A DNA stretch of 64,000 nucleotides from Clostridia bacterium. Its GTDB lineage: Bacteria > Bacillota > Clostridia > Oscillospirales > RGIG577. Made by a program: the position numbers and the translations under genes. Location of the stretch: the NCBI GenBank assembly GCA_017513095.1, contig JAFWDJ010000007.1, forward strand, positions 39,733 to 103,732, in the 5' to 3' direction. Below are positions 1 through 64,000 of the stretch, in pieces. Positions within the stretch are counted from its first letter, which is position 1. Each line of letters starts with the position of its first letter. Under the pieces are notes generated by a model, which did not search any database, had not been told where the DNA came from, and saw nothing but the letters and a program-made list of their open reading frames with translations.

Positions 1-527
1 GTAAAGCCTTTAAGGTCGATATTCATGGCGTCGATATACGGAAGAAGCGCCTCAAGAATTTGCGGCTCGGCTGTCCCGTTTGTGACCATTACGTTTATAA
101 GGCCCGCCTCATGCGCCATCGCTGCCGTATCACGGACGAATTCCCAGCCCACAAGCGGCTCATTGTAGGTAAACGCAAGTCCGATGTTCCCGCGGGATTT
201 TGCGCGCTTTGCCGCGTAAACAAGCTCCTCGGGCGTAATTTTTTGGGCCTTTTCTGACATTCTCATTGCCTCTTTCGACCATGAAATCTCATGGTTCTGA
301 CAGAACGGGCAGCGCAGATTGCAGCCGTAGCTGCCGACAGACAGTATCATGCTGCCGGGGAAAAAACGGCGCAGCGGTTTTTTCTCGATGGGGTCAAGCG
401 CAAGGGCGGTGATACGCCCGTAATTTTCGGAAACCACATTCCCGTTAACGCATATGCGCGCACCGCAGAGGCCTTTTTTGCCCTCGGAAATATTGCAGTG
501 ATGAAAACATACGCTGCAGCGAGCCAT
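1..527 (-). CDS. AmmeMemoRadiSam-system radical SAM enzyme (N-terminal part; 3' end lies beyond window start)
   Basis: Absent from the ORF track because it runs off the edge. My minus-strand translation from ATG 527-525 reads MARCSVCFHHCNISEGKKGLCGARICVNGNVV...SVGSYGCNLRCPFCQNHEIS, which contains a CX3CX2C radical-SAM motif. It lies directly downstream of the AMMECR1 fusion gene. Confidence 0.8.
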   Translation of the reverse strand, partial: MARCSVCFHHCNISEGKKGLCGARICVNGNVVSENYGRITALALDPIEKKPLRRFFPGSMILSVGSYGCNLRCPFCQNHEISWSKEAMRMSEKAQKITPEELVYAAKRAKSRGNIGLAFTYNEPLVGWEFVRDTAAMAHEAGLINVMVTNGTAEPQILEALLPYIDAMNIDLKGF

Positions 528-544
528 AGTAATCCCCCCGATCG

Positions 545-1930
545 TCAAGTGTGGCGCACAACTTCAAAGCGCTGAAGCGACACCTTTTCATGCGGCCCTA
601 TCCCCGCTTTCTGACGGGCAATGGCCACCTGCTCCTCCACGCTGTCCACGCCGTCCAGAGCCGGCAAAAGGAGCCCCCGCCTGCCGCCTTTCGTCACGAT
701 CACGCCGTAACGCTCCGTGTCCAGCTCTGCCTCCGAAGATATATCCTCCGGCTCTCCCAGCACGTCAACGCTTATCTCAAGAAACGGAAGCTCGTCCGGG
801 CGGATCGGGTCAAAACGCGGGTCACGGCTCGACGCGCTGACGGCGTTACTGATTATCTCCTTCGCAAGGCTTTGCTTCGTCGGGGCGATCGTGCCGATGC
901 AGCCGCGCAGTCTCCCCTGTTTGTGAATTGACACGAAAGCGCCGGCCCGCGTATCCGTAAGCTCTGCCGGCAAATCGTTCGGAACATTGATCACCTTTCC
1001 GCTGCGCACGAAGCTTTCCACCGATTCCCATGCAAGCCGCACCCACGGATCGCACGCGGCGCGCGCTTCGGTCAGCCGCTTCTCTTCTGCCTCTTGACGT
1101 TTTTTTAGGAATCTGCGGCTTTCGTCGGCTCCCGTCGGCTCAAACGTGCAAATGCCGTATCCCACGCCGGTCACATCCTCGTAGGAAAGCTTAGCCGCCT
1201 TTACTCCCGTGCCGTCCAGGGCGCCGGCCATTATGACGAAGGAACGATGTCCGCACTCCGCCGCACGATCGCAGAAGACCTCATCAAAATCGAACAGCTC
1301 GTCAAAGGCCGCCCGTCCGCATACGTCCATAACGCGGGCGTCGTACTGCGGGCCTTCCGGCGCAAAGCCGTAAGGGCCGTCGCTCTTCAGTTTATGGGAC
1401 AGGTCTCCGCTTGCGATATAGACGGCTCTGCGGCCGATATCGAAAGCGGCCTCTTTAATTATCTGCCCCAGCCTGTAATGGTCCTCGAGCGGCAGTCCGG
1501 AAAGGCCGATACGCACAATATTAAAATCGGAATAATACTGTCGTATGAAATACAGCGGCACCATGGTGCCGTGGTCCAGCTCCGGCGATCTCTGTCCGTA
1601 TGTCCCTGCGGGGAAACCCTCCGCGCTTGCAATGCGCGCAATGGTCTTTACAAGTTTTTCGTCGTATTTCTCTTTGAAGCGCACCTTAAAAGCTCCGAAC
1701 TGCGCAAAGCTGCCCTCCGCGCCTTTGCCGGGCGAGATATGGAAGTAGTCCGAATAGAGCGTGGTGTGAGGGCTTGAGATGATGACGGTCTCCGGCTTTA
1801 GCTCTGAGATCTCCTGCGCTGCGCGAATATATGCCGCCCTCGTAGTTTCTATCTGCCGCTCGCCGCCGCGTCCGACCTCGGGCACTATAAGCGGCGGATG
1901 CGGCACCATATATGCACCGATAATAGACAT
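545..1930 (-). CDS. Fusion of a LigB/Memo-like (class III extradiol dioxygenase fold) domain and an AMMECR1 domain (AmmeMemoRadiSam system protein A/B fusion)
   Basis: 461-aa ORF. The N-terminus MSIIGAYMVPHPPLIVPEVG is typical of LigB/Memo-type proteins. The C-terminal half carries the AMMECR1 signature GAFVSIHKQGRLRGCIGT. It is followed by a radical SAM gene. Confidence 0.85.
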   Translation of the reverse strand: MSIIGAYMVPHPPLIVPEVGRGGERQIETTRAAYIRAAQEISELKPETVIISSPHTTLYSDYFHISPGKGAEGSFAQFGAFKVRFKEKYDEKLVKTIARIASAEGFPAGTYGQRSPELDHGTMVPLYFIRQYYSDFNIVRIGLSGLPLEDHYRLGQIIKEAAFDIGRRAVYIASGDLSHKLKSDGPYGFAPEGPQYDARVMDVCGRAAFDELFDFDEVFCDRAAECGHRSFVIMAGALDGTGVKAAKLSYEDVTGVGYGICTFEPTGADESRRFLKKRQEAEEKRLTEARAACDPWVRLAWESVESFVRSGKVINVPNDLPAELTDTRAGAFVSIHKQGRLRGCIGTIAPTKQSLAKEIISNAVSASSRDPRFDPIRPDELPFLEISVDVLGEPEDISSEAELDTERYGVIVTKGGRRGLLLPALDGVDSVEEQVAIARQKAGIGPHEKVSLQRFEVVRHT

Positions 1931-1988
1931 ATTGTTCCTTCCTTTCCGTTTGGTATTCCGCGAATCTTCACGGTTGCTCCGTATTATT

Positions 1989-2017
1989 ATTATACCAACA
2001 TCGCGTCATATTTCATA
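1989..2017 (-). promoter_or_regulatory. Sigma-A type promoter with extended -10 (TGgTATAAT) for the AMMECR1-fusion gene
   Basis: On the minus strand: TATGAA, 17 nt, then TATAAT preceded by TGG. The -35 is weak and the extended -10 is strong. An identical arrangement sits in repeat copy B. Confidence 0.5.
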
Positions 2018-2053
2018 GCTGAAAATCGAACTTATTTGACGCGGCAATGCAGT

Positions 2054-2082
2054 AAAAAACGCACGCCTAAGCGTGCGCTTTT
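2054..2082. terminator. Bidirectional rho-independent terminator (GCACGC-CTAA-GCGTGC flanked by A-run and T-run)
   Basis: The sequence aaaaaacGCACGCctaaGCGTGCgctttt reads as a hairpin plus U-tract on both strands. It lies downstream of cas6 on the minus strand. Confidence 0.7.
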
Positions 2083-2092
2083 GGGAAGACGG

Positions 2093-2137
2093 GTGCGAAA
2101 AAGATGGATTTGCGGTTTTAATGGATGGATTGGAATA
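2093..2137. repeat. Copy X of a ~45-57-bp conserved intergenic element (more diverged copy)
   Basis: gtgcgaaaaagatggatttgcggttttaatggatggattggaata aligns with copies Y (14422-14477) and Z (18107-18163). Confidence 0.6.
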
Positions 2138-2215
2138 CACGATTTGTGATATCACATACATAAAAGAACGGCGCTTCTGTCAAGAATACCGTTCTCATTT
2201 GTTAAAACAATCGCT

Positions 2216-2947
2216 TCAAAAAACCGTTTTTGATATTGCAACGCCGCCCATTCCAAGTGCGTTTTTTATGCCGATCCCTGAACACTCGGAAAAACATATT
2301 AGTATTTTCCAAATATCTAATAATGGCGCCGAAAGCTGCGCATCGACTCGCAGATTCCCGATAAACCCCGGTATTCTGCTTTCCTTCAGCAAATATCGGG
2401 TCGTGTGCAGATTATAATCCGAAATCCGAATACCGTCCGAAAGCATGTGAAAGGCGTCTTCATCTTCCAACGGATAGGTCGGGTAGACCGCATTCCATTT
2501 TTTCAAAAGGCTTTGCAGAATCAATTCTATATCCGGATATACTGTGTATCTTCCCCTCTGCTTAAAAGCAGTGGCCGACAGGAATCGTAGAGAAAAGAAT
2601 CTTTCAGATTCTATTGCTCGGGCATTTTCTATTAGTTTCTCCGCCGCGAAAGTCTCCTTCTTCAATAGTTCAAGCCCGAGCTCTCCCGAATTAAGCGGAA
2701 GTATTTTTAAATCATCCAAAACGGCAGAAAATGCATCGCTTGCAGACCGATCAAGAAGATGTATCCTCCAAAGCACATCTGAATTATCATGATACAGACA
2801 TTGTGAGATTTGCGTCTTTCCCTGTTCATGCAGTTCTTCTGCGTATTCTTCGGATACAAGCGAGATAAGACAGCTATAGAAAGCATATGCGCGCCATGCC
2901 GGGATCTGATCGTTTGTATTCACACGAAAAACATACCTGTTGATCAT
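2216..2947 (-). CDS. cas6: Cas6 crRNA endoribonuclease
   Basis: Last gene of the csm operon. It has the C-terminal glycine-rich Cas6 motif GIGIKNALGMGGV. The start was moved to MINRYVFRV, giving an ATGA overlap with the csm5 stop. Confidence 0.8.
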   Translation of the reverse strand: MINRYVFRVNTNDQIPAWRAYAFYSCLISLVSEEYAEELHEQGKTQISQCLYHDNSDVLWRIHLLDRSASDAFSAVLDDLKILPLNSGELGLELLKKETFAAEKLIENARAIESERFFSLRFLSATAFKQRGRYTVYPDIELILQSLLKKWNAVYPTYPLEDEDAFHMLSDGIRISDYNLHTTRYLLKESRIPGFIGNLRVDAQLSAPLLDIWKILICFSECSGIGIKNALGMGGVAISKTVF

Positions 2948-4050
2948 CTGATCTGCACCCCGCAAACTCCGTAATGATACAGCTTACCCCTATATCTGCC
3001 GTACTTCATCGTATGAGGAGAAATACCGTGCTCGGAAATATCCTTTTCATGATGATGTTTGCTGAACTGTTTTGTCATGATGGTTTCCGTGTACCTCATT
3101 CCGGCATCGGTGCCGAGATACGGATATACCAGCGTTTTTGAAAAGAATCCCGCCCCTCCGCCGAGGATGAGCGCATCCTGATAAGATACGTCGAAAACGT
3201 CGGACGGGGGCTTAAACCGTGCAAGGAACGTCTTCTGATAAAACGCATCAAATCTTCTTATCATTTGCATAAGCGATTCACCCGTGAAATCAGAGGGAAG
3301 CACGGAATGATCCAAGGTGAGTCTGAACTTCAGCTCGGTACCGGGACGAATGCACTCTCTGCAGATAGGCAGCTCTTTTGGCGAGCCCTTTTCGTTCACA
3401 TCGATCTTTCCGACAAGAATCATGTCTTTATGCGAAATCGGCTCGCTGTCAGATATGGAAATACCTCGGAGAATACTGTTGACAGGATCGTTTGCTGTGT
3501 TTGAATATTTGTCCGGCTTTAATGATACCGTGTTCAGATATTCTCCCTCCAGAGTCTGCATCTGCCGGGCTCTTTTATCCTTATTCTGATGACAATCCGG
3601 CCAAATTCCTTTTTTCTCCCTAAAAATCATATCAGTAAGAATCACCGTTCGCAGCGCCCCTTTGACACTGCTGCCTGGAATATACACGCGATGACGGGAA
3701 TCTCTCATGAACGTATGGATCTCTTTAAGGCTATGGACTTCGTCGAGCGCATCGGCAGCGCTGACTTTGTAAAGGCTGAGACTGTCTTGCTCCTTCTCCG
3801 ATATGCCGCAGTTTTTAAAAAACTGCCAAAGCCGTGTATCTCCTGATAAAACAAATCTTTCATAACGATCTGCAAGCTGTTTTTTGTAAAGATATTCAAA
3901 AAACGCTTCCGTATCGATCATACTAACTGTTTTTGCGTTTGAATCAAAAAGATACTCCGTTTTTTTACGTTCGTTTCCGCTCCCGATATACAGAGGAGCG
4001 CGTGTTGTAAGGACCAGGTCATATACCGACAGATGATCAATACTTTTCAT
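2944..4050 (-). CDS. csm5: Csm5 (type III-A RAMP subunit)
   Basis: 368 aa, in the position after csm4. RAMP-like motifs are present (PLYIGSG, IPGSSVKGALRT). It has a 4-nt ATGA overlap with csm4. Confidence 0.8.
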   Translation of the reverse strand: MKSIDHLSVYDLVLTTRAPLYIGSGNERKKTEYLFDSNAKTVSMIDTEAFFEYLYKKQLADRYERFVLSGDTRLWQFFKNCGISEKEQDSLSLYKVSAADALDEVHSLKEIHTFMRDSRHRVYIPGSSVKGALRTVILTDMIFREKKGIWPDCHQNKDKRARQMQTLEGEYLNTVSLKPDKYSNTANDPVNSILRGISISDSEPISHKDMILVGKIDVNEKGSPKELPICRECIRPGTELKFRLTLDHSVLPSDFTGESLMQMIRRFDAFYQKTFLARFKPPSDVFDVSYQDALILGGGAGFFSKTLVYPYLGTDAGMRYTETIMTKQFSKHHHEKDISEHGISPHTMKYGRYRGKLYHYGVCGVQIR

Positions 4051-5021
4051 GGTCTCACCCCCAGAAAGAGCGGCGCGCTCAGACGATAAACAGGATGCTC
4101 TTCAATTTTGCCTACTTCATACAGCACGGCTTTGAATCTTTTAGGCAAAACAGAACCGGCTGACAAAAACAACTGCGTGACCTTTCGGCGATTCTCCTGC
4201 GCGCAGGCGCCGGACTGAATAAAGCCCGCACGGCGCGTCAGCATATATTCCGAATCGGGAAGCAGATCCGTCAGCTCATCCTCGGAAGGCAGACTCGTAC
4301 TCAGCAGGAGCTGTCTCTTGGCCGACGCGTCCTTCAATGCGGAAAACAGCCGCTCCGTGAACGTGTCAAAAGGCTCGTTGAGATAGATTAAATCTTCGAT
4401 ATGGAATTTCCCATAACCCGAGCTGACTTTACCGCCGATCCCGCCAAAAGAGAGTCCTTCGACCAAAGTCTGCAGATCGTCTGCCAGCAGATCTGTTTCG
4501 CAGCCGGCAAGGAACCAGAGACCGGCGTCCTCTTTGAAGTAATAAAGACCGACCTGATAGGGCAAAGCGTCCTCTCCCGGTGTTATTCTCACCTTTGTTG
4601 TGCCTGTGCTTATGCCAAATTGCGCCAGCGCTTTTTCTGCTTCATAAGGGTCGCCGCCGTAGATATAATCAAAAAAAGCGTCAAGATCATCAGCCGGGAT
4701 CCACTTCAGTTTTTTTGCTGCTTTCCGTCCGGTGATCGTTACCGTCCGATCTGTTTTTGCGGTAATGAAAGGCTTTGGCAGATAAAACGTTTCACCCATC
4801 CAGGGCATACTGTCGCTCAAAAGGATATTTCCCTCCTCCGCCTGTCGGCATAATTCCGCCAGCATATCCCGTCCGCCCAGAGCAAGCGCCGTATGACACA
4901 GAGCCGAAAACAAAGTGTCCGCACAAAAATGGTTCTCGGAACTGTACAGCGCCCCGGCGGAAAAAGAGGGACCGAAGTGGACCGCGGTGTCGAACTTCAG
5001 CTTATACAGGTAATAGTTCAT
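4047..5021 (-). CDS. csm4: Csm4 (type III-A RAMP subunit, Cas10 partner)
   Basis: 324 aa. The N-terminus MNYYLYKLKFDTAVHFG is typical of Csm4/Cmr3-like proteins. A glycine-rich FGGIGGKVSSGYG motif is present. It lies between csm3 and csm5. Confidence 0.8.
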   Translation of the reverse strand: MNYYLYKLKFDTAVHFGPSFSAGALYSSENHFCADTLFSALCHTALALGGRDMLAELCRQAEEGNILLSDSMPWMGETFYLPKPFITAKTDRTVTITGRKAAKKLKWIPADDLDAFFDYIYGGDPYEAEKALAQFGISTGTTKVRITPGEDALPYQVGLYYFKEDAGLWFLAGCETDLLADDLQTLVEGLSFGGIGGKVSSGYGKFHIEDLIYLNEPFDTFTERLFSALKDASAKRQLLLSTSLPSEDELTDLLPDSEYMLTRRAGFIQSGACAQENRRKVTQLFLSAGSVLPKRFKAVLYEVGKIEEHPVYRLSAPLFLGVRP

Positions 5022-5667
5022 ACTCTTCCACCTCTTGGAATAACGTTTTCAGTTGAAGGACGTCAAACTCCGTTTCAAAAGGCTTGATGTCAAATTTCCG
5101 CAGGCTGACACGGCCGCTGCCGCGTGTGCCGTGACCGCCGAGATAGTCAAGCTGAAGCAGCTTCATTCCCCTTGCAAGCAGAGCGAAATCTTCTTCGACC
5201 TGGGTCTCGTCCGCAATATCATATACGATTTTAACGTCAAATTCCGTTCCGCGGCTGACGCGTTCGATAAAGCGTGGATTTGCCACGCCGTCGGCGCGAT
5301 TGATACCGTTTTCCGCCTTGACTTCCGTAATCCCGACACGTCGCATTGCGTCCGCATTGGAAACAAAGCAGTCGGAAAACTGCAGTCTTGCCGCACGGAC
5401 CGGCTTAGAGCTTCCGAAAAGCCTCTTTATTCGCTCGTCATCGTCGTCGAACTTCGGCATTTTTTGAATATCTCCGCTGATGCTTCTGGCAAGCAGCGTC
5501 CTCAGCTTTCCCTTAAGACTGCTGCCCGGTACGATCGGCAGACCCGTAAAGGGATCGCGAACGACCTGACTGTCAACTGCGCCGATGGCAGAAAACGCGC
5601 TGGAATCCCCAATGTGCATTCCGGTACATACAACCAGCTTGCAGCGAATCAAAATCTTTCCATACAT
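5002..5667 (-). CDS. csm3: Csm3 (crRNA-binding backbone RAMP, target RNase)
   Basis: 221 aa with the motifs CTGMHIGDS and LPIVPGSSLKGKLRTLL and a C-terminal GGHGTRGSG glycine loop. Confidence 0.85.
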   Translation of the reverse strand: MYGKILIRCKLVVCTGMHIGDSSAFSAIGAVDSQVVRDPFTGLPIVPGSSLKGKLRTLLARSISGDIQKMPKFDDDDERIKRLFGSSKPVRAARLQFSDCFVSNADAMRRVGITEVKAENGINRADGVANPRFIERVSRGTEFDVKIVYDIADETQVEEDFALLARGMKLLQLDYLGGHGTRGSGRVSLRKFDIKPFETEFDVLQLKTLFQEVEEYELLPV

Positions 5668-5669
5668 AC

Positions 5670-6140
5670 TTAACCCTCTCTTCCGCCAATCAGATAGCGG
5701 TGGTACGCGACCAGCGCCTCCATATAATGTGCAAAGTCTATCAGCTTCTCTCTGTCGTCGCCGATACCTTTGATATATTCAAGCAGCTTCGCTTTTTTGA
5801 CGAACTCCTTTACGCTTTCTTCCCTTCCCGCTTCATATACGACACGTATGCGCATCATGGTCAGCGCGGTCCTGCTCTCCGGCAGGAGCTTCGGCTCGTC
5901 ACGCAGATTCTCTGTGTTGTATATATCCGAAACGAGACTGAAAATGTTGCGTATCTTACTCGTTGTGATCGGTTTACCTCTATTTTCTGACAAACTCCGC
6001 ATAACAGCCTCCGCGTCGTCCACATAGTCGTCCGGGAGCGAGAGCGCTTTTACCTCATCGGGCGGCGCCGGAACGCCGTTCCGTTTATCACGGTACTGCG
6101 GCTGATTCCCTTTTTGCCGAAAATTACTGTAGCTGGGCAT
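5670..6140 (-). CDS. csm2: Csm2 (type III-A small subunit)
   Basis: 156-aa helical protein located between cas10 and csm3, the canonical position and size for Csm2. Confidence 0.75.
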   Translation of the reverse strand: MPSYSNFRQKGNQPQYRDKRNGVPAPPDEVKALSLPDDYVDDAEAVMRSLSENRGKPITTSKIRNIFSLVSDIYNTENLRDEPKLLPESRTALTMMRIRVVYEAGREESVKEFVKKAKLLEYIKGIGDDREKLIDFAHYMEALVAYHRYLIGGREG

Positions 6141-8509
6141 TATTCAGTTGCCTCCTTACGATTTTTATAAACATACAAATAGATGGCGGTAATAAGACTG
6201 TTTCTGTCTTTTTCGTTAAGCGACCAGTCCATCACGTGACCGGAAAACTCCCTGTAGCGCGCATATTCGTCGCTTCCTTTGGAAGGAGACAGTCTCGCCA
6301 GCAGATAAGCAAGCCTTGCAAGCGGCACCTTCCGCTGCGGATCGTCCCTTACCTCCCTCAGCAGGTCAAGAATGCGATACAGGAACGCGGTGCCCCGCTC
6401 CGTCTTTGTGTCCTCTTTCGCCGAGAAGAAGTTCTCCAGCACGGCGAGCTTTACGCCCATGATCTCTCTTTCGAATTCTTCCCATGTATACGTATTGCCG
6501 CTTCCCTGCGCAAAAAGAGAAACGGAATCTTTGCCCGGATTCTGCTTCGCTTCGTCCTCCAGGGCCCCGGTCTCCTCCGCGGCGAGGCGTATCGGGTAAT
6601 GATCGTCAAACAGACCTACGCCGCCGCTTATTGTCAGCGCTCCGCAGGCATACTCCTTCAAAGCGCTTCGTATCCTCCGCGCAGCCTCAAGGACGTCGTT
6701 CCATGCTCCGACAAGGAACACGTCATCCCCGCCGGAATAGACTACCGCGACGGCTAAAGCACTTTGTCCTTTGTACGAGCCGTTCAGCAGCGCTTTCAGA
6801 TAAAGCTTGAAGAACAGTGACATTTGACGCGAGAACGCCGCAGTGCGGGATATCGTGACAAAACGTCGGCGCTCAGACGCCGTTGCGCCGCTTTTACTCT
6901 CAAATCCGGACACGAAAGCCTGTCCGAGATCGTCAACGTCCATCCTGCAAACGGCAAGGCGTCTTATACCCTGACTATGCATTGCAAGTTCCTCCATGGA
7001 ATTGCTTTTCGCGTAGTCGCAAACGTAGAGCCGCGTGCTGTAACGCAGTCCCGCATAGCTTACGTTCTTTGTATAGACCCGCAGAACGGGCTTTTCCTCG
7101 CGAAGCGCCCTCCGCGCGGATGGCTCATCCGTGAAAAAGAAGGCCGCCTCGCCGTAATACGTCGGAAGCGTATAGTCCGCGCCCTTTTCCTCTCCGCAAA
7201 GCACAAGATAGACGCCCGTGTTCTGAATCTTGGACGACAGACGTTCAAACGTGCTGCACCAGCGACATAAGTCGCTTCCGTCCTCCCCCCTGATAAGATG
7301 ATCGGTCCTGCCGCAGACACGGCATTCCCTTCCGGAGAGCTCCTCCTTCGTCCGATTCATTTCGATTATCCGCTGCGCCGAATAACGGTGCAGTTTTTTC
7401 TTTGCCACCGCCCGCGAGACCCTGCCGAACATGGCCTGATACGGCGAGTCTTCCGCCGGGCTGTTCGTAAGCTCATCGGCGCTGCATTCCGTATATCCGT
7501 CGGCAAGATAAAGACTGAGGCCGAACTCATCGGCAAGCCAGCCGTTGAACCGATCGTTCCATGCCTCGATCCGCCGCTTCACCTCATCCGTATTCGGTAA
7601 AAGCAGATAGCAGTGTCCGCCGCCGGAATAGAGAAGATTCGCGCGGCTGACTCCGCACGCGGTCAGAAGCTCGTCTATGTAGTGCTCCATGGTCAGCTCC
7701 AGAAAGAAGGAGCGGCTGCGAAGAGAACGAAGCGCGCCCTTCGTCGAGACCGTAAAAATGAACGTCTGTATCCCCGAAAAATCCGCCGAATACAGAAGAA
7801 AGGCCTTCTTGGCGCGAAACTCCTTTTCCTTCTCAAAAAGCGCCGTACGGTAATCCGTCACGGAGGAATCGTAAAGATACAGCGCCATGCAGGACGCCAC
7901 CGCCGCGGTGATCTTCATGTGGTCATAAAGAGACACGTCCGGGCTTTCGGCCGTGTTCGTGCTTGAAGGCACACTGCTCGTCAGACTCTCCAGCACTCCG
8001 AGAATGGAATTGACCCACTCCTCCTCGGGCGGGAGCGTACGAAGCTGTGCCTCAAGCTCACGGCAAATTTCACCGTACTGTCCCGCCGTCAGACGGATCT
8101 CACTTGAAACGGGCATGCGCAGCGTTCCGTCCTGCGGCATGGCGGAAAGCGCCAGGCCGTCATGCTCGCCGTTAAGATGGGTAAATACCGGCGAAAGCGG
8201 CAGATAGCGCTCAAAGCGCCCGCTCTCTTCGGCGGCGCGGCGGTCAGCGGCCGCGGCGATATTATCGGCAGCGTATGCAATATAGGCGAGGCTGTCCGCC
8301 GCAGGCCCCGCCTCACGCAGCTCCGAGGCATGATGCCAGCGCACGCAGTCCGGCGCTTCACCCGGCGAATAGCCCTGCCACGCCTTCTTCAGAAAAGCGT
8401 GACCCGAAGCGCTGTGATTCCCGCTCTCGCCTGCGCGAAAGCAGAGCTTTCCTACGTCGTGCATGAGACATCCGAGCGTGAGCTCCAATATTTTCTGTCT
8501 CAAAAGCAT
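6140..8509 (-). CDS. cas10: Cas10/Csm1 with N-terminal HD nuclease domain and intact GGDD cyclase motif
   Basis: 789 aa. It has an HD motif (LGCLMHDVGK, WHHAS), a zinc-finger-like CRVCG...CRWC and a Palm GGDD (VVYSGGDDVFLVGAW). Confidence 0.9.
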   Translation of the reverse strand: MLLRQKILELTLGCLMHDVGKLCFRAGESGNHSASGHAFLKKAWQGYSPGEAPDCVRWHHASELREAGPAADSLAYIAYAADNIAAAADRRAAEESGRFERYLPLSPVFTHLNGEHDGLALSAMPQDGTLRMPVSSEIRLTAGQYGEICRELEAQLRTLPPEEEWVNSILGVLESLTSSVPSSTNTAESPDVSLYDHMKITAAVASCMALYLYDSSVTDYRTALFEKEKEFRAKKAFLLYSADFSGIQTFIFTVSTKGALRSLRSRSFFLELTMEHYIDELLTACGVSRANLLYSGGGHCYLLLPNTDEVKRRIEAWNDRFNGWLADEFGLSLYLADGYTECSADELTNSPAEDSPYQAMFGRVSRAVAKKKLHRYSAQRIIEMNRTKEELSGRECRVCGRTDHLIRGEDGSDLCRWCSTFERLSSKIQNTGVYLVLCGEEKGADYTLPTYYGEAAFFFTDEPSARRALREEKPVLRVYTKNVSYAGLRYSTRLYVCDYAKSNSMEELAMHSQGIRRLAVCRMDVDDLGQAFVSGFESKSGATASERRRFVTISRTAAFSRQMSLFFKLYLKALLNGSYKGQSALAVAVVYSGGDDVFLVGAWNDVLEAARRIRSALKEYACGALTISGGVGLFDDHYPIRLAAEETGALEDEAKQNPGKDSVSLFAQGSGNTYTWEEFEREIMGVKLAVLENFFSAKEDTKTERGTAFLYRILDLLREVRDDPQRKVPLARLAYLLARLSPSKGSDEYARYREFSGHVMDWSLNEKDRNSLITAIYLYVYKNRKEATE

Positions 8510-8526
8510 CTCTCCTTTCCTTGAGA

Positions 8527-9098
8527 TTGTTCGTCCCCTTGCGGGGTGTAGATTGTTTCGAGGAACAAAAATGAAAACCTATAAGCAGTTTGAGTTTCCG
8601 TCCCCTTGCGGGGTGTAGATTGTTTCACGCGTGGGAAGCATGGGCCGAGACGTACTACGACGTTTCCGTCCCCTTGCGGGGTGTAGATTGTTTCCTGGCT
8701 ACGGAGGCGCATCTACGGCAGGCGACAGAGGGTTTCCGTCCCCTTGCGGGGTGTAGATTGTTTCAGAAGACTTATTTCCTTCCGCTTGAAATCTTCAAGT
8801 TTCCGTCCCCTTGCGGGGTGTAGATTGTTTCCAAAAAAACATATTGAAAGGATGGCAAAACATGGTTTCCGTCCCCTTGCGGGGTGTAGATTGTTTCGAA
8901 AAACTTGCGGAGGCGGCAAAGATCGACAGCGTTTCCGTCCCCTTGCGGGGTGTAGATTGTTTCTTTAAGGTAAGAGGCAACCACGCCCCCGGTCAAGGTT
9001 TCCGTCCCCTTGCGGGGTGTAGATTGTTTCAAAAGGCGTTCAGTTTCTTTTATAGGTCAAAGGCCGTTTCCGTCCCCTTGCGGGGTGTAGATTGTTTC
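8527..9098 (-). CRISPR. CRISPR array: 9 repeats of 33 nt and 8 spacers of 33-37 nt, transcribed on the minus strand
   Basis: Plus-strand repeat is GTTTCCGTCCCCTTGCGGGGTGTAGATTGTTTC, starting at 8594, 8662, 8732, 8799, 8865, 8931, 8998 and 9066. A degenerate copy at 8527 has 3 mismatches at its first 5 nt. On the minus strand the repeat ends in ACGGAAAC, a type III-like 8-nt crRNA tag. It has a palindromic core CCCCGCAAGGGG. The degenerate repeat is the cas10-proximal trailer end. Confidence 0.95.
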
Positions 9099-9145
9099 GG
9101 CAAACATTCATAAAAACACAGGCTTACAGGCCCTTTCTTTTTTAC

Positions 9146-9174
9146 ATTTTACCAAAAAATTTTCATTTTTGCAA
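9146..9174 (-). promoter_or_regulatory. CRISPR leader promoter (TTGCAA, 17 nt, TGgTAAAAT) within the A+T-rich leader 9099-9282
   Basis: The minus strand reads cTTGCAAaaatgaaaattttttggTAAAATg. Spacing is 17 nt with an extended -10 TG. It lies about 45 nt upstream of the first repeat. Confidence 0.6.
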
Positions 9175-9282
9175 GCGCAGCGTGAAAAAAGCGCGGTCTT
9201 TTTCGCTCCGGCACGTCCGATTTTTGTGCGAACGTATCATCGTATGCGGCATATTAAAGAGCTTCAGCGCCGCTGCCCGCGT

Positions 9283-10620
9283 TCAGATCACGCTTTTGAT
9301 GTATTCGATGCATTCGTCATAGACGCCGAAGATCACCGGGTCGCACGCCGGATAGCAGATTCTGATCACGTCTTCGATCTCCTTAAGAAGCTTGTCCGAA
9401 GTGATTCCACACGCGTCTTTTATCTCCTCCTCCGTTACGGTGACGAGCGTATGGGCAAGCCGATTGCGCAGATCCTTAAGTCCGGCGTAATGGGCAAAGA
9501 GCGAACGCGATCTTGGGGGAACGTCCGGGAAAAAGGAAATCAGATCGTCGCACAACATCGTGCTGGCCTCGTTTTGTTTTATTTCCCACCGTCTTTCATT
9601 CATTATCTTTTCATAATGCCGGTAGAGATCCGGACGCACGTCTTTCAGCCTGTCGGGGTAAAATAAGCGGCGGCGTTCCCGCGAGATGAATTTGTCGATC
9701 TCTCCTCCCGTCTTATTAAGCAGCCTGTCAAGCTGCGCCAGCTGCAGCGTTAGCGTAAGCGGCTCCAGATGAAGCAAAAACTGCGTATAGTTACCCGTCT
9801 TCACCAGATTCTTCATCATAAGATAATATTCGCTTGCGTCGCTGTATTCCCTTCGGCTCCCGGTTTTATAGGCATAGAGCTTAAACGGCAGACCCTTTAC
9901 TTCATCGGCAAGCTGCTTTGCGGGCTTTTCCCTGAGTCTGCTGCGTGCGGCAAGGTGCATTGTCAGCGCCCGCACGTTCTCCGGCAGGGATTCTTTCAGT
10001 TTTTCCAGCGCCTCAAAGTTGCGGTCGTCAAGCAGCGTCACGATCTGGCGTCTGAGGAACTGACGTCGTATGGCATACATCTCGGGCTCGACGCAGCGGT
10101 TCTCCGCCTCGGGCAGCTCATCCTCGTTGCATTCCAGCTCCAGCTCGATATCATACTCACTGTGATTGGCGCGTTGGCTCCTGCCCGCCCCCTTCTCGAA
10201 ATTAATGACCTGTATGCCCTTCGCGCGGTATCGTATATCCGTCACAAGCTGCGAAAGTATCATTTGCATCTGCGGAGTGCCGGAGGTGACGTTTACCAAT
10301 ATCTCGGCGTCGTGGTTCTCTCTTGCGAGCCGTGTCATTACTTCGTGGATAGGAATATCCAGCGCGTCGATATCGTGCGCATTCCTGACGCTTAGCTCCT
10401 CGTACCTAAAATCGGGCCGATAGCCGTTCCAGTGCGCCGAAATCCACTCCAGAGTTCTTTCAAACCGTCCGTCCTTCATAGCAAGCTCGCGCATCTCGGG
10501 AGTGAAGATGAGCCATGCGCTTTCCGGGCGATAGTAGCGTAAAATATGCAGCATCGGTCCGTCATGTTCACCGCGCACAGGATCAGTGGTGCCTATACAG
10601 CTCAAAAGAATCTGTTTCAT
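9283..10620 (-). CDS. csm6: Csm6 (CARF + HEPN cyclic-oligoadenylate-activated RNase)
   Basis: 445 aa. The N-terminus MKQILLSCIGTTDPVRGEHDGPMLHILRYYRPE resembles streptococcal/enterococcal Csm6 CARF domains. The C-terminal HEPN R-X4-H motif is RNRLAH. Confidence 0.8.
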   Translation of the reverse strand: MKQILLSCIGTTDPVRGEHDGPMLHILRYYRPESAWLIFTPEMRELAMKDGRFERTLEWISAHWNGYRPDFRYEELSVRNAHDIDALDIPIHEVMTRLARENHDAEILVNVTSGTPQMQMILSQLVTDIRYRAKGIQVINFEKGAGRSQRANHSEYDIELELECNEDELPEAENRCVEPEMYAIRRQFLRRQIVTLLDDRNFEALEKLKESLPENVRALTMHLAARSRLREKPAKQLADEVKGLPFKLYAYKTGSRREYSDASEYYLMMKNLVKTGNYTQFLLHLEPLTLTLQLAQLDRLLNKTGGEIDKFISRERRRLFYPDRLKDVRPDLYRHYEKIMNERRWEIKQNEASTMLCDDLISFFPDVPPRSRSLFAHYAGLKDLRNRLAHTLVTVTEEEIKDACGITSDKLLKEIEDVIRICYPACDPVIFGVYDECIEYIKSVI

Positions 10621-10678
10621 ATTGTTCCTTCCTTTCCGTTTGGTATTCCGCGAATCTTCACGGTTGCTCTGTATTATT

Positions 10679-10707
10679 ATTATACCAACCTCGCATCACA
10701 TTTCATA
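10679..10707 (-). promoter_or_regulatory. Duplicated extended -10 promoter, now upstream of csm6
   Basis: It has the same TATGAA, 17 nt, TGgTATAAT arrangement as 1989-2017. Confidence 0.5.
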
Positions 10708-10743
10708 GCAGAAAATCGAACTAATTTGCTGCGGCAATGCAGT

Positions 10744-10772
10744 AAAAAACGCACGCCTAAGCGTGCGCTTTT
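10744..10772. terminator. Bidirectional terminator (duplicate of 2054-2082)
   Basis: The hairpin GCACGC-CTAA-GCGTGC and its A/T flanks are identical to those at 2054-2082. Confidence 0.7.
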
Positions 10773-10828
10773 GGGAAAGGGGCTAAAAAGACGGATTAGA
10801 GTGAAATATCTCCACTCGCGCCCGCAGA

Positions 10829-10895
10829 CATTTCACACGCCGCAGGCGTATTTCACGCGCGAAGCGCGTTTCACAAATCCGTGAAACGGATTTAT
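10829..10895 (+). repeat. Three tandem modules, each ATTTCAC followed by a short perfect hairpin
   Basis: The modules are atttcac-ACGCCgcaGGCGT, atttcac-GCGCgaaGCGC and tttcac-AAATCCGtgaaACGGATTT. A GTGAAAT (reverse motif) sits at 10801. Confidence 0.6.
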
Positions 10896-10902
10896 TTTGT
10901 TG

Positions 10903-10948
10903 ACGCCTCCTGAGGACTGCGAGAAACAGTCTACGGGAGGCGTTTTAT
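10903..10948 (+). terminator. Long hairpin plus T-tract (plus-strand terminator with no obvious upstream gene)
   Basis: ACGCCTCC...GACTGcgagaaaCAGTC...GGAGGCGT followed by TTTTA. Confidence 0.5.
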
Positions 10949-11093
10949 TATACTATAAAAACTCAAAGCCCTTTGAAATCAAAGCGTATCGTGCAAAACA
11001 GGCAGCAGACTCTCTATCAAAATCTGCTGCCTGTTTGGGCTAACGATTATTGTTTTGACATAATCGGGGTTATCGTTAAATTTCATAACGTCA

Positions 11094-11279
11094 CTATTTG
11101 GAAAAATCAAACGAACCTTTAAAAACAGATTGCTGATGAAACTTGAGATACTCCATTCTCTTTTCGTTCATAGGTAATGGTTTTATAAATGTACCGTTCT
11201 TGTCGGCAGCGTAATCCTTCACGAGCTTCAGTATCTTGTTTTGCTCCTCCGGCAGATCGTCGGTCAGGGCGATGTTCAT
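11094..11279 (-). CDS. Small hypothetical protein (61 aa)
   Basis: The ORF has a good RBS (AAGGAG, 8 nt, then ATG at MNIALTDDLPEEQ). The N-terminus vaguely resembles the start of a receiver domain. No family was recognised. Confidence 0.35.
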   Translation of the reverse strand: MNIALTDDLPEEQNKILKLVKDYAADKNGTFIKPLPMNEKRMEYLKFHQQSVFKGSFDFSK

Positions 11280-11345
11280 CTGCGTCACTCCTTCATTGGC
11301 TATAAATAACCATAATATCATACCATATATTTTCCCCGTCCCGCA

Positions 11346-11383
11346 TGTCGATTCGGCACAGATTTCTGTCGATTCGGCACAGA
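11346..11383. repeat. Two perfect 17-bp direct repeats TGTCGATTCGGCACAGA spaced 21 bp start to start
   Basis: Copies at 11346-11362 and 11367-11383, in the divergent intergenic region between 11279 and 11420. Confidence 0.8.
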
Positions 11384-11419
11384 CCCCTTGCTAATCCCGG
11401 CGCATTCCCCTAAATTAAT

Positions 11420-11848
11420 GTGAAACGGCTGCGACTGTTATGCCTGCGGAAAGTGAGGAGATTTGCAGTGAATGCGGTGAACTATTTGAGAGATGACCTA
11501 AAATACGCTTCCACGGCGGGGATCCTGCGGGAAGAATCTGAGCGGATGGATTTGTTTCGAGACCCCCTTGACGGTCACGGGCACTACGACTATCCCTATG
11601 ATTTGGTCGTCGTGGCGCCGGAGGGCGCGAAAGGAATGAACATAGTGACGGAATGGTCGGACCGGTATCCGAACGCCGGGATCATCCGGCTCACCAGCGA
11701 CCCGGGTTTTCTCAAGGTCGCATTCAGCAAGCACCTGAGCGATTTTCTGATCTGCCCGTTCATCGAGAGCGAATTCCGTCAGTCCGTCCGAAACGTTCTC
11801 TACGGACCCTCAAGGAGGAAGCCCCGATGTATGGAGCCAGGCGGATGA
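11420..11848 (+). CDS. Hypothetical protein with a degenerate receiver-like C-terminal half (possible gene remnant)
   Basis: GTG start. The stretch DLVVVAPEG...IIRLTSDP...DFLICPF resembles a REC domain with the phospho-acceptor Asp and the conserved Lys replaced. Coding status is weak. Confidence 0.3.
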   Translation: MKRLRLLCLRKVRRFAVNAVNYLRDDLKYASTAGILREESERMDLFRDPLDGHGHYDYPYDLVVVAPEGAKGMNIVTEWSDRYPNAGIIRLTSDPGFLKVAFSKHLSDFLICPFIESEFRQSVRNVLYGPSRRKPRCMEPGG

Positions 11849-11902
11849 GACTATAGAAAAGCGGCATACCGACCCCACACAATACGAAAGGATCTGATCT
11901 GA

Positions 11903-14066
11903 ATGATGAAAACCACACTGAAATAAAGAGGAATGGCGCTGATGATAGCCCTGGCCATGTGCCTCTTTTTGGGGACGTTCATCCTCCCCCAGCAGGCCAG
12001 GGCAGAAAGCTACCAGACTTTTGACACCTCAAAGACCTAATTCATCTGGCTGAAAGAGGATAACGGGGCGATGAACTATCGCCGGAACGCCAACGGGCTC
12101 AACAAGGAGGATCATATCCACCTGGATGTCCCCTCCGGCGGCAACTGCGTGATGACCTTCAAGGACGGCGGCAGCGGCTATTACGGCATCCGGTTCGAGA
12201 GCCGGTATATTGACACGTCGGAAGACGACAGCAGCACCGGCCAATGGATCCATCAGTGGAGCGAGGATCTGAGCCGGGACAACCAGAAATTCAAATTCAT
12301 CCCGGTGGAGGGCGAGCCTGACACCTATTATATCCAGAGCAAAAAGGGCAATATCTATGTGGGACTGAAGGACAACAAAGCCGCCCAGCACACACCGCTG
12401 AAGACCGTCGACAGCAATCATAAGTGCAAATGGGTGGTGGTGCCCACGGATCGGGTGCCCTTCCCCACCGACAAATCCGAAACCTTTGACACATCCAAGC
12501 AGTACTATCTCTGGCTGAAGGAGGGCGACACCTGTACGTATGACTATCGCTGGAATGCCAACGGGACCGGCTGGAAGGATGAGATCCATCTGGACATCCC
12601 CGCCGGTGCCAATTGCAAGTTTACCTTCAAGGACATGGGCAACAACTATTATGCCATCAGGTTTGATAAACGGTATGTCGACATGAAGGACAACCTGCAG
12701 CAGTTGGGAAGGATCCTGTGGCAGTGGGAAGACGATCCGAACCAGGCCAACCGGAACTTCCGGTTCATCCCGGTGGAAGGCGAGCCCAATACGTATTACA
12801 TCCAAATCAAAAGAAACGGCTTGTATGTGGGGCTGGAAGGCTTCCAGGCTGCGGAACGATATCGGAATCTGGCGTGCGTCGATGCGGACCACGCCTGCAA
12901 ATGGGAGGTGATCTCCACCGATATGACCCAACTTGAGTCCAACGCCAAACTTCCGGGGGCCAGGGAACGCCCTGCCCAGCCGTATCCCCGTGGTGGTCTT
13001 CGACTCCGACGGCGGCAGCAGGGTGCCTTACCAGACGGTCCAAACCGGCCAATGCGCCGTGAAGCCCGGCGACCCTGTAAGAACCGGCTATACCTTCCAG
13101 GGCTGGCAGCTGAACGGCGCGGCCTATGACTTCAGCACCCCCGTCAACGAGAGCTTCACCCTGACGGCCATCTGGAAGAAGAACAGCTCCGGAGGAGGAG
13201 GAGGAGGAGGGGGAGCCGTCACCTATGCCGTCAGCCTGCCCGCGGACCTTGTGAACGCCGTCTCCCATGGAAAAATCGTCTCCAGCCATCTCAGCGCCCG
13301 GTCCGGACAGAAGGTGACCCTCACCGCAAGCCCTGACGAGGGCTGGCTGGTGTCCGGCGTCACCGTGACGGACAAGAACGGCAATGCCGTGACCGTCACG
13401 AAAAACGAAGACGGGACCTTCAGCTTCACCATGCCCTCGGGGGCTGTCACCGTGAACCCCGTCTTTGAGAAGAGCAAGGGGCCGGACGCCTCTGATGCGC
13501 CTGAGTCCTCCGATGTTCCAGACGCCGGGAAAGTCTTCGAGGATGTCCCCGAGGACGCCTGGTACCGCGACGCGGTGCAGTGGGCGGTGGAGAACGGCGT
13601 CACCACCGGCACCGACGAGACCCATTTCAGCCCCAACGCCCCCTGCACCCGCGCCCAAATGGTGACCTTCCTCTGGCGGGCCGCCGGAGAACCGGAGCCT
13701 GCGGGCGGTTCCGTGCCGTTTGGGGATATACAGGCCGGCAGCTACTATGAAAAGGCCGTAGCCTGGGCGGTGGAGAACGGCATCACCAACGGCGTGGACG
13801 AGACTCGGTTTGCCCCCGGCGACACCGTGTCCCGGGCTCAGACCGTCGCCTTCCTCTTCCGCTATGCCTTCCTCTATGCCAAGGCCGACGCGGAAGTCAC
13901 CGATGCGTTTGTGGATGTGTCCCCGGAGGCGTGGTACGCCGAGGCCGTGGCCTGGGCTGCAAAGAAGGGCATTGCTCAGGGCGTGGATGACACTCACTTT
14001 GCTCCCAACGACGACTGCGTGAGAGGACAGATCGTGACCTTCCTGTATCGCCTGATGGCCGGGTGA
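11903..14066 (+). pseudogene. Disrupted cell-surface protein: signal peptide, 2 lectin-like repeats, Flg_new (Listeria-Bacteroides) repeat, poly-Gly linker, 3 SLH domains
   Basis: The reading frame MMKTTLK*RGMALMIALAMCLFLGTFILPQQARAESYQTFDTSKT*FIWLKEDNGAMNYRRNANG has in-frame TAA stops at 11924-11926 and 12038-12040. The second TAA aligns with Y in the internal repeat FDTSKQYYLWLKEG. A frameshift near 12930-12960 joins ORFs 12071..13129 and 12933..14066. The SLH motifs are FEDVPEDAWYRDAVQWAVENGV, FGDIQAGSYYEKAVAWAVENGI and FVDVSPEAWYAEAVAWAAKKGI. Confidence 0.75.
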
Positions 14067-14136
14067 GAAGCAGCAGAGGGCTGAGATTCACCCGTAACGA
14101 TACGCCATAAAAGTTACAAAGAAAACCAAAATAAGA

Positions 14137-14171
14137 GAGACGGGATCGCTGCTGTGGCCCCGTCTCTTTTT
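14137..14171 (+). terminator. Rho-independent terminator after the SLH pseudogene
   Basis: GAGACGGG, 13 nt, CCCCGTCTC, then TTTTT. Confidence 0.7.
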
Positions 14172-14376
14172 GTCTGCAGCATAGTATTCTGTTGCCTCTT
14201 GATTAAACGGTTACACGTCCATTTATAGATGGGTAAACGGTTATCCGGATTATGGAGTGTTCAGATATGAATATTTTTATATTTTTCCGTCACGCGCTGT
14301 CTTTCGTTACAGGAATATGACCGGCCTTGGGGACGGCGTTCAGATATCAAGTCCAATGTCCTCAATAAATACAAGA

Positions 14377-14413
14377 AATCCGAACTCTGCCCTACCGGGA
14401 CAAAGTTCGGATT
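14377..14413 (-). terminator. Hairpin (AATCCGAACT...AGTTCGGATT) downstream, on the minus strand, of element Y
   Basis: 10-bp perfect stem, followed on the minus strand by a T-rich tract cttgtatttatt. Confidence 0.5.
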
Positions 14414-14421
14414 CTCAAGTG

Positions 14422-14477
14422 TGTCTATGGGGTACGTAAAAGATGGATTTGCGTTTTTGATAGATGGATTCGAACCC
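14422..14477. repeat. Copy Y of the conserved intergenic element with a tRNA T-arm-like core
   Basis: tgtctatggggtacgtaaaagatggatttgcgtttttgatagatggattcgaaccc. It differs from copy Z by 2 substitutions and 1 indel (hand alignment). It starts 13 nt after the stop codon of the minus-strand gene 14491..15102. Confidence 0.85.
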
Positions 14478-14490
14478 TCGAAGTAATGAA

Positions 14491-15102
14491 TTATTCTACG
14501 GAAATAATCAACTCTACCGCTCCATTGCCGAGGAGCGATGTAAGTTCTGAACTGTTCAGACCGTCTATTCTTCCAAGTCGAGTATACGCCCATGAATTGG
14601 AACCGTAAAACACAACGATTTGGTTGCCGGAATACAGCATGATATCACCGGCCTCGGTGGTCGTCTGCACGTCGTCTCTCGGAAGACTTGTACCGATTGG
14701 ACCGACCTGCTCGAAGCCGCCGTACATCGACATCTGTATCGCGATCGGCGCTTCCTCTGCAAACTCCCTCAGAGCTGTCACGGATTCGTTATCCTCCCAC
14801 GCGACGTATACTTCCTGCCCGTCGATTTTGAGTATCAGATCGGTTTTCACCGGAGTATCCTCCGTTTTTGGGATTGGTTGGCTGCCCGGCTCTGAGGTTA
14901 TATTCATCTGTGATTCAGTGCTTTCGGTTTTCTCGGGAAGTGCCGTGTCTTCCGCAACTGTTCCGAGCGAATCATTTACAGCTGCTGATACTGCTTCCGT
15001 CGCTTCTGTTTTCGCGCAACCGAATAAGGTAAACAGCAGCAGAAAGGCAATGCAAACCGTTACTTGCTTACGCCAGCGACTTGCCAAACCGGTATGCTTC
15101 AT
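14491..15102 (-). CDS. Cyclophilin-like-fold lipoprotein (putative)
   Basis: The start was moved to MKHTGLASRWRKQVTVCIAFLLLFTLFGC (lipobox). The C-terminal region ILKIDGQEVYVAWEDNESV...GDIMLYSGNQIVVFYGSNSW matches the cyclophilin-like domain family commonly found in LysR-linked clusters. Confidence 0.55.
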   Translation of the reverse strand: MKHTGLASRWRKQVTVCIAFLLLFTLFGCAKTEATEAVSAAVNDSLGTVAEDTALPEKTESTESQMNITSEPGSQPIPKTEDTPVKTDLILKIDGQEVYVAWEDNESVTALREFAEEAPIAIQMSMYGGFEQVGPIGTSLPRDDVQTTTEAGDIMLYSGNQIVVFYGSNSWAYTRLGRIDGLNSSELTSLLGNGAVELIISVE

Positions 15103-15610
15103 CTTGTTCCTCCTCCTTTCCGTTTGCTTCGCCCGCGTCGGAGATCCCTCCGCAGAACAGCGAGCCCGCAAGCTCCGCCTTTTCAAAGCAATCGACCCAG
15201 CCCTGCAACCCGCTGACGGCCTTTTCGGGAACGTATTCCTCGTCCTCGGTTGCGGTTGAAAGCATATATACCTTGCGGAATTTGTAGTCAGACGGATACA
15301 GCGGATTCAGACGGTCAAGCAGCGTCTTCATCTGTCCGCTCATCTCGTAGTAATAGATCGGGGTTACGAACACGAGCGTATCCGCATTCTTGACCTTTTC
15401 CGCGATCTCAACGGCGTCGTCTTTCAGCACACACTTTTGCGTCTTCTGACAGGCGAGGCAGCCGATGCAGTATCGGACCTCTTTCCCCTTCAGGCTGATG
15501 CACTCCACATCATGCCCGGCTTCCTTTGCGCCCCGAATCAGTTCCTCTGCCAGTCGGTCTGAATTGCTCTTTACCCGCAGGCTTGTTGTGATCACAATTA
15601 CCTTGCTCAT
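15068..15610 (-). CDS. Flavodoxin-like NAD(P)H-dependent FMN reductase / iron-sulfur flavoprotein
   Basis: MSKVIVITTSLRVKSNSDRLAEE...CIGCLACQKTQKCVLKDD is typical of the FMN-reductase fold with a Cys cluster. Confidence 0.7.
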   Translation of the reverse strand: MSKVIVITTSLRVKSNSDRLAEELIRGAKEAGHDVECISLKGKEVRYCIGCLACQKTQKCVLKDDAVEIAEKVKNADTLVFVTPIYYYEMSGQMKTLLDRLNPLYPSDYKFRKVYMLSTATEDEEYVPEKAVSGLQGWVDCFEKAELAGSLFCGGISDAGEANGKEEEQDEAYRFGKSLA

Positions 15611-16608
15611 TTCAGATTCTCCTTCATGAACGCTTCGATCTTATCGAATGGGATGCAGTTGCCTTCGCCGCCGTCGTACAAATCGGTGTGAGACACGCCG
15701 GGGATAATACAGAGTTCCTTGTTGTCCGCGTACTTGCTGTCCTTCACCATATCGGCGTAGGCGTCGCGGCTCATGTAACAGGAATGCGCCTTGTCGCCGT
15801 GGATCATCAAAACGGCGGAGCGGATTTCTTTTGCGTAGGTGAACAGGCGCATATTCATAAGCGAGGTGCCGGCGCTGGCCGCCCAGCCGTCGTTGGAGTT
15901 CAGGGAGCGGGGATGATAGCCGCGGGGAGTCTTATAATAATCATAGTAGTCCTTTACAAAGTACGGCGCGTCCTCCGGCAGAGGGTCGACTACGCCGCCC
16001 GCTCTGACATATTCACCGGTTTTGTAATCCTGCGTCCGCTGTGTATTGACAGCAATTCGCGCTTGATGCCGTGCTTCTTCGTTGTCGGCAGCGTCGAAGT
16101 ACCCGTTGCCGGCTACACGGGACATATCATACATCGTGGACGTCACAGTCGCTTTGACCCTTGTATCGATGCAGGCAGTCTGCAGAGCCATCCCGCCCCA
16201 GCCGCAGATGCCCATAATTCCGATGCGCTCGGGATCGACGTTCTCCTGCACGGACAGAAAGTCTACCGCAGCCTGAAAATCTTCCACGTCAATATCAGGG
16301 GAGTGCATCGCACGGGGGAAGCCGCCGGATTCGCCGGTAAAGGACGGATCGAAGGCGACGGTCAGGAAACCGCGCTCCGCCATCGTCTGCGCGTACAGGC
16401 CGGAAGACTGCTCCTTGCAAGCGCCAAAGGGGCCGCTGACGGCAATGGCGGGAAGCTTTCCGTCCGCATCCTTCGGCGTGTACATGTCCGCCGCGAGGGT
16501 AATGCCGAAGTGATTGACGAAGGTCACTTTCTTATGATCGACCTTCTCGCTTTTTGGGAACACCTTGTCCCATTCCTGCGTTAGCTTCAGTTCTTCTGTT
16601 TTCATCAT
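15607..16608 (-). CDS. Alpha/beta hydrolase family protein
   Basis: 333 aa with a nucleophile-elbow-like GICGWGG and overall dienelactone-hydrolase-like architecture. Confidence 0.65.
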   Translation of the reverse strand: MMKTEELKLTQEWDKVFPKSEKVDHKKVTFVNHFGITLAADMYTPKDADGKLPAIAVSGPFGACKEQSSGLYAQTMAERGFLTVAFDPSFTGESGGFPRAMHSPDIDVEDFQAAVDFLSVQENVDPERIGIMGICGWGGMALQTACIDTRVKATVTSTMYDMSRVAGNGYFDAADNEEARHQARIAVNTQRTQDYKTGEYVRAGGVVDPLPEDAPYFVKDYYDYYKTPRGYHPRSLNSNDGWAASAGTSLMNMRLFTYAKEIRSAVLMIHGDKAHSCYMSRDAYADMVKDSKYADNKELCIIPGVSHTDLYDGGEGNCIPFDKIEAFMKENLK

Positions 16609-16630
16609 GACCGTTTCATCCTTTCAGAGA

Positions 16631-16849
16631 TCAATTCGTTTTTGATTGTCGGATCAGGTAGTCCATGCGATCCACTCGGCGCTGACTCTCGTGCATTTCC
16701 TCCACCAGCTCACAACGCTGTAAACGGAGAAACCGGACAAGTTCATCTCGTGCGTCTCTTTGATAGAGCTCGATCGCCTTTGCGACCGTATCCTGACTCA
16801 TTCCCGCATCTTCCATGCAGTTTTTCAGTGTTTCTGTGTAATCAGCCAT
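16631..16849 (-). CDS. Small hypothetical protein (72 aa), first gene of the operon divergent from lysR
   Basis: ORF with an RBS. The start was moved to MADYTETLKNCMEDAG. No family was recognised. Confidence 0.4.
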   Translation of the reverse strand: MADYTETLKNCMEDAGMSQDTVAKAIELYQRDARDELVRFLRLQRCELVEEMHESQRRVDRMDYLIRQSKTN

Positions 16850-16979
16850 CGGTTGTCGTTCTCCTTGGCTCCTTTTCCCTTGAAGCAATTTCATTATAGC
16901 GTATTGATTTCTTTCTCGCTAATAGTTATAATGAATATCGTGATATTCACAACAGGAATATCAAGGAAAGGGGCTATAT

Positions 16980-17897
16980 ATGGAGATTCGCACTCTGAAA
17001 TACTTTCTCGCCGTTGCGCGGGAGGAGAATATGACCCGCGCGGCCGAGCAGCTTCACGTAACACAGCCCACGCTTTCAAAGGCTCTGAAATCTTTGGAAG
17101 ATGAGCTTGACAAAAAACTCTTTACCCGCCACAGCTTTAGCATTCGTCTGACGGATGAGGGCGTCTTGCTTCGCGAGCGTGCGGAGGATCTGATTAGCAT
17201 GGCAGACAAAATCGAAAAGGAGTTCCTCTCTCTGGACGATATCACCGGCGGGGAGCTTTTTCTCGGTCTTGCGGAGTCCTATCAGATCGCACACGTCGCA
17301 AACGCGATCAAGGCGCTGAAGGAACGCTACCCCAGGCTGCAGTATCACATTATCAGCGGCGATACCGAGCAGATTGCAGGGAAGCTGCAAAAAGGACTTC
17401 TCGATTTTGTCGTTCTTGCGGAAGATCCCGATCCGAGGAAATATGACTTCATCCCTTTCCCGGAAGCGGACGTGTGGGGGCTCGTTTTTCCCGCCGATGA
17501 TCCGCTTGCGGCAAAGGATCAGATCAGCCTCTCCGATTTGATCGGGCTGCCGCTGTTCTGCTCGGAGCAGGCATGGATACACGAATTTAAAGCGTGGGCG
17601 GGCAACAAATACGATGCGCTTCATCTGGAAGGATCGTTTCGCCTGTCCTACAACGGTTCGATCTTTGCAAAAGCCGGTCTTGGCTATTTGCTTACCTTTG
17701 ATAAACTGATCGACGTCTCTCCGGATAGCGGGTTGGTGTTTAGGCCGCTCACTCCGCGCCTTGAAACGAAGTTGTATCTCGTCTGGAAAAAGTATCAGAC
17801 GCACACGCCGATTGCGGAACGATTTTTGGAGCATATTCGCAACACGTTCCACTCGGGAGAAGACACCGTTCAAGAAGAAACCGGATTTTCTCATTAA
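16980..17897 (+). CDS. LysR-family transcriptional regulator
   Basis: The N-terminal HTH MEIRTLKYFLAVAREENMTRAAEQLHVTQPTLSKALKSLE is followed by a LysR substrate-binding domain. It is divergent from the hydrolase operon. Confidence 0.9.
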   Translation: MEIRTLKYFLAVAREENMTRAAEQLHVTQPTLSKALKSLEDELDKKLFTRHSFSIRLTDEGVLLRERAEDLISMADKIEKEFLSLDDITGGELFLGLAESYQIAHVANAIKALKERYPRLQYHIISGDTEQIAGKLQKGLLDFVVLAEDPDPRKYDFIPFPEADVWGLVFPADDPLAAKDQISLSDLIGLPLFCSEQAWIHEFKAWAGNKYDALHLEGSFRLSYNGSIFAKAGLGYLLTFDKLIDVSPDSGLVFRPLTPRLETKLYLVWKKYQTHTPIAERFLEHIRNTFHSGEDTVQEETGFSH

Positions 17898-18053
17898 ACA
17901 AGCCCTTTTGGAGCTGAAATCAAATTAGACACGGGGGTTCGGATCGTAAGACTTTTTCCCGGTTTCCGTTTTGAACTTTTTTGATTTTCGTGTCCAATTT
18001 GAAGTCCAAAATCAAAAGCCCAAAAAACCGCATGAAATCAAGGAAAATAAAAA

Positions 18054-18101
18054 AACATCCTTTGTTGTCCAAACCCGGGGGGTCAGATTGCAAAGGATGT
18101 T
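18054..18101 (-). terminator. Strong minus-strand terminator downstream of element Z
   Basis: AACATCCTTTG...CAAAGGATGTT, an 11-bp stem followed on the minus strand by TTTTTTTATTTT. Confidence 0.7.
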
Positions 18102-18106
18102 TCATT

Positions 18107-18163
18107 TGTCTATGGGGTACGAAAAAGATGGATTTGCGTTTTTTGATAGATGGTTTCGAACCC
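18107..18163. repeat. Copy Z of the conserved intergenic element
   Basis: tgtctatggggtacgaaaaagatggatttgcgttttttgatagatggtttcgaaccc. It starts 13 nt after the stop codon of the minus-strand gene 18177..19418. Confidence 0.85.
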
Positions 18164-18176
18164 ATGTAGGGCTTTT

Positions 18177-19418
18177 TTATTCTGATCCTTTAGATTTAAA
18201 AGCTTCTACTATTGGGATCATATTCGTTTTCCCTATATCTAATGAGGAAGCATGATTAAATAGCTGGTTAAATATATATTTCTTATCTTGAATTTTAGTT
18301 TGCTCAAAATAGCACTCCCTCTCGCTCAATGTGATAGTAACTTCCATAAAAGTCAACACATCCTCAGTACTAAAGGCCAAACGCTCTTTGGAAGTCATCT
18401 GCAGATATTCTTCTTTCAAAGGGAGCGTTGTATACGTCATCATGAAATAAACGGCAACGATATCCTCTTTGGCAATACGTGTTGCAACTTCATTAACTTT
18501 TCTATATATTGTTGTTTTTAGTCCACCGTTGAAAGAGTCAAGCTCAAATGTACTATCGCTAAAAACAATCATAAAAGTTGGCATAAGATCCGTTGTCCCA
18601 ATCACAACATTCATTAATACAAACTTGTTGAAATAATCGTCTCCCATCTTTGAATACAGCGGATGACGATTAAAATTGCTTAACGGAATACGTACACGAT
18701 CTCTTTTATCACCAGAATTCATTATCATTGCATATCTTTCTGCTCGCTCGAATTTTTTCTTTTGAGGATAATATACATAATCGTTAATTAAAAACATATC
18801 TCTTGGGATTTGTGAAAACTTTAGTCCGGAAATCTTTTCCATAATCACGTCAGAAAGTTTACTATGTTCTCCTACCTCCGCATACATAGCTTTCAGAAAA
18901 CATGACATGCTATGTATTCCTTCAATTATTTTTTTATATACATCTTCTTTACTAGTTTTATCATAGAAAGAAAACTCGGATGAGAAAAATACTTCAATTG
19001 GATTAATGCTGGCAAAAAAACTTTTCAAATCATCCAGGAGGTCAGATAATTCCATATCATTTTCAACGGAAAAGGTCTTGCTTAACACATGCATTCCAGC
19101 AAATGGAAAGAAAACCATAATATCAATTTGTTTGACAAGCTGAAATGGGTGCTCTTTCGTTGTTTCATTTCTTTTGTCAATCATCCACCTACAAGATGAA
19201 AGGTATTTGTCTCTATTCTTTTCGTAAATAGTTTTACAATCTGTGTGTGCAATAGATTTTTGCAATACAAATGTGACATTCCTATACTCAGAGAAAAAAC
19301 TATCAAGGGCTGATATATTGTCAAAAAAATCAGCTTCCTTGTTGAATCGCTCCAGGGAATTTAGCGCACTATAGTATTTTTGCAATGCCGGAAATAGATA
19401 GTCAGACATTATTATCAA
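18177..19418 (-). CDS. Orphan 413-aa protein, no recognisable domain, in an A+T-rich islet
   Basis: Long uninterrupted ORF in markedly A+T-rich DNA, 45 nt downstream of the KilA-N gene on the same strand. I could identify no motifs. Confidence 0.7.
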   Translation of the reverse strand: MIIMSDYLFPALQKYYSALNSLERFNKEADFFDNISALDSFFSEYRNVTFVLQKSIAHTDCKTIYEKNRDKYLSSCRWMIDKRNETTKEHPFQLVKQIDIMVFFPFAGMHVLSKTFSVENDMELSDLLDDLKSFFASINPIEVFFSSEFSFYDKTSKEDVYKKIIEGIHSMSCFLKAMYAEVGEHSKLSDVIMEKISGLKFSQIPRDMFLINDYVYYPQKKKFERAERYAMIMNSGDKRDRVRIPLSNFNRHPLYSKMGDDYFNKFVLMNVVIGTTDLMPTFMIVFSDSTFELDSFNGGLKTTIYRKVNEVATRIAKEDIVAVYFMMTYTTLPLKEEYLQMTSKERLAFSTEDVLTFMEVTITLSERECYFEQTKIQDKKYIFNQLFNHASSLDIGKTNMIPIVEAFKSKGSE

Positions 19419-19463
19419 CTCCTTAATGAAATCCTCTCAAAACAAAATATGGTGCGTCCGCTC

Positions 19464-20072
19464 TTATTCAGTATTGGCTGGATCAAATGTTTCCATTCTC
19501 GAACTTGTGAAAAACTTCAACACTTCGTATCTAAACTCAGCATCATTCCACATTTCAAAATCGCAGGCAATAAAGGGATGGGCCATCGTCCCACCGCCTT
19601 TGCCCTGCTTTGAGGTAATGCCAGTGGCATTCGTCAAGTCGATCCATTTCTTTGGTGTCAGAGTAAACTGCGGTGTTTTTGCATCAACCACTAGTTTTTG
19701 AAATGCCGCCTCATTGAATTGCGGATTGTTGCTCCGTTCCCACGCTGCCAGGAACTCAACTGTATTGCGGCTTCGCAGCCAGCTTTGAATTAAGTAGCTT
19801 GGATTCTCGGCGTCAAATTTGCGTGCAATTTCAGTCAAGGAAATATAATCATCGGATGGATGCAGATATTTGGCAACTGTTTCTTCGAGATAGGCGTTCA
19901 TCTTTGGCTCATAGATTGGCGCCTCATCCTTTAATATCGACTCAAAGATAACATCCAAATAGCGACTCCAGTCCTCTGCTCTGATGGGGGATAGCTTATT
20001 CACACGCACCAAAAACTTCTCTCTGGTTAGAGCGTATGCCCATTCCAGTTCCTCTTTGGTCGCTCTTGGCAT
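19464..20072 (-). CDS. KilA-N domain DNA-binding protein with a ~70-aa N-terminal extension
   Basis: DYISLTEIARKFDAENPSYLIQSWLRSRNTVEFLAAWERSNNPQFN...WIDLTNATGITSKQGKGGGTMAHPFIACDFEMWNDAEFRYEV matches the KilA-N family pattern. Confidence 0.7.
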   Translation of the reverse strand: MPRATKEELEWAYALTREKFLVRVNKLSPIRAEDWSRYLDVIFESILKDEAPIYEPKMNAYLEETVAKYLHPSDDYISLTEIARKFDAENPSYLIQSWLRSRNTVEFLAAWERSNNPQFNEAAFQKLVVDAKTPQFTLTPKKWIDLTNATGITSKQGKGGGTMAHPFIACDFEMWNDAEFRYEVLKFFTSSRMETFDPANTE

Positions 20073-20421
20073 CTGTTTTCACCACTTTCGCTTGATTGGG
20101 ATTCCGGCAGTTTTCCCCTTTCAAAAAGTACACGTCACAGTATTCTTCAAAATCGATGATACCCTTCGTGTATTTCCCATTGTTTAGCAGTTTATTAAGC
20201 ACATCTCTGCTCCAATGTGCATTTCCAGAGGGAGAAGGAATTCCTTGGTTGAATAAATAGCTTTGAATAGATTCCAAACTATTTCCAGCTCTGTAGAGCC
20301 CGAAAATAGTTTTGACAACTTCCGCTTGTTCGGGCACGACTTCAACAAGCCCCTGCTTGTCCCTTCTGTAGCCGTAGCAGATTCTTCCGAAAAGTCTTGA
20401 TTCGACTAATGACAATTTCAT
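19996..20421 (-). pseudogene. Remnant of a large serine recombinase (recombinase domain only; catalytic resolvase domain and zinc-ribbon/coiled-coil missing)
   Basis: FGRICYGYRRDKQGLVEVVPEQAEVVKTIFGLYRAGNSLESIQSYLFNQGIPSPSGNAHWSRDVLNKLLNNGKYTKG matches the recombinase (PF07508-like) domain. No resolvase domain is encoded upstream (20422-20670 is non-coding). The 3' end overlaps the KilA-N ORF. Confidence 0.7.
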
Positions 20422-20628
20422 AATTTTGGTTCCTTTCTAATTATACTGATTTCAACGTGCGTTTTCAATATAAAACACAAATATTAGTGGAATTAGTGCA
20501 AATTCAAAACCTCTATATTAGTGATTTATTTCGTCGGCTGATTGTTTTGGAGTTGTTTTTGATATGAAAATGGAGCAGATTTCCTCGAAAATCCGCTCCA
20601 AAACAGCATTTATTCACTTATTTGTGGG

Positions 20629-20671
20629 ATAAAAAGAGACAAACAGGCTTTTATCCAGCTTGTTTGTCTCT
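20629..20671 (-). terminator. ssrA terminator
   Basis: The minus strand reads AGAGACAAACA...TGTTTGTCTCT followed by TTTTTA, immediately after the tmRNA CCA end. Confidence 0.75.
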
Positions 20672-20673
20672 TT

Positions 20674-21028
20674 TGGTGGAGGCGAGGAGAGTCGAACTCC
20701 TGTCCGAAAACACGTCCCCCCGACTTTCTACGGATATAGCCTGATGTTTATAATTCCCTACGATGCACGCCGACAGGCGGGCTTACATTTTCGGTAGCTT
20801 CATTTTACATGACGCGGGCAAAGCTTACCGCGTACACGTTCACCGCTGATCGACGCCCCATCCCATGCCGCGGTCCTCACGGGCGGGACGGCTGTGCGTA
20901 ATTACGCAGCTACTGCTAATCTGTTAGTTCTGTTAGCGTTTATTTTTAAAGTTGCCCGTTTTTAAATGGCCGGGCGCCATTATCCGCTTATCGGGCTTCG
21001 GCATCCCCGTCGAAACCGGTACGCCCCC
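20674..21028 (-). ncRNA. ssrA: tmRNA (transfer-messenger RNA)
   Basis: On the minus strand the 5' end is GGGGGCGTACCGGTTTCGACGGGGATGCC and the 3' end is GGAGTTCGACTCTCCTCGCCTCCACCA (T-arm, acceptor and CCA). The internal tag frame GCT AAC AGA ACT AAC AGA TTA GCA GTA GCT GCG TAA predicts the tag ANRTNRLAVAA. It lies directly downstream of smpB. Confidence 0.9.
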
Positions 21029-21032
21029 GTAA

Positions 21033-21497
21033 TTATCTCATTTTCTGCTTTATCGCGCGGTCTATTTCACGGTTCGCGTCGCGCGACGCAATGCTCTGAC
21101 GCTTGTCGTATTCCTTCTTGCCCTTTGTAAGCGCTATTTCAACCTTTACGAGCGAGCCTTTGAAATACACGCTCAGCGGGATTATCGCGCATCCGTCCTG
21201 CTTCATTTTACCGAAAAGGCGGTTTATCTCGCGCTTGTGCATGAGCAGCTTTCGTTCCCGCAGCGGGTCTTTATTGAAAATATTGCCCTTTTCGTAAGGG
21301 CTTATATGCATTCCCCTTACAAAAAGCTCGCCGTCCTTTATAAAGCAGTACGAATCCTTCAGATTGAGCTGCCCAAGACGCACGGACTTAACCTCCGTGC
21401 CGAAAAGCTCTATCCCCGCTTCGAACTTCTCAAGTATAAAGTAATCGTGATACGCTTTTTTATTTTTTGCCGCAATTTTTACAGAAGGAGCCGACAT
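21033..21497 (-). CDS. smpB: SsrA-binding protein SmpB
   Basis: 154 aa with KNKKAYHDYFILEKFEAGIELFGTEVKSVR and LLMHKREI motifs. Confidence 0.95.
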   Translation of the reverse strand: MSAPSVKIAAKNKKAYHDYFILEKFEAGIELFGTEVKSVRLGQLNLKDSYCFIKDGELFVRGMHISPYEKGNIFNKDPLRERKLLMHKREINRLFGKMKQDGCAIIPLSVYFKGSLVKVEIALTKGKKEYDKRQSIASRDANREIDRAIKQKMR

Positions 21498-21665
21498 ATT
21501 TTCCTCCGATCAAGTTTTATCCGTGTTTTTTTATTATACCCATGCGGCGTGCCCGCGTCAAGGAGCATTTTGTCAAATCCGCCTGCCGCCCGCTTTAAAA
21601 CGCATAAGGGCGCGGCTTAGTCAATATATTTTATATGATAAAAACGGCTTTTTGGGGGTGAAAAC

Positions 21666-22229
21666 ATGGGGCTTTGGGAAATATTCTTTATCGCCGCAGG
21701 CCTCTCGGCGGACGCCTTCGCGATAGCGCTGTGCAAAGGGCTCGGAATGCGGAGGCGGGACTGTCGCTTTGCCGCGATCGCAGGCCTCTTTTTCGGCGGC
21801 TCACAGGCTCTCATGCCCCTGCTCGGCTGGTTTACGGGCGTTCACTTTTCACGCTTCATCGTAAGCTTCGACCACTTTATCGTGTTTTCGCTGCTTTCAT
21901 TCATCGGCGCGAAAATGATATTCGACGCCTTCGGCGGGGAGCCCGCAGCCGCATTCGGGATATACAGTCTTAAAGAGCTCGTCGCTCTTTCGTTCGCGAC
22001 GAGCATCGACGCGTTCACGGTAGGCATGAGCTTTGCGTTCCTTCGCGCCCCCGTAATGCTCGCCGCGTTAATAATCGGCGCGGTCACGTTCTTCGTGTCG
22101 TTTTCGGGTGTAATTCTGGGCGGCGTATTCGGCGCATCGTTCAAACGTCCCGCGCAGATCGCGGGCGGGGCTTCGCTTATCTTTATCGGCATAAAAATTC
22201 TTATAGAGCATCTTTCAATGCATTTGTAG
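21666..22229 (+). CDS. mntP: Manganese efflux pump MntP
   Basis: 187-aa polytopic protein. MGLWEIFFIAAGLSADAFAIALCKGL and SIDAFTVGMSF are duplicated MntP/DUF204 motifs. Confidence 0.85.
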   Translation: MGLWEIFFIAAGLSADAFAIALCKGLGMRRRDCRFAAIAGLFFGGSQALMPLLGWFTGVHFSRFIVSFDHFIVFSLLSFIGAKMIFDAFGGEPAAAFGIYSLKELVALSFATSIDAFTVGMSFAFLRAPVMLAALIIGAVTFFVSFSGVILGGVFGASFKRPAQIAGGASLIFIGIKILIEHLSMHL

Positions 22230-22425
22230 CGCATATCCTCGTTTCTTCAAAGCCGCGTCGTCTTCACGTTTCAAAAACGGCCGCTCCCGCGTCGGCCGCT
22301 TTGTATAATTCTTACATGATTTTCTGCCTCTATTGACAACGCGTCACGATTGGTAATATTATAATTATTAGGCCTTAAATCACCGGCATTTTTATATGCC
22401 AAAAACAAAGAAAACGGAGAATAAA

Positions 22426-23796
22426 ATGAATCGTGACGTATTTGAAAAGCTGCCCATTCCGAAGGCGGTAATGTCTTTGGCAATACCCTCGGTCTTGAGC
22501 ATGCTCGTTGCAATAGTATACAACATGGCCGACACCTTCTTCGTCGGTCAGACGGGCGACCCCAATCAGGTCGCGGCCGTATCGCTGACCATGCCGCTTT
22601 TCTTTATATTCCTCGCCGTGGGCAATATATTCGGCATCGGCGGCGGCACGTTCATATCTCGTTCGCTGGGCGCAAAGCTCTTCGATAAGATAAAAAACAT
22701 CTCAAGCTCGTGCTTCTATATGTCGGTCGCGGCGGCGCTCGCGCTCACGGCCGTGTTCCTTATATTCATGACGCCGATACTCCACCTTATGGGCACGTCC
22801 GAGGCGACGGAGGGCTTTACGCGCTCGTATCTTACGTTCCTCTCCATAGGCATCGTGTTCTCGGTCGAGTCCATAATGCTTTCCAACATAATCCGCGCCG
22901 AGGGCGCGGCGAAAAGGGCGATGCTCGGCATGATATTCGGCTCGGTGGTAAATATAATCCTCGACCCGATAATGATACTCGCCCTGGGCATGGGCGTATC
23001 CGGCGCGGCTATTGCTACGGTAATCGGCAATATCTGCTCCGTGACGTTCTATCTTCTCTATTTTCGGCGCAAGGATACGGCGCTTTCCGTATCGCCGAAA
23101 TACTTTACGCTGCACGAAATCTGGGGACCTATATTCATGATAGGCCTCCCCGCTTCGGTGAACAACATACTGATGGGACTTTGCAACCTCATACTTAACA
23201 ACGTGCTGTCAAGCTACGGTGACTATCCCGTTGCCGCAATGGGCGTGGCGCTCAGAGCTAATATGCTCGTCGTAATGCTTCAGATGGGCTTCTCCATCGG
23301 CATACAGCCGCTCATCGGCTACTCCTACGGCGCGAAGAATTATACGCGCATGAAAAAGGCCATCGGCTTTACAATGATATGCACCACGATAATAGGCGTG
23401 GCGCTTACGATAGCGTATTACTTTAATACGGAGTTCATCATAACGGCGTTCATAAAGGACGAAACGGTCATAATGTACGGAGTGAAGATGCTGCGCGCAC
23501 TGATGATAGCGGGGCCGCTTTTAGGCATCCTGTTTACGTTCACGTTTTCATTTCAGGCGATGGGGCGCGCGATACCCTCGCTGCTTCTCTCCGTCGCGCG
23601 TCAGGGACTCTTCTTTTTGCCGACGCTGTTTATCGCCAACAAGATATGGGGGCTCGACGGCATTATATATACGCAGCCTGTCACCGACCTATTAACAATG
23701 GCTGTTGCGGCCGTGATGTTCTTTACGATGATGCATAACATAAATAAAAAGGCCGCCGAGGAATCCGCTGCCGTGCCGCCGCCGCAAAACGCTTAA
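22426..23796 (+). CDS. MATE-family efflux transporter
   Basis: 12-TM-like protein with LAIPSVLSMLVAIVYNMADTFFVGQ. The start was chosen at MNRDVFEKL, which has a GGAGA RBS. Confidence 0.85.
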   Translation: MNRDVFEKLPIPKAVMSLAIPSVLSMLVAIVYNMADTFFVGQTGDPNQVAAVSLTMPLFFIFLAVGNIFGIGGGTFISRSLGAKLFDKIKNISSSCFYMSVAAALALTAVFLIFMTPILHLMGTSEATEGFTRSYLTFLSIGIVFSVESIMLSNIIRAEGAAKRAMLGMIFGSVVNIILDPIMILALGMGVSGAAIATVIGNICSVTFYLLYFRRKDTALSVSPKYFTLHEIWGPIFMIGLPASVNNILMGLCNLILNNVLSSYGDYPVAAMGVALRANMLVVMLQMGFSIGIQPLIGYSYGAKNYTRMKKAIGFTMICTTIIGVALTIAYYFNTEFIITAFIKDETVIMYGVKMLRALMIAGPLLGILFTFTFSFQAMGRAIPSLLLSVARQGLFFLPTLFIANKIWGLDGIIYTQPVTDLLTMAVAAVMFFTMMHNINKKAAEESAAVPPPQNA

Positions 23797-23855
23797 ATAA
23801 ACAAAAAAGCTCCGTGCCTCATCGACGAAAACCGTCGTAGGCCTGCGGAGCTTTT

Positions 23856-24701
23856 TTACGTCGGCTTCTTTGCCGCGTCCTTCGCGCACCAGAACGTGAC
23901 AGACGCGAGGACTATAACGGCGCCGATAAGCGACCACATTCCGGGCTTCTCTCCCGCAAAGAGAAATACCCACAGCGGATTTAAAAGCGGCTCAAGAATC
24001 GCGATAAGCGACGCTGTAAGCGGCGGGCAGTTCTTCAGTGCCAGGGCGTAGATCGCGTAAGGCAGGCCGAGCTGGAATACGCCGAGCATCGCTATAAGCA
24101 AAAGCGTCTGGCCCGTAACGGGCGTATCGAACGCCGCCGCGAACGGCAGCCCTATGACCGCCGTTAAAAGCTGTCCCTGAAATATACCCGAAAAGCGCGT
24201 GCTTTCGTCGGCCTCTCCGGAGTTTATGAATACACCGGCGAAGAATATGCCGGACATGAGCCCCGCCAGATTGCCGAGCACGCTGCCCGCCGAAAGGCCG
24301 TCGAAAAAGAACAGCACTATTCCGCCGAGCGTGAGAAAGATAACGGCGTAATCCGTCGCCGCAAAGCGCTTTCTTTTGAATACGGCGTAATACAAAAGAA
24401 TTATCACGGGCGCGCAGTACTGGAGCACTATCGCGTTCGCGGCCGTCGTAAGCTTTGTGGAAAGCACGAACATAAGAAGCGTGCCCGCGAGCGCTATGGC
24501 GATGCTCACCGTGCGTTTACTTATTTTAAGCTCCAGACGCATGAGCTTTATCGAAATAAACACAACGATCGCGGCGATAAGGCTTCGCGCGCCCGAAAGC
24601 GCCATCGCGTTCCACGGGATGAGCTTTATGAATATTCCGCCCGTGCTCCACAGCACGGAGCAGATTATTATCTGAAGCATTCCGAGACGTTTAGCGTCCA
24701 T
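23856..24701 (-). CDS. EamA/DMT-family transporter
   Basis: 281-aa protein with about 10 predicted TM segments and two EamA-like halves. Confidence 0.75.
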   Translation of the reverse strand: MDAKRLGMLQIIICSVLWSTGGIFIKLIPWNAMALSGARSLIAAIVVFISIKLMRLELKISKRTVSIAIALAGTLLMFVLSTKLTTAANAIVLQYCAPVIILLYYAVFKRKRFAATDYAVIFLTLGGIVLFFFDGLSAGSVLGNLAGLMSGIFFAGVFINSGEADESTRFSGIFQGQLLTAVIGLPFAAAFDTPVTGQTLLLIAMLGVFQLGLPYAIYALALKNCPPLTASLIAILEPLLNPLWVFLFAGEKPGMWSLIGAVIVLASVTFWCAKDAAKKPT

Positions 24702-24777
24702 AGATTCTTAGCCTTTCATAAATTTTTACGGTAATATAAATCAAAGCGTGCCTTTCGGCACACTTTGATAGCTTTGC

Positions 24778-25489
<712 letters not shown>

Positions 25490-25503
<14 letters not shown>

Positions 25504-26206
25504 GCTCGTTCAACTTCCTTTCCATTGCGGCAAACAGCTTGGACAATATCGTCGTTACGCCAAGATAAATAAGCGCGATTATGATAAGCGGGAAAAACGC
25601 CTCATAAGTGCGGCTCGTAATTACGCTCTGCACCTTTGTAAGGTCGGCAAGGCCGATGTAGCCGACGATAGCCGTCTCCTTAACAAGCACAATAAATTCG
25701 CTCGCGTATGTGGGCAGTATCATTCTCGCCGCCTGAGGCATAATAATGCTTATCATCGTCTGCGACTTTGAAAGGCCCAAAGAGCGCCCCGCCTCGTGCT
25801 GGCCCTTGTCGACGGAGATAATGCCCGAACGTATTATCTCAGCAATATAGGCCGCGCTGTTGCAGGAGAACGCGAATATCGCGACCATCATCTTCGACGC
25901 ATCGGGTGATGTGAAGATAACGAGATACGCGATGAGCAGCTGCACCATCGTAGGCGTGCCGCGTATGAAGTCTATGTACACTATCGAAATAAAGCGGAAT
26001 ATTTTCACGCTCGATATCTTCATCAGCGCAAGGATTATTCCGAATATCGTTCCGAAGATTATCGCCGCTATCGTTACGGTCAGCGTGACCTGCAGACCTT
26101 CGAGATACAGCTTATAGCGGTCGGCGTACAAGAACGCCTGATAGAAGTTATTTCCCGCCGTCTGGAACCAGGCGGACAGGGCCGATAAAATATCCAATCG
26201 TGTCAC
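25490..26206 (-). CDS. Amino-acid ABC transporter permease
   Basis: HisM/GlnP-type permease with the EAA-like loop [28 protein letters not shown]. Confidence 0.9.
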
Positions 26207-26330
26207 TCCTTAAAAAAAGTTACGCAATCTTAAATCAAAACTCAAAGCCGCCCTCAAATTCTGATTTAAAATCGGTATTATTAAGTGAGGAGCAGATTTT
26301 TGCTCCTCACTTAACACATCGAAACAAAAA

Positions 26331-27218
26331 TTATTTCAAAACAATGATGGCCTGAGTGGACTCATAGTAGTCGGTCGAGAAGTCAACGTTTTGTCTTCTC
26401 TCCTCAGTGTTCGTCATGCCTGCTGCGATGAAGTCGATCTTGCCGGTGGAAAGAGCTGCGATGAGCGAGTCAAAGTTCATGTCTTCGATTCTCAGCGTCT
26501 TGCCTGCCTTGTAAGCGATCCATTTTGCAATTTCAACGTCGAAGCCTGCGATCTCGTTTGCGTCGTCTCTGAACTCGAAGGGCTCAAATTCGGCGTTCGT
26601 ACCCATGATTATCTCGCCGTCAGCCTCGTACTCCGGTACCTCGGGGATAACTGCTTCCTCGTCGCCCGTGATGTAGTATGCGAAGATCTGATCGTATGCG
26701 CCGTTCTCCTGAAGCTCTGCGATAGTGTCGTTTACTATGGCAAGAAGCTCGGGGTTGTCCTTCTTAACGGCGATAGCGTACTTTTCAATCTCGTCCGTCG
26801 GCTGGAAGTCGAGAATTACCATGTCTTCGTTTCTCTCAACTATCTTCTTTGCCGGCATCTCGTCGATGATAACGCAGTCAACGCGGCCGTTCTTAAGCTC
26901 CATAGCGGCGTCGGTAGCCTTCTTGAAGCGGGTTATCTCTGCGCCCTCAATTTCGGATGCGATAAGGTCGCCGGTGGTGCCTTCCTGAACGGCTATCTTC
27001 TTGCCTACGAGGTCTGCGGGAGAAGCGAGAACCACGCCGGTCTGCTCCTCTGCCGTCTGCTCTTCCTGCTGCTCTGCGTCGCCCTGGGAATCGGACTTGC
27101 TGTTAGACGAGCAGCCTGCGAAGAGCACGCCCATCATGAGCACGGCTAAAATAAGTGCTAAATATCTTTTCATGTTACCTTTCCTTTCTTTATGGTTTTT
27201 GTCCTTGTAATTATACAT
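26331..27218 (-). CDS. Amino-acid ABC transporter substrate-binding lipoprotein
   Basis: Lipobox LFAGCSS, a low-complexity linker and a family-3 SBP domain. A hairpin at about 26283-26312 separates it from the permease gene. Confidence 0.85.
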   Translation of the reverse strand: MYNYKDKNHKERKGNMKRYLALILAVLMMGVLFAGCSSNSKSDSQGDAEQQEEQTAEEQTGVVLASPADLVGKKIAVQEGTTGDLIASEIEGAEITRFKKATDAAMELKNGRVDCVIIDEMPAKKIVERNEDMVILDFQPTDEIEKYAIAVKKDNPELLAIVNDTIAELQENGAYDQIFAYYITGDEEAVIPEVPEYEADGEIIMGTNAEFEPFEFRDDANEIAGFDVEIAKWIAYKAGKTLRIEDMNFDSLIAALSTGKIDFIAAGMTNTEERRQNVDFSTDYYESTQAIIVLK

Positions 27219-27293
27219 TTTAAATGCACAAAATTCAATAGTTTACATGTATTTAATCAATTTTTATATTTAGTTGTGAAACGAAGCTTTTAT

Positions 27294-28460
27294 TTAATTT
27301 ATATCGATAAGGCTTTTTGTATATACGTCGCACAGCGTGGAGAGGAAAAATTCCCTGCCGGTAATCTCCACGCCCGCCGGAGAAAATACACTGTTCGTAA
27401 CGAAGTCGTATGAGACCATGTCTCTTAAATCGAATATTCTCTCGGCAAAATCGCGCACGCCGTATAACTTAAAGCGGGGAACGCCGCGCTTTCGCGCCTC
27501 GTATTCCATAAGACGCATAAGCACCTCGTCGCAGGTCAACGCTGACGCTCCGAGAAGCCTTGCGGCCTCGGGAAGAATCAGATAAAGCAGCGTGCGCCGC
27601 GGCTCCTCCGCCGGATAGCCGAATGCGGACGCGAGACGCGCCGCTTTGGCGTCGGAAAGCGCGTAGAGCGCGTCGGAGAGCGGCTTTGCGCCCTTTCGCG
27701 CGATAAAATACGTTTCTCCCAAAAGGTCATCGGTGACGCGCTTGGTCTCGCAGTAGCCGGCGTTGAAATTCTCAGTAAGCGCGCTTCTGCTGAAATCAAG
27801 CACGCCGCCCAGATTGACGCTCGGCTTTATCATAAGCTCGCGAAGTCCCTCCTTCGGGTAGCTTCTTATGGGGCGGATCGTGTACGTCCTTATTATAACT
27901 ACGTCGTCGCAGCCGCGCTCGAGCGCGAGATTTACGGGGCAGTTGTCGTAAAACGAGCCGTCAAGATAATTCTCTCCGTCAAGCGGCTGCGTCTTGAACA
28001 CCGGCAAATTGCCGCTCGCCATAAGATAATCGACGAGCTTGCCTCTCGGGATGTCCTCCTTGTATAATCTTAGCGGCTGCCGCCTTGTAAGCGAATAAGT
28101 TATCATCCCGAAATCGACGGCGGATGAGCGAAGCTTGTCCTCGTCGATTATGCGCGCGAGAATCTCGCGAATCTTCGAGGTGTCAAGCCCGCCGTTTTTT
28201 ATCATCGAGCGAAGCGCGCCCGTAAAAAGCGCTACGGTGCTCGCCTGCTTTTTGAATCCGAAGAGCCTTGAAGTGTCAAGCATTTTCCACCAGTCGAGCG
28301 CGACGTCGTAATCGCCCTGCGCGATAAGTGCGCCGTTCATCGCGCCGACAGACGTGCCGCACACGAAGTCAAATTCGTGCCCGGCCTCTCTGAGGGCCTT
28401 CAAAGCGCCCATATGAAACGCGCCCTTCGCGCCGCCTCCTTCAAGTATCAGTCCCTTCAC
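27294..28460 (-). CDS. Patatin-like phospholipase
   Basis: Oxyanion GGGAKGAFHMG and nucleophile GTSVGA (GxSxG) motifs. Confidence 0.85.
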   Translation of the reverse strand: MKGLILEGGGAKGAFHMGALKALREAGHEFDFVCGTSVGAMNGALIAQGDYDVALDWWKMLDTSRLFGFKKQASTVALFTGALRSMIKNGGLDTSKIREILARIIDEDKLRSSAVDFGMITYSLTRRQPLRLYKEDIPRGKLVDYLMASGNLPVFKTQPLDGENYLDGSFYDNCPVNLALERGCDDVVIIRTYTIRPIRSYPKEGLRELMIKPSVNLGGVLDFSRSALTENFNAGYCETKRVTDDLLGETYFIARKGAKPLSDALYALSDAKAARLASAFGYPAEEPRRTLLYLILPEAARLLGASALTCDEVLMRLMEYEARKRGVPRFKLYGVRDFAERIFDLRDMVSYDFVTNSVFSPAGVEITGREFFLSTLCDVYTKSLIDIN

Positions 28461-28722
28461 TTCGCACCTCCGGTAAACTATGCCTGGGCCAAGCTGTCAT
28501 TTTGATAAGTATTAAAACTATTATACCCCTATTTTACGCTCGATGTAAAGCGATAAAGCGGGCAAAGAGAGACTTTGAGATGCTTTTTCGGCCTGCTCTT
28601 TTGTTTAAACACATTTTTTCGCATTATTGGCCTGTTTCTTATATAGATAAAAATATAGAGAAAAAGCGCCCTGCCCGAAGGCAGAGCGCTTTTTAAAATC
28701 AGGTTTTAATTCCGTTTAAGAA

Positions 28723-30114
28723 TTATTCGTCCAGAGCCCAGATCTCGTCGGGGGTAAGAACCTTCTTGCCCGGGATAATGTAAGCAACTCTCGTGGTGTT
28801 TAAAAGGTGCTTGTAGTTGAAGTTCTCACTGATGGAGTTACCGCCCCAAGAACCGCAGCCAAGGCTGGAGGTCGGAATGTAACCGTTCAGGTTTACAGGC
28901 GAGCCGGAAGCGAGAAGCAGCGGCTGATTAACGAGGTAACGGCAAACGGGCATACGTGCTGCAGCCTTCTCGATAAGAGCGTCGTCGTTCGACCAGATAC
29001 CGCCGGTGTGGCCTGCGCCTTCCTGGAAGTAGTTTCTTCTGCAGTTCTCGATTGCCTGATCGGGAGTGTCATAGGGAACGAATCTGATGATCGGAGCAAG
29101 GATCTCCTTGGAGAGGATATCTTCCTCTGCAAGGCCGTCTACTCTGCAAAGGAGGCAGATGGTCTCTTCCGGAACGCCGTCGATACCGAGCATCTTTGCA
29201 AGGCCGGAAGCCTTCTGACCAACGATCTTCGGCTGAATCTTGCCGGTCTCCTGGTTGAAAGCGTTCTTTCTAACCTTATCAACCTCAGCGGGATCCTTTA
29301 TGTCATAGCCGCCGTTTCTTACGAATGCAGCGATGATCTCTTCGCGCTTTTCCTTCGGAACGTGGAAGGTCTGCTCACCGGTGCAGGGAACGCCGTTGTC
29401 ATAGTTACGGCTGAACATAGCCTTCTGAGCCATGGTGTCGTAATCGGTCCAGTCGGGACCAACGATAAGCTGGGAGTTACCCTGACCTACGCCGTAAGCC
29501 GGAGTGCCGCTGGAGTAAGCAGCCTTAACCATGCTGGGGCCACCCGTTGCAACGATAACGTCGCAAGCGCTCATCAGTAAGCCGGTAAGCTCGATGGAGG
29601 GCTCATCGATGGACTGAACGAGGTTGTTGGGCGCGCCGAGCTCAACGAGCTTGTCGTTCATGATCTTGCAGGCGTGAGCGGTGCACTTCTTTGCAGCCGG
29701 ATGAGGAGCAACGATGATAGCGTTTCTCGTCTTTATAGCGTTCATTGCGTTGGTAGCAGCCGTAGTGGTCGGGTTCGTAACGGGAGTGATGGAAGCGAGA
29801 ACGCCCATCGGCTTTGCGAACTTGAGGATACCGTCAACGTCCTTGGTGTCTTCGATAAGACCAACGGAGGGCTTGCCGCATACTGCCCACCAGGTAGCGG
29901 TGGTAACGCCCTTGTGCTTGCCCACCTTGGACTCAACGGTGCCGTACTTCGTCTCTGCAACTGCTTCCTCGGAAAGCATCTGAGCTGCATCGAATATAGC
30001 CATACCGATAGCCTTGGTGAGCTCGTCGATCTTTTCCTGCGAGAAAGTATCTAAAATTGCCTGTGCCTCTTTTGCCTTTGCAACCAGGCTCTGGATGTAT
30101 TCTTTGTTATCCAT
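28723..30114 (-). CDS. CoA-acylating aldehyde dehydrogenase, SucD-like (paralog 1)
   Basis: 463 aa. The pattern MDNKEYIQSL...ITPVTNPTTT...IIVAPHPAAKK...ATGGPSMVKAAYSSGTPAYGVGQGNSQ resembles Clostridium kluyveri succinate-semialdehyde dehydrogenase (acylating). Confidence 0.75.
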   Translation of the reverse strand: MDNKEYIQSLVAKAKEAQAILDTFSQEKIDELTKAIGMAIFDAAQMLSEEAVAETKYGTVESKVGKHKGVTTATWWAVCGKPSVGLIEDTKDVDGILKFAKPMGVLASITPVTNPTTTAATNAMNAIKTRNAIIVAPHPAAKKCTAHACKIMNDKLVELGAPNNLVQSIDEPSIELTGLLMSACDVIVATGGPSMVKAAYSSGTPAYGVGQGNSQLIVGPDWTDYDTMAQKAMFSRNYDNGVPCTGEQTFHVPKEKREEIIAAFVRNGGYDIKDPAEVDKVRKNAFNQETGKIQPKIVGQKASGLAKMLGIDGVPEETICLLCRVDGLAEEDILSKEILAPIIRFVPYDTPDQAIENCRRNYFQEGAGHTGGIWSNDDALIEKAAARMPVCRYLVNQPLLLASGSPVNLNGYIPTSSLGCGSWGGNSISENFNYKHLLNTTRVAYIIPGKKVLTPDEIWALDE

Positions 30115-30161
30115 AATTGGTGTTCCTCCTAATATATATTCAATAATAATTTTTTACTAAA

Positions 30162-31538
30162 TTAGCCCATCTGCCAGATTTCTTCGTGGGAAGGACTGTG
30201 AACGCCCTTGAGCGGATATGCCACTCTCGTGGTGTTCATGAAGTGATAGTAAGTGAGGTTCTCACTGATGGAGTTGTTGCCCCACGAACCGCAGCCCAGC
30301 GAAGAGGTAGGCATAAGACCGTTCTGCTGTCTGCCGCTGCCTGCAACGTTCGGCTGATTTACAACCATGCGGCATACGGGGATACGGTCGCCTGCGAGCT
30401 TGATGTTGTCATCATTTTCGGAGTAAACGGTTGCGGAGTGGCCTGCGCCTTCCATAAGGAGGTTCGTTCTTGCATGCTCAACGCCTTCTGCAAAGTTCTC
30501 GCACGGTAATACGCGGAGGATCGGGCACATGATCTCGCGTGCCAGGGGCTCGCCCTTGCCGCACTTTTCAACTCTCATGATAAGGAGCTTAGCATCCTCG
30601 GGGCAGCCTTCAACGCCTGCAAGCTTGCAAGCCTGGGGCGGAAGCTTACCTACGATCTGGGTGTTCGGTCTGCCTTCGGGCGTGAAAGCAACCTGACGGA
30701 TCTTGTCTATATCAGCCGGATCCTTAACTTCCCAGCAGCCGTTGTCGATGAATGCCTTGATAACTGCGTCTTCCTTGCCCTTCGGAACGTGAATGGTCTG
30801 CTCACCGGTGCAGGGAACGCCGTTGTCATAAGCGCGGCTCATGATAACGTTCTTAGCCATGGTGTCATAGTCGGTGTAAGTGGTGTCAAGTACAACCTGT
30901 GCATTACCCTGACCCACGCCGAAGGAAGGCTTGCCGCTGGAGTAAGCTGCCTTAACCATGCCGGGGCCGCCCGTTGCAACAACGACGTCTGCAAGCTCCA
31001 TAGCGAGGTTCGTAAGCTCTAAGGACGGCTCTTCGATGCACTGAACGAGATCAGCGGGAGCGCCGATGGAAACGAGCGTCTCACGGATGATGTCAACAGC
31101 GTGCTTCGAGCACTTCTTTGCGCTCGGATGAGGAGCAACAATGATAGCGTTTCTGCACTTTAATGCCGGCATAGCGTCTGCGATAACAGTCGTGGTCGGG
31201 TTCGTGCTGGGGGTAACGCAAGTGATAACACCCAAAGGCTTTGCAAACTCAATAAGGCCTCTCTCGGGGATTCTCTTAACGATACCAACAGACGGCTTGC
31301 CTCTCATAGCGAGGTACTGGTTTGCGCAAACACCTGCGTGCTTAGCAACCTTACCGGGAACGTTGCCGAAGTGAGTCTCTTCAACTGCTTCCTTGGAAAG
31401 CTCTTCTCTTGCATCGTAGATAGCCTTACCGATGGCTCTTACCATCTTGTCTACCTGCTCCTGGGTGTAAGTCTCGATAGACTCCTGCGCCTTTCTGCCC
31501 TTATCGATCAGGCTCTGGATGTATTCTTTGTTGTCCAT
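30162..31538 (-). CDS. CoA-acylating aldehyde dehydrogenase, SucD-like (paralog 2)
   Basis: 458 aa with the same N-terminus MDNKEYIQSL and colinear motifs. It lies 47 nt upstream of paralog 1. Confidence 0.75.
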   Translation of the reverse strand: MDNKEYIQSLIDKGRKAQESIETYTQEQVDKMVRAIGKAIYDAREELSKEAVEETHFGNVPGKVAKHAGVCANQYLAMRGKPSVGIVKRIPERGLIEFAKPLGVITCVTPSTNPTTTVIADAMPALKCRNAIIVAPHPSAKKCSKHAVDIIRETLVSIGAPADLVQCIEEPSLELTNLAMELADVVVATGGPGMVKAAYSSGKPSFGVGQGNAQVVLDTTYTDYDTMAKNVIMSRAYDNGVPCTGEQTIHVPKGKEDAVIKAFIDNGCWEVKDPADIDKIRQVAFTPEGRPNTQIVGKLPPQACKLAGVEGCPEDAKLLIMRVEKCGKGEPLAREIMCPILRVLPCENFAEGVEHARTNLLMEGAGHSATVYSENDDNIKLAGDRIPVCRMVVNQPNVAGSGRQQNGLMPTSSLGCGSWGNNSISENLTYYHFMNTTRVAYPLKGVHSPSHEEIWQMG

Positions 31539-31836
31539 GTTCTGTTTTCCTCCTACAATTTATTTTAATATTGATATGCAACACATATGCCGACGCGCCA
31601 AATCGAATCCATTGTGCCCGGCGCAAACAATTTGCACGACGCACAAAAGAATCGATCGAAGCCCGCCGCCATACTCGGAAAAAATGTATAGAGAAAATTC
31701 CCTCATACACAGTATATTGTATCAGTTGCAAACAGGGCTGTCAACAGCCAAAAAAGCAAATATATAAGCAATTTTATCGTTTTAAAAATAATTTACAATT
31801 ATTTAATGTTTTTTTATGCGCCGTTTCCCCGTTTTT

Positions 31837-32298
31837 TCATCCGAACAGCACAAGATACACGTCCATCTCGTTTTTCGAAAGAAAATCATCTATCGCTCGC
31901 TTGGCGGTATCAAGCGCCCCTTCCCTCGGGTAGCCGTAGATGCCCGCGGAGATGAGCGGGAACGCAATCGAGGCGCATCCGTGCTTTTTCGCAAGCTCGA
32001 GCGAGCTTTTATAGCAGCCGTACAGAAGCTTCTCCTCGTTTTGATTTCCTCCCCGCCAAATGGGGCCCACCGCGTGTATCACGTATTTTGCCGGAAGCGC
32101 GTACGCGCCCGTTATCACCGCCGAGCCCGTATCGCAGTGACCTATCTTTGCGCACTCGGCCTCAAGCTCATTGTATCCCGCCGCGCGGAATATAGCGCCG
32201 CATACTCCGCCGCCCGGCGCAAGCGCGCTGTTTGCCGCGTTCACAATGGCGTCGGCCTTCACCCTCGTTATGTCCCCGTTTATTATCTTAAAACCCAT
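31837..32298 (-). CDS. Macro-domain protein (O-acetyl-ADP-ribose deacetylase-like)
   Basis: [40 protein letters not shown]. The start was moved to the Met that follows an AAGGAGG RBS. Confidence 0.85.
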
Positions 32299-32357
32299 GT
32301 CCGCTGCCTCCTTATTGTTATATTTACAATTATATAATACCACAGATTTCGCATTTT

Positions 32358-32414
32358 ATTGTAAACCTATCGAATATTTTTACGGTTGACAATATTGTTG
32401 TGCCGTGGTATACT
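32358..32414 (+). promoter_or_regulatory. bioY promoter overlapped by a BirA-type operator (inverted repeat ATTGTAAACC, 16 nt, GGTTGACAAT)
   Basis: 10-bp inverted repeat with 1 mismatch at 32358-32367 and 32384-32393. The right half contains the -35 TTGACA (32386-32391). After 17 nt comes TATACT (32409-32414). Confidence 0.6.
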
Positions 32415-32447
32415 GCGAAGCATGAACGAGAAAGGAGACGGCGCCGT

Positions 32448-33014
32448 ATGACCCCTGCTTCAGTTAAAAAAGGAAGGCTCACGACGAGAGAGCTTGTGTA
32501 TATCGCTCTTTTTGCGGTGCTTATCGTCGTATGCTCGTGGATAGCAGTGCCGATGCCGTCGGGCATCCCCATGACGCTTCAGACGTTCGCGATTTTTTTG
32601 ACCCTCGGCCTTCTGGGCGGAAAGCGCGGCACGCTTTCTCTCCTTGTATATATACTTCTGGGCGTCGTCGGGCTCCCCGTATTTTCGGGCTTTCGCGGCG
32701 GCGCGGGCGTGCTATTGGGCACGACGGGCGGATACTTAATAGGCTTTATCATCTCCGCACTCTTATATTGGCTTATCGTTTCAAAGCTCGGCGCGAAAAC
32801 TTACGTTATTATAATATCCATGCTTTTGGGGATAGCCGCGTGCTACGCCTTCGGCACGGCGTGGTTCATATTCATGTACACGAAAAGCACGGGGGCGATA
32901 GGCGTTCTTGGCGCGCTCGCAAGCTGCGTGTTCCCGTTCGTCATCCCCGACCTTGTAAAGATCGCGCTTGCGGTATTTCTTACGAAAAAGCTTTCGCCGC
33001 GCCTTAAAATCTGA
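32448..33014 (+). CDS. bioY: Biotin transporter BioY (ECF S-component)
   Basis: PMTLQTFAIFLTLGLLGGKRG...LLGTTGGYLIGF. The start was chosen at MTPASVKK after an AGGAG RBS. Confidence 0.85.
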   Translation: MTPASVKKGRLTTRELVYIALFAVLIVVCSWIAVPMPSGIPMTLQTFAIFLTLGLLGGKRGTLSLLVYILLGVVGLPVFSGFRGGAGVLLGTTGGYLIGFIISALLYWLIVSKLGAKTYVIIISMLLGIAACYAFGTAWFIFMYTKSTGAIGVLGALASCVFPFVIPDLVKIALAVFLTKKLSPRLKI

Positions 33015-33025
33015 CGCGCCGAACG

Positions 33026-33054
33026 TTGACCGCCGCGCCGTGTTGCGGTATAAT
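33026..33054 (+). promoter_or_regulatory. Near-consensus sigma-A promoter for the glycyl radical enzyme gene
   Basis: TTGACC, 17 nt, TATAAT. An RBS GGAGG at 33062 is followed by ATG at 33075. Confidence 0.6.
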
Positions 33055-33074
33055 CGCGTTTGGAGGTTGTTTTT

Positions 33075-35435
33075 ATGACTGAACGTGTACGAAAATTAAG
33101 AGAACAGAGCCTTAACACGGCTCCGCGCATAGATATGGAGCGCGCGCGCCTTGAAACGGAATGCTATAAGCGTTTCGAGGGCACGATGAGCGTGCCCGAG
33201 CTTCGCGCCGCCGTTTTGAAATACCTGATGGAGCATAAAACGCTGTACTTCGGCGAGGGCGAGCTCATCGTCGGTGAAAAGGGCGCGTCGCTTCAGACGG
33301 CTCCCACCTTCCCCGAGCTTTGCTGCCACACGACAGGCGACATGCTCACGATGGACCGCCGCGAGCTTATCTCGTTTAAAGTAACCGATGACGATATCGC
33401 GCTTCAGCGCGACGTGATAATACCGTTCTGGGAGAACCGCAGTATGCGAAAAAAGCTCATAGGCGCCATGAGCGACGAATGGAAGGCCTGCTACGAGGCG
33501 GGCATTTTCACCGAATTCATGGAGCAGCGCGGCCCCGGACATACCGTCGGAAGCGAGAATATATATAAAAAGGGCTTTCTTGACTATAAATCGGACATAC
33601 GCGCGGCCACAGACGCGCTCGACTTTGAAAACGACCCCTCTGCCCTCTCGCGCCTTGAGCAGCTTCGCGCGATGGACACGGCGTGCGACGCGATAATCAT
33701 ACTCGGCGAAAGATACAGAAAGCTTGCGCTTTCACTTTACGAAAAAGAGACCGACGAAAACCGCCGCTCGGAGCTATTGACGATCGCCGGAAATCTTGAG
33801 GTCGTGCCCGCTCACAAGCCGGAAACGTTTCATCAGGCGCTTCAGATGTACTGGCTCGTTCACCTGTGCGTAACGAGCGAGTTAAATCCCTGGGACGCGT
33901 ACAGTCCCGGCAGGCTCGATCAGCATCTTTATAAGTTCTACAAGCGTGACGTCGAAGCGGGACGCCTCACGCGGGAGCGTGCGCTCGAGCTTATGGAATG
34001 TCTTTGGGTCAAGTTCAACAATCAGCCCGCGCCGCCCAAGGTTGGCATAACGCTCAAGGAAAGCGGCACGTATACCGACTTTGCCAACATAAACACCGGC
34101 GGCATAACGCCCGAGGGCGAAAACGGCGTAAACGACGTAAGCTTTATAATTCTCGACTGCATGGACGAAATGCGGCTTCTTCAGCCGAGCTCCAATGTAC
34201 AGATAAGCCGCAAAAATCCCGACGAATTCTTATACCGTGCCTGCGAAATATCGAAAAAAGGCTGGGGTCAGCCCGCCTTTTACAATACCGAGGCGATAAT
34301 CGCGGAGCTTTTGAACGCGGGCAAGTCGCTTTCGGACGCCTACCGCGGCGGGACGAGCGGCTGCGTTGAAACGGGCGCCTTCGGAAACGAGGCGTATATC
34401 CTGACGGGCTACTTCAATCTGCCCAAAATCCTCGAGCTTACCTTAAACAACGGCTATGACAGGCGCACAGAGCGTCAGCTTGGGCCTAAGCTTGGCTTTG
34501 CGGAGGATTTCAAGTCTTTCGACGAGCTTTTTTCGGCCTATAAAAAGCAGGTGCGCCATTTTATCGACATAAAGGTGCGCGGCTCAAATATAATAGAGCA
34601 GCTTTACGCGAAATATATGCCCGTGCCGTTCTTGTCGGTCATAACGAACGACTGCATCTCGCGCGGACTCGACTACAACGCGGGCGGCGCGCGCTACAAT
34701 ACGTCTTATCTTCAGGGCGTGGGCATCGGCACGATAACCGATTCGCTCACCGCGATAAAATACAACGTCTTCGATAAAAAGAATTTCACGATGGCCGAGC
34801 TTTCGCGCGCGCTTTCTGACAACTTTGAGGGGCACGAGCGCATACTCGCGCTCGTACGCGGAAAAACGCCCAAATACGGCAACGACGACGATTACGCCGA
34901 CGGCGTCATGCGCGAGGTGTTCGGATTTTACCGCACCTGCGTCACCGGCCGAAGCAACACGCGCGGCGGCATGTGGCGCATAAACATGCTGCCCACTACC
35001 TGCCACGTCTACTTCGGCGAGGTCATGGGCGCAAGCGCGAACGGCCGCCTTGCGGGAAAGCCCGTCTCCGAGGGCATATCTCCCGCCAAGGGAGCCGATA
35101 TTTACGGCCCCACCGCAGTTTTAAAGTCGTGCGCGAAGATGGACCAGCTCAAAACGGGCGGCACGCTTTTAAATCAGAAGTTCGTCCCCTCCGCGATCGC
35201 GGGAGAAACCGGCACGAAAAATTTAGGCTCGCTCATACGCGCCTATTTTGAAATGGGCGGTCATCATATACAGTTCAACGTGATAGACACGCAAACGCTC
35301 AGGGACGCGCAGGCGCATCCCGAGAATTACCGCGACCTTATCGTGCGCGTGGCGGGCTACAGCGACCACTTCAACAACTTAAGCCGCGCGCTGCAGGACG
35401 AGATAATCGAGCGCACGGCCCACGCCGCGCTGTAA
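33075..35435 (+). CDS. hypD: Glycyl radical enzyme of the 1,2-eliminase class, most similar to trans-4-hydroxy-L-proline dehydratase (HypD)
   Basis: Glycyl radical motif RVAGYSDHFNNL near the C-terminus and a thiyl loop GTSGCVETG (Cys plus Glu, dehydratase-type). Long stretches (WVKFNNQPAPPKVGITLKESGTYTDFANINTGG, GWGQPAFYNTEAI, KTPKYGNDDDYAD) agree with my recollection of HypD. This was not verified by search. Confidence 0.6.
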   Translation: MTERVRKLREQSLNTAPRIDMERARLETECYKRFEGTMSVPELRAAVLKYLMEHKTLYFGEGELIVGEKGASLQTAPTFPELCCHTTGDMLTMDRRELISFKVTDDDIALQRDVIIPFWENRSMRKKLIGAMSDEWKACYEAGIFTEFMEQRGPGHTVGSENIYKKGFLDYKSDIRAATDALDFENDPSALSRLEQLRAMDTACDAIIILGERYRKLALSLYEKETDENRRSELLTIAGNLEVVPAHKPETFHQALQMYWLVHLCVTSELNPWDAYSPGRLDQHLYKFYKRDVEAGRLTRERALELMECLWVKFNNQPAPPKVGITLKESGTYTDFANINTGGITPEGENGVNDVSFIILDCMDEMRLLQPSSNVQISRKNPDEFLYRACEISKKGWGQPAFYNTEAIIAELLNAGKSLSDAYRGGTSGCVETGAFGNEAYILTGYFNLPKILELTLNNGYDRRTERQLGPKLGFAEDFKSFDELFSAYKKQVRHFIDIKVRGSNIIEQLYAKYMPVPFLSVITNDCISRGLDYNAGGARYNTSYLQGVGIGTITDSLTAIKYNVFDKKNFTMAELSRALSDNFEGHERILALVRGKTPKYGNDDDYADGVMREVFGFYRTCVTGRSNTRGGMWRINMLPTTCHVYFGEVMGASANGRLAGKPVSEGISPAKGADIYGPTAVLKSCAKMDQLKTGGTLLNQKFVPSAIAGETGTKNLGSLIRAYFEMGGHHIQFNVIDTQTLRDAQAHPENYRDLIVRVAGYSDHFNNLSRALQDEIIERTAHAAL

Positions 35436-35490
35436 CGCGCGCCGAAACTCCCGGCAAAGCTCAGAATTGCGTATAAAAGCGAAGAATACT

Positions 35491-35731
35491 CTTTTCGGCA
35501 CGCTGACAGGGTACCAAAAAAGAGGTCAGAATTGTCGATTGCCGAGCGTCGGCGTATGTTATACGTTAGAGAAGGCAATCGACACATAGCCGAAAACGCC
35601 GTAACCCAAAGGTTACGGCGCAAAAGTCGATTTGAAAAAGTGTGCATAACATTTTTGATTCGTAAACTGTATGCACACTTTTTTTGCTTTAATATTATAT
35701 TCTTTTCGGCGGTCTGGCCCTTTTTTGACAG
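35491..35731 (-). repeat. Structured repeat element, copy 1 (minus orientation)
   Basis: The reverse complement aligns with 45444-45680. A core of about 130 nt is about 90% identical by hand count and the 5' part is more divergent. It contains the hairpins GCGCCGTAACCtttgGGTTACGGCG and GTCGATTGCC...GGCAATCGAC and a bidirectional-terminator-like AGTGTGCATA...TATGCACACT. Confidence 0.85.
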
Positions 35732-35799
35732 ACTGTGAAAAGGCAGGCGCTTTCGCGCCTGCCCTTTCCAAAGCGAGGTCGTCTTATATAAAGACCGGT

Positions 35800-36645
35800 T
35801 TATTTGCTGTAATCGTAGAAGCCCTTGCCGCTCTTTCTGCCGAGCAGACCTGCGCGTACCATCTTGCGAAGCAGCGGATGAGCCGCATACTTCTGATCGC
35901 CCATCTCCTTATAGAGAACGTCGCAGACTGCGAGCACAACGTCAAGACCTACGAGGTCGCCGAGTGCAAGCGGACCCATCGGGTGATTTGCGCCGAGCTT
36001 CATGGCGGTGTCGATATCCTCGGCGGAAGCTATGCCGTCGGCGTAGATGCCTATTGCCTCGTTTACCATCGGAACGAGTATTCTGTTAACTACGAATGCG
36101 GGTGCTTCCTTTACCTGTACGGGAGTCTTGCCGAGCTCAACGGCCATTTTGGTAACAAATTCGTTCGTTGCGGCGTCGGTAAGCTGACCGTTTATAACCT
36201 CAACGAGCTTCATTGCGCCAACGGGATTGAAGAAGTGCATACCGATAACCTTCTCGGGGCGCTTGGTCGCGCTTGCAAGCAGCGTTATCGAAAGCGAAGA
36301 AGTGTTCGTAGCGAAAATAACGTCGGGCTTGCAGATCTCGTCGAGCTGCTTGAAAATATCGAGCTTTATGTCAATATTCTCAGCGATGGACTCAACGATA
36401 AAGTCTCTGTCCGCAAAGTCTTCGAGCTTAGTCGTATCCTTTATGCGGGCTATGGTCGCGTCCATATACTCCTGAGTTATCTTTTCCTTGGCAACAGCCC
36501 TGGACATAACCTTATTTATCGTCTTGTACGCGCCGTCCAGTGTGGACTGATGACGGCTTCTCATTAAAACTTCGTGTCCTGCCTCTGCAAATGCCTGAAC
36601 TATGCCTGCGCCCATTGCGCCCGAACCGAGTACGCCAACCTTCAT
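35800..36645 (-). CDS. hbd: 3-hydroxybutyryl-CoA dehydrogenase
   Basis: [20 protein letters not shown] Rossmann motif, 281 aa, next to crt and thl. Confidence 0.9.
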
Positions 36646-36681
36646 TATACTTACCTCATTTCTTAATATATTTTTATATGA

Positions 36682-37458
36682 TTACTTATTGATGAACGGA
36701 TCCGGCTTGCGCTTTTCCATGAACGCGTGCATCGCGTTGCGCTGGTCCTGAGAGCCGAAGCCCTTGCCGGAATTTTCAAGCTCCACCTCGATAGCCTGTT
36801 CCATCGGGAGATGGATACCGTCGTTTACGGCGCTCTTTGCCGCTCTTACGCCGATGGGAGCCTTGGATGCTATGCGGTTTGCAAGCTCCATCGCCTTGTC
36901 CATAAGCTCATCCTGAGTATAAACGGCGTTTACAAGACCAATCTTTAACGCCTCGTCAGCCATTACGCGCTTGCCCGTGTAGAGCATCTCCTTCGCGATG
37001 CCCACATTGATAACGCGCGGGAGCCTCTGCGTACCGCCGAAGCTGGGGATTATGCCGAGTCCCGTCTCGGGGAGGGCGAACATCGCGTTGTCGCTTGCTA
37101 TGCGTATATCGCACGCCAGCGAAAGCTCGCAGCCGCCGCCCAAAGCGAAGCCGTTAACCGCCGCGATCACCGGAATGGGGAAACGCTCGATCTTTAAGAA
37201 CAGCTCGTTGCCCTTGCGGCCGAATTTTACGGCCTCATCGGTGGGCATATCGGCCATCGCGCCGATATCGGCGCCCGCAACGAACGCCTTTTTGCCCGCG
37301 CCCGTTATGATGAGAGCGCGTATATTCTCAACGTCAACACCCGCAAGCACAGCCGCGAGATCGTCGAGCACCTGATCGTTTATCGCATTTAAGGCCTTCT
37401 CACGCGACATCGTGATTATGCCGACGTGACCTTCGGTTCTGTATTCTACAAAGCTCAT
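36682..37458 (-). CDS. crt: Short-chain enoyl-CoA hydratase (crotonase)
   Basis: 258 aa with crotonase-fold motifs ITGAGKKAFVAGADI and AAVNGFALGGGCELSLACD. Confidence 0.9.
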   Translation of the reverse strand: MSFVEYRTEGHVGIITMSREKALNAINDQVLDDLAAVLAGVDVENIRALIITGAGKKAFVAGADIGAMADMPTDEAVKFGRKGNELFLKIERFPIPVIAAVNGFALGGGCELSLACDIRIASDNAMFALPETGLGIIPSFGGTQRLPRVINVGIAKEMLYTGKRVMADEALKIGLVNAVYTQDELMDKAMELANRIASKAPIGVRAAKSAVNDGIHLPMEQAIEVELENSGKGFGSQDQRNAMHAFMEKRKPDPFINK

Positions 37459-37491
37459 CTTAAATTCCTCCGATCAGAGATTATTCAAAGC

Positions 37492-38667
37492 TTACATCTT
37501 CTCGATAACTACGGCCTCGCCCATGCCGCCGCCGATGCAGAGCGTTGCGATGCCCTTCTCGCCCGCCTTAAGCTCATGGATAAGAGTTACGAGTATGCGG
37601 CAGCCGGATGCGCCTATCGGGTGGCCTATCGCGATTGCGCCGCCCTTGGGATTGAGCTGCTCGTCCTTGATGCCGAGCTCACGGCCGACCTGTACCGCCT
37701 GAGCCGCGAAAGCTTCGTTTGCCTCGATATACTTCATGTCCTCAACCTTGAGGCCGCACTTCGAAAGAGCGTCGCGTACCGACGGTATCGGGCCGAGACC
37801 CATATAAGCCGGGTCAACGCCCTTGGAGCCGGTAGCTATGATGCGCGCCTGCGGCTTTAAGCCGTGAGCCTTTACAAATTCCTCGCTCGCAACGATTACT
37901 GCTGCGGCGCCGTCGTTTATGCCGGATGCGTTAGCCGCCGTAACGGTACCGTCCTTCTTGAACGCCGGCTTAAGGCCCGCGATCTTTTCAAGCGTGGTGT
38001 TGCCCTTTACGTATTCGTCGGTGTCGAATACAATGGGATCGCCCTTCTTCTGCGGGATGGTGATGGGAACTATCTCGTCCTTGAACGCGCCCGACGCGAT
38101 AGCCGCAGCCGCCTTCTTCTGGGATGCAACGGCAAATTCGTCCTGCATCTGTCTCGTAACGCCGTATTTCTCGGCTACGTTCTCGGCGGTGATGCCCATG
38201 TGATAGTTGTTGAAAACGTCCCACAGACCGTCGTTTATCATAACGTCTATAAGCTGCTGGTTGCCCATCTTAACGCCGGTGCGTATGCCCTTAACGGCAT
38301 AAGGCGTATTGCTCATGCTCTCAGCACCGCCTGCGATTACGCACTGGTTCTCACCTGCAAGAATGGATCTGTACGCCAGCGTTACCGCATGAAGCGCCGA
38401 GCCGCAGACCTTATTGATGGTCGTTGCCGGAACCTCAACGGGTACGCCTGCAGCGATAGCCATCTGACGGGCGGGGCTCTGTCCCTGAGCTGCCTGGAGA
38501 ACGTTGCCCATTACTACTTCGTCAACATCGGCTGCCGACACGCCCGCTCTCTTTAAAGCTTCCTTTATTACTTCAGCACCCATCTGACTTGCGGTAAGCT
38601 TGGCAAGGGAACCGCTGAAGCTGCCTACTGCCGTTCTGCATGCACCAATAAGATATACGTTTTTCAT
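37492..38667 (-). CDS. thlA: Acetyl-CoA acetyltransferase (thiolase)
   Basis: Active-site contexts INKVCGSAL, NASGINDGAA and CIGGGMGEA. The start was chosen at MKNVYLIGA after a GAGG RBS. Confidence 0.9.
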   Translation of the reverse strand: MKNVYLIGACRTAVGSFSGSLAKLTASQMGAEVIKEALKRAGVSAADVDEVVMGNVLQAAQGQSPARQMAIAAGVPVEVPATTINKVCGSALHAVTLAYRSILAGENQCVIAGGAESMSNTPYAVKGIRTGVKMGNQQLIDVMINDGLWDVFNNYHMGITAENVAEKYGVTRQMQDEFAVASQKKAAAAIASGAFKDEIVPITIPQKKGDPIVFDTDEYVKGNTTLEKIAGLKPAFKKDGTVTAANASGINDGAAAVIVASEEFVKAHGLKPQARIIATGSKGVDPAYMGLGPIPSVRDALSKCGLKVEDMKYIEANEAFAAQAVQVGRELGIKDEQLNPKGGAIAIGHPIGASGCRILVTLIHELKAGEKGIATLCIGGGMGEAVVIEKM

Positions 38668-39019
38668 TACTGTCACCTCTCGTAAATATTTTTATAATAA
38701 TTATAACCTGAGATTTATGGAACATCTCCTGTTCCAATTAAATATTAGCATTTTAATCATTGAATTGCAATATCTTTCACGAATTTTAATGCAATTTTAA
38801 TAAACATTGTTGATTTTTTATCAAACTAAGGGGGCGTTTTTGAGCAAAAATTATAACTAATGAACAATCGAAGCCCTTTTTAATCCCGTGCGGGCACAAA
38901 ATCGCACAATAAAATTGACACCCCGCTTCCGATTTTGTATGATATAGTCAAATCAGCGGCGTATTCGCCGAGTGTCAAAAAAACAATAAATATAATTATA
39001 AAGAACGGAGATGTTATTT

Positions 39020-39544
39020 ATGATCTATGCATTTGACGGCCACTCCCCCGTTATCGAAGAGGGCGCATATGTAAGCGAAACGGCGATAGTCATCGGCGAC
39101 GTTTTCATCGGCAGGGACTGCTACATAGGCCACGGCGCCGTGATCCGCGGCGACTACGGCCGCGTCGAGATCGGCGAAGGCACGGCGGTCGAGGAGGGCG
39201 TTATAATCCATGCGCCGCCCGGCAGAGCATGCAAAATAGGAAAGCGCGTGACCTTCGGCCACGGCGCGATAATCCATTCGAGGGTCATTGAGGACTTCGT
39301 ACTCGTCGGCATGGGCGCAATAACGAGCCTCGGCACCGAAATCGGCGAGTTCGCGATAATCGCCGAAGGTTCCGTCGTAAAGATGATGGACAAGATACCG
39401 CCGCGCGTCATGGCGGCGGGCTCTCCCGCGCGCGTTATACGCCCCGTAAGCGACCGCGAGTTTGAGTTCTGGAAAGAGGACAAGCAGAATTACGTGGACC
39501 TCGCGCACAAGTATTTAAAGCAGGGCATGCAGCGTATCGGCTGA
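39020..39544 (+). CDS. Gamma-carbonic-anhydrase-like / hexapeptide-repeat (PaaY/CaiE-like) protein, paralog 1
   Basis: MIYAFDGHSPVIEEGAYVSETAIVIGDV with left-handed beta-helix repeats. Confidence 0.8.
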   Translation: MIYAFDGHSPVIEEGAYVSETAIVIGDVFIGRDCYIGHGAVIRGDYGRVEIGEGTAVEEGVIIHAPPGRACKIGKRVTFGHGAIIHSRVIEDFVLVGMGAITSLGTEIGEFAIIAEGSVVKMMDKIPPRVMAAGSPARVIRPVSDREFEFWKEDKQNYVDLAHKYLKQGMQRIG

Positions 39545-39645
39545 ATATGACCTATATTTGACATCCGGCCTTTCTTTTTTATATAATGTAACCGATATTA
39601 AAATATGTCGCGCACATATAATAAAAAAGAACGGAGATGTAAAAA

Positions 39646-40170
39646 ATGATCTATGCTTTTGACGGACACAGCCCCGTTATCGAAGAGGGCGCATACGTAA
39701 GCGAGACCGCGATAGTTATAGGCGACGTCGTAGTGGGCAAGGGCGCATACGTCGGCCACGGCGTTATCCTTCGCGGCGACTACGGCCGCATCGAGATAGG
39801 CCCCGAAACGGCCGTTGAGGAAGGCGTTATCGTTCACGCGCCGCCGAACGACGTGTGCAAAATAGGAAAGCGCGTGACACTGGGTCACGGCGCGATAATC
39901 CACTCGAAGGAGATCGAGGATTTCGTCGTTATCGGCATGGGCGCCGTTACGAGCCTCGGCACCGTTATCGGCGAATACTCCATCGTAGCCGAGGGCGCGG
40001 TAGTAAAGATGAACGCGAAGATTCCGCCTAAGGTAGTCGTTGCAGGCTCGCCCGCAAAGGAGGTGCGCCCCGTTTTGGAGCGCGACACGAAGCTCTGGTC
40101 GATGGGCAAGCAGCTCTACGTCGATCTTGCGCAGAAGTATCTTAAGATCGGCATGCAGCGTCTTGATTAA
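39646..40170 (+). CDS. Gamma-carbonic-anhydrase-like / hexapeptide-repeat protein, paralog 2
   Basis: The first 28 residues are identical to paralog 1. The RBS contexts are also similar (gaacggagatgt...). Confidence 0.8.
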   Translation: MIYAFDGHSPVIEEGAYVSETAIVIGDVVVGKGAYVGHGVILRGDYGRIEIGPETAVEEGVIVHAPPNDVCKIGKRVTLGHGAIIHSKEIEDFVVIGMGAVTSLGTVIGEYSIVAEGAVVKMNAKIPPKVVVAGSPAKEVRPVLERDTKLWSMGKQLYVDLAQKYLKIGMQRLD

Positions 40171-40231
40171 AGAAGCATATAAAAACGGCGCGGGAAAAAA
40201 CCCGCGCCGTTTTGCGTTTTTGCCGTTTTTA

Positions 40232-40591
40232 TCAGGTCGCCGCCGCAAAGAGAACGCCGACCAAAGCTATCGCGATGATGAAAGCGACCAGGCAGACGAT
40301 CACGGAGATAAGCGAAAGCACAAATCCCGCCGTCTGCATACCGCCCACAAAGCCGAGCTTTTTTGCCTTTCTCGACATAACGATGCCTACGATGCCCAAG
40401 ATGATGCCGATTATCGCGCCCTTGCCCGTAAAGCAGAGTATCACGGCGATAATGCCGCACACAAGGCTTATTATGGCCTGCGTCCTTCCCGGCACGTAAT
40501 TGTTGACCGGATAATTGTTGTTGTTATTATTGTTGTAGCTGTTGTAGTCGTTAATGTTGTTATTGTTGTTATTGTTGTTATCGTTCTGCAT
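40232..40591 (-). CDS. Small membrane protein with a poly-Asn N-terminus (DUF4190-like)
   Basis: MQNDNNNNNNNNINDYNSYNNNNNNNYPVNNY followed by 3 hydrophobic helices. Confidence 0.6.
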   Translation of the reverse strand: MQNDNNNNNNNNINDYNSYNNNNNNNYPVNNYVPGRTQAIISLVCGIIAVILCFTGKGAIIGIILGIVGIVMSRKAKKLGFVGGMQTAGFVLSLISVIVCLVAFIIAIALVGVLFAAAT

Positions 40592-40664
40592 AATAACACT
40601 CCTCTCCGAAAAACGATTTCAGCTTAGCTGCATTCCGTACAAAGCATGCCCGAAAGGCGGCTCA

Positions 40665-41018
40665 TTATTTTAGACGAACGAACGTCACCCCATGGTTCCC
40701 GCGATTTAAATCGCGCTCGCGTCTTAATTCATCACATTCGTCCAAAAGCCTTACAGTCTCGGCGTTGAATATCGAAAAATCCTCGCCCTTTACGTAGAAC
40801 GCGACCGCGCCGCTCTCTTTGAGCTCAGAAAGCCTTGCGCGAACACCGTTTTTAAGCCTTCCGCCCTTCCCCGACGAGCCGTAGCCGTGAATGAGCTTTA
40901 TTATGCCTGTCTTCAGAGCCTTTGAATACTTTATCTCACTCTCGAGCCGCGTCAATGCCTCGGCAAGCGTCGGGCGTCCGTCCTCTAAGTTTACCGTTCT
41001 GTACGAAGTCTTTTTCAT
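40665..41018 (-). CDS. Smr-domain protein
   Basis: IIKLIHGYGSSGKGGRLKNGVRARL matches the Smr core (hGxG). Confidence 0.7.
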   Translation of the reverse strand: MKKTSYRTVNLEDGRPTLAEALTRLESEIKYSKALKTGIIKLIHGYGSSGKGGRLKNGVRARLSELKESGAVAFYVKGEDFSIFNAETVRLLDECDELRRERDLNRGNHGVTFVRLK

Positions 41019-41025
41019 GAAAGCG

Positions 41026-41955
41026 TCAGAGCTTGAAATTCTTTAAAATATCCTCGGCGTCGCGGCAGATGTCAACGATAATGTCGCGCGCGGGCTTTAC
41101 GTCGTGAATAATGCCCGCGATCTGGCCGCACATGAGCGAGCCGTCGGTCATGTCTCCGCCGTGCACCGCGTTTCCGACGCTTGAAACAAGAACGTTGTGG
41201 AACGTCTTGCCGTCGCCGTTACGCTCGGCCTCTAAAAGCTTTTCGGAGGCGTTCGTGCGAAGGCCTCTCACGCCGTGGCGCAGCGCGCGTCCCATGATAA
41301 CGGTCGCGGTATCATTAGCGCCCACAACCGCCGCCTTGCAGTTGTCGTGTATCTCGCACTCCTCGCTTGCCAAAAATCTTGTGCCCATCTGTATGCCGCG
41401 CGCGCCTAAAATGAACATGGCGGCCATCGTGCGTCCGTCGGCAATGCCGCCCGCAGCGATTACGGGTATCTTTACGGCGTCGCACACCTGCGGAATAAGT
41501 GGGAGCGTCGTCGTCTCGCCTATAAATCCGCCCGACTCCATGCCCTCGGCCACAACGGCGTCGACGCCTATGGCCTCCATCTTCTTCGCGGTCTTAACGT
41601 TAGGGATAACGGGCACGACCTTTATGCCGTTTGCCTTGAACTTCGGCATGAAGCGCTCGGGGCTGCCCGCGCCGCTCATAACTATCTTTACGCCCTTTTC
41701 AATGATTATGTCGGTCATCTCATCAGCGTTGTCGCTTCTCATAAGAAGGTTTACGGCGAACGGCTTATTCGTAAGAGCCTTCGTTTCGTCTATCTGGCGC
41801 CTGAGCTCGTCGGGCTTTAGCATTCCCGACGCCAAAACGCCGAGTCCGCCCGCCTCCGATACGGCCGCCGCGAGACGCGGCGATGATACGGCCGCCATTG
41901 CTCCGCATATAACGGGATATTCTATGCCCAAAACTTCGGTAACGCTTGTTTTCAT
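41026..41955 (-). CDS. Nitronate monooxygenase / FabK-like FMN-dependent enoyl reductase
   Basis: LGIEYPVICGAMAAVSSPRLAAAVSEAGGLGVLASG, a TIM-barrel NMO family protein. Confidence 0.8.
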   Translation of the reverse strand: MKTSVTEVLGIEYPVICGAMAAVSSPRLAAAVSEAGGLGVLASGMLKPDELRRQIDETKALTNKPFAVNLLMRSDNADEMTDIIIEKGVKIVMSGAGSPERFMPKFKANGIKVVPVIPNVKTAKKMEAIGVDAVVAEGMESGGFIGETTTLPLIPQVCDAVKIPVIAAGGIADGRTMAAMFILGARGIQMGTRFLASEECEIHDNCKAAVVGANDTATVIMGRALRHGVRGLRTNASEKLLEAERNGDGKTFHNVLVSSVGNAVHGGDMTDGSLMCGQIAGIIHDVKPARDIIVDICRDAEDILKNFKL

Positions 41956-42043
41956 TATTATGCCTCCTTATACTTCTATTTTACAGTACTTACTATAAAA
42001 TACCACGCGGCGCATAAAAGCGCAAGCGCGTTTTGATACTATA

Positions 42044-42976
42044 TCACAGCAGCTTCTTTATATTGAGTATGATGACCGCGGCAAGCGAGCAGGCAAGCGA
42101 TATCGCGAGCACCGTCCAGAATCCGGTGGGAGAGCCTGCGAACGGCACGTTTACGTTCATGCCCCACAGGCTTGCGATAAGCGTAGGCACCGAAATAACT
42201 ATCGTAAGCGAAGTCAGCACCTTCATGACGATGTTTAAGTTGTTCGAGATTACCGATGCGAAGGCGTCCATGGTGCCGCTTAAAATGTCGCGGTAGATGG
42301 CGCACATCTCCATTGCCTGCTTGTTCTCTATGATTACGTCCTCGAGAAGGTCGAGGTCATCGGGATATTCCTTTATGAACGGCATACGCAAAAGCTTCTC
42401 CATGACTACCTCGTTCGATTTTATCGACGTCGAGAAGTAAACGAGCGACTTTTCGAGCTTGAGCATCTGTATAAGCTCCTCGTTCTTCATCGATTTGTGA
42501 AGCTCTCTTTCAACGCGCGTCGAGGATTTGTCTATCTGCTTTAAGTAAAACAGGAATTTCGCCGCGTTCTTATAAAGTATCTGAAGCACGAAGCGGTTCT
42601 TCTTTTTCGTGGAGTATCTTAACACCCGCGTATTGTGGAACTGACTTAATATCTCCACGTCGCGAAGGCAGACGGTCACGATATTGTGCGGAGTGTAGAT
42701 TATGCCGAGCGGTATGGCGTTGTGAAGCTCAAGACCCTGCTCCTCAGCCACAACGGGAGTATCGACCAAGATGAGCGTCGCTTCCTCTTCTATTTCGAGA
42801 CGCGCGCGCTCCTCTTCGTCCGTCGCGGCCTTTATAAAGTCAAGCTCAATGTTTAACTTGTTTGCGACGAACTGCATCTCTTCCTCGGTAGGGGCGACAA
42901 GTTTGACCCAGCTTCCCGGCTCAATAGTATCTATTTCTCTTGTTATATCGCTCTCGGTGCGGTAGATGGAAATCAA
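42044..42976 (-). CDS. corA: CorA-family magnesium/cobalt transporter
   Basis: C-terminal two TM helices with the signature WGMNV. Confidence 0.9.
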   Translation of the reverse strand: MISIYRTESDITREIDTIEPGSWVKLVAPTEEEMQFVANKLNIELDFIKAATDEEERARLEIEEEATLILVDTPVVAEEQGLELHNAIPLGIIYTPHNIVTVCLRDVEILSQFHNTRVLRYSTKKKNRFVLQILYKNAAKFLFYLKQIDKSSTRVERELHKSMKNEELIQMLKLEKSLVYFSTSIKSNEVVMEKLLRMPFIKEYPDDLDLLEDVIIENKQAMEMCAIYRDILSGTMDAFASVISNNLNIVMKVLTSLTIVISVPTLIASLWGMNVNVPFAGSPTGFWTVLAISLACSLAAVIILNIKKLL

Positions 42977-43099
42977 AAGAATCGCCTCCCCATATAGTTT
43001 TGTATTTTATTTTACCATATTTCGCACGTTTTCACAATATGCGAAGCGTAATTTTTACGATTGAATTTTACTATTAAAATTTTGACAGTATTATTTTTC

Positions 43100-43137
43100 T
43101 TTTAGTACTTGACAATACATAATACTAAAATTATAAT
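43100..43137 (+). promoter_or_regulatory. Consensus promoter (TTGACA, 17 nt, TATAAT) embedded in the inverted repeat TTTTAGTA, 15 nt, TACTAAAA; likely PadR auto-operator
   Basis: The -35 is at 43109-43114 and the -10 at 43132-43137. The inverted-repeat arms are at 43100-43107 and 43123-43130. Confidence 0.6.
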
Positions 43138-43199
43138 AACAGCAGAGCAAAAAAACATCCGCCGCGTTCACAGGCGGAACAACAGGTGGTGATACCGCT

Positions 43200-43514
43200 T
43201 TGAATACTCAATTCAAGAAAGGCGTGCTGGAGCTTGTGGTACTAATGTCGCTTTCCAAAAAGGACATGTACGGCTATGAGCTCGTAAGCGAGGTGTCAAA
43301 GATTATCGACGTAAACGAGGGCACGATATATCCCCTCTTAAAGCGCCTTACGAACGAGCGATACTTCGATACTTATTTAAAGGAATCAAGCGAGGGCCCG
43401 CCGCGAAAATATTATCATCTCACGGCGCTCGGCCGCGAATATAAGGACGACCTGAAAAAAGAGTGGCTTAAATTCCACAGGAAGGTCGACGAATTCATAA
43501 AATCTGACGTATAG
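43200..43514 (+). CDS. padR: PadR-family transcriptional regulator
   Basis: KKGVLELVVLMSLSKKDMYGYELVSEV...EGTIYPLLKRLTNERY, with a TTG start. Confidence 0.9.
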   Translation: MNTQFKKGVLELVVLMSLSKKDMYGYELVSEVSKIIDVNEGTIYPLLKRLTNERYFDTYLKESSEGPPRKYYHLTALGREYKDDLKKEWLKFHRKVDEFIKSDV

Positions 43515-43534
43515 TCACGGGAGGTGCGAATACA

Positions 43535-44590
43535 TTGAAAAAACAGGAATTTCTGGACCGTCTTGCCGAGAAGCTCGCGGTCCTTAACGAAAAAGAGCGC
43601 AGCGATATATTGTCGGAGTACTCGCAGCACATTGATATGAAGACGGCCGAAGGCCAGAGCGAGGAGGACGCGATAGCCGATTTCGGCGACCCGGACGAGC
43701 TTGCGCGCGAGATTCTCGATGCGTACAACATTGATCCCGATTACGCGAAAGGAAAGCACGAGCGTGACCGCTCCTTTGAAAAGATGGTCGCCGATAAGGT
43801 GTCGGGCTTTACCGCTTGGATGAACCGCACAGCCGACACGCTGTCGAAAAAGAGCTCGAAGCAGATAGTCGGCATTGTGATAAAGCTTATTCTGCTTGTC
43901 ATAGTACTTTTGCTGCTTCGCATACCGGTGGGGCTTCTCACCTCGCTTTCGGCTGCCGTTTTCCTCGCGCTTCCCTACTCGGTCGGCAGCGCGGTAAACA
44001 TTATTATCGCCGTGCTTATAAACGTCGTATACGTCATCGTCGTATGCTACGCGCTGTACGTCTTCTTTAAGCGCGTCGCAAACGACGGCTATACGGGCGA
44101 AAAGGAGGCAAAGGACTTTATGAACGGAATGAATAACGAGCCGTATGAAGAAAGCGGCGCGCAGAAGGAAAACACCGCCTCAGGCGGCGAAAAAAAGTAT
44201 CACGGCTTTACGTGGCAGGACAGAACGGTCGACGACGTCTCAGGCGCGTCGTCCGGCAGTACAGGTGCGGCGTCCGGAGGCGATACGCCCAAAAAAGGCG
44301 ACTCCTCCGCTTCGGCGGCGCACGTTTTCGGCACGATCTTAGGCGTAATCTTAAAAATAATCGTCGTAATCATTATGATACCCGTTATCCTAATCGGCAT
44401 AATATCCGTCGTGGGCCTCGGCGCGAGCATCGCGCTCGTCATCCAGGGCTTCGGCGTAGTCGGAATAATGCTCATCGCATTGGGCGTAACGCTCTGCCTG
44501 CTTGCAATCATCTGGGCGGTGTTCAAGGCGCTCTTCGGAAAGAAGCGGCCGCCTGAGAACAGCCCCGCGGCGGGCGCAAAGGAGGTGTGA
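43535..44590 (+). CDS. DUF1700-type membrane protein (PadR-associated)
   Basis: The N-terminus MKKQEFLDRLAEKLAVLNEKERSDILSEYSQHI is typical of DUF1700/HAAS proteins. Several TM segments follow. Confidence 0.7.
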   Translation: MKKQEFLDRLAEKLAVLNEKERSDILSEYSQHIDMKTAEGQSEEDAIADFGDPDELAREILDAYNIDPDYAKGKHERDRSFEKMVADKVSGFTAWMNRTADTLSKKSSKQIVGIVIKLILLVIVLLLLRIPVGLLTSLSAAVFLALPYSVGSAVNIIIAVLINVVYVIVVCYALYVFFKRVANDGYTGEKEAKDFMNGMNNEPYEESGAQKENTASGGEKKYHGFTWQDRTVDDVSGASSGSTGAASGGDTPKKGDSSASAAHVFGTILGVILKIIVVIIMIPVILIGIISVVGLGASIALVIQGFGVVGIMLIALGVTLCLLAIIWAVFKALFGKKRPPENSPAAGAKEV

Positions 44591-44593
44591 GCC

Positions 44594-45373
44594 GTGACGT
44601 ATAAAAAGCTTTTGATAATATTTATAATAGGAATAATCCTCGTCGGCGCGGGCGCGGGCGTTTCAGTAGCCGAATTCGGAAGCTACCGCAATATGGGCGA
44701 AAAAACGATTCCGAGCAGCGAGGAGGACATAAGGACGGAAAGCTTCGATATAGTGCTTTCGGGCTCCCCCGAGGACAGAAGGGTGACGCTTGAGCTTAAC
44801 CCCTACGATCAGCGGCTTAACGCTGTCGTACCCGTCTTCACAGAGGACGAGTCACTGACGGACGGCCTTATCCGCATTGAAACGAAGTACAACGGCCGTT
44901 ATTACTATATGGACGTGGAACATTCGCGGATTCTTACGGTCGACGGCGAGGAAAAACCCGATTTCGGCTACGACGCAGAGCTCGGACGGTATTACTACAT
45001 TAAGACCGTCGAAGACGAATACTCCTTCGACGACGAGGAATATTTCGACGAGGACGGATACATCGGCGGCGAGGAATATTTCGACGAGGACGAATACTTT
45101 GACAAGGACGAATACAATGGCGGCGATGACGTAATCGTGTCCCCCCGCGCGGAAAAAATATATCCCGAAACGGGGCATTATAAGGTGAACGAGGATATAA
45201 CGGTCTATTCGTACACCGCACACTCCGCCTTCTTCGGAATTCCGAACGGCGTGAGCATTGCCGACGTGCTCGAGGACTTAAAGCACAGGGAGATATACAC
45301 GTACGTAAGACCCGCCGACTTTTCGGTGACCGTTTTCGGAAACAAAAGTACTCTCGCGGAAATAGAATACTAA
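44594..45373 (+). CDS. Membrane-anchored hypothetical protein, third gene of the padR operon
   Basis: GTG start, N-terminal TM helix and an acidic DEEYFDEDGY repeat region. Confidence 0.55.
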   Translation: MTYKKLLIIFIIGIILVGAGAGVSVAEFGSYRNMGEKTIPSSEEDIRTESFDIVLSGSPEDRRVTLELNPYDQRLNAVVPVFTEDESLTDGLIRIETKYNGRYYYMDVEHSRILTVDGEEKPDFGYDAELGRYYYIKTVEDEYSFDDEEYFDEDGYIGGEEYFDEDEYFDKDEYNGGDDVIVSPRAEKIYPETGHYKVNEDITVYSYTAHSAFFGIPNGVSIADVLEDLKHREIYTYVRPADFSVTVFGNKSTLAEIEY

Positions 45374-45411
45374 CGCTCTCCCCCTGCGGGCCCATGCCCG
45401 CATAATATAAA

Positions 45412-45440
45412 GCGGAAGCCGCTTTCACGGCTTCCGCTTT
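45412..45440. repeat. 29-bp terminator hairpin, left copy of a perfect direct duplication
   Basis: GCGGAAGCCGctttcaCGGCTTCCGCttt is identical to 45705-45733. Confidence 0.95.
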
Positions 45441-45704
45441 ATGCTGTCAAAAAAGGGTCGGACCGCCGAAAAGGATAAAATATCAGAACAAATAATGTGT
45501 GCAGCCATTTTACAAATCAAAAATTCCGGCACATCGTATCAGCGCGGCTTTTGCGCCGTAACCTTTGGGTTACGGCGTTTTCGGCTATATGCCGATTGCC
45601 TTCTCTGCCGTATTTAATACGCCGACGTTCGGCAATCGACAATTCCAACCTCTTTTTTTGGCACCCTGTCAGCGTGTCGAAATAGTGTGTTTCGACACGC
45701 TGAC
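45441..45704 (+). repeat. Structured repeat element, copy 2 (plus orientation), 264 bp
   Basis: It starts atgCTGTCAAAAAAGGG and ends with a perfect 15-bp hairpin GTCAGCGTGTCGAAA...TTTCGACACGCTGAC. It is homologous to the reverse complement of 35491-35731. Confidence 0.85.
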
Positions 45705-45733
45705 GCGGAAGCCGCTTTCACGGCTTCCGCTTT
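45705..45733. repeat. 29-bp terminator hairpin, right copy of the duplication
   Basis: Identical to 45412-45440 and followed by an extended T-run. Confidence 0.95.
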
Positions 45734-45735
45734 TT

Positions 45736-46563
45736 TCAGTCGCAGCAGCAGTTATCTTCAAACGCGCTCTTATTGGGCGGGAAGAAGTCGTCAATCGGGA
45801 AATTGAACTGTGAAAACAGCTCGCACGGATCCTGATCGGTGCCCGCGGACGCGCCCTCGCAGTCCCTCTGCGGGATGCAGAAGTCGTAAACGGGTATGAG
45901 AAGCTGTACCTTTCTCGACAGTCTGATTATCGAGAAAATACCCACCGTAACAAGAATCTGCTTGTCGGCCTCGGCCGTTATTTCGTCCTCGAACACGCCC
46001 GAAACGCAGCGCGGCAGGCTCTCCGCGTCGAAATTGCAGCAGCAACAGCACGAGCAGCAGTTATCGCCCGCCGACTCGGGCTCGGCAATCCTTGCCTGAA
46101 GGATCATCGGGTCTACCGTTTCAACGCTCGCCTCGGGCAGATTATTCGTCTGACGGAGCGCGCTGTCGCTGTCGCCCGCCGTGATCTTCGAGCTAAACGT
46201 TCTCGCGGAGCCCTCCGAACCGAACAGGATGACCGTCTTATCCGCCATAGCCACGCCCGTCACGTTTACGGACTGTCCCATGCCGGTGAATACCTCGAGC
46301 GTTATCCTGAAATAGTAGCGGATGGTCACGGAATAATATCCGCGGTTGAACGATATTGGCTCCGCGTCGATATCCACCCAGATAAGCTCTATATCCTTCG
46401 AGCGCACGCTTATCGCCTTGTTTATGACCGGCATCGTGCATCTTGGGAAGTAAACGGGGATATCCCTAAGACAGTCGCGGTCCCGGCAGGAGTCGTATAT
46501 GCGCTTCGTATCGATACATACGGCTTCACGTACCGCCCGCGCAGTCTCGTTTCTTGCAGCCAT
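45736..46563 (-). CDS. Cysteine-rich hypothetical protein (275 aa)
   Basis: N-terminal CxxxxxxxxxCxxxxC (VCIDTKRIYDSCRDRDC), an internal run DNCCSCCCCCNF and a C-terminus NCCCD. No family was recognised. Confidence 0.6.
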   Translation of the reverse strand: MAARNETARAVREAVCIDTKRIYDSCRDRDCLRDIPVYFPRCTMPVINKAISVRSKDIELIWVDIDAEPISFNRGYYSVTIRYYFRITLEVFTGMGQSVNVTGVAMADKTVILFGSEGSARTFSSKITAGDSDSALRQTNNLPEASVETVDPMILQARIAEPESAGDNCCSCCCCCNFDAESLPRCVSGVFEDEITAEADKQILVTVGIFSIIRLSRKVQLLIPVYDFCIPQRDCEGASAGTDQDPCELFSQFNFPIDDFFPPNKSAFEDNCCCD

Positions 46564-46698
46564 GATTTCCTCCTGTAAAAAAATAAACTTTTTCGGGCGA
46601 TACGGTTTTTCGTTCGCCTCGGTATATTTTATGCAATGCGCGGCTTTTGGTGATTAAAGCGCGCGCGGCCGCATATTATCTAACCGTACGAAAGGAGC

Positions 46699-47595
46699 GT
46701 GGGCCGGATGGAAAAGGAGTATCACGTCCGTCACGCAGACGGGGATTTTGCGCTTTTGATGACGTCCCGCGGCGGCATAACGATACGAACGCCCGCGCGC
46801 GGCAGAGCGGAAGCGAAGTCGCTTTTTAAGAACGCGCGGGGCGGCATGGACGTATGCGTAAGCTGCGGCGGCGTCGTGTACGTTATGGCGCAGACGCAAA
46901 GCGGGGCGATAATTAAAATAATCAAACGAGACGGCGTGTGGCACCGCTTCGACGTTCTCGTGCCGAAAAACGCGCTCTATTATCCCAAGCGCTTCGCGCT
47001 CTGTCCGCAAAGCGACGGCGTTTTCGCGTTCTTTTCGCTCCGCGGCTCACAAAATACGTCCCTTTGCATGACGAATCTGTCAAAAAGCGGCGCCGTGCCC
47101 GCGATGATTGCGCATATCGGCGCATGGGACGCCTTTGACGCCGCGAAAAGTCCGGGCGGCGTATGCGCCGCGTTCACGGACGAGGCGGGCACGCTTTACG
47201 CGCTGTTTTACGAGCCTTTAAAAAACAAAAAAAGCCTCGTTCCCCTGCTTTCGGGCGGCGGCTTTTCAAATATTCGTGCCTTCGCGGACGCTGGCGCGCT
47301 CCACACGGTATTCCTGCGGGACGGGAGGCTTTTTTATATCGAGACAGATGCTCGGACGCGCCTCGTGCGAGCGATTCACGATTTGGGCGCTGCGGACGCG
47401 GACGCGGAGCTTTCGCTCTCTCATAAGCGCGGCGCGCTTTTTATACATACCGTCTCTGAGAGCGCAGCGGACACGCTTGAATTTGATTTAAAACGGCGCG
47501 TGTATAAAAAAACGACGCGCGCGACAGGCTCGCACGCGCCTTGCGAGATAAAGCATGTATTCGCGGGCGGAAGCGAAACGGAGCTTGTGATATAA
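46699..47595 (+). CDS. Hypothetical protein (298 aa), divergent from the Cys-rich gene
   Basis: Uninterrupted ORF with host-like composition. No recognisable motif. Confidence 0.5.
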   Translation: MGRMEKEYHVRHADGDFALLMTSRGGITIRTPARGRAEAKSLFKNARGGMDVCVSCGGVVYVMAQTQSGAIIKIIKRDGVWHRFDVLVPKNALYYPKRFALCPQSDGVFAFFSLRGSQNTSLCMTNLSKSGAVPAMIAHIGAWDAFDAAKSPGGVCAAFTDEAGTLYALFYEPLKNKKSLVPLLSGGGFSNIRAFADAGALHTVFLRDGRLFYIETDARTRLVRAIHDLGAADADAELSLSHKRGALFIHTVSESAADTLEFDLKRRVYKKTTRATGSHAPCEIKHVFAGGSETELVI

Positions 47596-47640
47596 AAAGT
47601 CCCGCTCACGCTTGTGAACGGGACCTTTGAAAGCTGATAT

Positions 47641-48594
47641 TTACTTGCCTTTTCTTGATATTGCCTTCTTTACGGCCGCCTCTACCGCCTCGGCGGTAAA
47701 GCCGAACTTCTTCGTAAGGTCGGAATACTTGCCTGTCTCGGCGTGTCTGTCGGGCATGGAGACAGACTCGAGCGGTGCGTACGCGCCCTCAGTGAGCATT
47801 ACCTCGGATACGGCGCTCGTAAGTCCGCCGATTACGTTGTGCTCCTCGGCCGCAACAACGGCGCCCGTGGACTTCGCGTACTTTACGATGGTGTCGCGGT
47901 CAAGCGGCTTTATCGAATAAAGGTCAACGACGGTGACCTCTATGCCCTCAGCTTTAAGCTTCTTCGCTGCTTCAAGCGCCTTAGATACCATAAAGCCCAT
48001 TGAGAAGACTACCGCGTCTTTGCCCTCGCAGAGCACCTTGGAGCCGCCGGGGACGAAGGTATCGCTTTCGGAGTAGATCTGCGGGAACGCCTCTCTCGAA
48101 AGGCGGAAGTATGCGGGGCCCACGTGCTCCTGAGCGAGATACTTCGTTATTCTGTCAGTCATTATCTCATCGCTTGCAACGAATACCGTAAAGTTGGGCA
48201 TCGCGCGCATAATGGCGATATCCTCGAGCGAATGATGGCTGGGGCCGTCGTATGCGCCCGAAAGTCCGGCGTAAGCGCCGGCAAGCTTTACGTTGAGCTT
48301 TCCGTAGGAAATGAGCGCCTTTGAAGCGCACGCGCCTATCGTGGTGAGAAACGACGTGAACGTGTTTACGAATACGTTCTTGCCGCAGGTGGACATGCCT
48401 GCCGCCATTGCCACCATGTTGTTCTCGCTTATGCCGACGTTGAAGAAGCGATCGGGCGCTTCCCTTGCGAAAAGAACGGATTTGGTGGAGCCCGAAAGGT
48501 CGGCGTCGAGCACGATAACGTTCTCGGTCGGTACGCCGTATTTTCTTAACGCCTCGCCGTAAGCGTCTCTTATCGATTTAGGCATCAAGCGCAC
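47641..48594 (-). CDS. Transketolase, C-terminal (pyrimidine-binding) subunit
   Basis: 317-aa split-transketolase second half (DLSGSTK, ISENNMVAMAAG). Confidence 0.9.
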   Translation of the reverse strand: MRLMPKSIRDAYGEALRKYGVPTENVIVLDADLSGSTKSVLFAREAPDRFFNVGISENNMVAMAAGMSTCGKNVFVNTFTSFLTTIGACASKALISYGKLNVKLAGAYAGLSGAYDGPSHHSLEDIAIMRAMPNFTVFVASDEIMTDRITKYLAQEHVGPAYFRLSREAFPQIYSESDTFVPGGSKVLCEGKDAVVFSMGFMVSKALEAAKKLKAEGIEVTVVDLYSIKPLDRDTIVKYAKSTGAVVAAEEHNVIGGLTSAVSEVMLTEGAYAPLESVSMPDRHAETGKYSDLTKKFGFTAEAVEAAVKKAISRKGK

Positions 48595-49420
48595 CTCCTT
48601 TAAGCTCGGCCATGGCCTTTTTGTAGCTTTCGTCGTCTATCGCGCTTCCGTGCCACTTGTTGTTGCCTTCCATGAACGATACGCCCTTGCCCTTTACCGT
48701 TTCGGCAATGATTATCGAGGGCATACCCTTTTTAGCCTTGGCCTCGTCGATGGCGTCGCAGACGTCCTCAACGTCGTGGCCGTTGCAGTGGATTACGTTA
48801 TAGCCGAACGCGCTCCACTTCGCGTGGATGTCGCCCATCGGCATTATAACATTGCTGGGTCCGTCAAGCTGTACGTGGTTGTTGTCGAGTATCGTAATAA
48901 AGTTGTCCGCCTTAAACTTGGATGCGGACATTGCGGCCTCCCAAACGATGCCCTCGTTCGTTTCGCCGTCGCCCAAAATGGCGTAGGTGTACGCATCGGG
49001 ATAATCAAGGCGCTGTGCGAGCGCCATGCCCAATGCCGCAGAGTAGCCAAAGCCTAAAGGCCCCGTGGGTATTTCGATACCCGGAGTGTGGTTCGGCGAG
49101 GGATGACCCTGAAGGTGGCTTCCCGCCTGACGCAGAGTCTTTAAGTCCTCTTTGGGGAAAAACTCAAGCTCGGCTAAAATGCGGTAGAGCATCGGAGCCG
49201 CATGGCCTTTGCTCAAAACGATGCGGTCGCGGCCGGGCCATTTCGGGTTTTTCGCGTCGAACCTCGCTTTCTCGAAAAAAATTGCGGTCAATATCTCGCA
49301 GACCGATAATGAGCCACCTGGGTGACCGGTCTGTATCGAATGCAGCGTTTCTATCACGTCGATGCGAAACTGCCTGCAAAGCGACTCGAGATAGGCCTTT
49401 CTTTTGGGGTCTAAACTCAT
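48578..49420 (-). CDS. Transketolase, N-terminal (TPP-binding) subunit
   Basis: GHPGGSLS, LSKGHAAP and GDGETNEG motifs. The start was chosen at MSLDPKRKAY after an AGGAGG RBS. Confidence 0.9.
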   Translation of the reverse strand: MSLDPKRKAYLESLCRQFRIDVIETLHSIQTGHPGGSLSVCEILTAIFFEKARFDAKNPKWPGRDRIVLSKGHAAPMLYRILAELEFFPKEDLKTLRQAGSHLQGHPSPNHTPGIEIPTGPLGFGYSAALGMALAQRLDYPDAYTYAILGDGETNEGIVWEAAMSASKFKADNFITILDNNHVQLDGPSNVIMPMGDIHAKWSAFGYNVIHCNGHDVEDVCDAIDEAKAKKGMPSIIIAETVKGKGVSFMEGNNKWHGSAIDDESYKKAMAELKGGALDA

Positions 49421-49647
49421 TTTTACCTCCTTGAAGTACGCGCCGCAATATGACGTTTCGGCGGCGCAAAAAATAATTTCGTGGTTATATTTTATCATAC
49501 TAATGCGATTTAGCAAATATTTTATATGAAAATTGCCCTCATTTTTCCGTATTGGCTATAAACCGCGCAGCGAGCGGGCGGCTTTTTGGCCGTTTCTTAC
49601 AAATTCAAGCGTTTAATTCGCTTTTTATAATAAATCCGCGTATTTTC

Positions 49648-49676
49648 TTGACACTCCGATTTTAAATTGCTAAAAT
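49648..49676 (+). promoter_or_regulatory. Sigma-A promoter (TTGACA, 17 nt, TGcTAAAAT) upstream of lpd
   Basis: The -35 is at 49648-49653 and the -10 at 49671-49676 with an extended TG. Confidence 0.6.
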
Positions 49677-49766
49677 GAAATTTGTGATATCGTGATTTTT
49701 TCGCTTTCACATTTTTTGGTGTATTGAACTTAAAATTTTATAATAATTTACAGGAGGAAACACAAG

Positions 49767-51140
49767 ATGATTTATGATGTAATTGTTTTAGGCGGCGGCC
49801 CCGGCGGTTACCTGGCAGCAGAGAGAGCAGGCCATGCAGGTCTCAACGTGCTTCTTATAGAAAAGAGAGCACTGGGCGGCACCTGCTTAAACGAGGGCTG
49901 CGTTCCCACTAAAACGTTCCTTTATTCCGCAAAGATATTCGACTACGCTAACGGCGTAGGCTCGCACTACGGCGTGTCCGTTGAGAATCCGAAGATCGAC
50001 CACGCTTTCGTAGTTAAGAGAAAGAACAAGGTCGTAAAGACGCTTGTAGGCGGCGTTGGCTTTACGATGAAGCAGGCTAAGGTTACCGTTAAGTACGCTG
50101 AGGCTAAGCTTTGCGCTAAGACCGACGACGGTTTCATGGTTGCAGCAGGCGGCGAGACCTTCGAGGGCAAGAACATAATCATCGCTACCGGTTCCGAGGC
50201 TTTCGTTCCCCCGTTCTTCGAGGGTATCAAGGAAGCTGTTGAGAGCGGCTTTGCAGTAACGAACCGCGAGATACTCGACCTCGAAGAGGTTCCGAAGGAA
50301 TTCGTGGTTATCGGCGGCGGCGTTATCGGTCTGGAGCTTGCTTCCTACTTCAATTCGGTAGGCTCCAACGTAAACGTAGTTGAGATGCTCCCCAAGATCG
50401 CCGGCCCGAACGACAACGAGATCTCGAAGATGCTCCAGAAAGAGTATGAGAAGAAGGGCGTTAAGTTCCACCTGAACGCAAAGGTTACGAAGATACTTTC
50501 CGACGGTATCGAGTACGAGCAGGACGGCGAGACGAAGAAGCTCCCCGCTGACAAGGTCCTCCTTTCCATCGGCCGCAAGGCTAACACGAAGGGCTTAGGT
50601 CTTGAAGAGATGGGCGTTGAATTAAATCGCGGCGCAGTTGTTACCGACGCTCAGATGAAGACCAACGTTCCCGGCATCTATGCAGTAGGCGACGTAAACG
50701 GCACCTCCATGCTGGCTCACACGGCTTACAGAGAGGCAGAGGTTGCTGTAAATACGATCCTCGGCATCGCTGACGAAATGAAGTACAATGCAATCCCCGG
50801 CGTTATCTACACGAACCCCGAGCTCGGTTCCGTAGGCTACACCGAGGAGGTTGCAAAGGAAAAGGGCATAAACGTTAAGGTCGTTAAGCTTCCCATGGCT
50901 TACAGCGGACGTTGGGTTGCTGAGAACGAGGGCGGCACCGGCGTATGCAAGCTCATCGTTGACGTTGACACCAACAAGCTCGTTGGCGCGCACATCCTTG
51001 CAAACTACGCTTCCGAGTTCATCTACGGCGTAGCAGCTATGATCACCTGCGATCTCGACCTCGATGCTATAAAGAAGATAGTCTTCCCGCATCCGACCGT
51101 ATCCGAGATAATCCGCGAAGGTATATTCATGTACAAATAA
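49767..51140 (+). CDS. lpdA: Dihydrolipoyl dehydrogenase
   Basis: GGGPGGY FAD motif, redox-active GGTCLNEGCVPTK and the C-terminal interface domain HPTVSE. Confidence 0.9.
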   Translation: MIYDVIVLGGGPGGYLAAERAGHAGLNVLLIEKRALGGTCLNEGCVPTKTFLYSAKIFDYANGVGSHYGVSVENPKIDHAFVVKRKNKVVKTLVGGVGFTMKQAKVTVKYAEAKLCAKTDDGFMVAAGGETFEGKNIIIATGSEAFVPPFFEGIKEAVESGFAVTNREILDLEEVPKEFVVIGGGVIGLELASYFNSVGSNVNVVEMLPKIAGPNDNEISKMLQKEYEKKGVKFHLNAKVTKILSDGIEYEQDGETKKLPADKVLLSIGRKANTKGLGLEEMGVELNRGAVVTDAQMKTNVPGIYAVGDVNGTSMLAHTAYREAEVAVNTILGIADEMKYNAIPGVIYTNPELGSVGYTEEVAKEKGINVKVVKLPMAYSGRWVAENEGGTGVCKLIVDVDTNKLVGAHILANYASEFIYGVAAMITCDLDLDAIKKIVFPHPTVSEIIREGIFMYK

Positions 51141-51263
51141 GCCGTAATACGGCGCAAAAAGGGCAGAGTGAAACGCTCTGCCCTTTTTATATGCGTCGGC
51201 AGCCGTTGACTGCAGTAATCTTTAATAATACAAAAGCCCCCGACGGCAGTCGGGGGCTTTTTT

Positions 51264-52127
51264 CTACTTATTTCTGAATGTGCGCTTAGGCTGCCACGGA
51301 TAGCACGGCGGCAGGTCCTTCGTCGGGCTCATCGAATACTTCGGATCGCGCTTCTCAAGGAAGGAATTTACGCCCTCCGCAGCGTCGGGAGCGGCTCCGA
51401 GGTACCAGTAAAGCAGCGACTCCACCTCGTGCGCGTCCATCGGCGACTGCGCGCCCTGCATAGACCATAAGAGGCGGCGCGTCATGGCGCACGAAACGGG
51501 AGCGCAGTTCGTTGCGATGTCGCGCGCAAGCTCCAGCGCCTCCTTCATAACGTCCTCGGGATCAACTACCTTGTAATAAAGGCCCATCTTGTCAAGCTCG
51601 TCGGCCTTCCATACCTTGCCCGTAAGGGCTATCTTCATGGCGTTGCTCATGCCTACTATTCGCGGCAAAAAATAGCTCGAGCAGCCGTCCGGCACTACGC
51701 CGCGGCGTACGAATACGGCGCCGTATTTGCCTCTGTTCGACGCGATGCGAAAATCGCACGGAAGCGTCATCGTAAAGCCCACGCCCACGGCGGAGCCGTT
51801 TATCGCCGCTATAACGGGCTTGTTGCAGTCGAATATCGCAAGCGCCAGCACACCGCCGCTGTCGCGGTGCTCCATAAGAGGCGTCTTCGTAATGTCGAAC
51901 GTGCTTCCCGCGTTGCCCAGATCCATTCCGGCGCAGAAATGCTTGCCCTTCGGGTCGCCCGTAAGGATTATTACGCGCACGTTATCGTCGCGGTCGCCCT
52001 CGCCGAAGGCGTCGATAAGCTCCTGACAAAGGTTGTCGGTATACGCATTGTACCTCTCGGGGCGGCTTATCGTAATGGTCAGTATCCCCTCGGATATCTC
52101 ATACTTTATGTCCTTGTACTCTTTCAA
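51264..52127 (-). CDS. Enoyl-CoA hydratase/isomerase family protein
   Basis: 287-aa crotonase fold (ILTGDPKGKHFCAGMDL, AAINGSAVGVGFTMTLPCD). Confidence 0.8.
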   Translation of the reverse strand: MKEYKDIKYEISEGILTITISRPERYNAYTDNLCQELIDAFGEGDRDDNVRVIILTGDPKGKHFCAGMDLGNAGSTFDITKTPLMEHRDSGGVLALAIFDCNKPVIAAINGSAVGVGFTMTLPCDFRIASNRGKYGAVFVRRGVVPDGCSSYFLPRIVGMSNAMKIALTGKVWKADELDKMGLYYKVVDPEDVMKEALELARDIATNCAPVSCAMTRRLLWSMQGAQSPMDAHEVESLLYWYLGAAPDAAEGVNSFLEKRDPKYSMSPTKDLPPCYPWQPKRTFRNK

Positions 52128-52196
52128 AACTGCTCCTCCTTTATTGTTTTTTATATAAAACCGCGGGGCAAGAAAACCCCGCGGTCTTTGTACGAA

Positions 52197-55100
52197 CTAA
52201 ATCTTAAAATAATCGACGCCCGACTTAAAGAGCTTCTGATCCTTTTCGCCGTAAATGTTGCGCGCAATGTTCTTTCCTATGCGCTCGCTGTGACCCATTT
52301 TGCCTAAAATGCGTCCGTCCTTATTCGTTATGCCCTCGATAGCCCAAACGGAGCCGTTGGGGTTGTAGTCGATGTCATAAGTCAGCGCCTCGGAAACGTC
52401 TACATACTGAGTCGCTATCTGCCCGTTTTTCTTGAGCTCTTCGAGAAGCTCGTCGCTTGCGACGAAGCGTCCCTCACCGTGCGATATCGGTATCGCGTGA
52501 ACGTCGCCCACCTTCGTATTGTAAAGCCACGGCGACTTCGTGTCGGTCACGCGCGTATATACGTAGCGCGACTGGTGGCGGCCTATCTCGTTATAAGTAA
52601 GCGTGGGCATATCCTTCGTCGCGGGCATTATCTTGCCGTAAGGCAGAAGTCCCACCTTAACGAGCGCCTGGAAACCGTTGCATATGCCCAAAACAAGGCC
52701 GTCGCGGTTCTCGATAAGCTCCATAACGGCTTCGCTTATGCGCGGATTGCGAAGCACGGTCGCAATGAATTTGCCGCTTCCGTCGGGCTCGTCGCCTCCG
52801 GAGAAGCCGCCCGGCAGCATGAGTATATTCGACTGATTTATAAGGCGCGAAAGCTCGGCCACGGACTGCTCTATCATATGCGCGGAAAGATTCCTTATCA
52901 CGAAGATATTAGCCTCTGCGCCCGCCTTTTCAAACTGAGCGGCGGTGTCGTATTCGCAGTTCGTGCCCGGGAATACGGGGATTACGACCTTCGGACGCTG
53001 CACGCCGACTCTCGGAGCGATTTTAACCTGCTTATATTTCCATAGGTCGATAAACTCCGGAATCTCGCTCGCATTTTTCTTCACCTTCGTCGGGAACACC
53101 TCCTCAAGCGGGGTCTCCCACGCATCAAGCAGCATATCTATGGGTATAATGTCGCTGCCGCGGCGTATCATGCGCCACGAGTTTACGCGTCCCAAAAGCA
53201 CGGCTTCAAGCTCGTCGGGAAGCTGCTCGTCGGGAGCCGTCTCAATGACGATGCTGCCGTATAAGCGCTCGAACAGGCGCTCCTCGGGAAAGCTCTTGTC
53301 AAAGTCAAAGCCCACGGGATTGCCGAAGCACATCGTGACCACGGCCTCCGCCACACCGCCGAAGCCTATGGACGACGATGCCTTTATCTTGCCCTTCGAG
53401 GCAAGCTTGTGAAGTATCTCATATTTATTCTTTAAATCCTCAAAATCGGGCAGCTTGTTTTCGTCGTACTTCGCGGAAACGAGATAAACGCAGTCCCCCT
53501 CCGATTTAAAGTCGCTCGTAACGAGCTTCGACGCCTTCCATGTGTTTATCGCGAACGATACGAGCGTCGGCACTACGTCTATATCCATGAACGTGCCCGA
53601 CATCGAGTCCTTGCCGCCGATGGCCGCAACGCCCATCGAAAGCTGCGCGTGAAGCGCGCCCAGCACTGCCGAGAACGGCTTGCCCCAGCGCACGGGGTCG
53701 CCCTTTAGCTTCTCGAAATACTCCTGAAGCGTGAGGTACGCGCCCTTTATCGGCGCGCCCGACGCCGCGATGTTCGAAAGCGACTCAACTACCGCGTATA
53801 CAGCGCCGTGAAACGGGCTTGCCTTGGCGATATAGGGATTGAAGCCGTACGCCATTACGGACGCGGTGTTCGTTTCTCCGCCGAGCACCGGAATCTTCGC
53901 CGCCATATAGCGCATCTTCGAGCGCTGATAAAGGCCGCCGTAGGGCATTACAACGCTGCCCGCGCCTATCGTGGAGTCGAAACGCTCAACAAGGCCGCGC
54001 TGCGAGCATACGTTTAAGTCGGAGAGCATATTTGTAAGCTTGTCTCTTAAAAGCCTGCCCTCCGCGTTATAGGAAAGCTCTATCTTATCCGTATCTATCT
54101 TAGGCACCGAAACGCGCGTCGTCTTGGGTGCGCCGTTCGAGTTTAGAAACTCGCGCGAAAGGTCAACGGTCACGTCGCCGTTCCATTTCATCACAAGGCG
54201 GCCCGTATCGGTCACGCGCGCGACAACGGTTGCCTCAAGGTTTTCGGCGCCCGCGAGCGCGATGAACTTATCGGCGTCGTCTTTTTCTACCACGACGGCC
54301 ATTCTCTCCTGCGACTCGGATATCGCAAGCTCGGTGCCGTCAAGTCCCTCGTACTTCTTTGGTACGCGGTTTAGATCGATCTCCAAAGAATCGGCAAGCT
54401 CGCCTATCGCAACGGATACGCCGCCCGCGCCGAAGTCGTTGCAGCGCTTTATCATATGCGAAGCCTCGGGGTTTCTAAAGAGCCTCTGAAGCTTTCTTTC
54501 CTCGGGCGGATTGCCCTTCTGCACCTCCGCGCCGCACTCCTCAAGCGATTCGAGCGTATGCGACTTCGAGGAGCCCGTGGCTCCGCCGCAGCCGTCGCGG
54601 CCCGTGCGGCCGCCCAAAAGGATAACGACGTCGCCGCATTCGGGTCTCTCGCGGCGCACGTTCTGTGCCGGAGCCGCGCCGACTACCGCGCCTATCTCAA
54701 GACGCTTCGCAACGTAATCGGGGTGGTATACCTCCGATACAAGTCCCGTCGCAAGACCTATCTGATTGCCGTACGAGCTGTATCCGTTCGCCGCCGTGCG
54801 CACTATCTTTCTCTGCGGCAGCTTGCCCTCCATAGTGTCGGCAAGGCTTACTCGCGGATCGGCCGCGCCCGTAACTCTCATCGCCTGATATACGTAAGAG
54901 CGTCCCGAAAGCGGGTCTCGTATCGCGCCGCCCAGGCACGTTGCCGCGCCGCCGAACGGCTCTATCTCGGTGGGATGGTTGTGCGTTTCGTTCTTGAAAA
55001 GAAGCAGCCACTTCTGGCGCTCCTTGCCCACGTCGACGGTTATCTTTATCGTGCAGGCGTTTATCTCCTCGGATTCGTCGAGATTTTTGAGCTTTCCGGC

Positions 55101-55946
55101 CTTCTTTAAGACCTTCGCCGCTATCGTCGCGATGTCCATAAGGCATATATCCTTATGCTTTCCGATGTAGAGCGACTGGCGATGCTTTAAGTATTTGTCG
55201 TATATTTCTTTTAAATAATCGTCGTCGATTTGTACGTCCTCGATCTTCGTAAGGAAGGTCGTATGACGGCAGTGGTCGGACCAGTACGTGTCTATCATGC
55301 GAAGCTCCGTCATTGTGGGGTCGCGGTGCTCCGTATTCTTAAAGTAATCTCTGCAGAAGGCGATGTCGTCGCGGTCCATCGCAAGACCGTACTTATCTAT
55401 AAGGGAGAAAAGCGTATCGTCGTCGGCCTCGGTGAAGCCGTCCACCAATGCCACCTTGTCGGGTATGTCATACTTCATGGCGAGCGTATCGGGCACGGTA
55501 AGCTGCGCCTCGCGGCTCTCCACGGGGTTTATGAGATAATCCTTGATTTTTTTAAGGTCCGCCTTGCTTATTCTGCCCATAAGCACATAGACCTTCGACG
55601 AGGTGATTATGGGGCGCTCGCCCTGCGTAAGAAGCTGTATGCACTGCATACAGGAGTCGGCCCTCTGGTCGTACTGTCCCGGAAGATACTCCACCGCCAC
55701 GATTTTATGGCTGCCGGAAATCTCGGGAAGCTTATCGTACGTGTCATCTACCTGCGGCTCGGAAAAAATGGAGCCGCGCGCAAGCTCGAACGTCTCGTCG
55801 TCTATGCCCTCGGCGCAGTAGCGGTTAAGAACGCGCACTCCCTTTAGGGACTTTATTCCGAGGTCCTCGCTTAAAGCCTGGAAAACCGAACCTGCCTCAA
55901 CCGCAAATTCGGGACGTTTTTCAACAAAAATGCATTTTACTGACAT
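52197..55946 (-). CDS. purL: Phosphoribosylformylglycinamidine synthase, single-chain large form
   Basis: 1249 aa with a C-terminal glutaminase domain (GICNGFQAL, HGEGRF). Confidence 0.9.
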   Translation of the reverse strand: MSVKCIFVEKRPEFAVEAGSVFQALSEDLGIKSLKGVRVLNRYCAEGIDDETFELARGSIFSEPQVDDTYDKLPEISGSHKIVAVEYLPGQYDQRADSCMQCIQLLTQGERPIITSSKVYVLMGRISKADLKKIKDYLINPVESREAQLTVPDTLAMKYDIPDKVALVDGFTEADDDTLFSLIDKYGLAMDRDDIAFCRDYFKNTEHRDPTMTELRMIDTYWSDHCRHTTFLTKIEDVQIDDDYLKEIYDKYLKHRQSLYIGKHKDICLMDIATIAAKVLKKAGKLKNLDESEEINACTIKITVDVGKERQKWLLLFKNETHNHPTEIEPFGGAATCLGGAIRDPLSGRSYVYQAMRVTGAADPRVSLADTMEGKLPQRKIVRTAANGYSSYGNQIGLATGLVSEVYHPDYVAKRLEIGAVVGAAPAQNVRRERPECGDVVILLGGRTGRDGCGGATGSSKSHTLESLEECGAEVQKGNPPEERKLQRLFRNPEASHMIKRCNDFGAGGVSVAIGELADSLEIDLNRVPKKYEGLDGTELAISESQERMAVVVEKDDADKFIALAGAENLEATVVARVTDTGRLVMKWNGDVTVDLSREFLNSNGAPKTTRVSVPKIDTDKIELSYNAEGRLLRDKLTNMLSDLNVCSQRGLVERFDSTIGAGSVVMPYGGLYQRSKMRYMAAKIPVLGGETNTASVMAYGFNPYIAKASPFHGAVYAVVESLSNIAASGAPIKGAYLTLQEYFEKLKGDPVRWGKPFSAVLGALHAQLSMGVAAIGGKDSMSGTFMDIDVVPTLVSFAINTWKASKLVTSDFKSEGDCVYLVSAKYDENKLPDFEDLKNKYEILHKLASKGKIKASSSIGFGGVAEAVVTMCFGNPVGFDFDKSFPEERLFERLYGSIVIETAPDEQLPDELEAVLLGRVNSWRMIRRGSDIIPIDMLLDAWETPLEEVFPTKVKKNASEIPEFIDLWKYKQVKIAPRVGVQRPKVVIPVFPGTNCEYDTAAQFEKAGAEANIFVIRNLSAHMIEQSVAELSRLINQSNILMLPGGFSGGDEPDGSGKFIATVLRNPRISEAVMELIENRDGLVLGICNGFQALVKVGLLPYGKIMPATKDMPTLTYNEIGRHQSRYVYTRVTDTKSPWLYNTKVGDVHAIPISHGEGRFVASDELLEELKKNGQIATQYVDVSEALTYDIDYNPNGSVWAIEGITNKDGRILGKMGHSERIGKNIARNIYGEKDQKLFKSGVDYFKI

Positions 55947-56010
55947 ACCTGTTCACCCTTTTTAAGATTTATCGTATTTATTTAATTTTATCATCAAACC
56001 GGCGGGAGTG

Positions 56011-57321
56011 TCAACGCACAAAAGGACGCGCCGCACCCCCGAAAAGGACTTCTCCCTCTCTTTTCTCTATCCTGACTGCGACGCGCTCCCCTTCTATGGG
56101 CGTTTCGGAAAAAACGTGCGTCATGCAGTAATTTTCGGTGTAGCCGCGATACGTGCAGTCGTCTGTTTTCTCTTCTATCAGCACTTCGCGCACCTTGCCC
56201 GTCTGTTCGTCAAGAAAACGTTCGGCAACACCCTTCGCCGCTTCGCTCATAACGGCGACACGGCGCGATTTTTCGGCGCGCGTAAGATGACCGGGCATCT
56301 TTTCCGCTCGGGTGCCCGGGCGCGACGAAAACGGGAACACGTGCACCTTCAAAAAGCGCTGCCGCTTCACAAATTCGAGCGACTCTGAAAAATCCTCCTC
56401 CGTTTCGCCGGGGAATCCAACGATAACGTCGGTCGTGACCGATGAGGAAGGCAGAGCCCTTCTTATCTTTATGAGCGTTTCCTCAAATTCGGCGGCGGTG
56501 TACCTTCTGTTCATGGCGGCAAGCGTCCTGTCGCAGCCGCTCTGAAGCGAAATGTGAAAATGCGGGCACAGCCGCTTAAACGAGGGAAGCGCCGAGAGGA
56601 ACGCCTCGTCGAAGCACGAGAGATTCAATGACCCGAGCCTTACGCGGAAATCGCCCTCTGCGTCCTCGCACAGCGAAAGCACGTCCGAAAGCGTCTTTTC
56701 GTATTTTATATCCTTGCCGTAGGAGGAAATGTGTATTCCCGTCAAGACTATCTCCTTATATCCCCTTTTTATTATCCCTGAAAGCTCGCTTTGTATGTCC
56801 GAAAACGGCTTCGACACGATGGGGCCGCGCGCGTAGGGAATCACGCAGTAGGAGCAGAAATTGTCGCAGCCGTCCTCTATCTTTATGCTCATGCGCGTGC
56901 GCTCAAGCGCGTCGGACGCGCTCATTTTCTCAAACTCGCGCACCGAAAACGGATCGCGCACCGACAGAAGCTTTGACTTTCTGCCCGCGTTTTCGATTAT
57001 GAGCTTCGCAAACGCCATACGGTCCTTCGTGCCCGTTACGATATCCACGCCCGGCATGGCCATAACGCGCTCCGACTGAAGCTGTGCGTAGCAGCCGCAT
57101 ACGCATATGAGCGCGGCGGGATTTTTCTTTACGGCGCGGTTTATCGCGCTGCGCGATTTACGGTCGCTCTCGGCCGTCACGCTGCACGTATTTATAACGT
57201 AAACGTCGGCCGTATCCGAAAAATCAACTATCTCGACGCCCGCTTTTTTAAGCACTCCGGCCAGTGCCGCGCTCTCGTATTGGTTTACCTTGCATCCCAA
57301 AGTGTAAATGGCTGCCTTCAT
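56011..57321 (-). CDS. mtaB: tRNA methylthiotransferase, MtaB-like (radical SAM + TRAM)
   Basis: UPF0004 N-terminal domain (MKAAIYTLGCKVNQYES) and a radical SAM CDNFCSYC motif. The start follows a GAGGTGGAG RBS. Confidence 0.8.
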   Translation of the reverse strand: MKAAIYTLGCKVNQYESAALAGVLKKAGVEIVDFSDTADVYVINTCSVTAESDRKSRSAINRAVKKNPAALICVCGCYAQLQSERVMAMPGVDIVTGTKDRMAFAKLIIENAGRKSKLLSVRDPFSVREFEKMSASDALERTRMSIKIEDGCDNFCSYCVIPYARGPIVSKPFSDIQSELSGIIKRGYKEIVLTGIHISSYGKDIKYEKTLSDVLSLCEDAEGDFRVRLGSLNLSCFDEAFLSALPSFKRLCPHFHISLQSGCDRTLAAMNRRYTAAEFEETLIKIRRALPSSSVTTDVIVGFPGETEEDFSESLEFVKRQRFLKVHVFPFSSRPGTRAEKMPGHLTRAEKSRRVAVMSEAAKGVAERFLDEQTGKVREVLIEEKTDDCTYRGYTENYCMTHVFSETPIEGERVAVRIEKREGEVLFGGAARPFVR

Positions 57322-57466
57322 CAAAACTCCACCTCTCATATAAAAAATTATATAGAAAACGCAAAAAATGTTCAAGAATATATTGACTTATCAATAAAAA
57401 AATCAGAAAATAATCTTGATAGCATTTTTTGATAACCGTTTTCTTGTTGACACAAGAGGTGCTGTT

Positions 57467-59263
57467 ATGGATTTTTTCAGAATCGTCTCATTTTTCGGAG
57501 GGCTCGGCTTATTCATTTTCGGCATGATGCTCATGGGCAACGCGCTTGAAAAAATAGCCGGCAACAAGCTTTCCGCAATAATCGAAAAATTCACGAGCAA
57601 CCGTATAAAAGGCGTGCTTTGCGGTGCGGCTGTCGCCGCCATTATTCAAAGCTCCTCGGTTGCCACTGTCATGGTAGTCGGCTTCGTAAACGCCGGCGTA
57701 ATGAAGCTCACCCAGGCCGTAGGCGTCATTTTGGGCGCCAATATCGGCACCACGATAACCGCGCAGCTCATCGGCCTCAACGCCATAAGCGCGGACAGTC
57801 TTGTTTTACAGATTTTCAAGCCCACCACCCTGGCTCCGATAGCCATCGTTATAGGCATTTGTCTCTATATGCTCGCAAAGCGCGTACGCTCGGTCGAGCT
57901 GGGCGAAGTGCTCATAGGCTTCGGCATCCTTTTCGTCGGGATGCAGACAATGGAAGCGGCCGTTTCCGTGCTTGCGGACATGCCCGAATTCAGTCAGATA
58001 TTCCTCATGTTCTCGAATCCGATAATAGGCGTGCTCATCGGCGCGGCTCTCACCGCGATAATCCAGAGCTCGAGCGCGTCCGTCGGCATACTTCAGGCGT
58101 TCGCCTCGACGGGACTTATCACGTTTTCAACGGCCGTTCCGATAATACTCGGCCAGAACATCGGCACGTGCGTCACGGCCATCCTCTCCAGCGTCGGCGC
58201 TAATAAGAACGCGCGCCGCACGGCGTTTATCCACCTTTACTTCAACGTTATAGGCACCGTGATATTCATGATAGCGATATACGCCATTCAGGCGTTCGTG
58301 GGCTTCGCCTTCTGGGACGACACGGTAAATTCACAGACAATAGCAAACTTCCACTCCGTATTCAATATAACGTGTACGCTTATCTTCATACCGTTCGCAA
58401 ATCTTTTAGTCAAGCTTGCGAACATGACGATAAAATCCACCGACGACGAGGAAACGGTAAAAACGAAGTTCGACGACCGACTCCTCTACATGCCCGCGGC
58501 TGCTCTTTCGCAGGTCGAGGACTCCATTGAAACGATGTTCTCAATGGCTATAAAGAACATCTCCCGCGCGCGCGAGGCGATAACGGATAAGAACCGCGAC
58601 AAGGTAAAAAAGATAGTCGACGACGAGGACGTTATCGACAAGATGGAGTTCGAGGTGTCGAAATACCTCGTTAAGATCACCGACCAGGAATTGAGCGAGA
58701 ACGAGAGCAAGACCGTATCCGTATATCTTAAAATGGTCAACGACATCGAGCGTCTCGGCGACCACGCCGTAAACCTTTCGGAGATCGCCGTCGATATAAT
58801 GAACGAAAAGATAACGTATTCCCCCGCCGCGCAGCACGAGCTTGGAATAATGTTCGACGCCGTGGAGGATATACTCAATTTAGCGTATCAGAGCGTCAAA
58901 AGCGAGTCCGACAAATTTACGTACGCGATACAGGTCGAGCCTCTCGAGGAGATCATAGATATGCTCACCGAGGCGCTGCGTCTCGGACACATACAGCGTC
59001 TGTCCGACGGCATATGCTCCGTGGAGACGGGCGTATCGTTCCTCGAGATAATCAACAACCTCGAGCGTATCGCCGACCACTGCTCGAATATCGCAATAGG
59101 CACGATGCAGCAGCACGACGACTTTGCAAGCACGATAGACCCGCACGCCTTCTCCGTCCATCTGCGTGAAGAGTTCGGCCGGGATTACGACAGATACTAC
59201 GATTACTTTATAGCGAAGTACTACAACCGCCTGGGCCAGAGCCCGCAGCAGGAACAGAAGTAG
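57467..59263 (+). CDS. Na/Pi cotransporter family protein with C-terminal PhoU-like repeats
   Basis: Duplicated motif AAIIQSSSVATV / TAIIQSSSASVG and C-terminal PhoU-type helices. The terminator ACACCGCGCGaaaCCGCGCGGTGT is at 59281-59309. Confidence 0.85.
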   Translation: MDFFRIVSFFGGLGLFIFGMMLMGNALEKIAGNKLSAIIEKFTSNRIKGVLCGAAVAAIIQSSSVATVMVVGFVNAGVMKLTQAVGVILGANIGTTITAQLIGLNAISADSLVLQIFKPTTLAPIAIVIGICLYMLAKRVRSVELGEVLIGFGILFVGMQTMEAAVSVLADMPEFSQIFLMFSNPIIGVLIGAALTAIIQSSSASVGILQAFASTGLITFSTAVPIILGQNIGTCVTAILSSVGANKNARRTAFIHLYFNVIGTVIFMIAIYAIQAFVGFAFWDDTVNSQTIANFHSVFNITCTLIFIPFANLLVKLANMTIKSTDDEETVKTKFDDRLLYMPAAALSQVEDSIETMFSMAIKNISRAREAITDKNRDKVKKIVDDEDVIDKMEFEVSKYLVKITDQELSENESKTVSVYLKMVNDIERLGDHAVNLSEIAVDIMNEKITYSPAAQHELGIMFDAVEDILNLAYQSVKSESDKFTYAIQVEPLEEIIDMLTEALRLGHIQRLSDGICSVETGVSFLEIINNLERIADHCSNIAIGTMQQHDDFASTIDPHAFSVHLREEFGRDYDRYYDYFIAKYYNRLGQSPQQEQK

Positions 59264-59537
59264 GAAGATTGAATGATGAAACACCGCGCGAAACCGCGCG
59301 GTGTTTTTTGTTTGCGGGGGGATTTGGTGGGGAAAAAAGTATACTTTTTCCCACCCCGTATTGCATAATTTTTGGCAGAGTGATACACTATATCTTGTAA
59401 TGCCGAAAAGAATCGGCACAAAAATTCAAGTGGTGCGTAAAGTATACTTTTTTCCCCGATTTTCGGCCGAAATACAGGTAAAATCTCATGTTTTTGTGCC
59501 CGAATTCAGGAAAAAGAGCACGGAAAGGACGGTTTTT

Positions 59538-62500
59538 ATGAAAAAGAAGGTTTTAAGCCTCATTGTGGCACTCGTTATGGTGCTTACGATGCTCCCCGTG
59601 ACGGGTCTGGCGGCGGATACGCCTCCGGCGGTAAACATCACGCAGATAAGCTACGCCGACGGCGCAGTCAGCCTTGCATGGCAGGCGCAGGACGGCGTTG
59701 ACGGCTACCGAGTGTACCGCAAAACGGGTACGGGTTCGTGGACGAGCATACTTTCGTCTACAACGGCGACGTCGTATGTCGACGACACCGTAACGGAGGG
59801 CAAAACGTATTCGTATACGATTCGCTCGTTCGTAGGCAAGACGTACAGCGCGGGCTACGCCGACACGGCTAAGACGATAACCGCGAAAGCATCGGTTGAG
59901 ACGCAGCCCGTGACGATAACGTCGATTAGCTACGCTAACGGTGCAGTCAGCCTCGCATGGCAGGGACAGGACGGCGTGGACGGCTACCGCGTATATCGCA
60001 AGACCGGCTCGGGCAAATGGTCGACTGTGCTTTCCTCTACGACGGCGACTTCATACGTCGACAACACCGTAACGGAGGGCAAGACGTACAGTTATACCAT
60101 CCGTTCAAAAGTGGGAAGCACGTGGAGCACCGGATATGACGCGACGGCGAAGACTATCACGGCGAAAGCCGCAGTCGAGCCGCAGCCCGTGACAATAACG
60201 TCGATAAGCTACGCTAACGGCGCGGTCAGCCTTGCTTGGCAGGCGCAGGACGGCGTTGACGGCTACCGCGTGTATCGCAAGACCGGCTCCGGCAAGTGGA
60301 CAACCGTTTTGTCTTCCACGACGGCAACGTCGTACAAAGATACCACCGTAACCGAAGGCACAACATACAGCTATACTATCCGCTCCAACGTCGGCAGCGC
60401 ATGGAGCACGGGCTATGCCGATACGGCGGCGACCATCACGGCGAAAGCCGCAGTCGATCCGATGCCTGTAACAATAACGTCTATAAGCTACGCGAACGGC
60501 GCTGTCAGCCTTGCTTGGCAGGGACAGGACGGCGTTGACGGCTACCGAGTATACCGCAAGACCGGCTCCGGCAAGTGGACGATCGTTTTATCCTCAACGA
60601 CGGGCACATCGTACACCGATACCACCGTAACCGAAGGCACAACATACAGCTATACTGTCCGCTCCAACGTCGGCAGTGCATGGAGCACGGGATATGCCGA
60701 TACGGCGGCAACGATAACGGCAAAGCCCGCAGTAGAGCCTGCGCCCGTAACGATAACGTCGATTGACTACGCAAACGGCGCAGTAAGCCTCGCTTGGCAG
60801 GGACAGGACGGCGTTGACGGCTACCGCGTATACAGAAAGACCGGTTCCGGCAAGTGGACCGTGCTTCTTTCGTCCACGACGGCGACGAGCTATACCGATA
60901 CTACGGTGACCGAGGGCACCACGTACAGCTATACCATACGCTCCAACGTCGGCAGCGCATGGAGCACGGGCTATGCAGATACGGCGGCAACAATAACGGC
61001 GAAGGCCGCAGTCGATCCGATGCCCGTGACGATAACCGACATAAGCTACGCAGACGGCGCGGTGAGCCTCGCTTGGCAGGGACAGGACGGCGTCGACGGC
61101 TACCGCGTATATCGCAAGACCGGCTCCGGCAAGTGGACGAGCATTTTATCCTCCACTACGGAAACGAGCTACACCGACACAACGGTGACAGAAGGTACTA
61201 CATACAGCTATACGATCCGTTCGTTCGTCGGCAAGACGTACAGCACCGGCTACGACGCGACGGCGAAGTCGATAAAAGTTTCTCCCGCCGCACCCCCCGA
61301 CGTGAACATAAACATGATAACGCAGAGCAGCACGGGCGGCATAAAAATAGCGTGGGATGCGGCGGATAATGTTGACGGCTACCGCGTATACAAAAAGTCC
61401 GGCAGCGGAAGCTGGAAGACGGCTCTTTCCAACACTACCGACACAACGTTCATCGATACCGACGTAACGCCCGGAGTGACGTATTATTATACGGTGCGTT
61501 CTGTAAAGGGCGGCGTATGGAGCACAGGATATAACGACACGGCAAAGAGCTTTAAGGCGGGCACGCCGGGGCTTTGGTCGAACGGTGGAACTATTAACGG
61601 CATTGACGATAAGACTGTAGAAAAAGTATACATTCCCGTATCGATTGACGGCGCAGCCGTGACGAGCATTGGCGGGTATGCCTTCCGGAACTGTAGCAGT
61701 CTTACGTCGGTAATTATTCCCGAGGGTGTGACGAGTATTGGCGAGCATGCATTCGACAACTGCAGCAGTCTTACGACGGTAATTATTCCTGAGGGGGTAA
61801 CAAGCATAGGGGCATGGACGTTCGCATACTGTAGCAATCTTACATTGGTAATTATTCCCAAGAGCGTGACGTGCATAAGTTACGGAGCGTTCCGGAACTG
61901 TAGCAGTCTTAAGTCGATGACTATACCCGAGGGCGTGACGTGTATAGAGAACGATACGTTCTCCGGTTGCAGCAGTCTTACGTCTGTGACGATACCGTCG
62001 AGCGTGACGAGCATTGGAGAAAGTGCGTTCCATACCTGCAGCAGCCTTACGTCTGTGACAATACCGGAAGGCGTGACGTGTATAGAGGAAGATACGTTCA
62101 GAGGCTGCAGCAGTCTTACGTCCGTGACGATACCGTCGAGCGTGATGAGCATTGGAAAATATGCGTTCTTGAAATGCATCAGCCTTACGTCGGTGACGAT
62201 ACCCGAAGGCGTGACGTGTATAGAGGAAGATACGTTCTCCGGTTGCAGCAGTCTTACGTCCGTGACGATACCTTCGAGCGTGACGAGCATTGGAGAACGT
62301 GCGTTCCATACCTGCAGCAGCCTTACGTCCGTGACGATACCGTCGAGCGTGACGAGCATTGGAGAACGTGCGTTCCAACTTTGCAGCGGGCTTACGTCCG
62401 TGACGATACCCGAAGGCGTGACGAGCATTGCATACCAAGCGTTCTCCGGTTGCAGCGGCCTTACGTCGGTGATGATACCCGAAGGCGTGACGAGCATTGC

Positions 62501-63950
62501 ATACCAAGCGTTCTCCGGTTGTAGCGGCCTTACGTCGGTTACGATACCCGAAGGCGTGACGAGCATTGGCTCATATGCGTTCTCGGGCTGCACCGGCCTT
62601 ACGTCCGTGACAATACCGTCGGGCATTACAAGCATTGGCGACGGTATATTCCAAGGCTGCAGTAGTCTTACGTCGGTAATGATACCCGAAGGAGTGACGA
62701 GTATAGGCGAGCGCGCATTCCAAACCTGTGAAAGTCTTACATCCGTGACAATACCGTCAAGCGTTAAGGACATAGGCGATTATGCGTTCCAGAATTGCAG
62801 AGGCCTTGTGTCCGTAACGATATCGGAGGGCGTTGAAAGCATAGGCAAGGGAGCGTTTTCAAACTGTACTGCTCTTACGTCGATAACAATACCGTCGAGC
62901 GTTAAATCTATCGGTGCAGATGCGTTCAAGTATTGCAAGCTTACGGACATAAAGGTCGAAAGTGGAAACAATTCTTATGTGTCGGTTGACAACGTGCTTT
63001 TTACAAAAGATATGAAAACACTCGTAAAGTGCTCGGTTGACGTGACCGGAGCTTATGCGATACCATCCGGCGTGACCGATATAAGCGAATACGCATTCTA
63101 TAACTGCAGACAGATCACTTCATTAAGCATACCGTCGAGCGTAACGAAAATAGGCAAGTATGCCTTCGAACAATGCAGAGGGCTTACGTCTTTGATTATT
63201 CCGAAAAGCGTGACGGATATAGGCGGCGGAGCGTTCAGAAAGTGCTGGAATCTTACGTCGATAACCGTTGATAAGGATAATGCGGCATATGTTTCGACGG
63301 ACGGCGTGCTGTTCACTAAAGACAAGAAAACCATCGTCGCTTTTCCGTATGGCAAAGCTGTGTCTTATTCCATTCCGTCAGGGGTTACGACAATAGGCTG
63401 CAACGCATTTGACGGATGTGATAAGCTTACGTCCGTGACTATTCCGTCCAGCGCAAAGAGCATTGGCAATTATGCGTTCTACAACTGCAGCAGTCTTACG
63501 TCGGTAACGATTTCGAATGGCGTGACGAGCATTGACCAAGCCGCATTTCAAGGATGCAGCAGTCTTACGTCGGTAACTATCCCTTCGAGCGTGACGAGCA
63601 TTGGCCAACTCGCATTTCAAGGATGCAGCAGTCTTACGTCGGTAACTATCCCTTCGAGTGCGAGGCAAATTGATGGGGGCGTTTTCCGCGACTGTACTTC
63701 GCTTACATCGATTGTGATTCCCGAAGGCGTGACGGTCATAAACCAGTTATTCAGAAATTGTACAGCACTCAAGTCGGTTTCTATACCGAAAAGCGTTACT
63801 GATATATATGCTTCTTCGTTTGAAGGCTGCACCGCTCTTACGGACGTATATTATGCCGGAACACATGATGAGTGGAGCACAATAAATATAAACGAGAATA
63901 ATAATGACCCCCTCTATAGCGCCACCATCCACTACAACAGCGCGCCGTAA
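59538..63950 (+). CDS. Giant secreted surface protein: signal peptide, 7 Fn3-like repeats, about 30 BspA-type leucine-rich repeats
   Basis: The start was moved to MKKKVLSLIVALVMVLTMLPVTGLAADT (signal peptide). The upstream 79 codons of the track ORF lack coding character. Confidence 0.85.
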   Translation: MKKKVLSLIVALVMVLTMLPVTGLAADTPPAVNITQISYADGAVSLAWQAQDGVDGYRVYRKTGTGSWTSILSSTTATSYVDDTVTEGKTYSYTIRSFVGKTYSAGYADTAKTITAKASVETQPVTITSISYANGAVSLAWQGQDGVDGYRVYRKTGSGKWSTVLSSTTATSYVDNTVTEGKTYSYTIRSKVGSTWSTGYDATAKTITAKAAVEPQPVTITSISYANGAVSLAWQAQDGVDGYRVYRKTGSGKWTTVLSSTTATSYKDTTVTEGTTYSYTIRSNVGSAWSTGYADTAATITAKAAVDPMPVTITSISYANGAVSLAWQGQDGVDGYRVYRKTGSGKWTIVLSSTTGTSYTDTTVTEGTTYSYTVRSNVGSAWSTGYADTAATITAKPAVEPAPVTITSIDYANGAVSLAWQGQDGVDGYRVYRKTGSGKWTVLLSSTTATSYTDTTVTEGTTYSYTIRSNVGSAWSTGYADTAATITAKAAVDPMPVTITDISYADGAVSLAWQGQDGVDGYRVYRKTGSGKWTSILSSTTETSYTDTTVTEGTTYSYTIRSFVGKTYSTGYDATAKSIKVSPAAPPDVNINMITQSSTGGIKIAWDAADNVDGYRVYKKSGSGSWKTALSNTTDTTFIDTDVTPGVTYYYTVRSVKGGVWSTGYNDTAKSFKAGTPGLWSNGGTINGIDDKTVEKVYIPVSIDGAAVTSIGGYAFRNCSSLTSVIIPEGVTSIGEHAFDNCSSLTTVIIPEGVTSIGAWTFAYCSNLTLVIIPKSVTCISYGAFRNCSSLKSMTIPEGVTCIENDTFSGCSSLTSVTIPSSVTSIGESAFHTCSSLTSVTIPEGVTCIEEDTFRGCSSLTSVTIPSSVMSIGKYAFLKCISLTSVTIPEGVTCIEEDTFSGCSSLTSVTIPSSVTSIGERAFHTCSSLTSVTIPSSVTSIGERAFQLCSGLTSVTIPEGVTSIAYQAFSGCSGLTSVMIPEGVTSIAYQAFSGCSGLTSVTIPEGVTSIGSYAFSGCTGLTSVTIPSGITSIGDGIFQGCSSLTSVMIPEGVTSIGERAFQTCESLTSVTIPSSVKDIGDYAFQNCRGLVSVTISEGVESIGKGAFSNCTALTSITIPSSVKSIGADAFKYCKLTDIKVESGNNSYVSVDNVLFTKDMKTLVKCSVDVTGAYAIPSGVTDISEYAFYNCRQITSLSIPSSVTKIGKYAFEQCRGLTSLIIPKSVTDIGGGAFRKCWNLTSITVDKDNAAYVSTDGVLFTKDKKTIVAFPYGKAVSYSIPSGVTTIGCNAFDGCDKLTSVTIPSSAKSIGNYAFYNCSSLTSVTISNGVTSIDQAAFQGCSSLTSVTIPSSVTSIGQLAFQGCSSLTSVTIPSSARQIDGGVFRDCTSLTSIVIPEGVTVINQLFRNCTALKSVSIPKSVTDIYASSFEGCTALTDVYYAGTHDEWSTININENNNDPLYSATIHYNSAP
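59628..61580 (+). repeat. Seven tandem 279-bp (93-aa) repeats inside the surface-protein gene
   Basis: The period was verified at the PVTITSISYANGAVSLAWQGQDGVDGYRVYRKTGSGKW unit starts (59907, 60186 and onward). Repeats 2-6 are near-identical. Repeat 1 differs mainly at its N-terminal edge, and repeat 7 is clearly more diverged. Confidence 0.9.
61630..63850 (+). repeat. Array of 69-bp (23-aa) LRR units (SLTSVTIPEGVTSIGERAFxGCS)
   Basis: Consecutive units are visible in translation. Two adjacent units (about 62400-62540) are almost identical at the DNA level. Confidence 0.85.
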
Positions 63951-64000
63951 GGCGTTATGCATCAAAATAACAGAGGTGAAGACAATGGAACGAGTTGCGG

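Follow-up and report, generated by a model that had tools for sequence, protein, structure and literature searches.

Question raised by the locus

The window analysed here, a stretch of 64,000 nucleotides of DNA from a Clostridia bacterium, holds a segment of 264 bp between two convergent genes, and the same terminator hairpin stands on either side of this segment. What is the segment, how did it come to lie in a terminator, and why is the hairpin present twice?

A 264-bp element interrupts a bidirectional terminator

The site is made up of the following features.

44594..45373, plus strand: upstream convergent gene of 259 aa without a Pfam domain, whose terminator is the target (synteny with the relatives L004 and L009)
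45412..45440, no strand: left copy of the target-site duplication, hairpin GCGGAAGCCG-CTTTCA-CGGCTTCCGC followed by TTT (exact 29-mer, fold of -21.6 kcal/mol)
45441..45704, plus strand: the complete copy of the element (copy 2), 264 bp long, which is non-coding and non-autonomous and has a high degree of structure (delimited by the bracketing duplication, and by homology to copy 1 over 45444-45682)
45705..45733, no strand: right copy of the target-site duplication, followed by the original T-tract and by the minus-strand gene's stop codon
45736..46563, minus strand: downstream convergent gene of 275 aa, served by the same bidirectional terminator (ORF call, orthologues)

The duplicated unit, GCGGAAGCCGCTTTCACGGCTTCCGCTTT, folds into a stem of 10 bp with a loop of 6 nt and ends in TTT. 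Exactly two occurrences of it are present within the 64-kb window, at 45412-45440 and 45705-45733, none being expected by chance, and when up to three mismatches were allowed we did not detect any match in the whole window beyond these two copies. Since the hairpin stem itself was not found elsewhere in the 64 kb, the repeat arose by duplication at this site and does not belong to the dispersed repeats of the REP type. Between the 29-bp duplication and the extended palindrome there is a 3-nt asymmetry. Where the right copy (45705-45733) enters TTTTTT, an intrinsic terminator is predicted; at the right-hand junction of the element no microhomology was found. An earlier note on this DNA, made from the sequence alone, had placed a 264-bp element (45441-45704) between perfect 29-bp duplicates of a hairpin, with convergent flanking genes ending at 45373 (+) and 45736 (-), and all of these positions proved to be exact.

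The same note had proposed that removing the element and one repeat would restore a bidirectional terminator, and that empty sites might be found in relatives. For the 275-aa flanking protein, orthologues were found at 85%, 83% and 65% identity. In the 65% relative (L009), the gene order is kept on both sides of the site (PadR, HAAS, CorA, NMO) and the convergent orthologues are 35 bp apart, with a spacer that holds a single bidirectional terminator, aaaaaGGCAGGCgtaaaGCCTGCCttttt. This is the layout of the window minus the element and one repeat, so L009 carries the proposed empty site and the element of the window is an insertion. In the 85% relative (L004), a different hairpin-mosaic repeat occupies the same site. 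Short-read contigs of the window's own strain (Logan) end within the element, as is expected of a repeat, and the SNP bubbles of the strain yield the same pattern.

The 264-bp element sits in the terminator between the convergent genes, with the whole hairpin duplicated. After the insertion, each flanking gene keeps a hairpin beside its stop codon, which may be the reason why such insertions are tolerated.

A non-coding element with a hairpin at one end

Within the element we distinguished two ends and an internal core.

45441..45458, plus strand: non-hairpin end ATGCTGTCAAAAAAGGGT (read outside-in), with a core CTGTCAAAA common to families H and K (described below) and to IS1182-type inverted repeats
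45553..45577, plus strand: invariant internal hairpin GCGCCGTAACC-TTT-GGGTTACGGCG followed by TTTT, a terminator-shaped core within a 41-nt block identical in copies 1 and 2
45668..45704, plus strand: terminal hairpin GTCAGCGTGTCGAAA-TAGTGTG-TTTCGACACGCTGAC, in which the terminal inverted repeat pairs with an inverted copy of itself, 0 nt from the right duplication copy

The terminal hairpin has a perfect 15-bp stem. As the two ends of the element form an imperfect inverted repeat (TCAGCGTGTCGAAAA versus TGAGCCTGTCAAAAG), the hairpin end is built from this inverted repeat and, after it, the same sequence inverted.

None of the ORFs of the element is on record in a collection of 15 billion proteins, and no conserved promoter was found in it. 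With Rfam 15 at the gathering score, the window gives only tmRNA and Gut-1, both outside the element. Nothing credible was returned for the element at E <= 10, or for the loci of families H and K at E <= 1, and a known RNA family or riboswitch is ruled out for lack of Rfam support. On either strand the element is predicted to fold strongly (z = -7 to -11): the left terminus pairs with a T-rich block to form a closing stem, after which come several internal hairpins.

A second copy allows the interior to be compared

The second copy and its surroundings are as follows.

35432..35447, plus strand: possible displaced distal arm of the copy 1 terminal hairpin, GTAACGCGCGCCGAAA (13/16 to the expected arm, marginally above chance)
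35493..35737, minus strand: element copy 1, older or truncated (aligned homology over 35493-35731; the outer tip 35732-35737, CACAGT, is uncertain)
35742..35763, no strand: hairpin GGCAGGCGC-TTTC-GCGCCTGCC, the terminator belonging to the 3-hydroxyacyl-CoA dehydrogenase gene on the minus strand, adjoining the non-hairpin end of copy 1

Copy 1 lies 10 kb away from copy 2, inverted relative to it and about 84-86% identical. The homology ends at 45682, and the last 22 nt of copy 2, that is the loop and the distal arm of the hairpin, are missing from copy 1. The putative arm GTAACGCGCGCCGAAA is located 43 nt from its partner and overlaps the stop codon of a glycyl-radical-enzyme gene. Like copy 2, copy 1 stands between convergent genes, encoding this glycyl-radical enzyme (hydroxyproline-dehydratase type) and the 3-hydroxyacyl-CoA dehydrogenase (Pfam 3HCDH domains in L011). 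Its CTGTCA end is found 10 nt (TTTTCACAGT) past the hairpin, in element orientation. The spacing of about 10 nt and the common relative orientation that had been claimed for copy 1 are therefore correct, while the hairpin lies slightly to the left of the 35745-35770 region that had been indicated. In the same way, the association of copy 1 with a terminator holds and its expected duplication is absent, the best shared flank being of 7 nt, less than the maximum obtained with shuffled flanks. We also considered that the two inverted copies could be the ends of a 10-kb composite transposon; this was ruled out, because relatives without the element have the same gene order on both sides of the copy 2 site.

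The 39 differences between the two copies were compared with stems predicted from one copy alone. In such conditions, the differences were observed to spare the stems, with 4-7 pairs broken versus 16-17 expected (P about 0.0004), and two compensatory pairs were counted in the window type, together with 10/49 in family H. These substitution patterns show that the interior of the element is under structural constraint, which a plain MITE does not need. In its other features the element corresponds to a MITE: it is 264 bp long and non-coding, it has two copies in the window plus relatives, and it possesses imperfect inverted repeats and duplications.

Common ends point to a wider group of gut elements

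The search for further copies of the window type covered species-representative genomes, where the only match was a Pseudomonas terminator; JGI metagenomes, with a core pattern and then a terminus pattern, where there was none; and IMG/VR and plasmids, with none either. The Pseudomonas case concerns the core stem GCGCCGTAACC/GGGTTACGGCG, which is an ordinary terminator in that genome and has its sole match there among 185,000 reference genomes. A profile search over 209 kb of the window and its relatives gave no further copy, so that the window type totals two copies in all the data searched.

A match to the terminal hairpin in a phage database, weak at first, proved to be real. The arm GTCAGCGTGTCGAAA recurs, 15/15 identical, as a hairpin beside a GC-rich terminator-like hairpin in unrelated gut contigs. 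Its carriers are several contigs named 'Bacteriophage sp.' from human faeces, an IMG/VR contig and an 861-kb replicon of Vescimonas fastidiosa (Oscillospiraceae). From these contigs we defined two families. Family H, of about 160 nt, runs from the hairpin to ...CTCTTTTGACAGGCTC; six full-length copies were examined, and Vescimonas has one internally deleted copy besides the six full-length ones. Family K, of 235 nt, runs from CAGACTGTCGATAAACCC to the hairpin and was examined in two copies. When a profile of family H was compared with the window by nhmmer, the terminal hairpin site at 45668-45704 was matched with E = 4e-4.

The window element has both ends in common with families H and K (the hairpin, and ...CCCTTTTTTGACAG, oriented as in those families), with a different interior. 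At one end of the group there is a perfect hairpin, (G)TCAGCGTGTCGAAA-loop-TTTCGACACGCTGA(C), and at the opposite end ...TTTTGACAG plus 3-5 nt (reverse complement in the window); the end motifs can be written GCGTGTCGAAA and TTTTGACAG. The hairpin with its double inverted repeat is thus common to three unrelated interiors. Judged by these ends, the window element is one of a wider group of small elements of gut Clostridia.

Duplication of a palindrome is a trait of the group

The junctions were then compared for ten copies. A flanking palindromic duplication of 16-33 bp, specific to its locus, is present in 6/10 of them; in the control with shuffled flanks the top score was 12.

Window copy 2: flanking duplication 29/29
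L017: flanking duplication 29/33
L022: flanking duplication 29/30
L023: flanking duplication 25/25
L018: flanking duplication 29/29
L020: flanking duplication 16/16
Window copy 1, L021, L024 and L025: no flanking duplication

All of the duplicated units are palindromes that fold as hairpins, and they are mutually unrelated in sequence, with GC-rich terminators (-21 to -35 kcal/mol) at one extreme and an AT-only unit of 16 nt, AATAATTACAAATTAT, at the other. The geometry of the junctions is constant: one copy of the palindrome is 0 nt from the hairpin end and the other is 3-5 nt beyond ..GACAG. In L017, the copies of the duplication differ at four positions, mirrored between the arms, and each copy remains a perfect palindrome; quasipalindrome correction after the duplication would give this pattern. 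Duplication of the hairpin is a trait of the element group. A reading of the flanking hairpins as dispersed REP-like repeats is ruled out here, each hairpin being unique to its locus.

Insertion into a terminator with duplication of the whole hairpin, first noticed at copy 2, hence extends to five further related elements in other genomes (16-33 bp). The remark of the earlier note that a 29-bp duplication is unusual was overstated, as duplications of hairpin length have been published for the IS1182 family (PMC2877748, PMC3098183) and for IS30-type elements.

An IS1182-family transposase is the likeliest mobiliser

Three insertion sequences of the IS1182 type are known to target terminators. 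For ISBma2 of Burkholderia, duplications of 18-26 bp have been reported; each of the printed repeats is a perfect hairpin whose GC-rich centre lies between A/T runs, and the repeats are lost in about 66% of the copies (PMC2877748). ISCbo5, from C. botulinum group III and C. novyi, targets hairpins at gene ends with one exception (PMC3098183). [quoted passage not shown]

The end of family K, CAGACTGTCGATAAACCC, agrees with both ISBma2 inverted repeats at 14/18 positions, ungapped and in register, and there are about four other such matches per 565,000 positions. The window element's own ends give no significant similarity to these inverted repeats, with only the core CTGTC..AAA in common; the best match of the window to the ISBma2 inverted repeat, at 11126, falls inside a small coding gene and is due to chance.

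A published probe led us to IS1272 on a staphylococcal plasmid, and the transposase of this element served as query. IS1182-family transposases were found to be encoded on seven contigs of the gut dataset that also contains families H and K, and one of these transposases passes the NCBI equivalog NF033551 with 353 bits against a cut-off of 270. One of the loci (L031) has an intact IS1182-type element with 33-bp inverted repeats ending ...GTCTGTTGACAAACC. Another (L029) has an IS1182-type element of 1676 bp, whose ends, AGGCTGTCTCAAA(T/A)A, are close to the end of family H, AGCCTGTCAAAAGAG. In an objective scan with the L029 inverted repeats, one family-H end is in the top 7/515,440 positions and the others are just below the cut-off.

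The autonomous partner that the earlier note had suggested did not appear. No transposase of any kind was detected among ten ORFs checked in the first 24 kb of the window, or within 50 kb around the Vescimonas copies. An autonomous element with the hairpin end was not found by a motif-pair scan, a scan with the family-K end or BLAST with the family-K element, and an end-motif scan of five IS1182-type loci did not reveal the hairpin end. Behaviour, co-occurrence and a moderate similarity of the ends nevertheless suggest that an IS1182-family transposase is most likely the mobiliser. Behaviour alone cannot name the family, since elements of the IS30 type yield the same kind of duplication.

Proposed mechanism and alternative explanations

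We consider it probable that the locus is a non-autonomous, MITE-like element inserted in a bidirectional terminator, the hairpin of which was duplicated, and that it was moved in trans, most likely by an IS1182-family transposase. Such a DDE transposase would bind both outer inverted repeats and recognise a hairpin or cruciform target by its shape, not by its sequence. The target palindrome, extruded as a cruciform or hairpin, would be captured by the transposase, and the element ends would be joined at the base of the stem, where the strands are adjacent in space and one palindrome apart in sequence. Gap repair synthesis would then copy the palindrome to both sides, giving a duplication of hairpin length (26 nt plus 3 T here). 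We infer both the IS1182-family mobiliser and the strand transfer at the base of the cruciform. The mobility is not of a new kind: what the element represents is a non-autonomous relative, not described before, of insertion sequences that target terminators, most likely those of the IS1182 family.

A broader proposal, which we regard as unlikely, is that these elements form a superfamily of terminator-homing non-autonomous elements, with a functional, covarying interior and a hairpin end made of a double inverted repeat, in which the structure-guided targeting is carried by the passenger. The hairpin of the element might then mimic a cruciform or hairpin and pair the transpososome with the target hairpin. 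Another possibility is that a replacement terminator or a module for RNA stability is provided by the interior, which would make the insertion neutral for both genes.

It is quite unlikely that a transposon of the same non-autonomous kind was moved by an IS1630-type transposase of the IS30 family. The Mycoplasma IS30 subgroup formed by IS1630, ISMhom-1 and ISMfau-2 does produce locus-specific repeats of 16-29 bp (PMC2853133, PMC3317919, PMC7648426, PMC11062135). IS1630 targets inverted repeats and duplicates them over 16-26 bp; ISMfau-2 has locus-specific duplications of 19-29 bp in 9/10 copies, and insertion of ISMhom-1 preserves the 3' ends of genes. The 29-bp duplication of the window even fits the IS30-type range slightly better than the 18-26 bp of ISBma2. 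However, this behaviour of IS30 elements is documented in Mycoplasma only, and none of the loci showed a gene of the IS30 type. It is with IS1182-type inverted repeats that the core CTGTC..AAA and the family-K end agree; members of the IS1182 family are also present in the gut dataset, and terminator targeting by this family is documented in Clostridium.

Could the element be a structured ncRNA gene or 3'-UTR module, spread by recombination or template switching at terminators, with the hairpin duplication as a by-product of replication? In that case, a fork stalled at the hairpin would copy a donor locus and re-enter upstream of the hairpin. The strong predicted folding, the sparing of stems and the compensatory pairs given above agree with an RNA function, and transposase-free 'insertion with long target duplication', described for restriction-modification genes, offers a precedent. 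We find this account improbable nonetheless: there is no Rfam family and no conserved promoter, three interiors with the same two ends speak for recognition of the ends by an enzyme, sporadic replication errors would hardly give six independent duplications of identical geometry, and the right-hand junction is without microhomology.

An integrated mini-element whose palindromic repeats are core sites of a tyrosine recombinase or Xer would account for the arm-spacer-arm form of the flanking and terminal hairpins (10-15-bp arms, 4-7-nt spacer), which resembles such sites. A module of this kind needs a fixed site, but the repeats differ wholly, from 16 nt and AT-only to 33 nt and GC-rich, they are ordinary gene terminators in relatives, and no adjacent recombinase gene was found; the diversity of the targets effectively refutes it, and we hold it to be very improbable.

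That the element is a class C group II intron, degenerate and without an ORF, or some other retroelement has a negligible probability: the position 6-10 nt past a terminator hairpin and T-run, oriented as the upstream gene, would suit such an intron, to which the earlier note had also drawn an analogy, but 264 nt is far too small, terminal inverted repeats are present, no Intron_gpII or related Rfam match appears at E <= 10, and the missing ribozyme domains together with a 29-bp duplication, when retrohoming duplicates no target, refute it.

For the trans-mobilised element that we favour, a terminator would be a suitable site for a selfish sequence. Such sites are intergenic, occur downstream of most operons and are restored by the duplication, which leaves both genes with a terminator. 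Shape-directed transposition into terminators had been described for a few full-length insertion sequences. With their 160-265 bp, their defined ends and the six natural junctions that show the state before and after insertion, the elements offer a compact substrate for studying how a DDE transposase would read a hairpin or cruciform, and equally for asking why the duplication equals the length of the palindrome. For annotation, such elements explain assembly breaks at gene ends in genomes of uncultured gut Clostridia, and identical terminators in tandem may signal an insertion.

Comparison with known systems

The closest resemblance is to the IS1182-type insertion sequences ISBma2, ISCbo5 and IS1272/TnSha1, which likewise use a palindrome or terminator at a gene end as target, with no primary-sequence specificity. 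As in ISBma2, the whole hairpin is duplicated over a variable length (18-26 bp in ISBma2, 16-33 bp here), and copies without a duplication are common (66% in ISBma2, 4/10 here). The inverted-repeat core CTG(A/T)C..AAA is common to both, and the family is known in Clostridia and in the same gut dataset. The present elements differ in that they are of about 160-265 bp, non-coding and devoid of transposase, with one end that is a perfect hairpin and an interior that is structurally conserved.

The IS30 subgroup of IS1630, ISMhom-1 and ISMfau-2, compared by behaviour, is alike in its locus-specific direct repeats of 16-29 bp and in 3'-end insertions that spare ORFs, with the 3' ends of genes kept by ISMhom-1. 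These elements are autonomous, of 1.2-1.4 kb, and known from Mollicutes only, and the loci studied here gave no indication of IS30-type genes or ends.

Bacterial MITEs such as Correia, RUP and bcr1 are also small, non-coding, multi-copy and intergenic, with terminal inverted repeats and a presumed mobilisation in trans. Typical MITEs have short, fixed duplications of their own (2-9 bp) at sequence-defined sites, whereas here a variable, whole hairpin is duplicated; the structural conservation of the interior is a further difference.

REP/BIME and REPIN sequences are, similarly, hairpin-rich extragenic repeats found between convergent genes near terminators. In their case the REP itself is the dispersed unit, moved by RAYT (Y1) with no target duplication, whereas the flanking hairpins described here are locus-unique and enclose the dispersed unit. 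Class C group II introns, finally, insert directly downstream of terminator stem-loops as well, but the present element has none of their other features: they are ribozymes of at least 600 nt that spread by way of an RNA copy and leave the target unduplicated.

Copy 1 and the end of the glycyl-radical-enzyme gene

The glycyl-radical-enzyme gene ends (window 35430-35447) with the codons CTG TAA, and at the same codon position its closest relatives have TTT TGA. Judging from the sequence, the stop codon of this gene may be supplied by the inverted second copy of the element (copy 1), since it overlaps a 13/16 match to the arm that is missing from the terminal hairpin of this copy.

Flanking hairpins in other genomes

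At L017, a locus from outside the window, the two copies of the target hairpin (271-304 and 470-503) differ at four positions, and these differences are mirrored between the two arms; each hairpin copy is therefore a perfect palindrome. The sequences suggest that a templated (quasipalindrome) correction would have taken place at this locus, later than the duplication.

In the 85% relative (GCA_017405765.1), both orthologous sites are occupied by a separate hairpin-mosaic repeat family, with tandem units of about 115 nt.

Hairpin-mosaic repeats in other loci
L004 (the 85% relative) 10820-11203
L004 17498-17856
L013 8440-8893

At the first orthologous site, the repeat lies between two hairpins whose 14/15-nt stems (GCCGAAACGGCGCG...CGCGCCGTTTCTTTC) are identical and whose 11-nt loops are unrelated to each other. 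A simple target duplication leaves this combination of identical stems and unrelated loops unaccounted for.

Other repeats and a possible genomic island in the window

The immediate left neighbour of the copy 2 insertion is a 259-aa gene. Near its 3' end (45009-45116), an 18-nt coding unit is repeated in tandem and encodes many Asp, Glu and Tyr residues. A 1549-aa ORF (59301-63950), whose product is probably a cell-surface protein, is mostly repetitive: one coding unit of 279 nt is present in six to seven tandem copies, and another of 69 nt in about 20.

We also observed a type III-A CRISPR-Cas locus (2216-10777), with a 160-bp direct repeat on both sides (1928-2087 and 10618-10777, 95% identity). 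A 52-nt repeat is found at 2091, 14430 and 18115.

Features of the CRISPR-Cas and tmRNA regions (window)
6140-8509, Cas10/Csm1 gene of the type III-A locus
8516-9107, CRISPR array, at least nine repeats of GTTTCCGTCCCCTTGCGGGGTGTAGATTGTTTC
9283-10620, Csm6 gene of the type III-A locus
10825-10902, minus strand, Gut-1 RNA (RF01706, 74 bits), directly past the right-hand 160-bp repeat
19464-20072, KilA-N-domain gene, neighbour of the tmRNA gene
20674-21028, minus strand, tmRNA gene

A 413-aa ORF without a Pfam match also lies beside the tmRNA gene, and ssrA may have served as the integration site of a genomic island that makes up this region (18177-21028).

Comparisons with the small elements

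An IMG/VR contig (L027, 280-560) has in common with family K of the small elements the 18-mer CAGACTGTCGATAAACCC and nothing else; within this region, a stretch of about 45 nt (GACATTGGGCGAGGTTCCT...GTGAACGGAAACT) occurs twice in direct orientation, with a spacing of about 240 nt. An intact member of the IS1182 family (NF033551, 353 bits) lies on a gut-dataset contig (L031) at 860-2515; its terminal inverted repeats are 33 bp long (30/33). Immediately outside its left end, an additional partial copy of the repeat, in inverted orientation, forms a hairpin, an arrangement that recalls how the small elements end in a double inverted repeat.

Follow-up and report, generated by a model that had tools for sequence, protein, structure and literature searches.

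An intergenic stretch at 45.4 kb of the window, i.e. the whole 64-kb piece of DNA analyzed here, carries an elaborately folded repeat, and a second copy of it lies near 35.5 kb. The question raised by this locus is what the repeat represents: a small element derived from an insertion and carried in the transcripts of neighboring genes, the gene of a structured RNA, a DNA structure devoid of any RNA function, or a gene for a small protein. The answer was approached through the copies themselves, their fold, the constraint acting on it, the ends and surroundings of each copy, and a comparison with known systems.

Copies of the Element

Upon comparison by blastn, copy A (45444-45682, plus strand) and copy B (35731-35493, minus strand) aligned over 240 nt with 84.2% identity (E 4e-70), as had been proposed in the initial annotation of the region, which treated the two as homologous. 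The copies lie 9.7 kb apart in opposite orientation, and a repeat search of the window paired them in inverted orientation, one pair of arms being 130 nt long (86% identity) and another 81 nt (84%). Three diagnostic motifs of 23-30 nt were present solely at copies A and B within the 64 kb, with 0.00-0.01 chance matches expected. A third, more diverged copy (copy C, Table 1) occurs at an unrelated locus on a different metagenome contig and shares 72-75% identity with A and B; a second sample (L007) carries the copy C locus with identical sequence. The contig harboring copy C, k141_743647, has a G+C content of 53% versus 52% for the window and has no genes in common with it. On the source contig, the 7 kb left of the window contained no further copy, so that two copies per 71 kb were counted for this genome (window plus 7 kb) and one for another organism. 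The flanks of A, B, and C are mutually non-homologous. Inside copy C a nested 39-nt hairpin was seen, a member of a separate small repeat family found elsewhere on the same contig. The core measures 217-260 nt across the three copies, and ~217-240 nt is the size quoted here for the element. The element disrupts short-read assemblies: contigs of the short-read sample SRR12529301 terminate within both window copies, as expected of repeated or variable sequence.

Throughout, the element is written in the sense of the initial annotation, which is the plus strand for copy A and the minus strand for copy B. Its complement, termed the opposite strand below, is the minus strand at copy A and the plus strand at copy B. 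At copy A the opposite strand gives a slightly better fold and runs in the direction of the upstream ORF 45736-46563; at copy B it has the direction of the pyruvate formate-lyase gene 33060-35435 and follows that gene. The interval originally delimited for copy A (45441-45704) proved to be exactly the DNA between two 29-nt direct repeats, and the last 37 nt of this interval (45668-45704) have to be set apart as a separate palindrome.

Table 1. Coordinates of the copies, their helices, and the bordering features
Feature	Position	Strand	Remarks
Copy A, interval between 29-nt repeats	45441..45704		264 nt; core element plus 3' palindrome
Copy A, core	45446..45662		217 nt; written on plus strand as in the initial annotation
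Copy B	35493..35731		sense of the initial description is window minus
Copy B, core	35514-35729		3' module of copy B, CCCTGTCAGCGTGCCGAAA, at 35493-35511
Copy C	ENA contig k141_743647 (ERZ28018703), L006 5975-6243	minus	between aldo-keto reductase gene and LtrA gene
Closing helix P1/P2, arm 1, copy A	45446..45464		GTCAAAAAAGGGTCGGACC; partner 45644-45662; doubles as imperfect terminal inverted repeat
Closing helix, arm 2, copy A	45644..45662		TCCAACCTCTTTTTTTGGC
P3, arm 1, copy A	45465..45472		GCCGAAAA; invariant in all three copies
P3, arm 2, copy A	45578..45585		TTTTCGGC; partner of GCCGAAAA
P4, copy A	45497..45534		variable AT-rich hairpin, GTGTGC...GCACAT
P4, copy B	35635..35683		AAAAAGTGTGCATA...TATGCACACTTTTT; 14-bp stem, longer than in A, perfect
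P5, central hairpin, copy A	45554..45577		CGCCGTAACC-TTTG-GGTTACGGCG; 10 bp, GC-rich
P5, copy B	35597..35620		same sequence as P5 of copy A
P6 and P7, copy A	45590..45641		P6 TGCCGATTGCC...GGCAATCGACA; P7 tip CGTAT-TTA-ATACG at 45609-45621
3' palindrome, copy A	45668..45704		perfect 15 bp, GTCAGCGTGTCGAAA-tagtgtg-TTTCGACACGCTGAC, 37 nt
Left 29-nt direct repeat	45412..45440	+	GCGGAAGCCGCTTTCACGGCTTCCGCTTT, exact; host bidirectional terminator hairpin
Right 29-nt direct repeat	45705..45733	+	terminator hairpin, then TTTTTT
Host terminator hairpin of hbd gene (35800-36645, minus)	35742..35763		GGCAGGCGCGAAAGCGCCTGCC; separated from copy B by 10 nt

A Branched Fold Common to the Three Copies

Single-sequence folds of A, B, and C revealed a common architecture that comprises the closing helix P1/P2 and the helices P3, P4, P5, P6, and P7. 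All stems named in the initial annotation were found again, in the sequence as well as in the minimum-free-energy folds. The closing helix pairs CAAAAAAGGG with CCTCTTTTTT(T)G. P3 is an invariant 8-bp long-range helix (GCCGAAAA/TTTTCGGC) that stacks on P5. The P4 hairpin of copy C is rebuilt from different sequence, and P5 of copy C has gained one extra base per arm (CCGTAAACC/GGTTTACGG) with the stem preserved. On the plus strand P5 is followed by TTTT, which lends it a terminator-like look, yet the T-tract is limited to 4 T, and the terminator scan did not call it. P6 is the GTCGATTGCC hairpin, (T)G(C/T)CGATTGCC/GGCAATCGACA, the stem of which can also be written G(C/T)CGATTGCC...GGCAATCGAC; it encloses CGTAT...ATACG, the 5-bp tip hairpin P7, whose loop reads TTA in A but AAC in B. 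The nested 39-nt insertion of copy C falls in a loop. Compared with dinucleotide shuffles, the folds reached z values of -6.3 to -8.0 with flanks and -4.0 to -9.3 for the core alone.

Constraint on the Helices and Preference for a Strand

When the three copies were aligned, 15 of 112 paired columns (13%) varied versus 54 of 104 unpaired columns (52%; p = 1e-9). The conserved core alone behaved likewise, with 11 of 100 paired and 13 of 33 unpaired columns being variable (p = 0.001). Standard pairs occupied 97.6% of the pair cells versus 37-41% with the partners slid. Identity was 87-90% for the ends and the P5-P6-P7 core, even between organisms, versus 54-71% for the P4 region (Fisher p 6e-4 to 1e-7). 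Within the ~100 nt of the core, identity amounted to 90% inside one genome and 87% between organisms, and this near-equality would be compatible with strong functional constraint. As judged from these alignments, the helices are shown to be maintained under purifying selection while the loops and one hairpin diverge.

Covariation was considered separately. Among the 56 pairs of the three sequences, there were 2 double and 7 one-sided changes, and with n = 3 sequences the covariation was not significant, 81-154 of 500 shuffles reaching the observed measures. In the initial annotation, a pair of the closing helix that differs on both sides between A and B had been put forward as a sign of selection on structure. 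The change, which lies in the inner part of this helix, is real (G:C at 45.4 kb and A:T at 35.5 kb), but a single pair does not constitute statistical evidence for such selection.

The two strands were then compared by means of a common pair set. The opposite strand yielded 10 G.U cells and 4 mismatches, the annotated strand 3 G.U cells and 11 mismatches, and half-compensatory sites numbered 5 versus 2. On the opposite strand the closing helix runs continuously over 14 bp with one conserved bulged A, and three of its pairs vary (U-A/U.G, U.G/C-G, and G-C/A-U). The alifold energy was -67 kcal/mol for this strand versus -46 for the annotated one. In single folds it was better by 7-9 kcal/mol, but so were its shuffles, and the gap in z came to only 0.4-0.7 SD. 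These values make us lean weakly toward the opposite strand as the one that would be relevant in RNA; the lean is weak because the common pair set had been derived on this very strand, because the outer end of the closing helix is biased in the reverse direction, and because the shuffles fold better too.

Ends, Insertion Footprint, and Neighboring Terminators

The two 29-nt direct repeats that bound copy A match perfectly, and each consists of a terminator hairpin plus TTT. The left one sits between the convergent ORFs 44594-45373 (plus) and 45736-46563 (minus). If the 264-nt insert and one repeat are taken out, the convergent genes are again separated by a normal bidirectional terminator, and the empty site before insertion of copy A would read ...ATATAAAGCGGAAGCCGCTTTCACGGCTTCCGCTTTTTTCAG... 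We read the 29-nt duplication as a clear insertion footprint. Duplication of a whole terminator hairpin is an unusual footprint and points to a little-documented hairpin-targeting insertion mechanism. At copies B and C no convincing target duplication was detected beyond a loose C-N-G-T-C at both ends. As the known copies number just three, from two organisms, the argument for mobility is built on the one footprint at copy A.

The element is bounded by the motif G(T/C)CAAAAAAGGG...CCTCTTTTTTGG. Its imperfect terminal inverted repeat of 12-17 nt, G(T/C)CAAAAAAG(A)GG, is short and A/T-rich, doubles as the closing helix, and extends to GACGG...CCGTC in copy C. Copies A and B have a 3' module in common, CCCTGTCAGCGTG(T/C)CGAAA, which is completed to the palindrome in A; just the left arm (up to CGAAA) is present in B, and the palindrome is missing from C. 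The 5' flanks differ among the copies (TTTATGCTGTC, CACAGTCTGTC, and TAAGACGGTC). The end motif occurred nowhere else in the window or the compared loci, and no autonomous partner with matching ends was found there (~100 kb in total, which makes this a weak test). None of the three copies has a transposase of any kind next to it.

In all three cases the same end of the element (5' in the annotated sense) lies 2-6 nt from a terminator made up of an A-tract, a hairpin, and a T-tract, the distance to the stem being 10 nt at copy B. The hairpins beside A, B, and C are unrelated in sequence, which indicates that these terminators are host sequences and not parts of the element. Read on the opposite strand, the order is gene stop, element, and intrinsic terminator at each of the three sites. 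The upstream genes on this strand are the 275-aa ORF 45736-46563 (minus) for copy A, the pyruvate formate-lyase gene 33060-35435 (plus) for copy B, and the aldo-keto reductase gene on L006 for copy C. The neighbors in general are ordinary chromosomal genes, hbd, crotonase, and thiolase among them. A conserved promoter was not found upstream of the three copies on either strand. The placement between stop codon and terminator, seen 3 times out of 3, suggests co-transcription with the neighboring gene. The proximity to terminators may in part mirror where short intergenic spacers tolerate insertions.

Database Searches

The search against Rfam, which the initial annotation had named as a check, returned no family for copy A or copy C, whichever strand was considered. 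With Rfam 15 nothing overlapped the element in the window at gathering thresholds. When copy A plus flanks was searched with E values up to 10, the one match inside the element was a 12-nt hit to nuoG (12 bits, E 9.1), and the remaining weak matches (<20 bits) were centered on the flanking terminators and the palindrome; copy C gave no match with E up to 0.1. Among the GTDB species representatives, a pattern consisting of the central hairpin plus TTTT, which would miss hairpins of the copy C type, retrieved only an unrelated Pseudomonas terminator. The conserved block TTCGGCTATNTGNCGATTGCCTTC gave five chance matches in membrane-protein genes (FGYLAIAF) and no true copy in the JGI metagenomes, and four different blocks gave nothing or chance matches in IMG/VR. 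In blastn searches of the PLSDB plasmids and the INPHARED phages, only a 40-nt look-alike of the 3' palindrome was encountered, on a gut phage-like scaffold; its E value of 6e-3 is to be read with the effective information halved, the sequence being palindromic.

Comparison with Known Systems

The bcr1 repeats (group A bcr repeats of the Bacillus cereus group) are ~155 bp long, occur in many copies, and always have 5-bp flanking direct repeats; they are mobile and transcribed, and their RNA adopts a branched fold with independent stem-loops that are kept by compensatory changes (PMC3184786). Like bcr1, the present repeat is small and intergenic, comes from a Firmicute, and shows mobile-element character and a branched fold. 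Unlike bcr1, it measures ~220-240 nt, is known from three copies, shows no short target duplication and a single one of 29 nt at A, and has no sequence similarity to bcr1. We consider bcr1 the best functional analogy. The ERIC and Correia (NEMIS) MITEs possess terminal inverted repeats, form RNA hairpins, are frequently located at gene 3' ends, undergo co-transcription, and are able to alter mRNA stability (PMC3184786). They are essentially a single long hairpin, have TA or short defined duplications, and live in proteobacterial hosts, whereas the element described here combines a closing helix with a three-way junction and five further helices and resides in a gut Firmicute-like MAG. Also described is a dispersed repeat of small size that structurally imitates an intrinsic terminator (PMC3184786). 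The likeness extends to the 10-bp GC hairpin plus TTTT on one strand; the difference is that the T-tract has 4 nt and also serves as a P3 arm and that the hairpin is here built into a larger fold as one of its modules.

With regard to the footprint, IS1630 of the IS30 family (Calcutt et al.) is described as creating unusually long 19-26-bp duplications of target inverted repeats (PMC2853133). Similarly, the duplication at copy A (29 nt) is exactly a hairpin plus TTT. The duplication is seen at one of three copies, and neither an IS30-type transposase nor a pair of matching ends was found, so that the parallel is an analogy of footprints and not one of membership. As for the choice of site, class C (IIC) group II introns reportedly insert just downstream of intrinsic terminator hairpins, an observation attributed to Robart, Seo and Zimmerly in 2007. 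On the annotated strand the element resembles them in that 3 of 3 copies start 2-6 nt past a hairpin and T-tract. A group IIC intron was nevertheless rejected: the element has 220 nt versus at least ~700 nt, and domain V/VI, a GUGYG 5' end, an ORF for a reverse transcriptase or intron-encoded protein, and an Rfam group II match were all missing.

As to MITEs, the element has a size below ~600 bp and no coding capacity. It is not filed as a strict MITE because a uniform short target duplication at every copy and an autonomous partner (~100 kb examined, a weak test) were not found and just three copies are known. It would seem to work like the bcr1/ERIC-type repeats, and it was not placed in any named family. 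Several further candidates were discarded. A riboswitch or leader does not fit copies A and B, which have no downstream gene on either strand, and a transcription unit with its own promoter does not fit either, as none is conserved. A retron, tracrRNA, 6S RNA, or omega-RNA was dismissed for want of an Rfam match and an associated gene. The two inverted copies do not delimit a composite transposon: the intervening 9.7 kb hold ordinary metabolic genes, and the copies are only 84% identical.

Nature of the Element

The initial annotation had settled on a structured, non-coding, MITE-like repeat or unclassified ncRNA instead of a gene. This held up, since copy C keeps the helices and breaks both candidate reading frames and since Rfam contains no match; the conservation of the paired columns and the insertion footprint of copy A back it as well. 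We hold with moderate confidence that the element is a small non-coding, non-autonomous, insertion-derived structured repeat that is probably co-transcribed in 3' UTRs and whose helices are kept by selection. Its sites are unrelated intergenic loci in both chromosomal orientations and in at least two organisms. It would have spread by transposition or by replication-linked copying, landing at or beside terminator hairpins, with the mobilizing enzyme supplied in trans. Once inserted, it would be transcribed together with the upstream gene and form the tail of that mRNA, in the sense of the opposite strand. In such a transcript the 14-bp closing helix with its bulged A and the three-way junction would come to lie a few nt before the terminator. 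As a 3'-UTR structure the element could affect mRNA decay, processing, or read-through, by analogy with the ERIC, Correia, and bcr1-type repeats.

If this reading is right, the element represents a new family among the small, structured repeats that occupy intergenic regions in Firmicutes. Lodged between the stop codons and the terminators of housekeeping genes, such as pyruvate formate-lyase beside the butyrate genes (hbd-crt-thl), it could change the stability of mRNA 3' ends or the read-through between convergent genes. The family appears to be undescribed but is ordinary in kind, and on present evidence it opens no new biological question.

The same features can be assembled differently. 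A stand-alone family of genes for a structured ncRNA (trans-acting sRNA, ribozyme, or protein-binding RNA), duplicated but not mobile and equipped with the adjacent terminator as its own, would explain why a compact multi-helix fold with a three-way junction is kept at 72-75% identity, why a ~100-nt core remains 87-90% identical between organisms while P4 drifts, and why stems are far more conserved than loops. It would likewise accommodate the compensated additional base pair in P5, the one G:C/A:T swap, and the excess of G.U on one strand (10 G.U plus 4 mismatches versus 3 plus 11), the same strand on which a terminator hairpin follows within a few nt in every copy. The adjacent terminators, however, are unrelated although the copies are 84% identical and are hence features of the host, and the 29-nt duplication of a host terminator at copy A marks an insertion. 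Moreover, there is no conserved promoter upstream on either strand and no Rfam family, the covariation is not significant, and the asymmetry of the strands is mostly compositional. We regard such a gene family as unlikely.

The internal core (~100 nt, 87-90%) shows more conservation than a decaying MITE would require, which hints at a function of its own. Carried further, this would lead to an undescribed ~220-nt class of structured RNA with its own biochemical function that has spread among gut Firmicutes by a mechanism targeting terminator hairpins, a proposal that we find rather unlikely. Its characteristics would be the 14-bp closing helix, the conserved bulged A, the three-way junction, and the invariant ~100-nt core, and it might act, for example, as a protein- or ligand-binding RNA or as a module for processing or ribozyme action located at mRNA 3' ends. 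The mechanism of spreading would then be an unusual one that can duplicate a whole hairpin (29 nt).

The hairpins might also operate purely at the level of DNA, as single-stranded structures or protein sites for transposition, for example in a remnant of an IS200/IS605-like (HUH) element, and have no RNA function at all. The two strands differ little in how well they fold, conservation is high at the ends and in the sub-terminal blocks, and the element is tied to hairpin or terminator targets and to other palindromes (45668-45704 and the nested REP-like hairpin of copy C). The lack of a short target duplication at B and C is what an HUH-type element predicts, but an IS200/IS605-type insertion would not be expected to leave the 29-nt duplication of copy A, and a conserved 4-5-nt target 5' of the element is missing beyond the loose C-N-G-T-C. 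In addition, no transposase adjoins any copy, TnpA was not seen in the sequence examined, and the internal three-way junction exceeds the two sub-terminal hairpins of such elements. We judge an exclusively DNA-level role to be improbable and favor the co-transcribed, insertion-derived repeat.

Coding Potential

On the reverse strand, both window copies contain an ORF, 35532-35738 (plus, 68 aa) in copy B and 45517-45648 (minus, 43 aa) in copy A, that starts with MSIAERRR(I/M)(K/L)Y(G/V)REGNRHIAENAVTQRLRRKSR... An AAGAGG Shine-Dalgarno-like motif precedes the TTG start by 6 nt in both. Over the shared 33 codons, 7 of the 10 nucleotide differences between A and B fall on third positions (hand-calculated binomial p ~0.02, or ~0.1 when six frames are allowed for). 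The equivalent ORF of copy C, P0001, had been predicted by a gene caller; among 5.8 billion predicted proteins it was the single match to the reverse-strand peptide and led to copy C in the first place. The peptide shared by the forward frames and the break of that frame at a T-run had both been reported correctly in the initial annotation, the run having 7 T in one copy and 6 T in the other.

Copy C breaks both candidate frames by the +1/+1 indel in the hairpin and the nested 39-nt insertion. Its frame shifts after the central hairpin (AENAVNRMVYGKK versus AENAVTQRLRRKSR), and 13 extra residues from the nested repeat interrupt the N terminus. The C termini of the ORFs in A (43 aa) and B (68 aa) are entirely different, and the Shine-Dalgarno-like motif is buried in the closing helix. 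Neither Pfam nor NCBIfam contains a family for the ORFs of the element. The protein search covered a collection of ~15 billion proteins in 5.8 billion clusters at 90% identity and 1.84 billion representatives at 50%; among the 1.84 billion representatives, HMMER found just P0001 and an unrelated repeat protein, P0002, and the forward-frame peptide of the initial annotation had zero matches. A gene for a small basic protein on the reverse strand, to which the ORF with its Shine-Dalgarno-like motif in both window copies, the third-position excess, and the called ORF in copy C might point, is therefore very improbable, given the changed frame and interrupted N terminus in C, the differing C termini in A and B, the lack of any relative except P0001, and the position of the motif inside a helix. 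None of the reading frames is kept in A, B, and C alike, and from this sequence comparison we conclude that the element is non-coding. A type I toxin-antitoxin or small-protein locus was rejected as well, the sole ORF with a Shine-Dalgarno-like motif being basic instead of hydrophobic and not being conserved in copy C. For genome annotation the element is worth masking, as it yields spurious ORFs, among them P0001 and those on the track of the initial annotation.

The palindrome beside copy A

The palindrome GTCAGCGTGTCGAAA...TTTCGACACGCTGAC (window 45668-45704), which forms the 3' end of the copy A insert, has a look-alike in the scaffold MT838893.1 (positions 2929-2967), with an E-value of only 6e-3. 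The look-alike directly follows a GC-rich hairpin, as does the palindrome in the window; the scaffold itself is unverified and gut phage-like. Because of the modest E-value, this match may be due either to chance or to a separate small palindromic repeat.

Sample origin and surroundings of copy C

The first 14,050 nt of the window match the ENA record ERZ28653837 XIEF21-1_SAMN15830013_METAG-scaffold_101 (144,302 nt) at 100%, with window position 1 corresponding to record position ~39537. The second occurrence of the diverged copy C also carries the study code XIEF21-1 (SAMN15830028). Thus, the two host organisms come from the same sample series.

Copy C holds one nested unit of a family of REP-like small hairpins that is distinct from the element. 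Related units are found in a 712-nt tandem duplication that has a large serine recombinase gene on one side and the aldo-keto reductase gene on the other. A mobilisable integrated element ends ~2.2 kb from copy C, with no demonstrated link to the repeat.

Other repeats and loci in the window

The features are listed in the table. The CRISPR-Cas locus is flanked by the two copies of a 183-nt repeat, one of which is 28 nt away from the Gut-1 RNA. In the Rfam search of the window, the other repeat copies received no Gut-1 call. Two tandemly duplicated gene pairs were seen at 38990-39915 and 28781-31249. A gene with a HAAS domain precedes the ORF at 44594-45373, one of two convergent ORFs around copy A. 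The gene for the large secreted protein consists of some seven repeats of 279 nt and over 20 tandem repeats of 69 nt.

Features of the window and of the surroundings of copy C (L006, contig k141_743647 with copy C; L019, record covering its surroundings)
Feature	Position	Strand	Description
183-nt repeat, two copies	window 1928-2110, 10618-10797		93% identity
52-nt repeat, three copies	window 2091-2142, 14430-14481, 18115-18166		
Type III-A CRISPR-Cas locus	window 2216-10620	-	csm6 (CARF/HEPN), cas10/csm1, csm2-5, cas6
CRISPR array	window 8516-9107		between csm6 and cas10; at least 9 repeats, GTTTCCGTCCCCTTGCGGGGTGTAGATTGTTTC, period 66-70
Gut-1 RNA	window 10825-10902	-	Rfam RF01706, 74 bits
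tmRNA gene	window 20674-21028	-	Rfam RF00023, 162 bits
Tandem pair, units ~1.43 kb	window 28781-31249		72-77% identity
Hexapeptide-repeat transferases, tandem pair	window 39011-39544, 39646-40170		79% DNA identity
18-nt tandem repeat	window 45009-45116		inside ORF 44594-45373 (+); codes for acidic (F/Y)D(D/E)E(D/E)-type stretch
Large secreted protein gene	window 59538-63950	+	signal peptide (MKKKVLSLIVALV...)
REP-like small hairpin family	L006 3823-4983, 6010-6053		CACCCC(A/G)AAAAAT.C..G.ATTTTTTGGGGACCCCGG
Mobilisable integrated element	L019 536-6398		MobC, relaxase, Rep (Phage_rep_org_N), IstB-like ATPase, large serine recombinase
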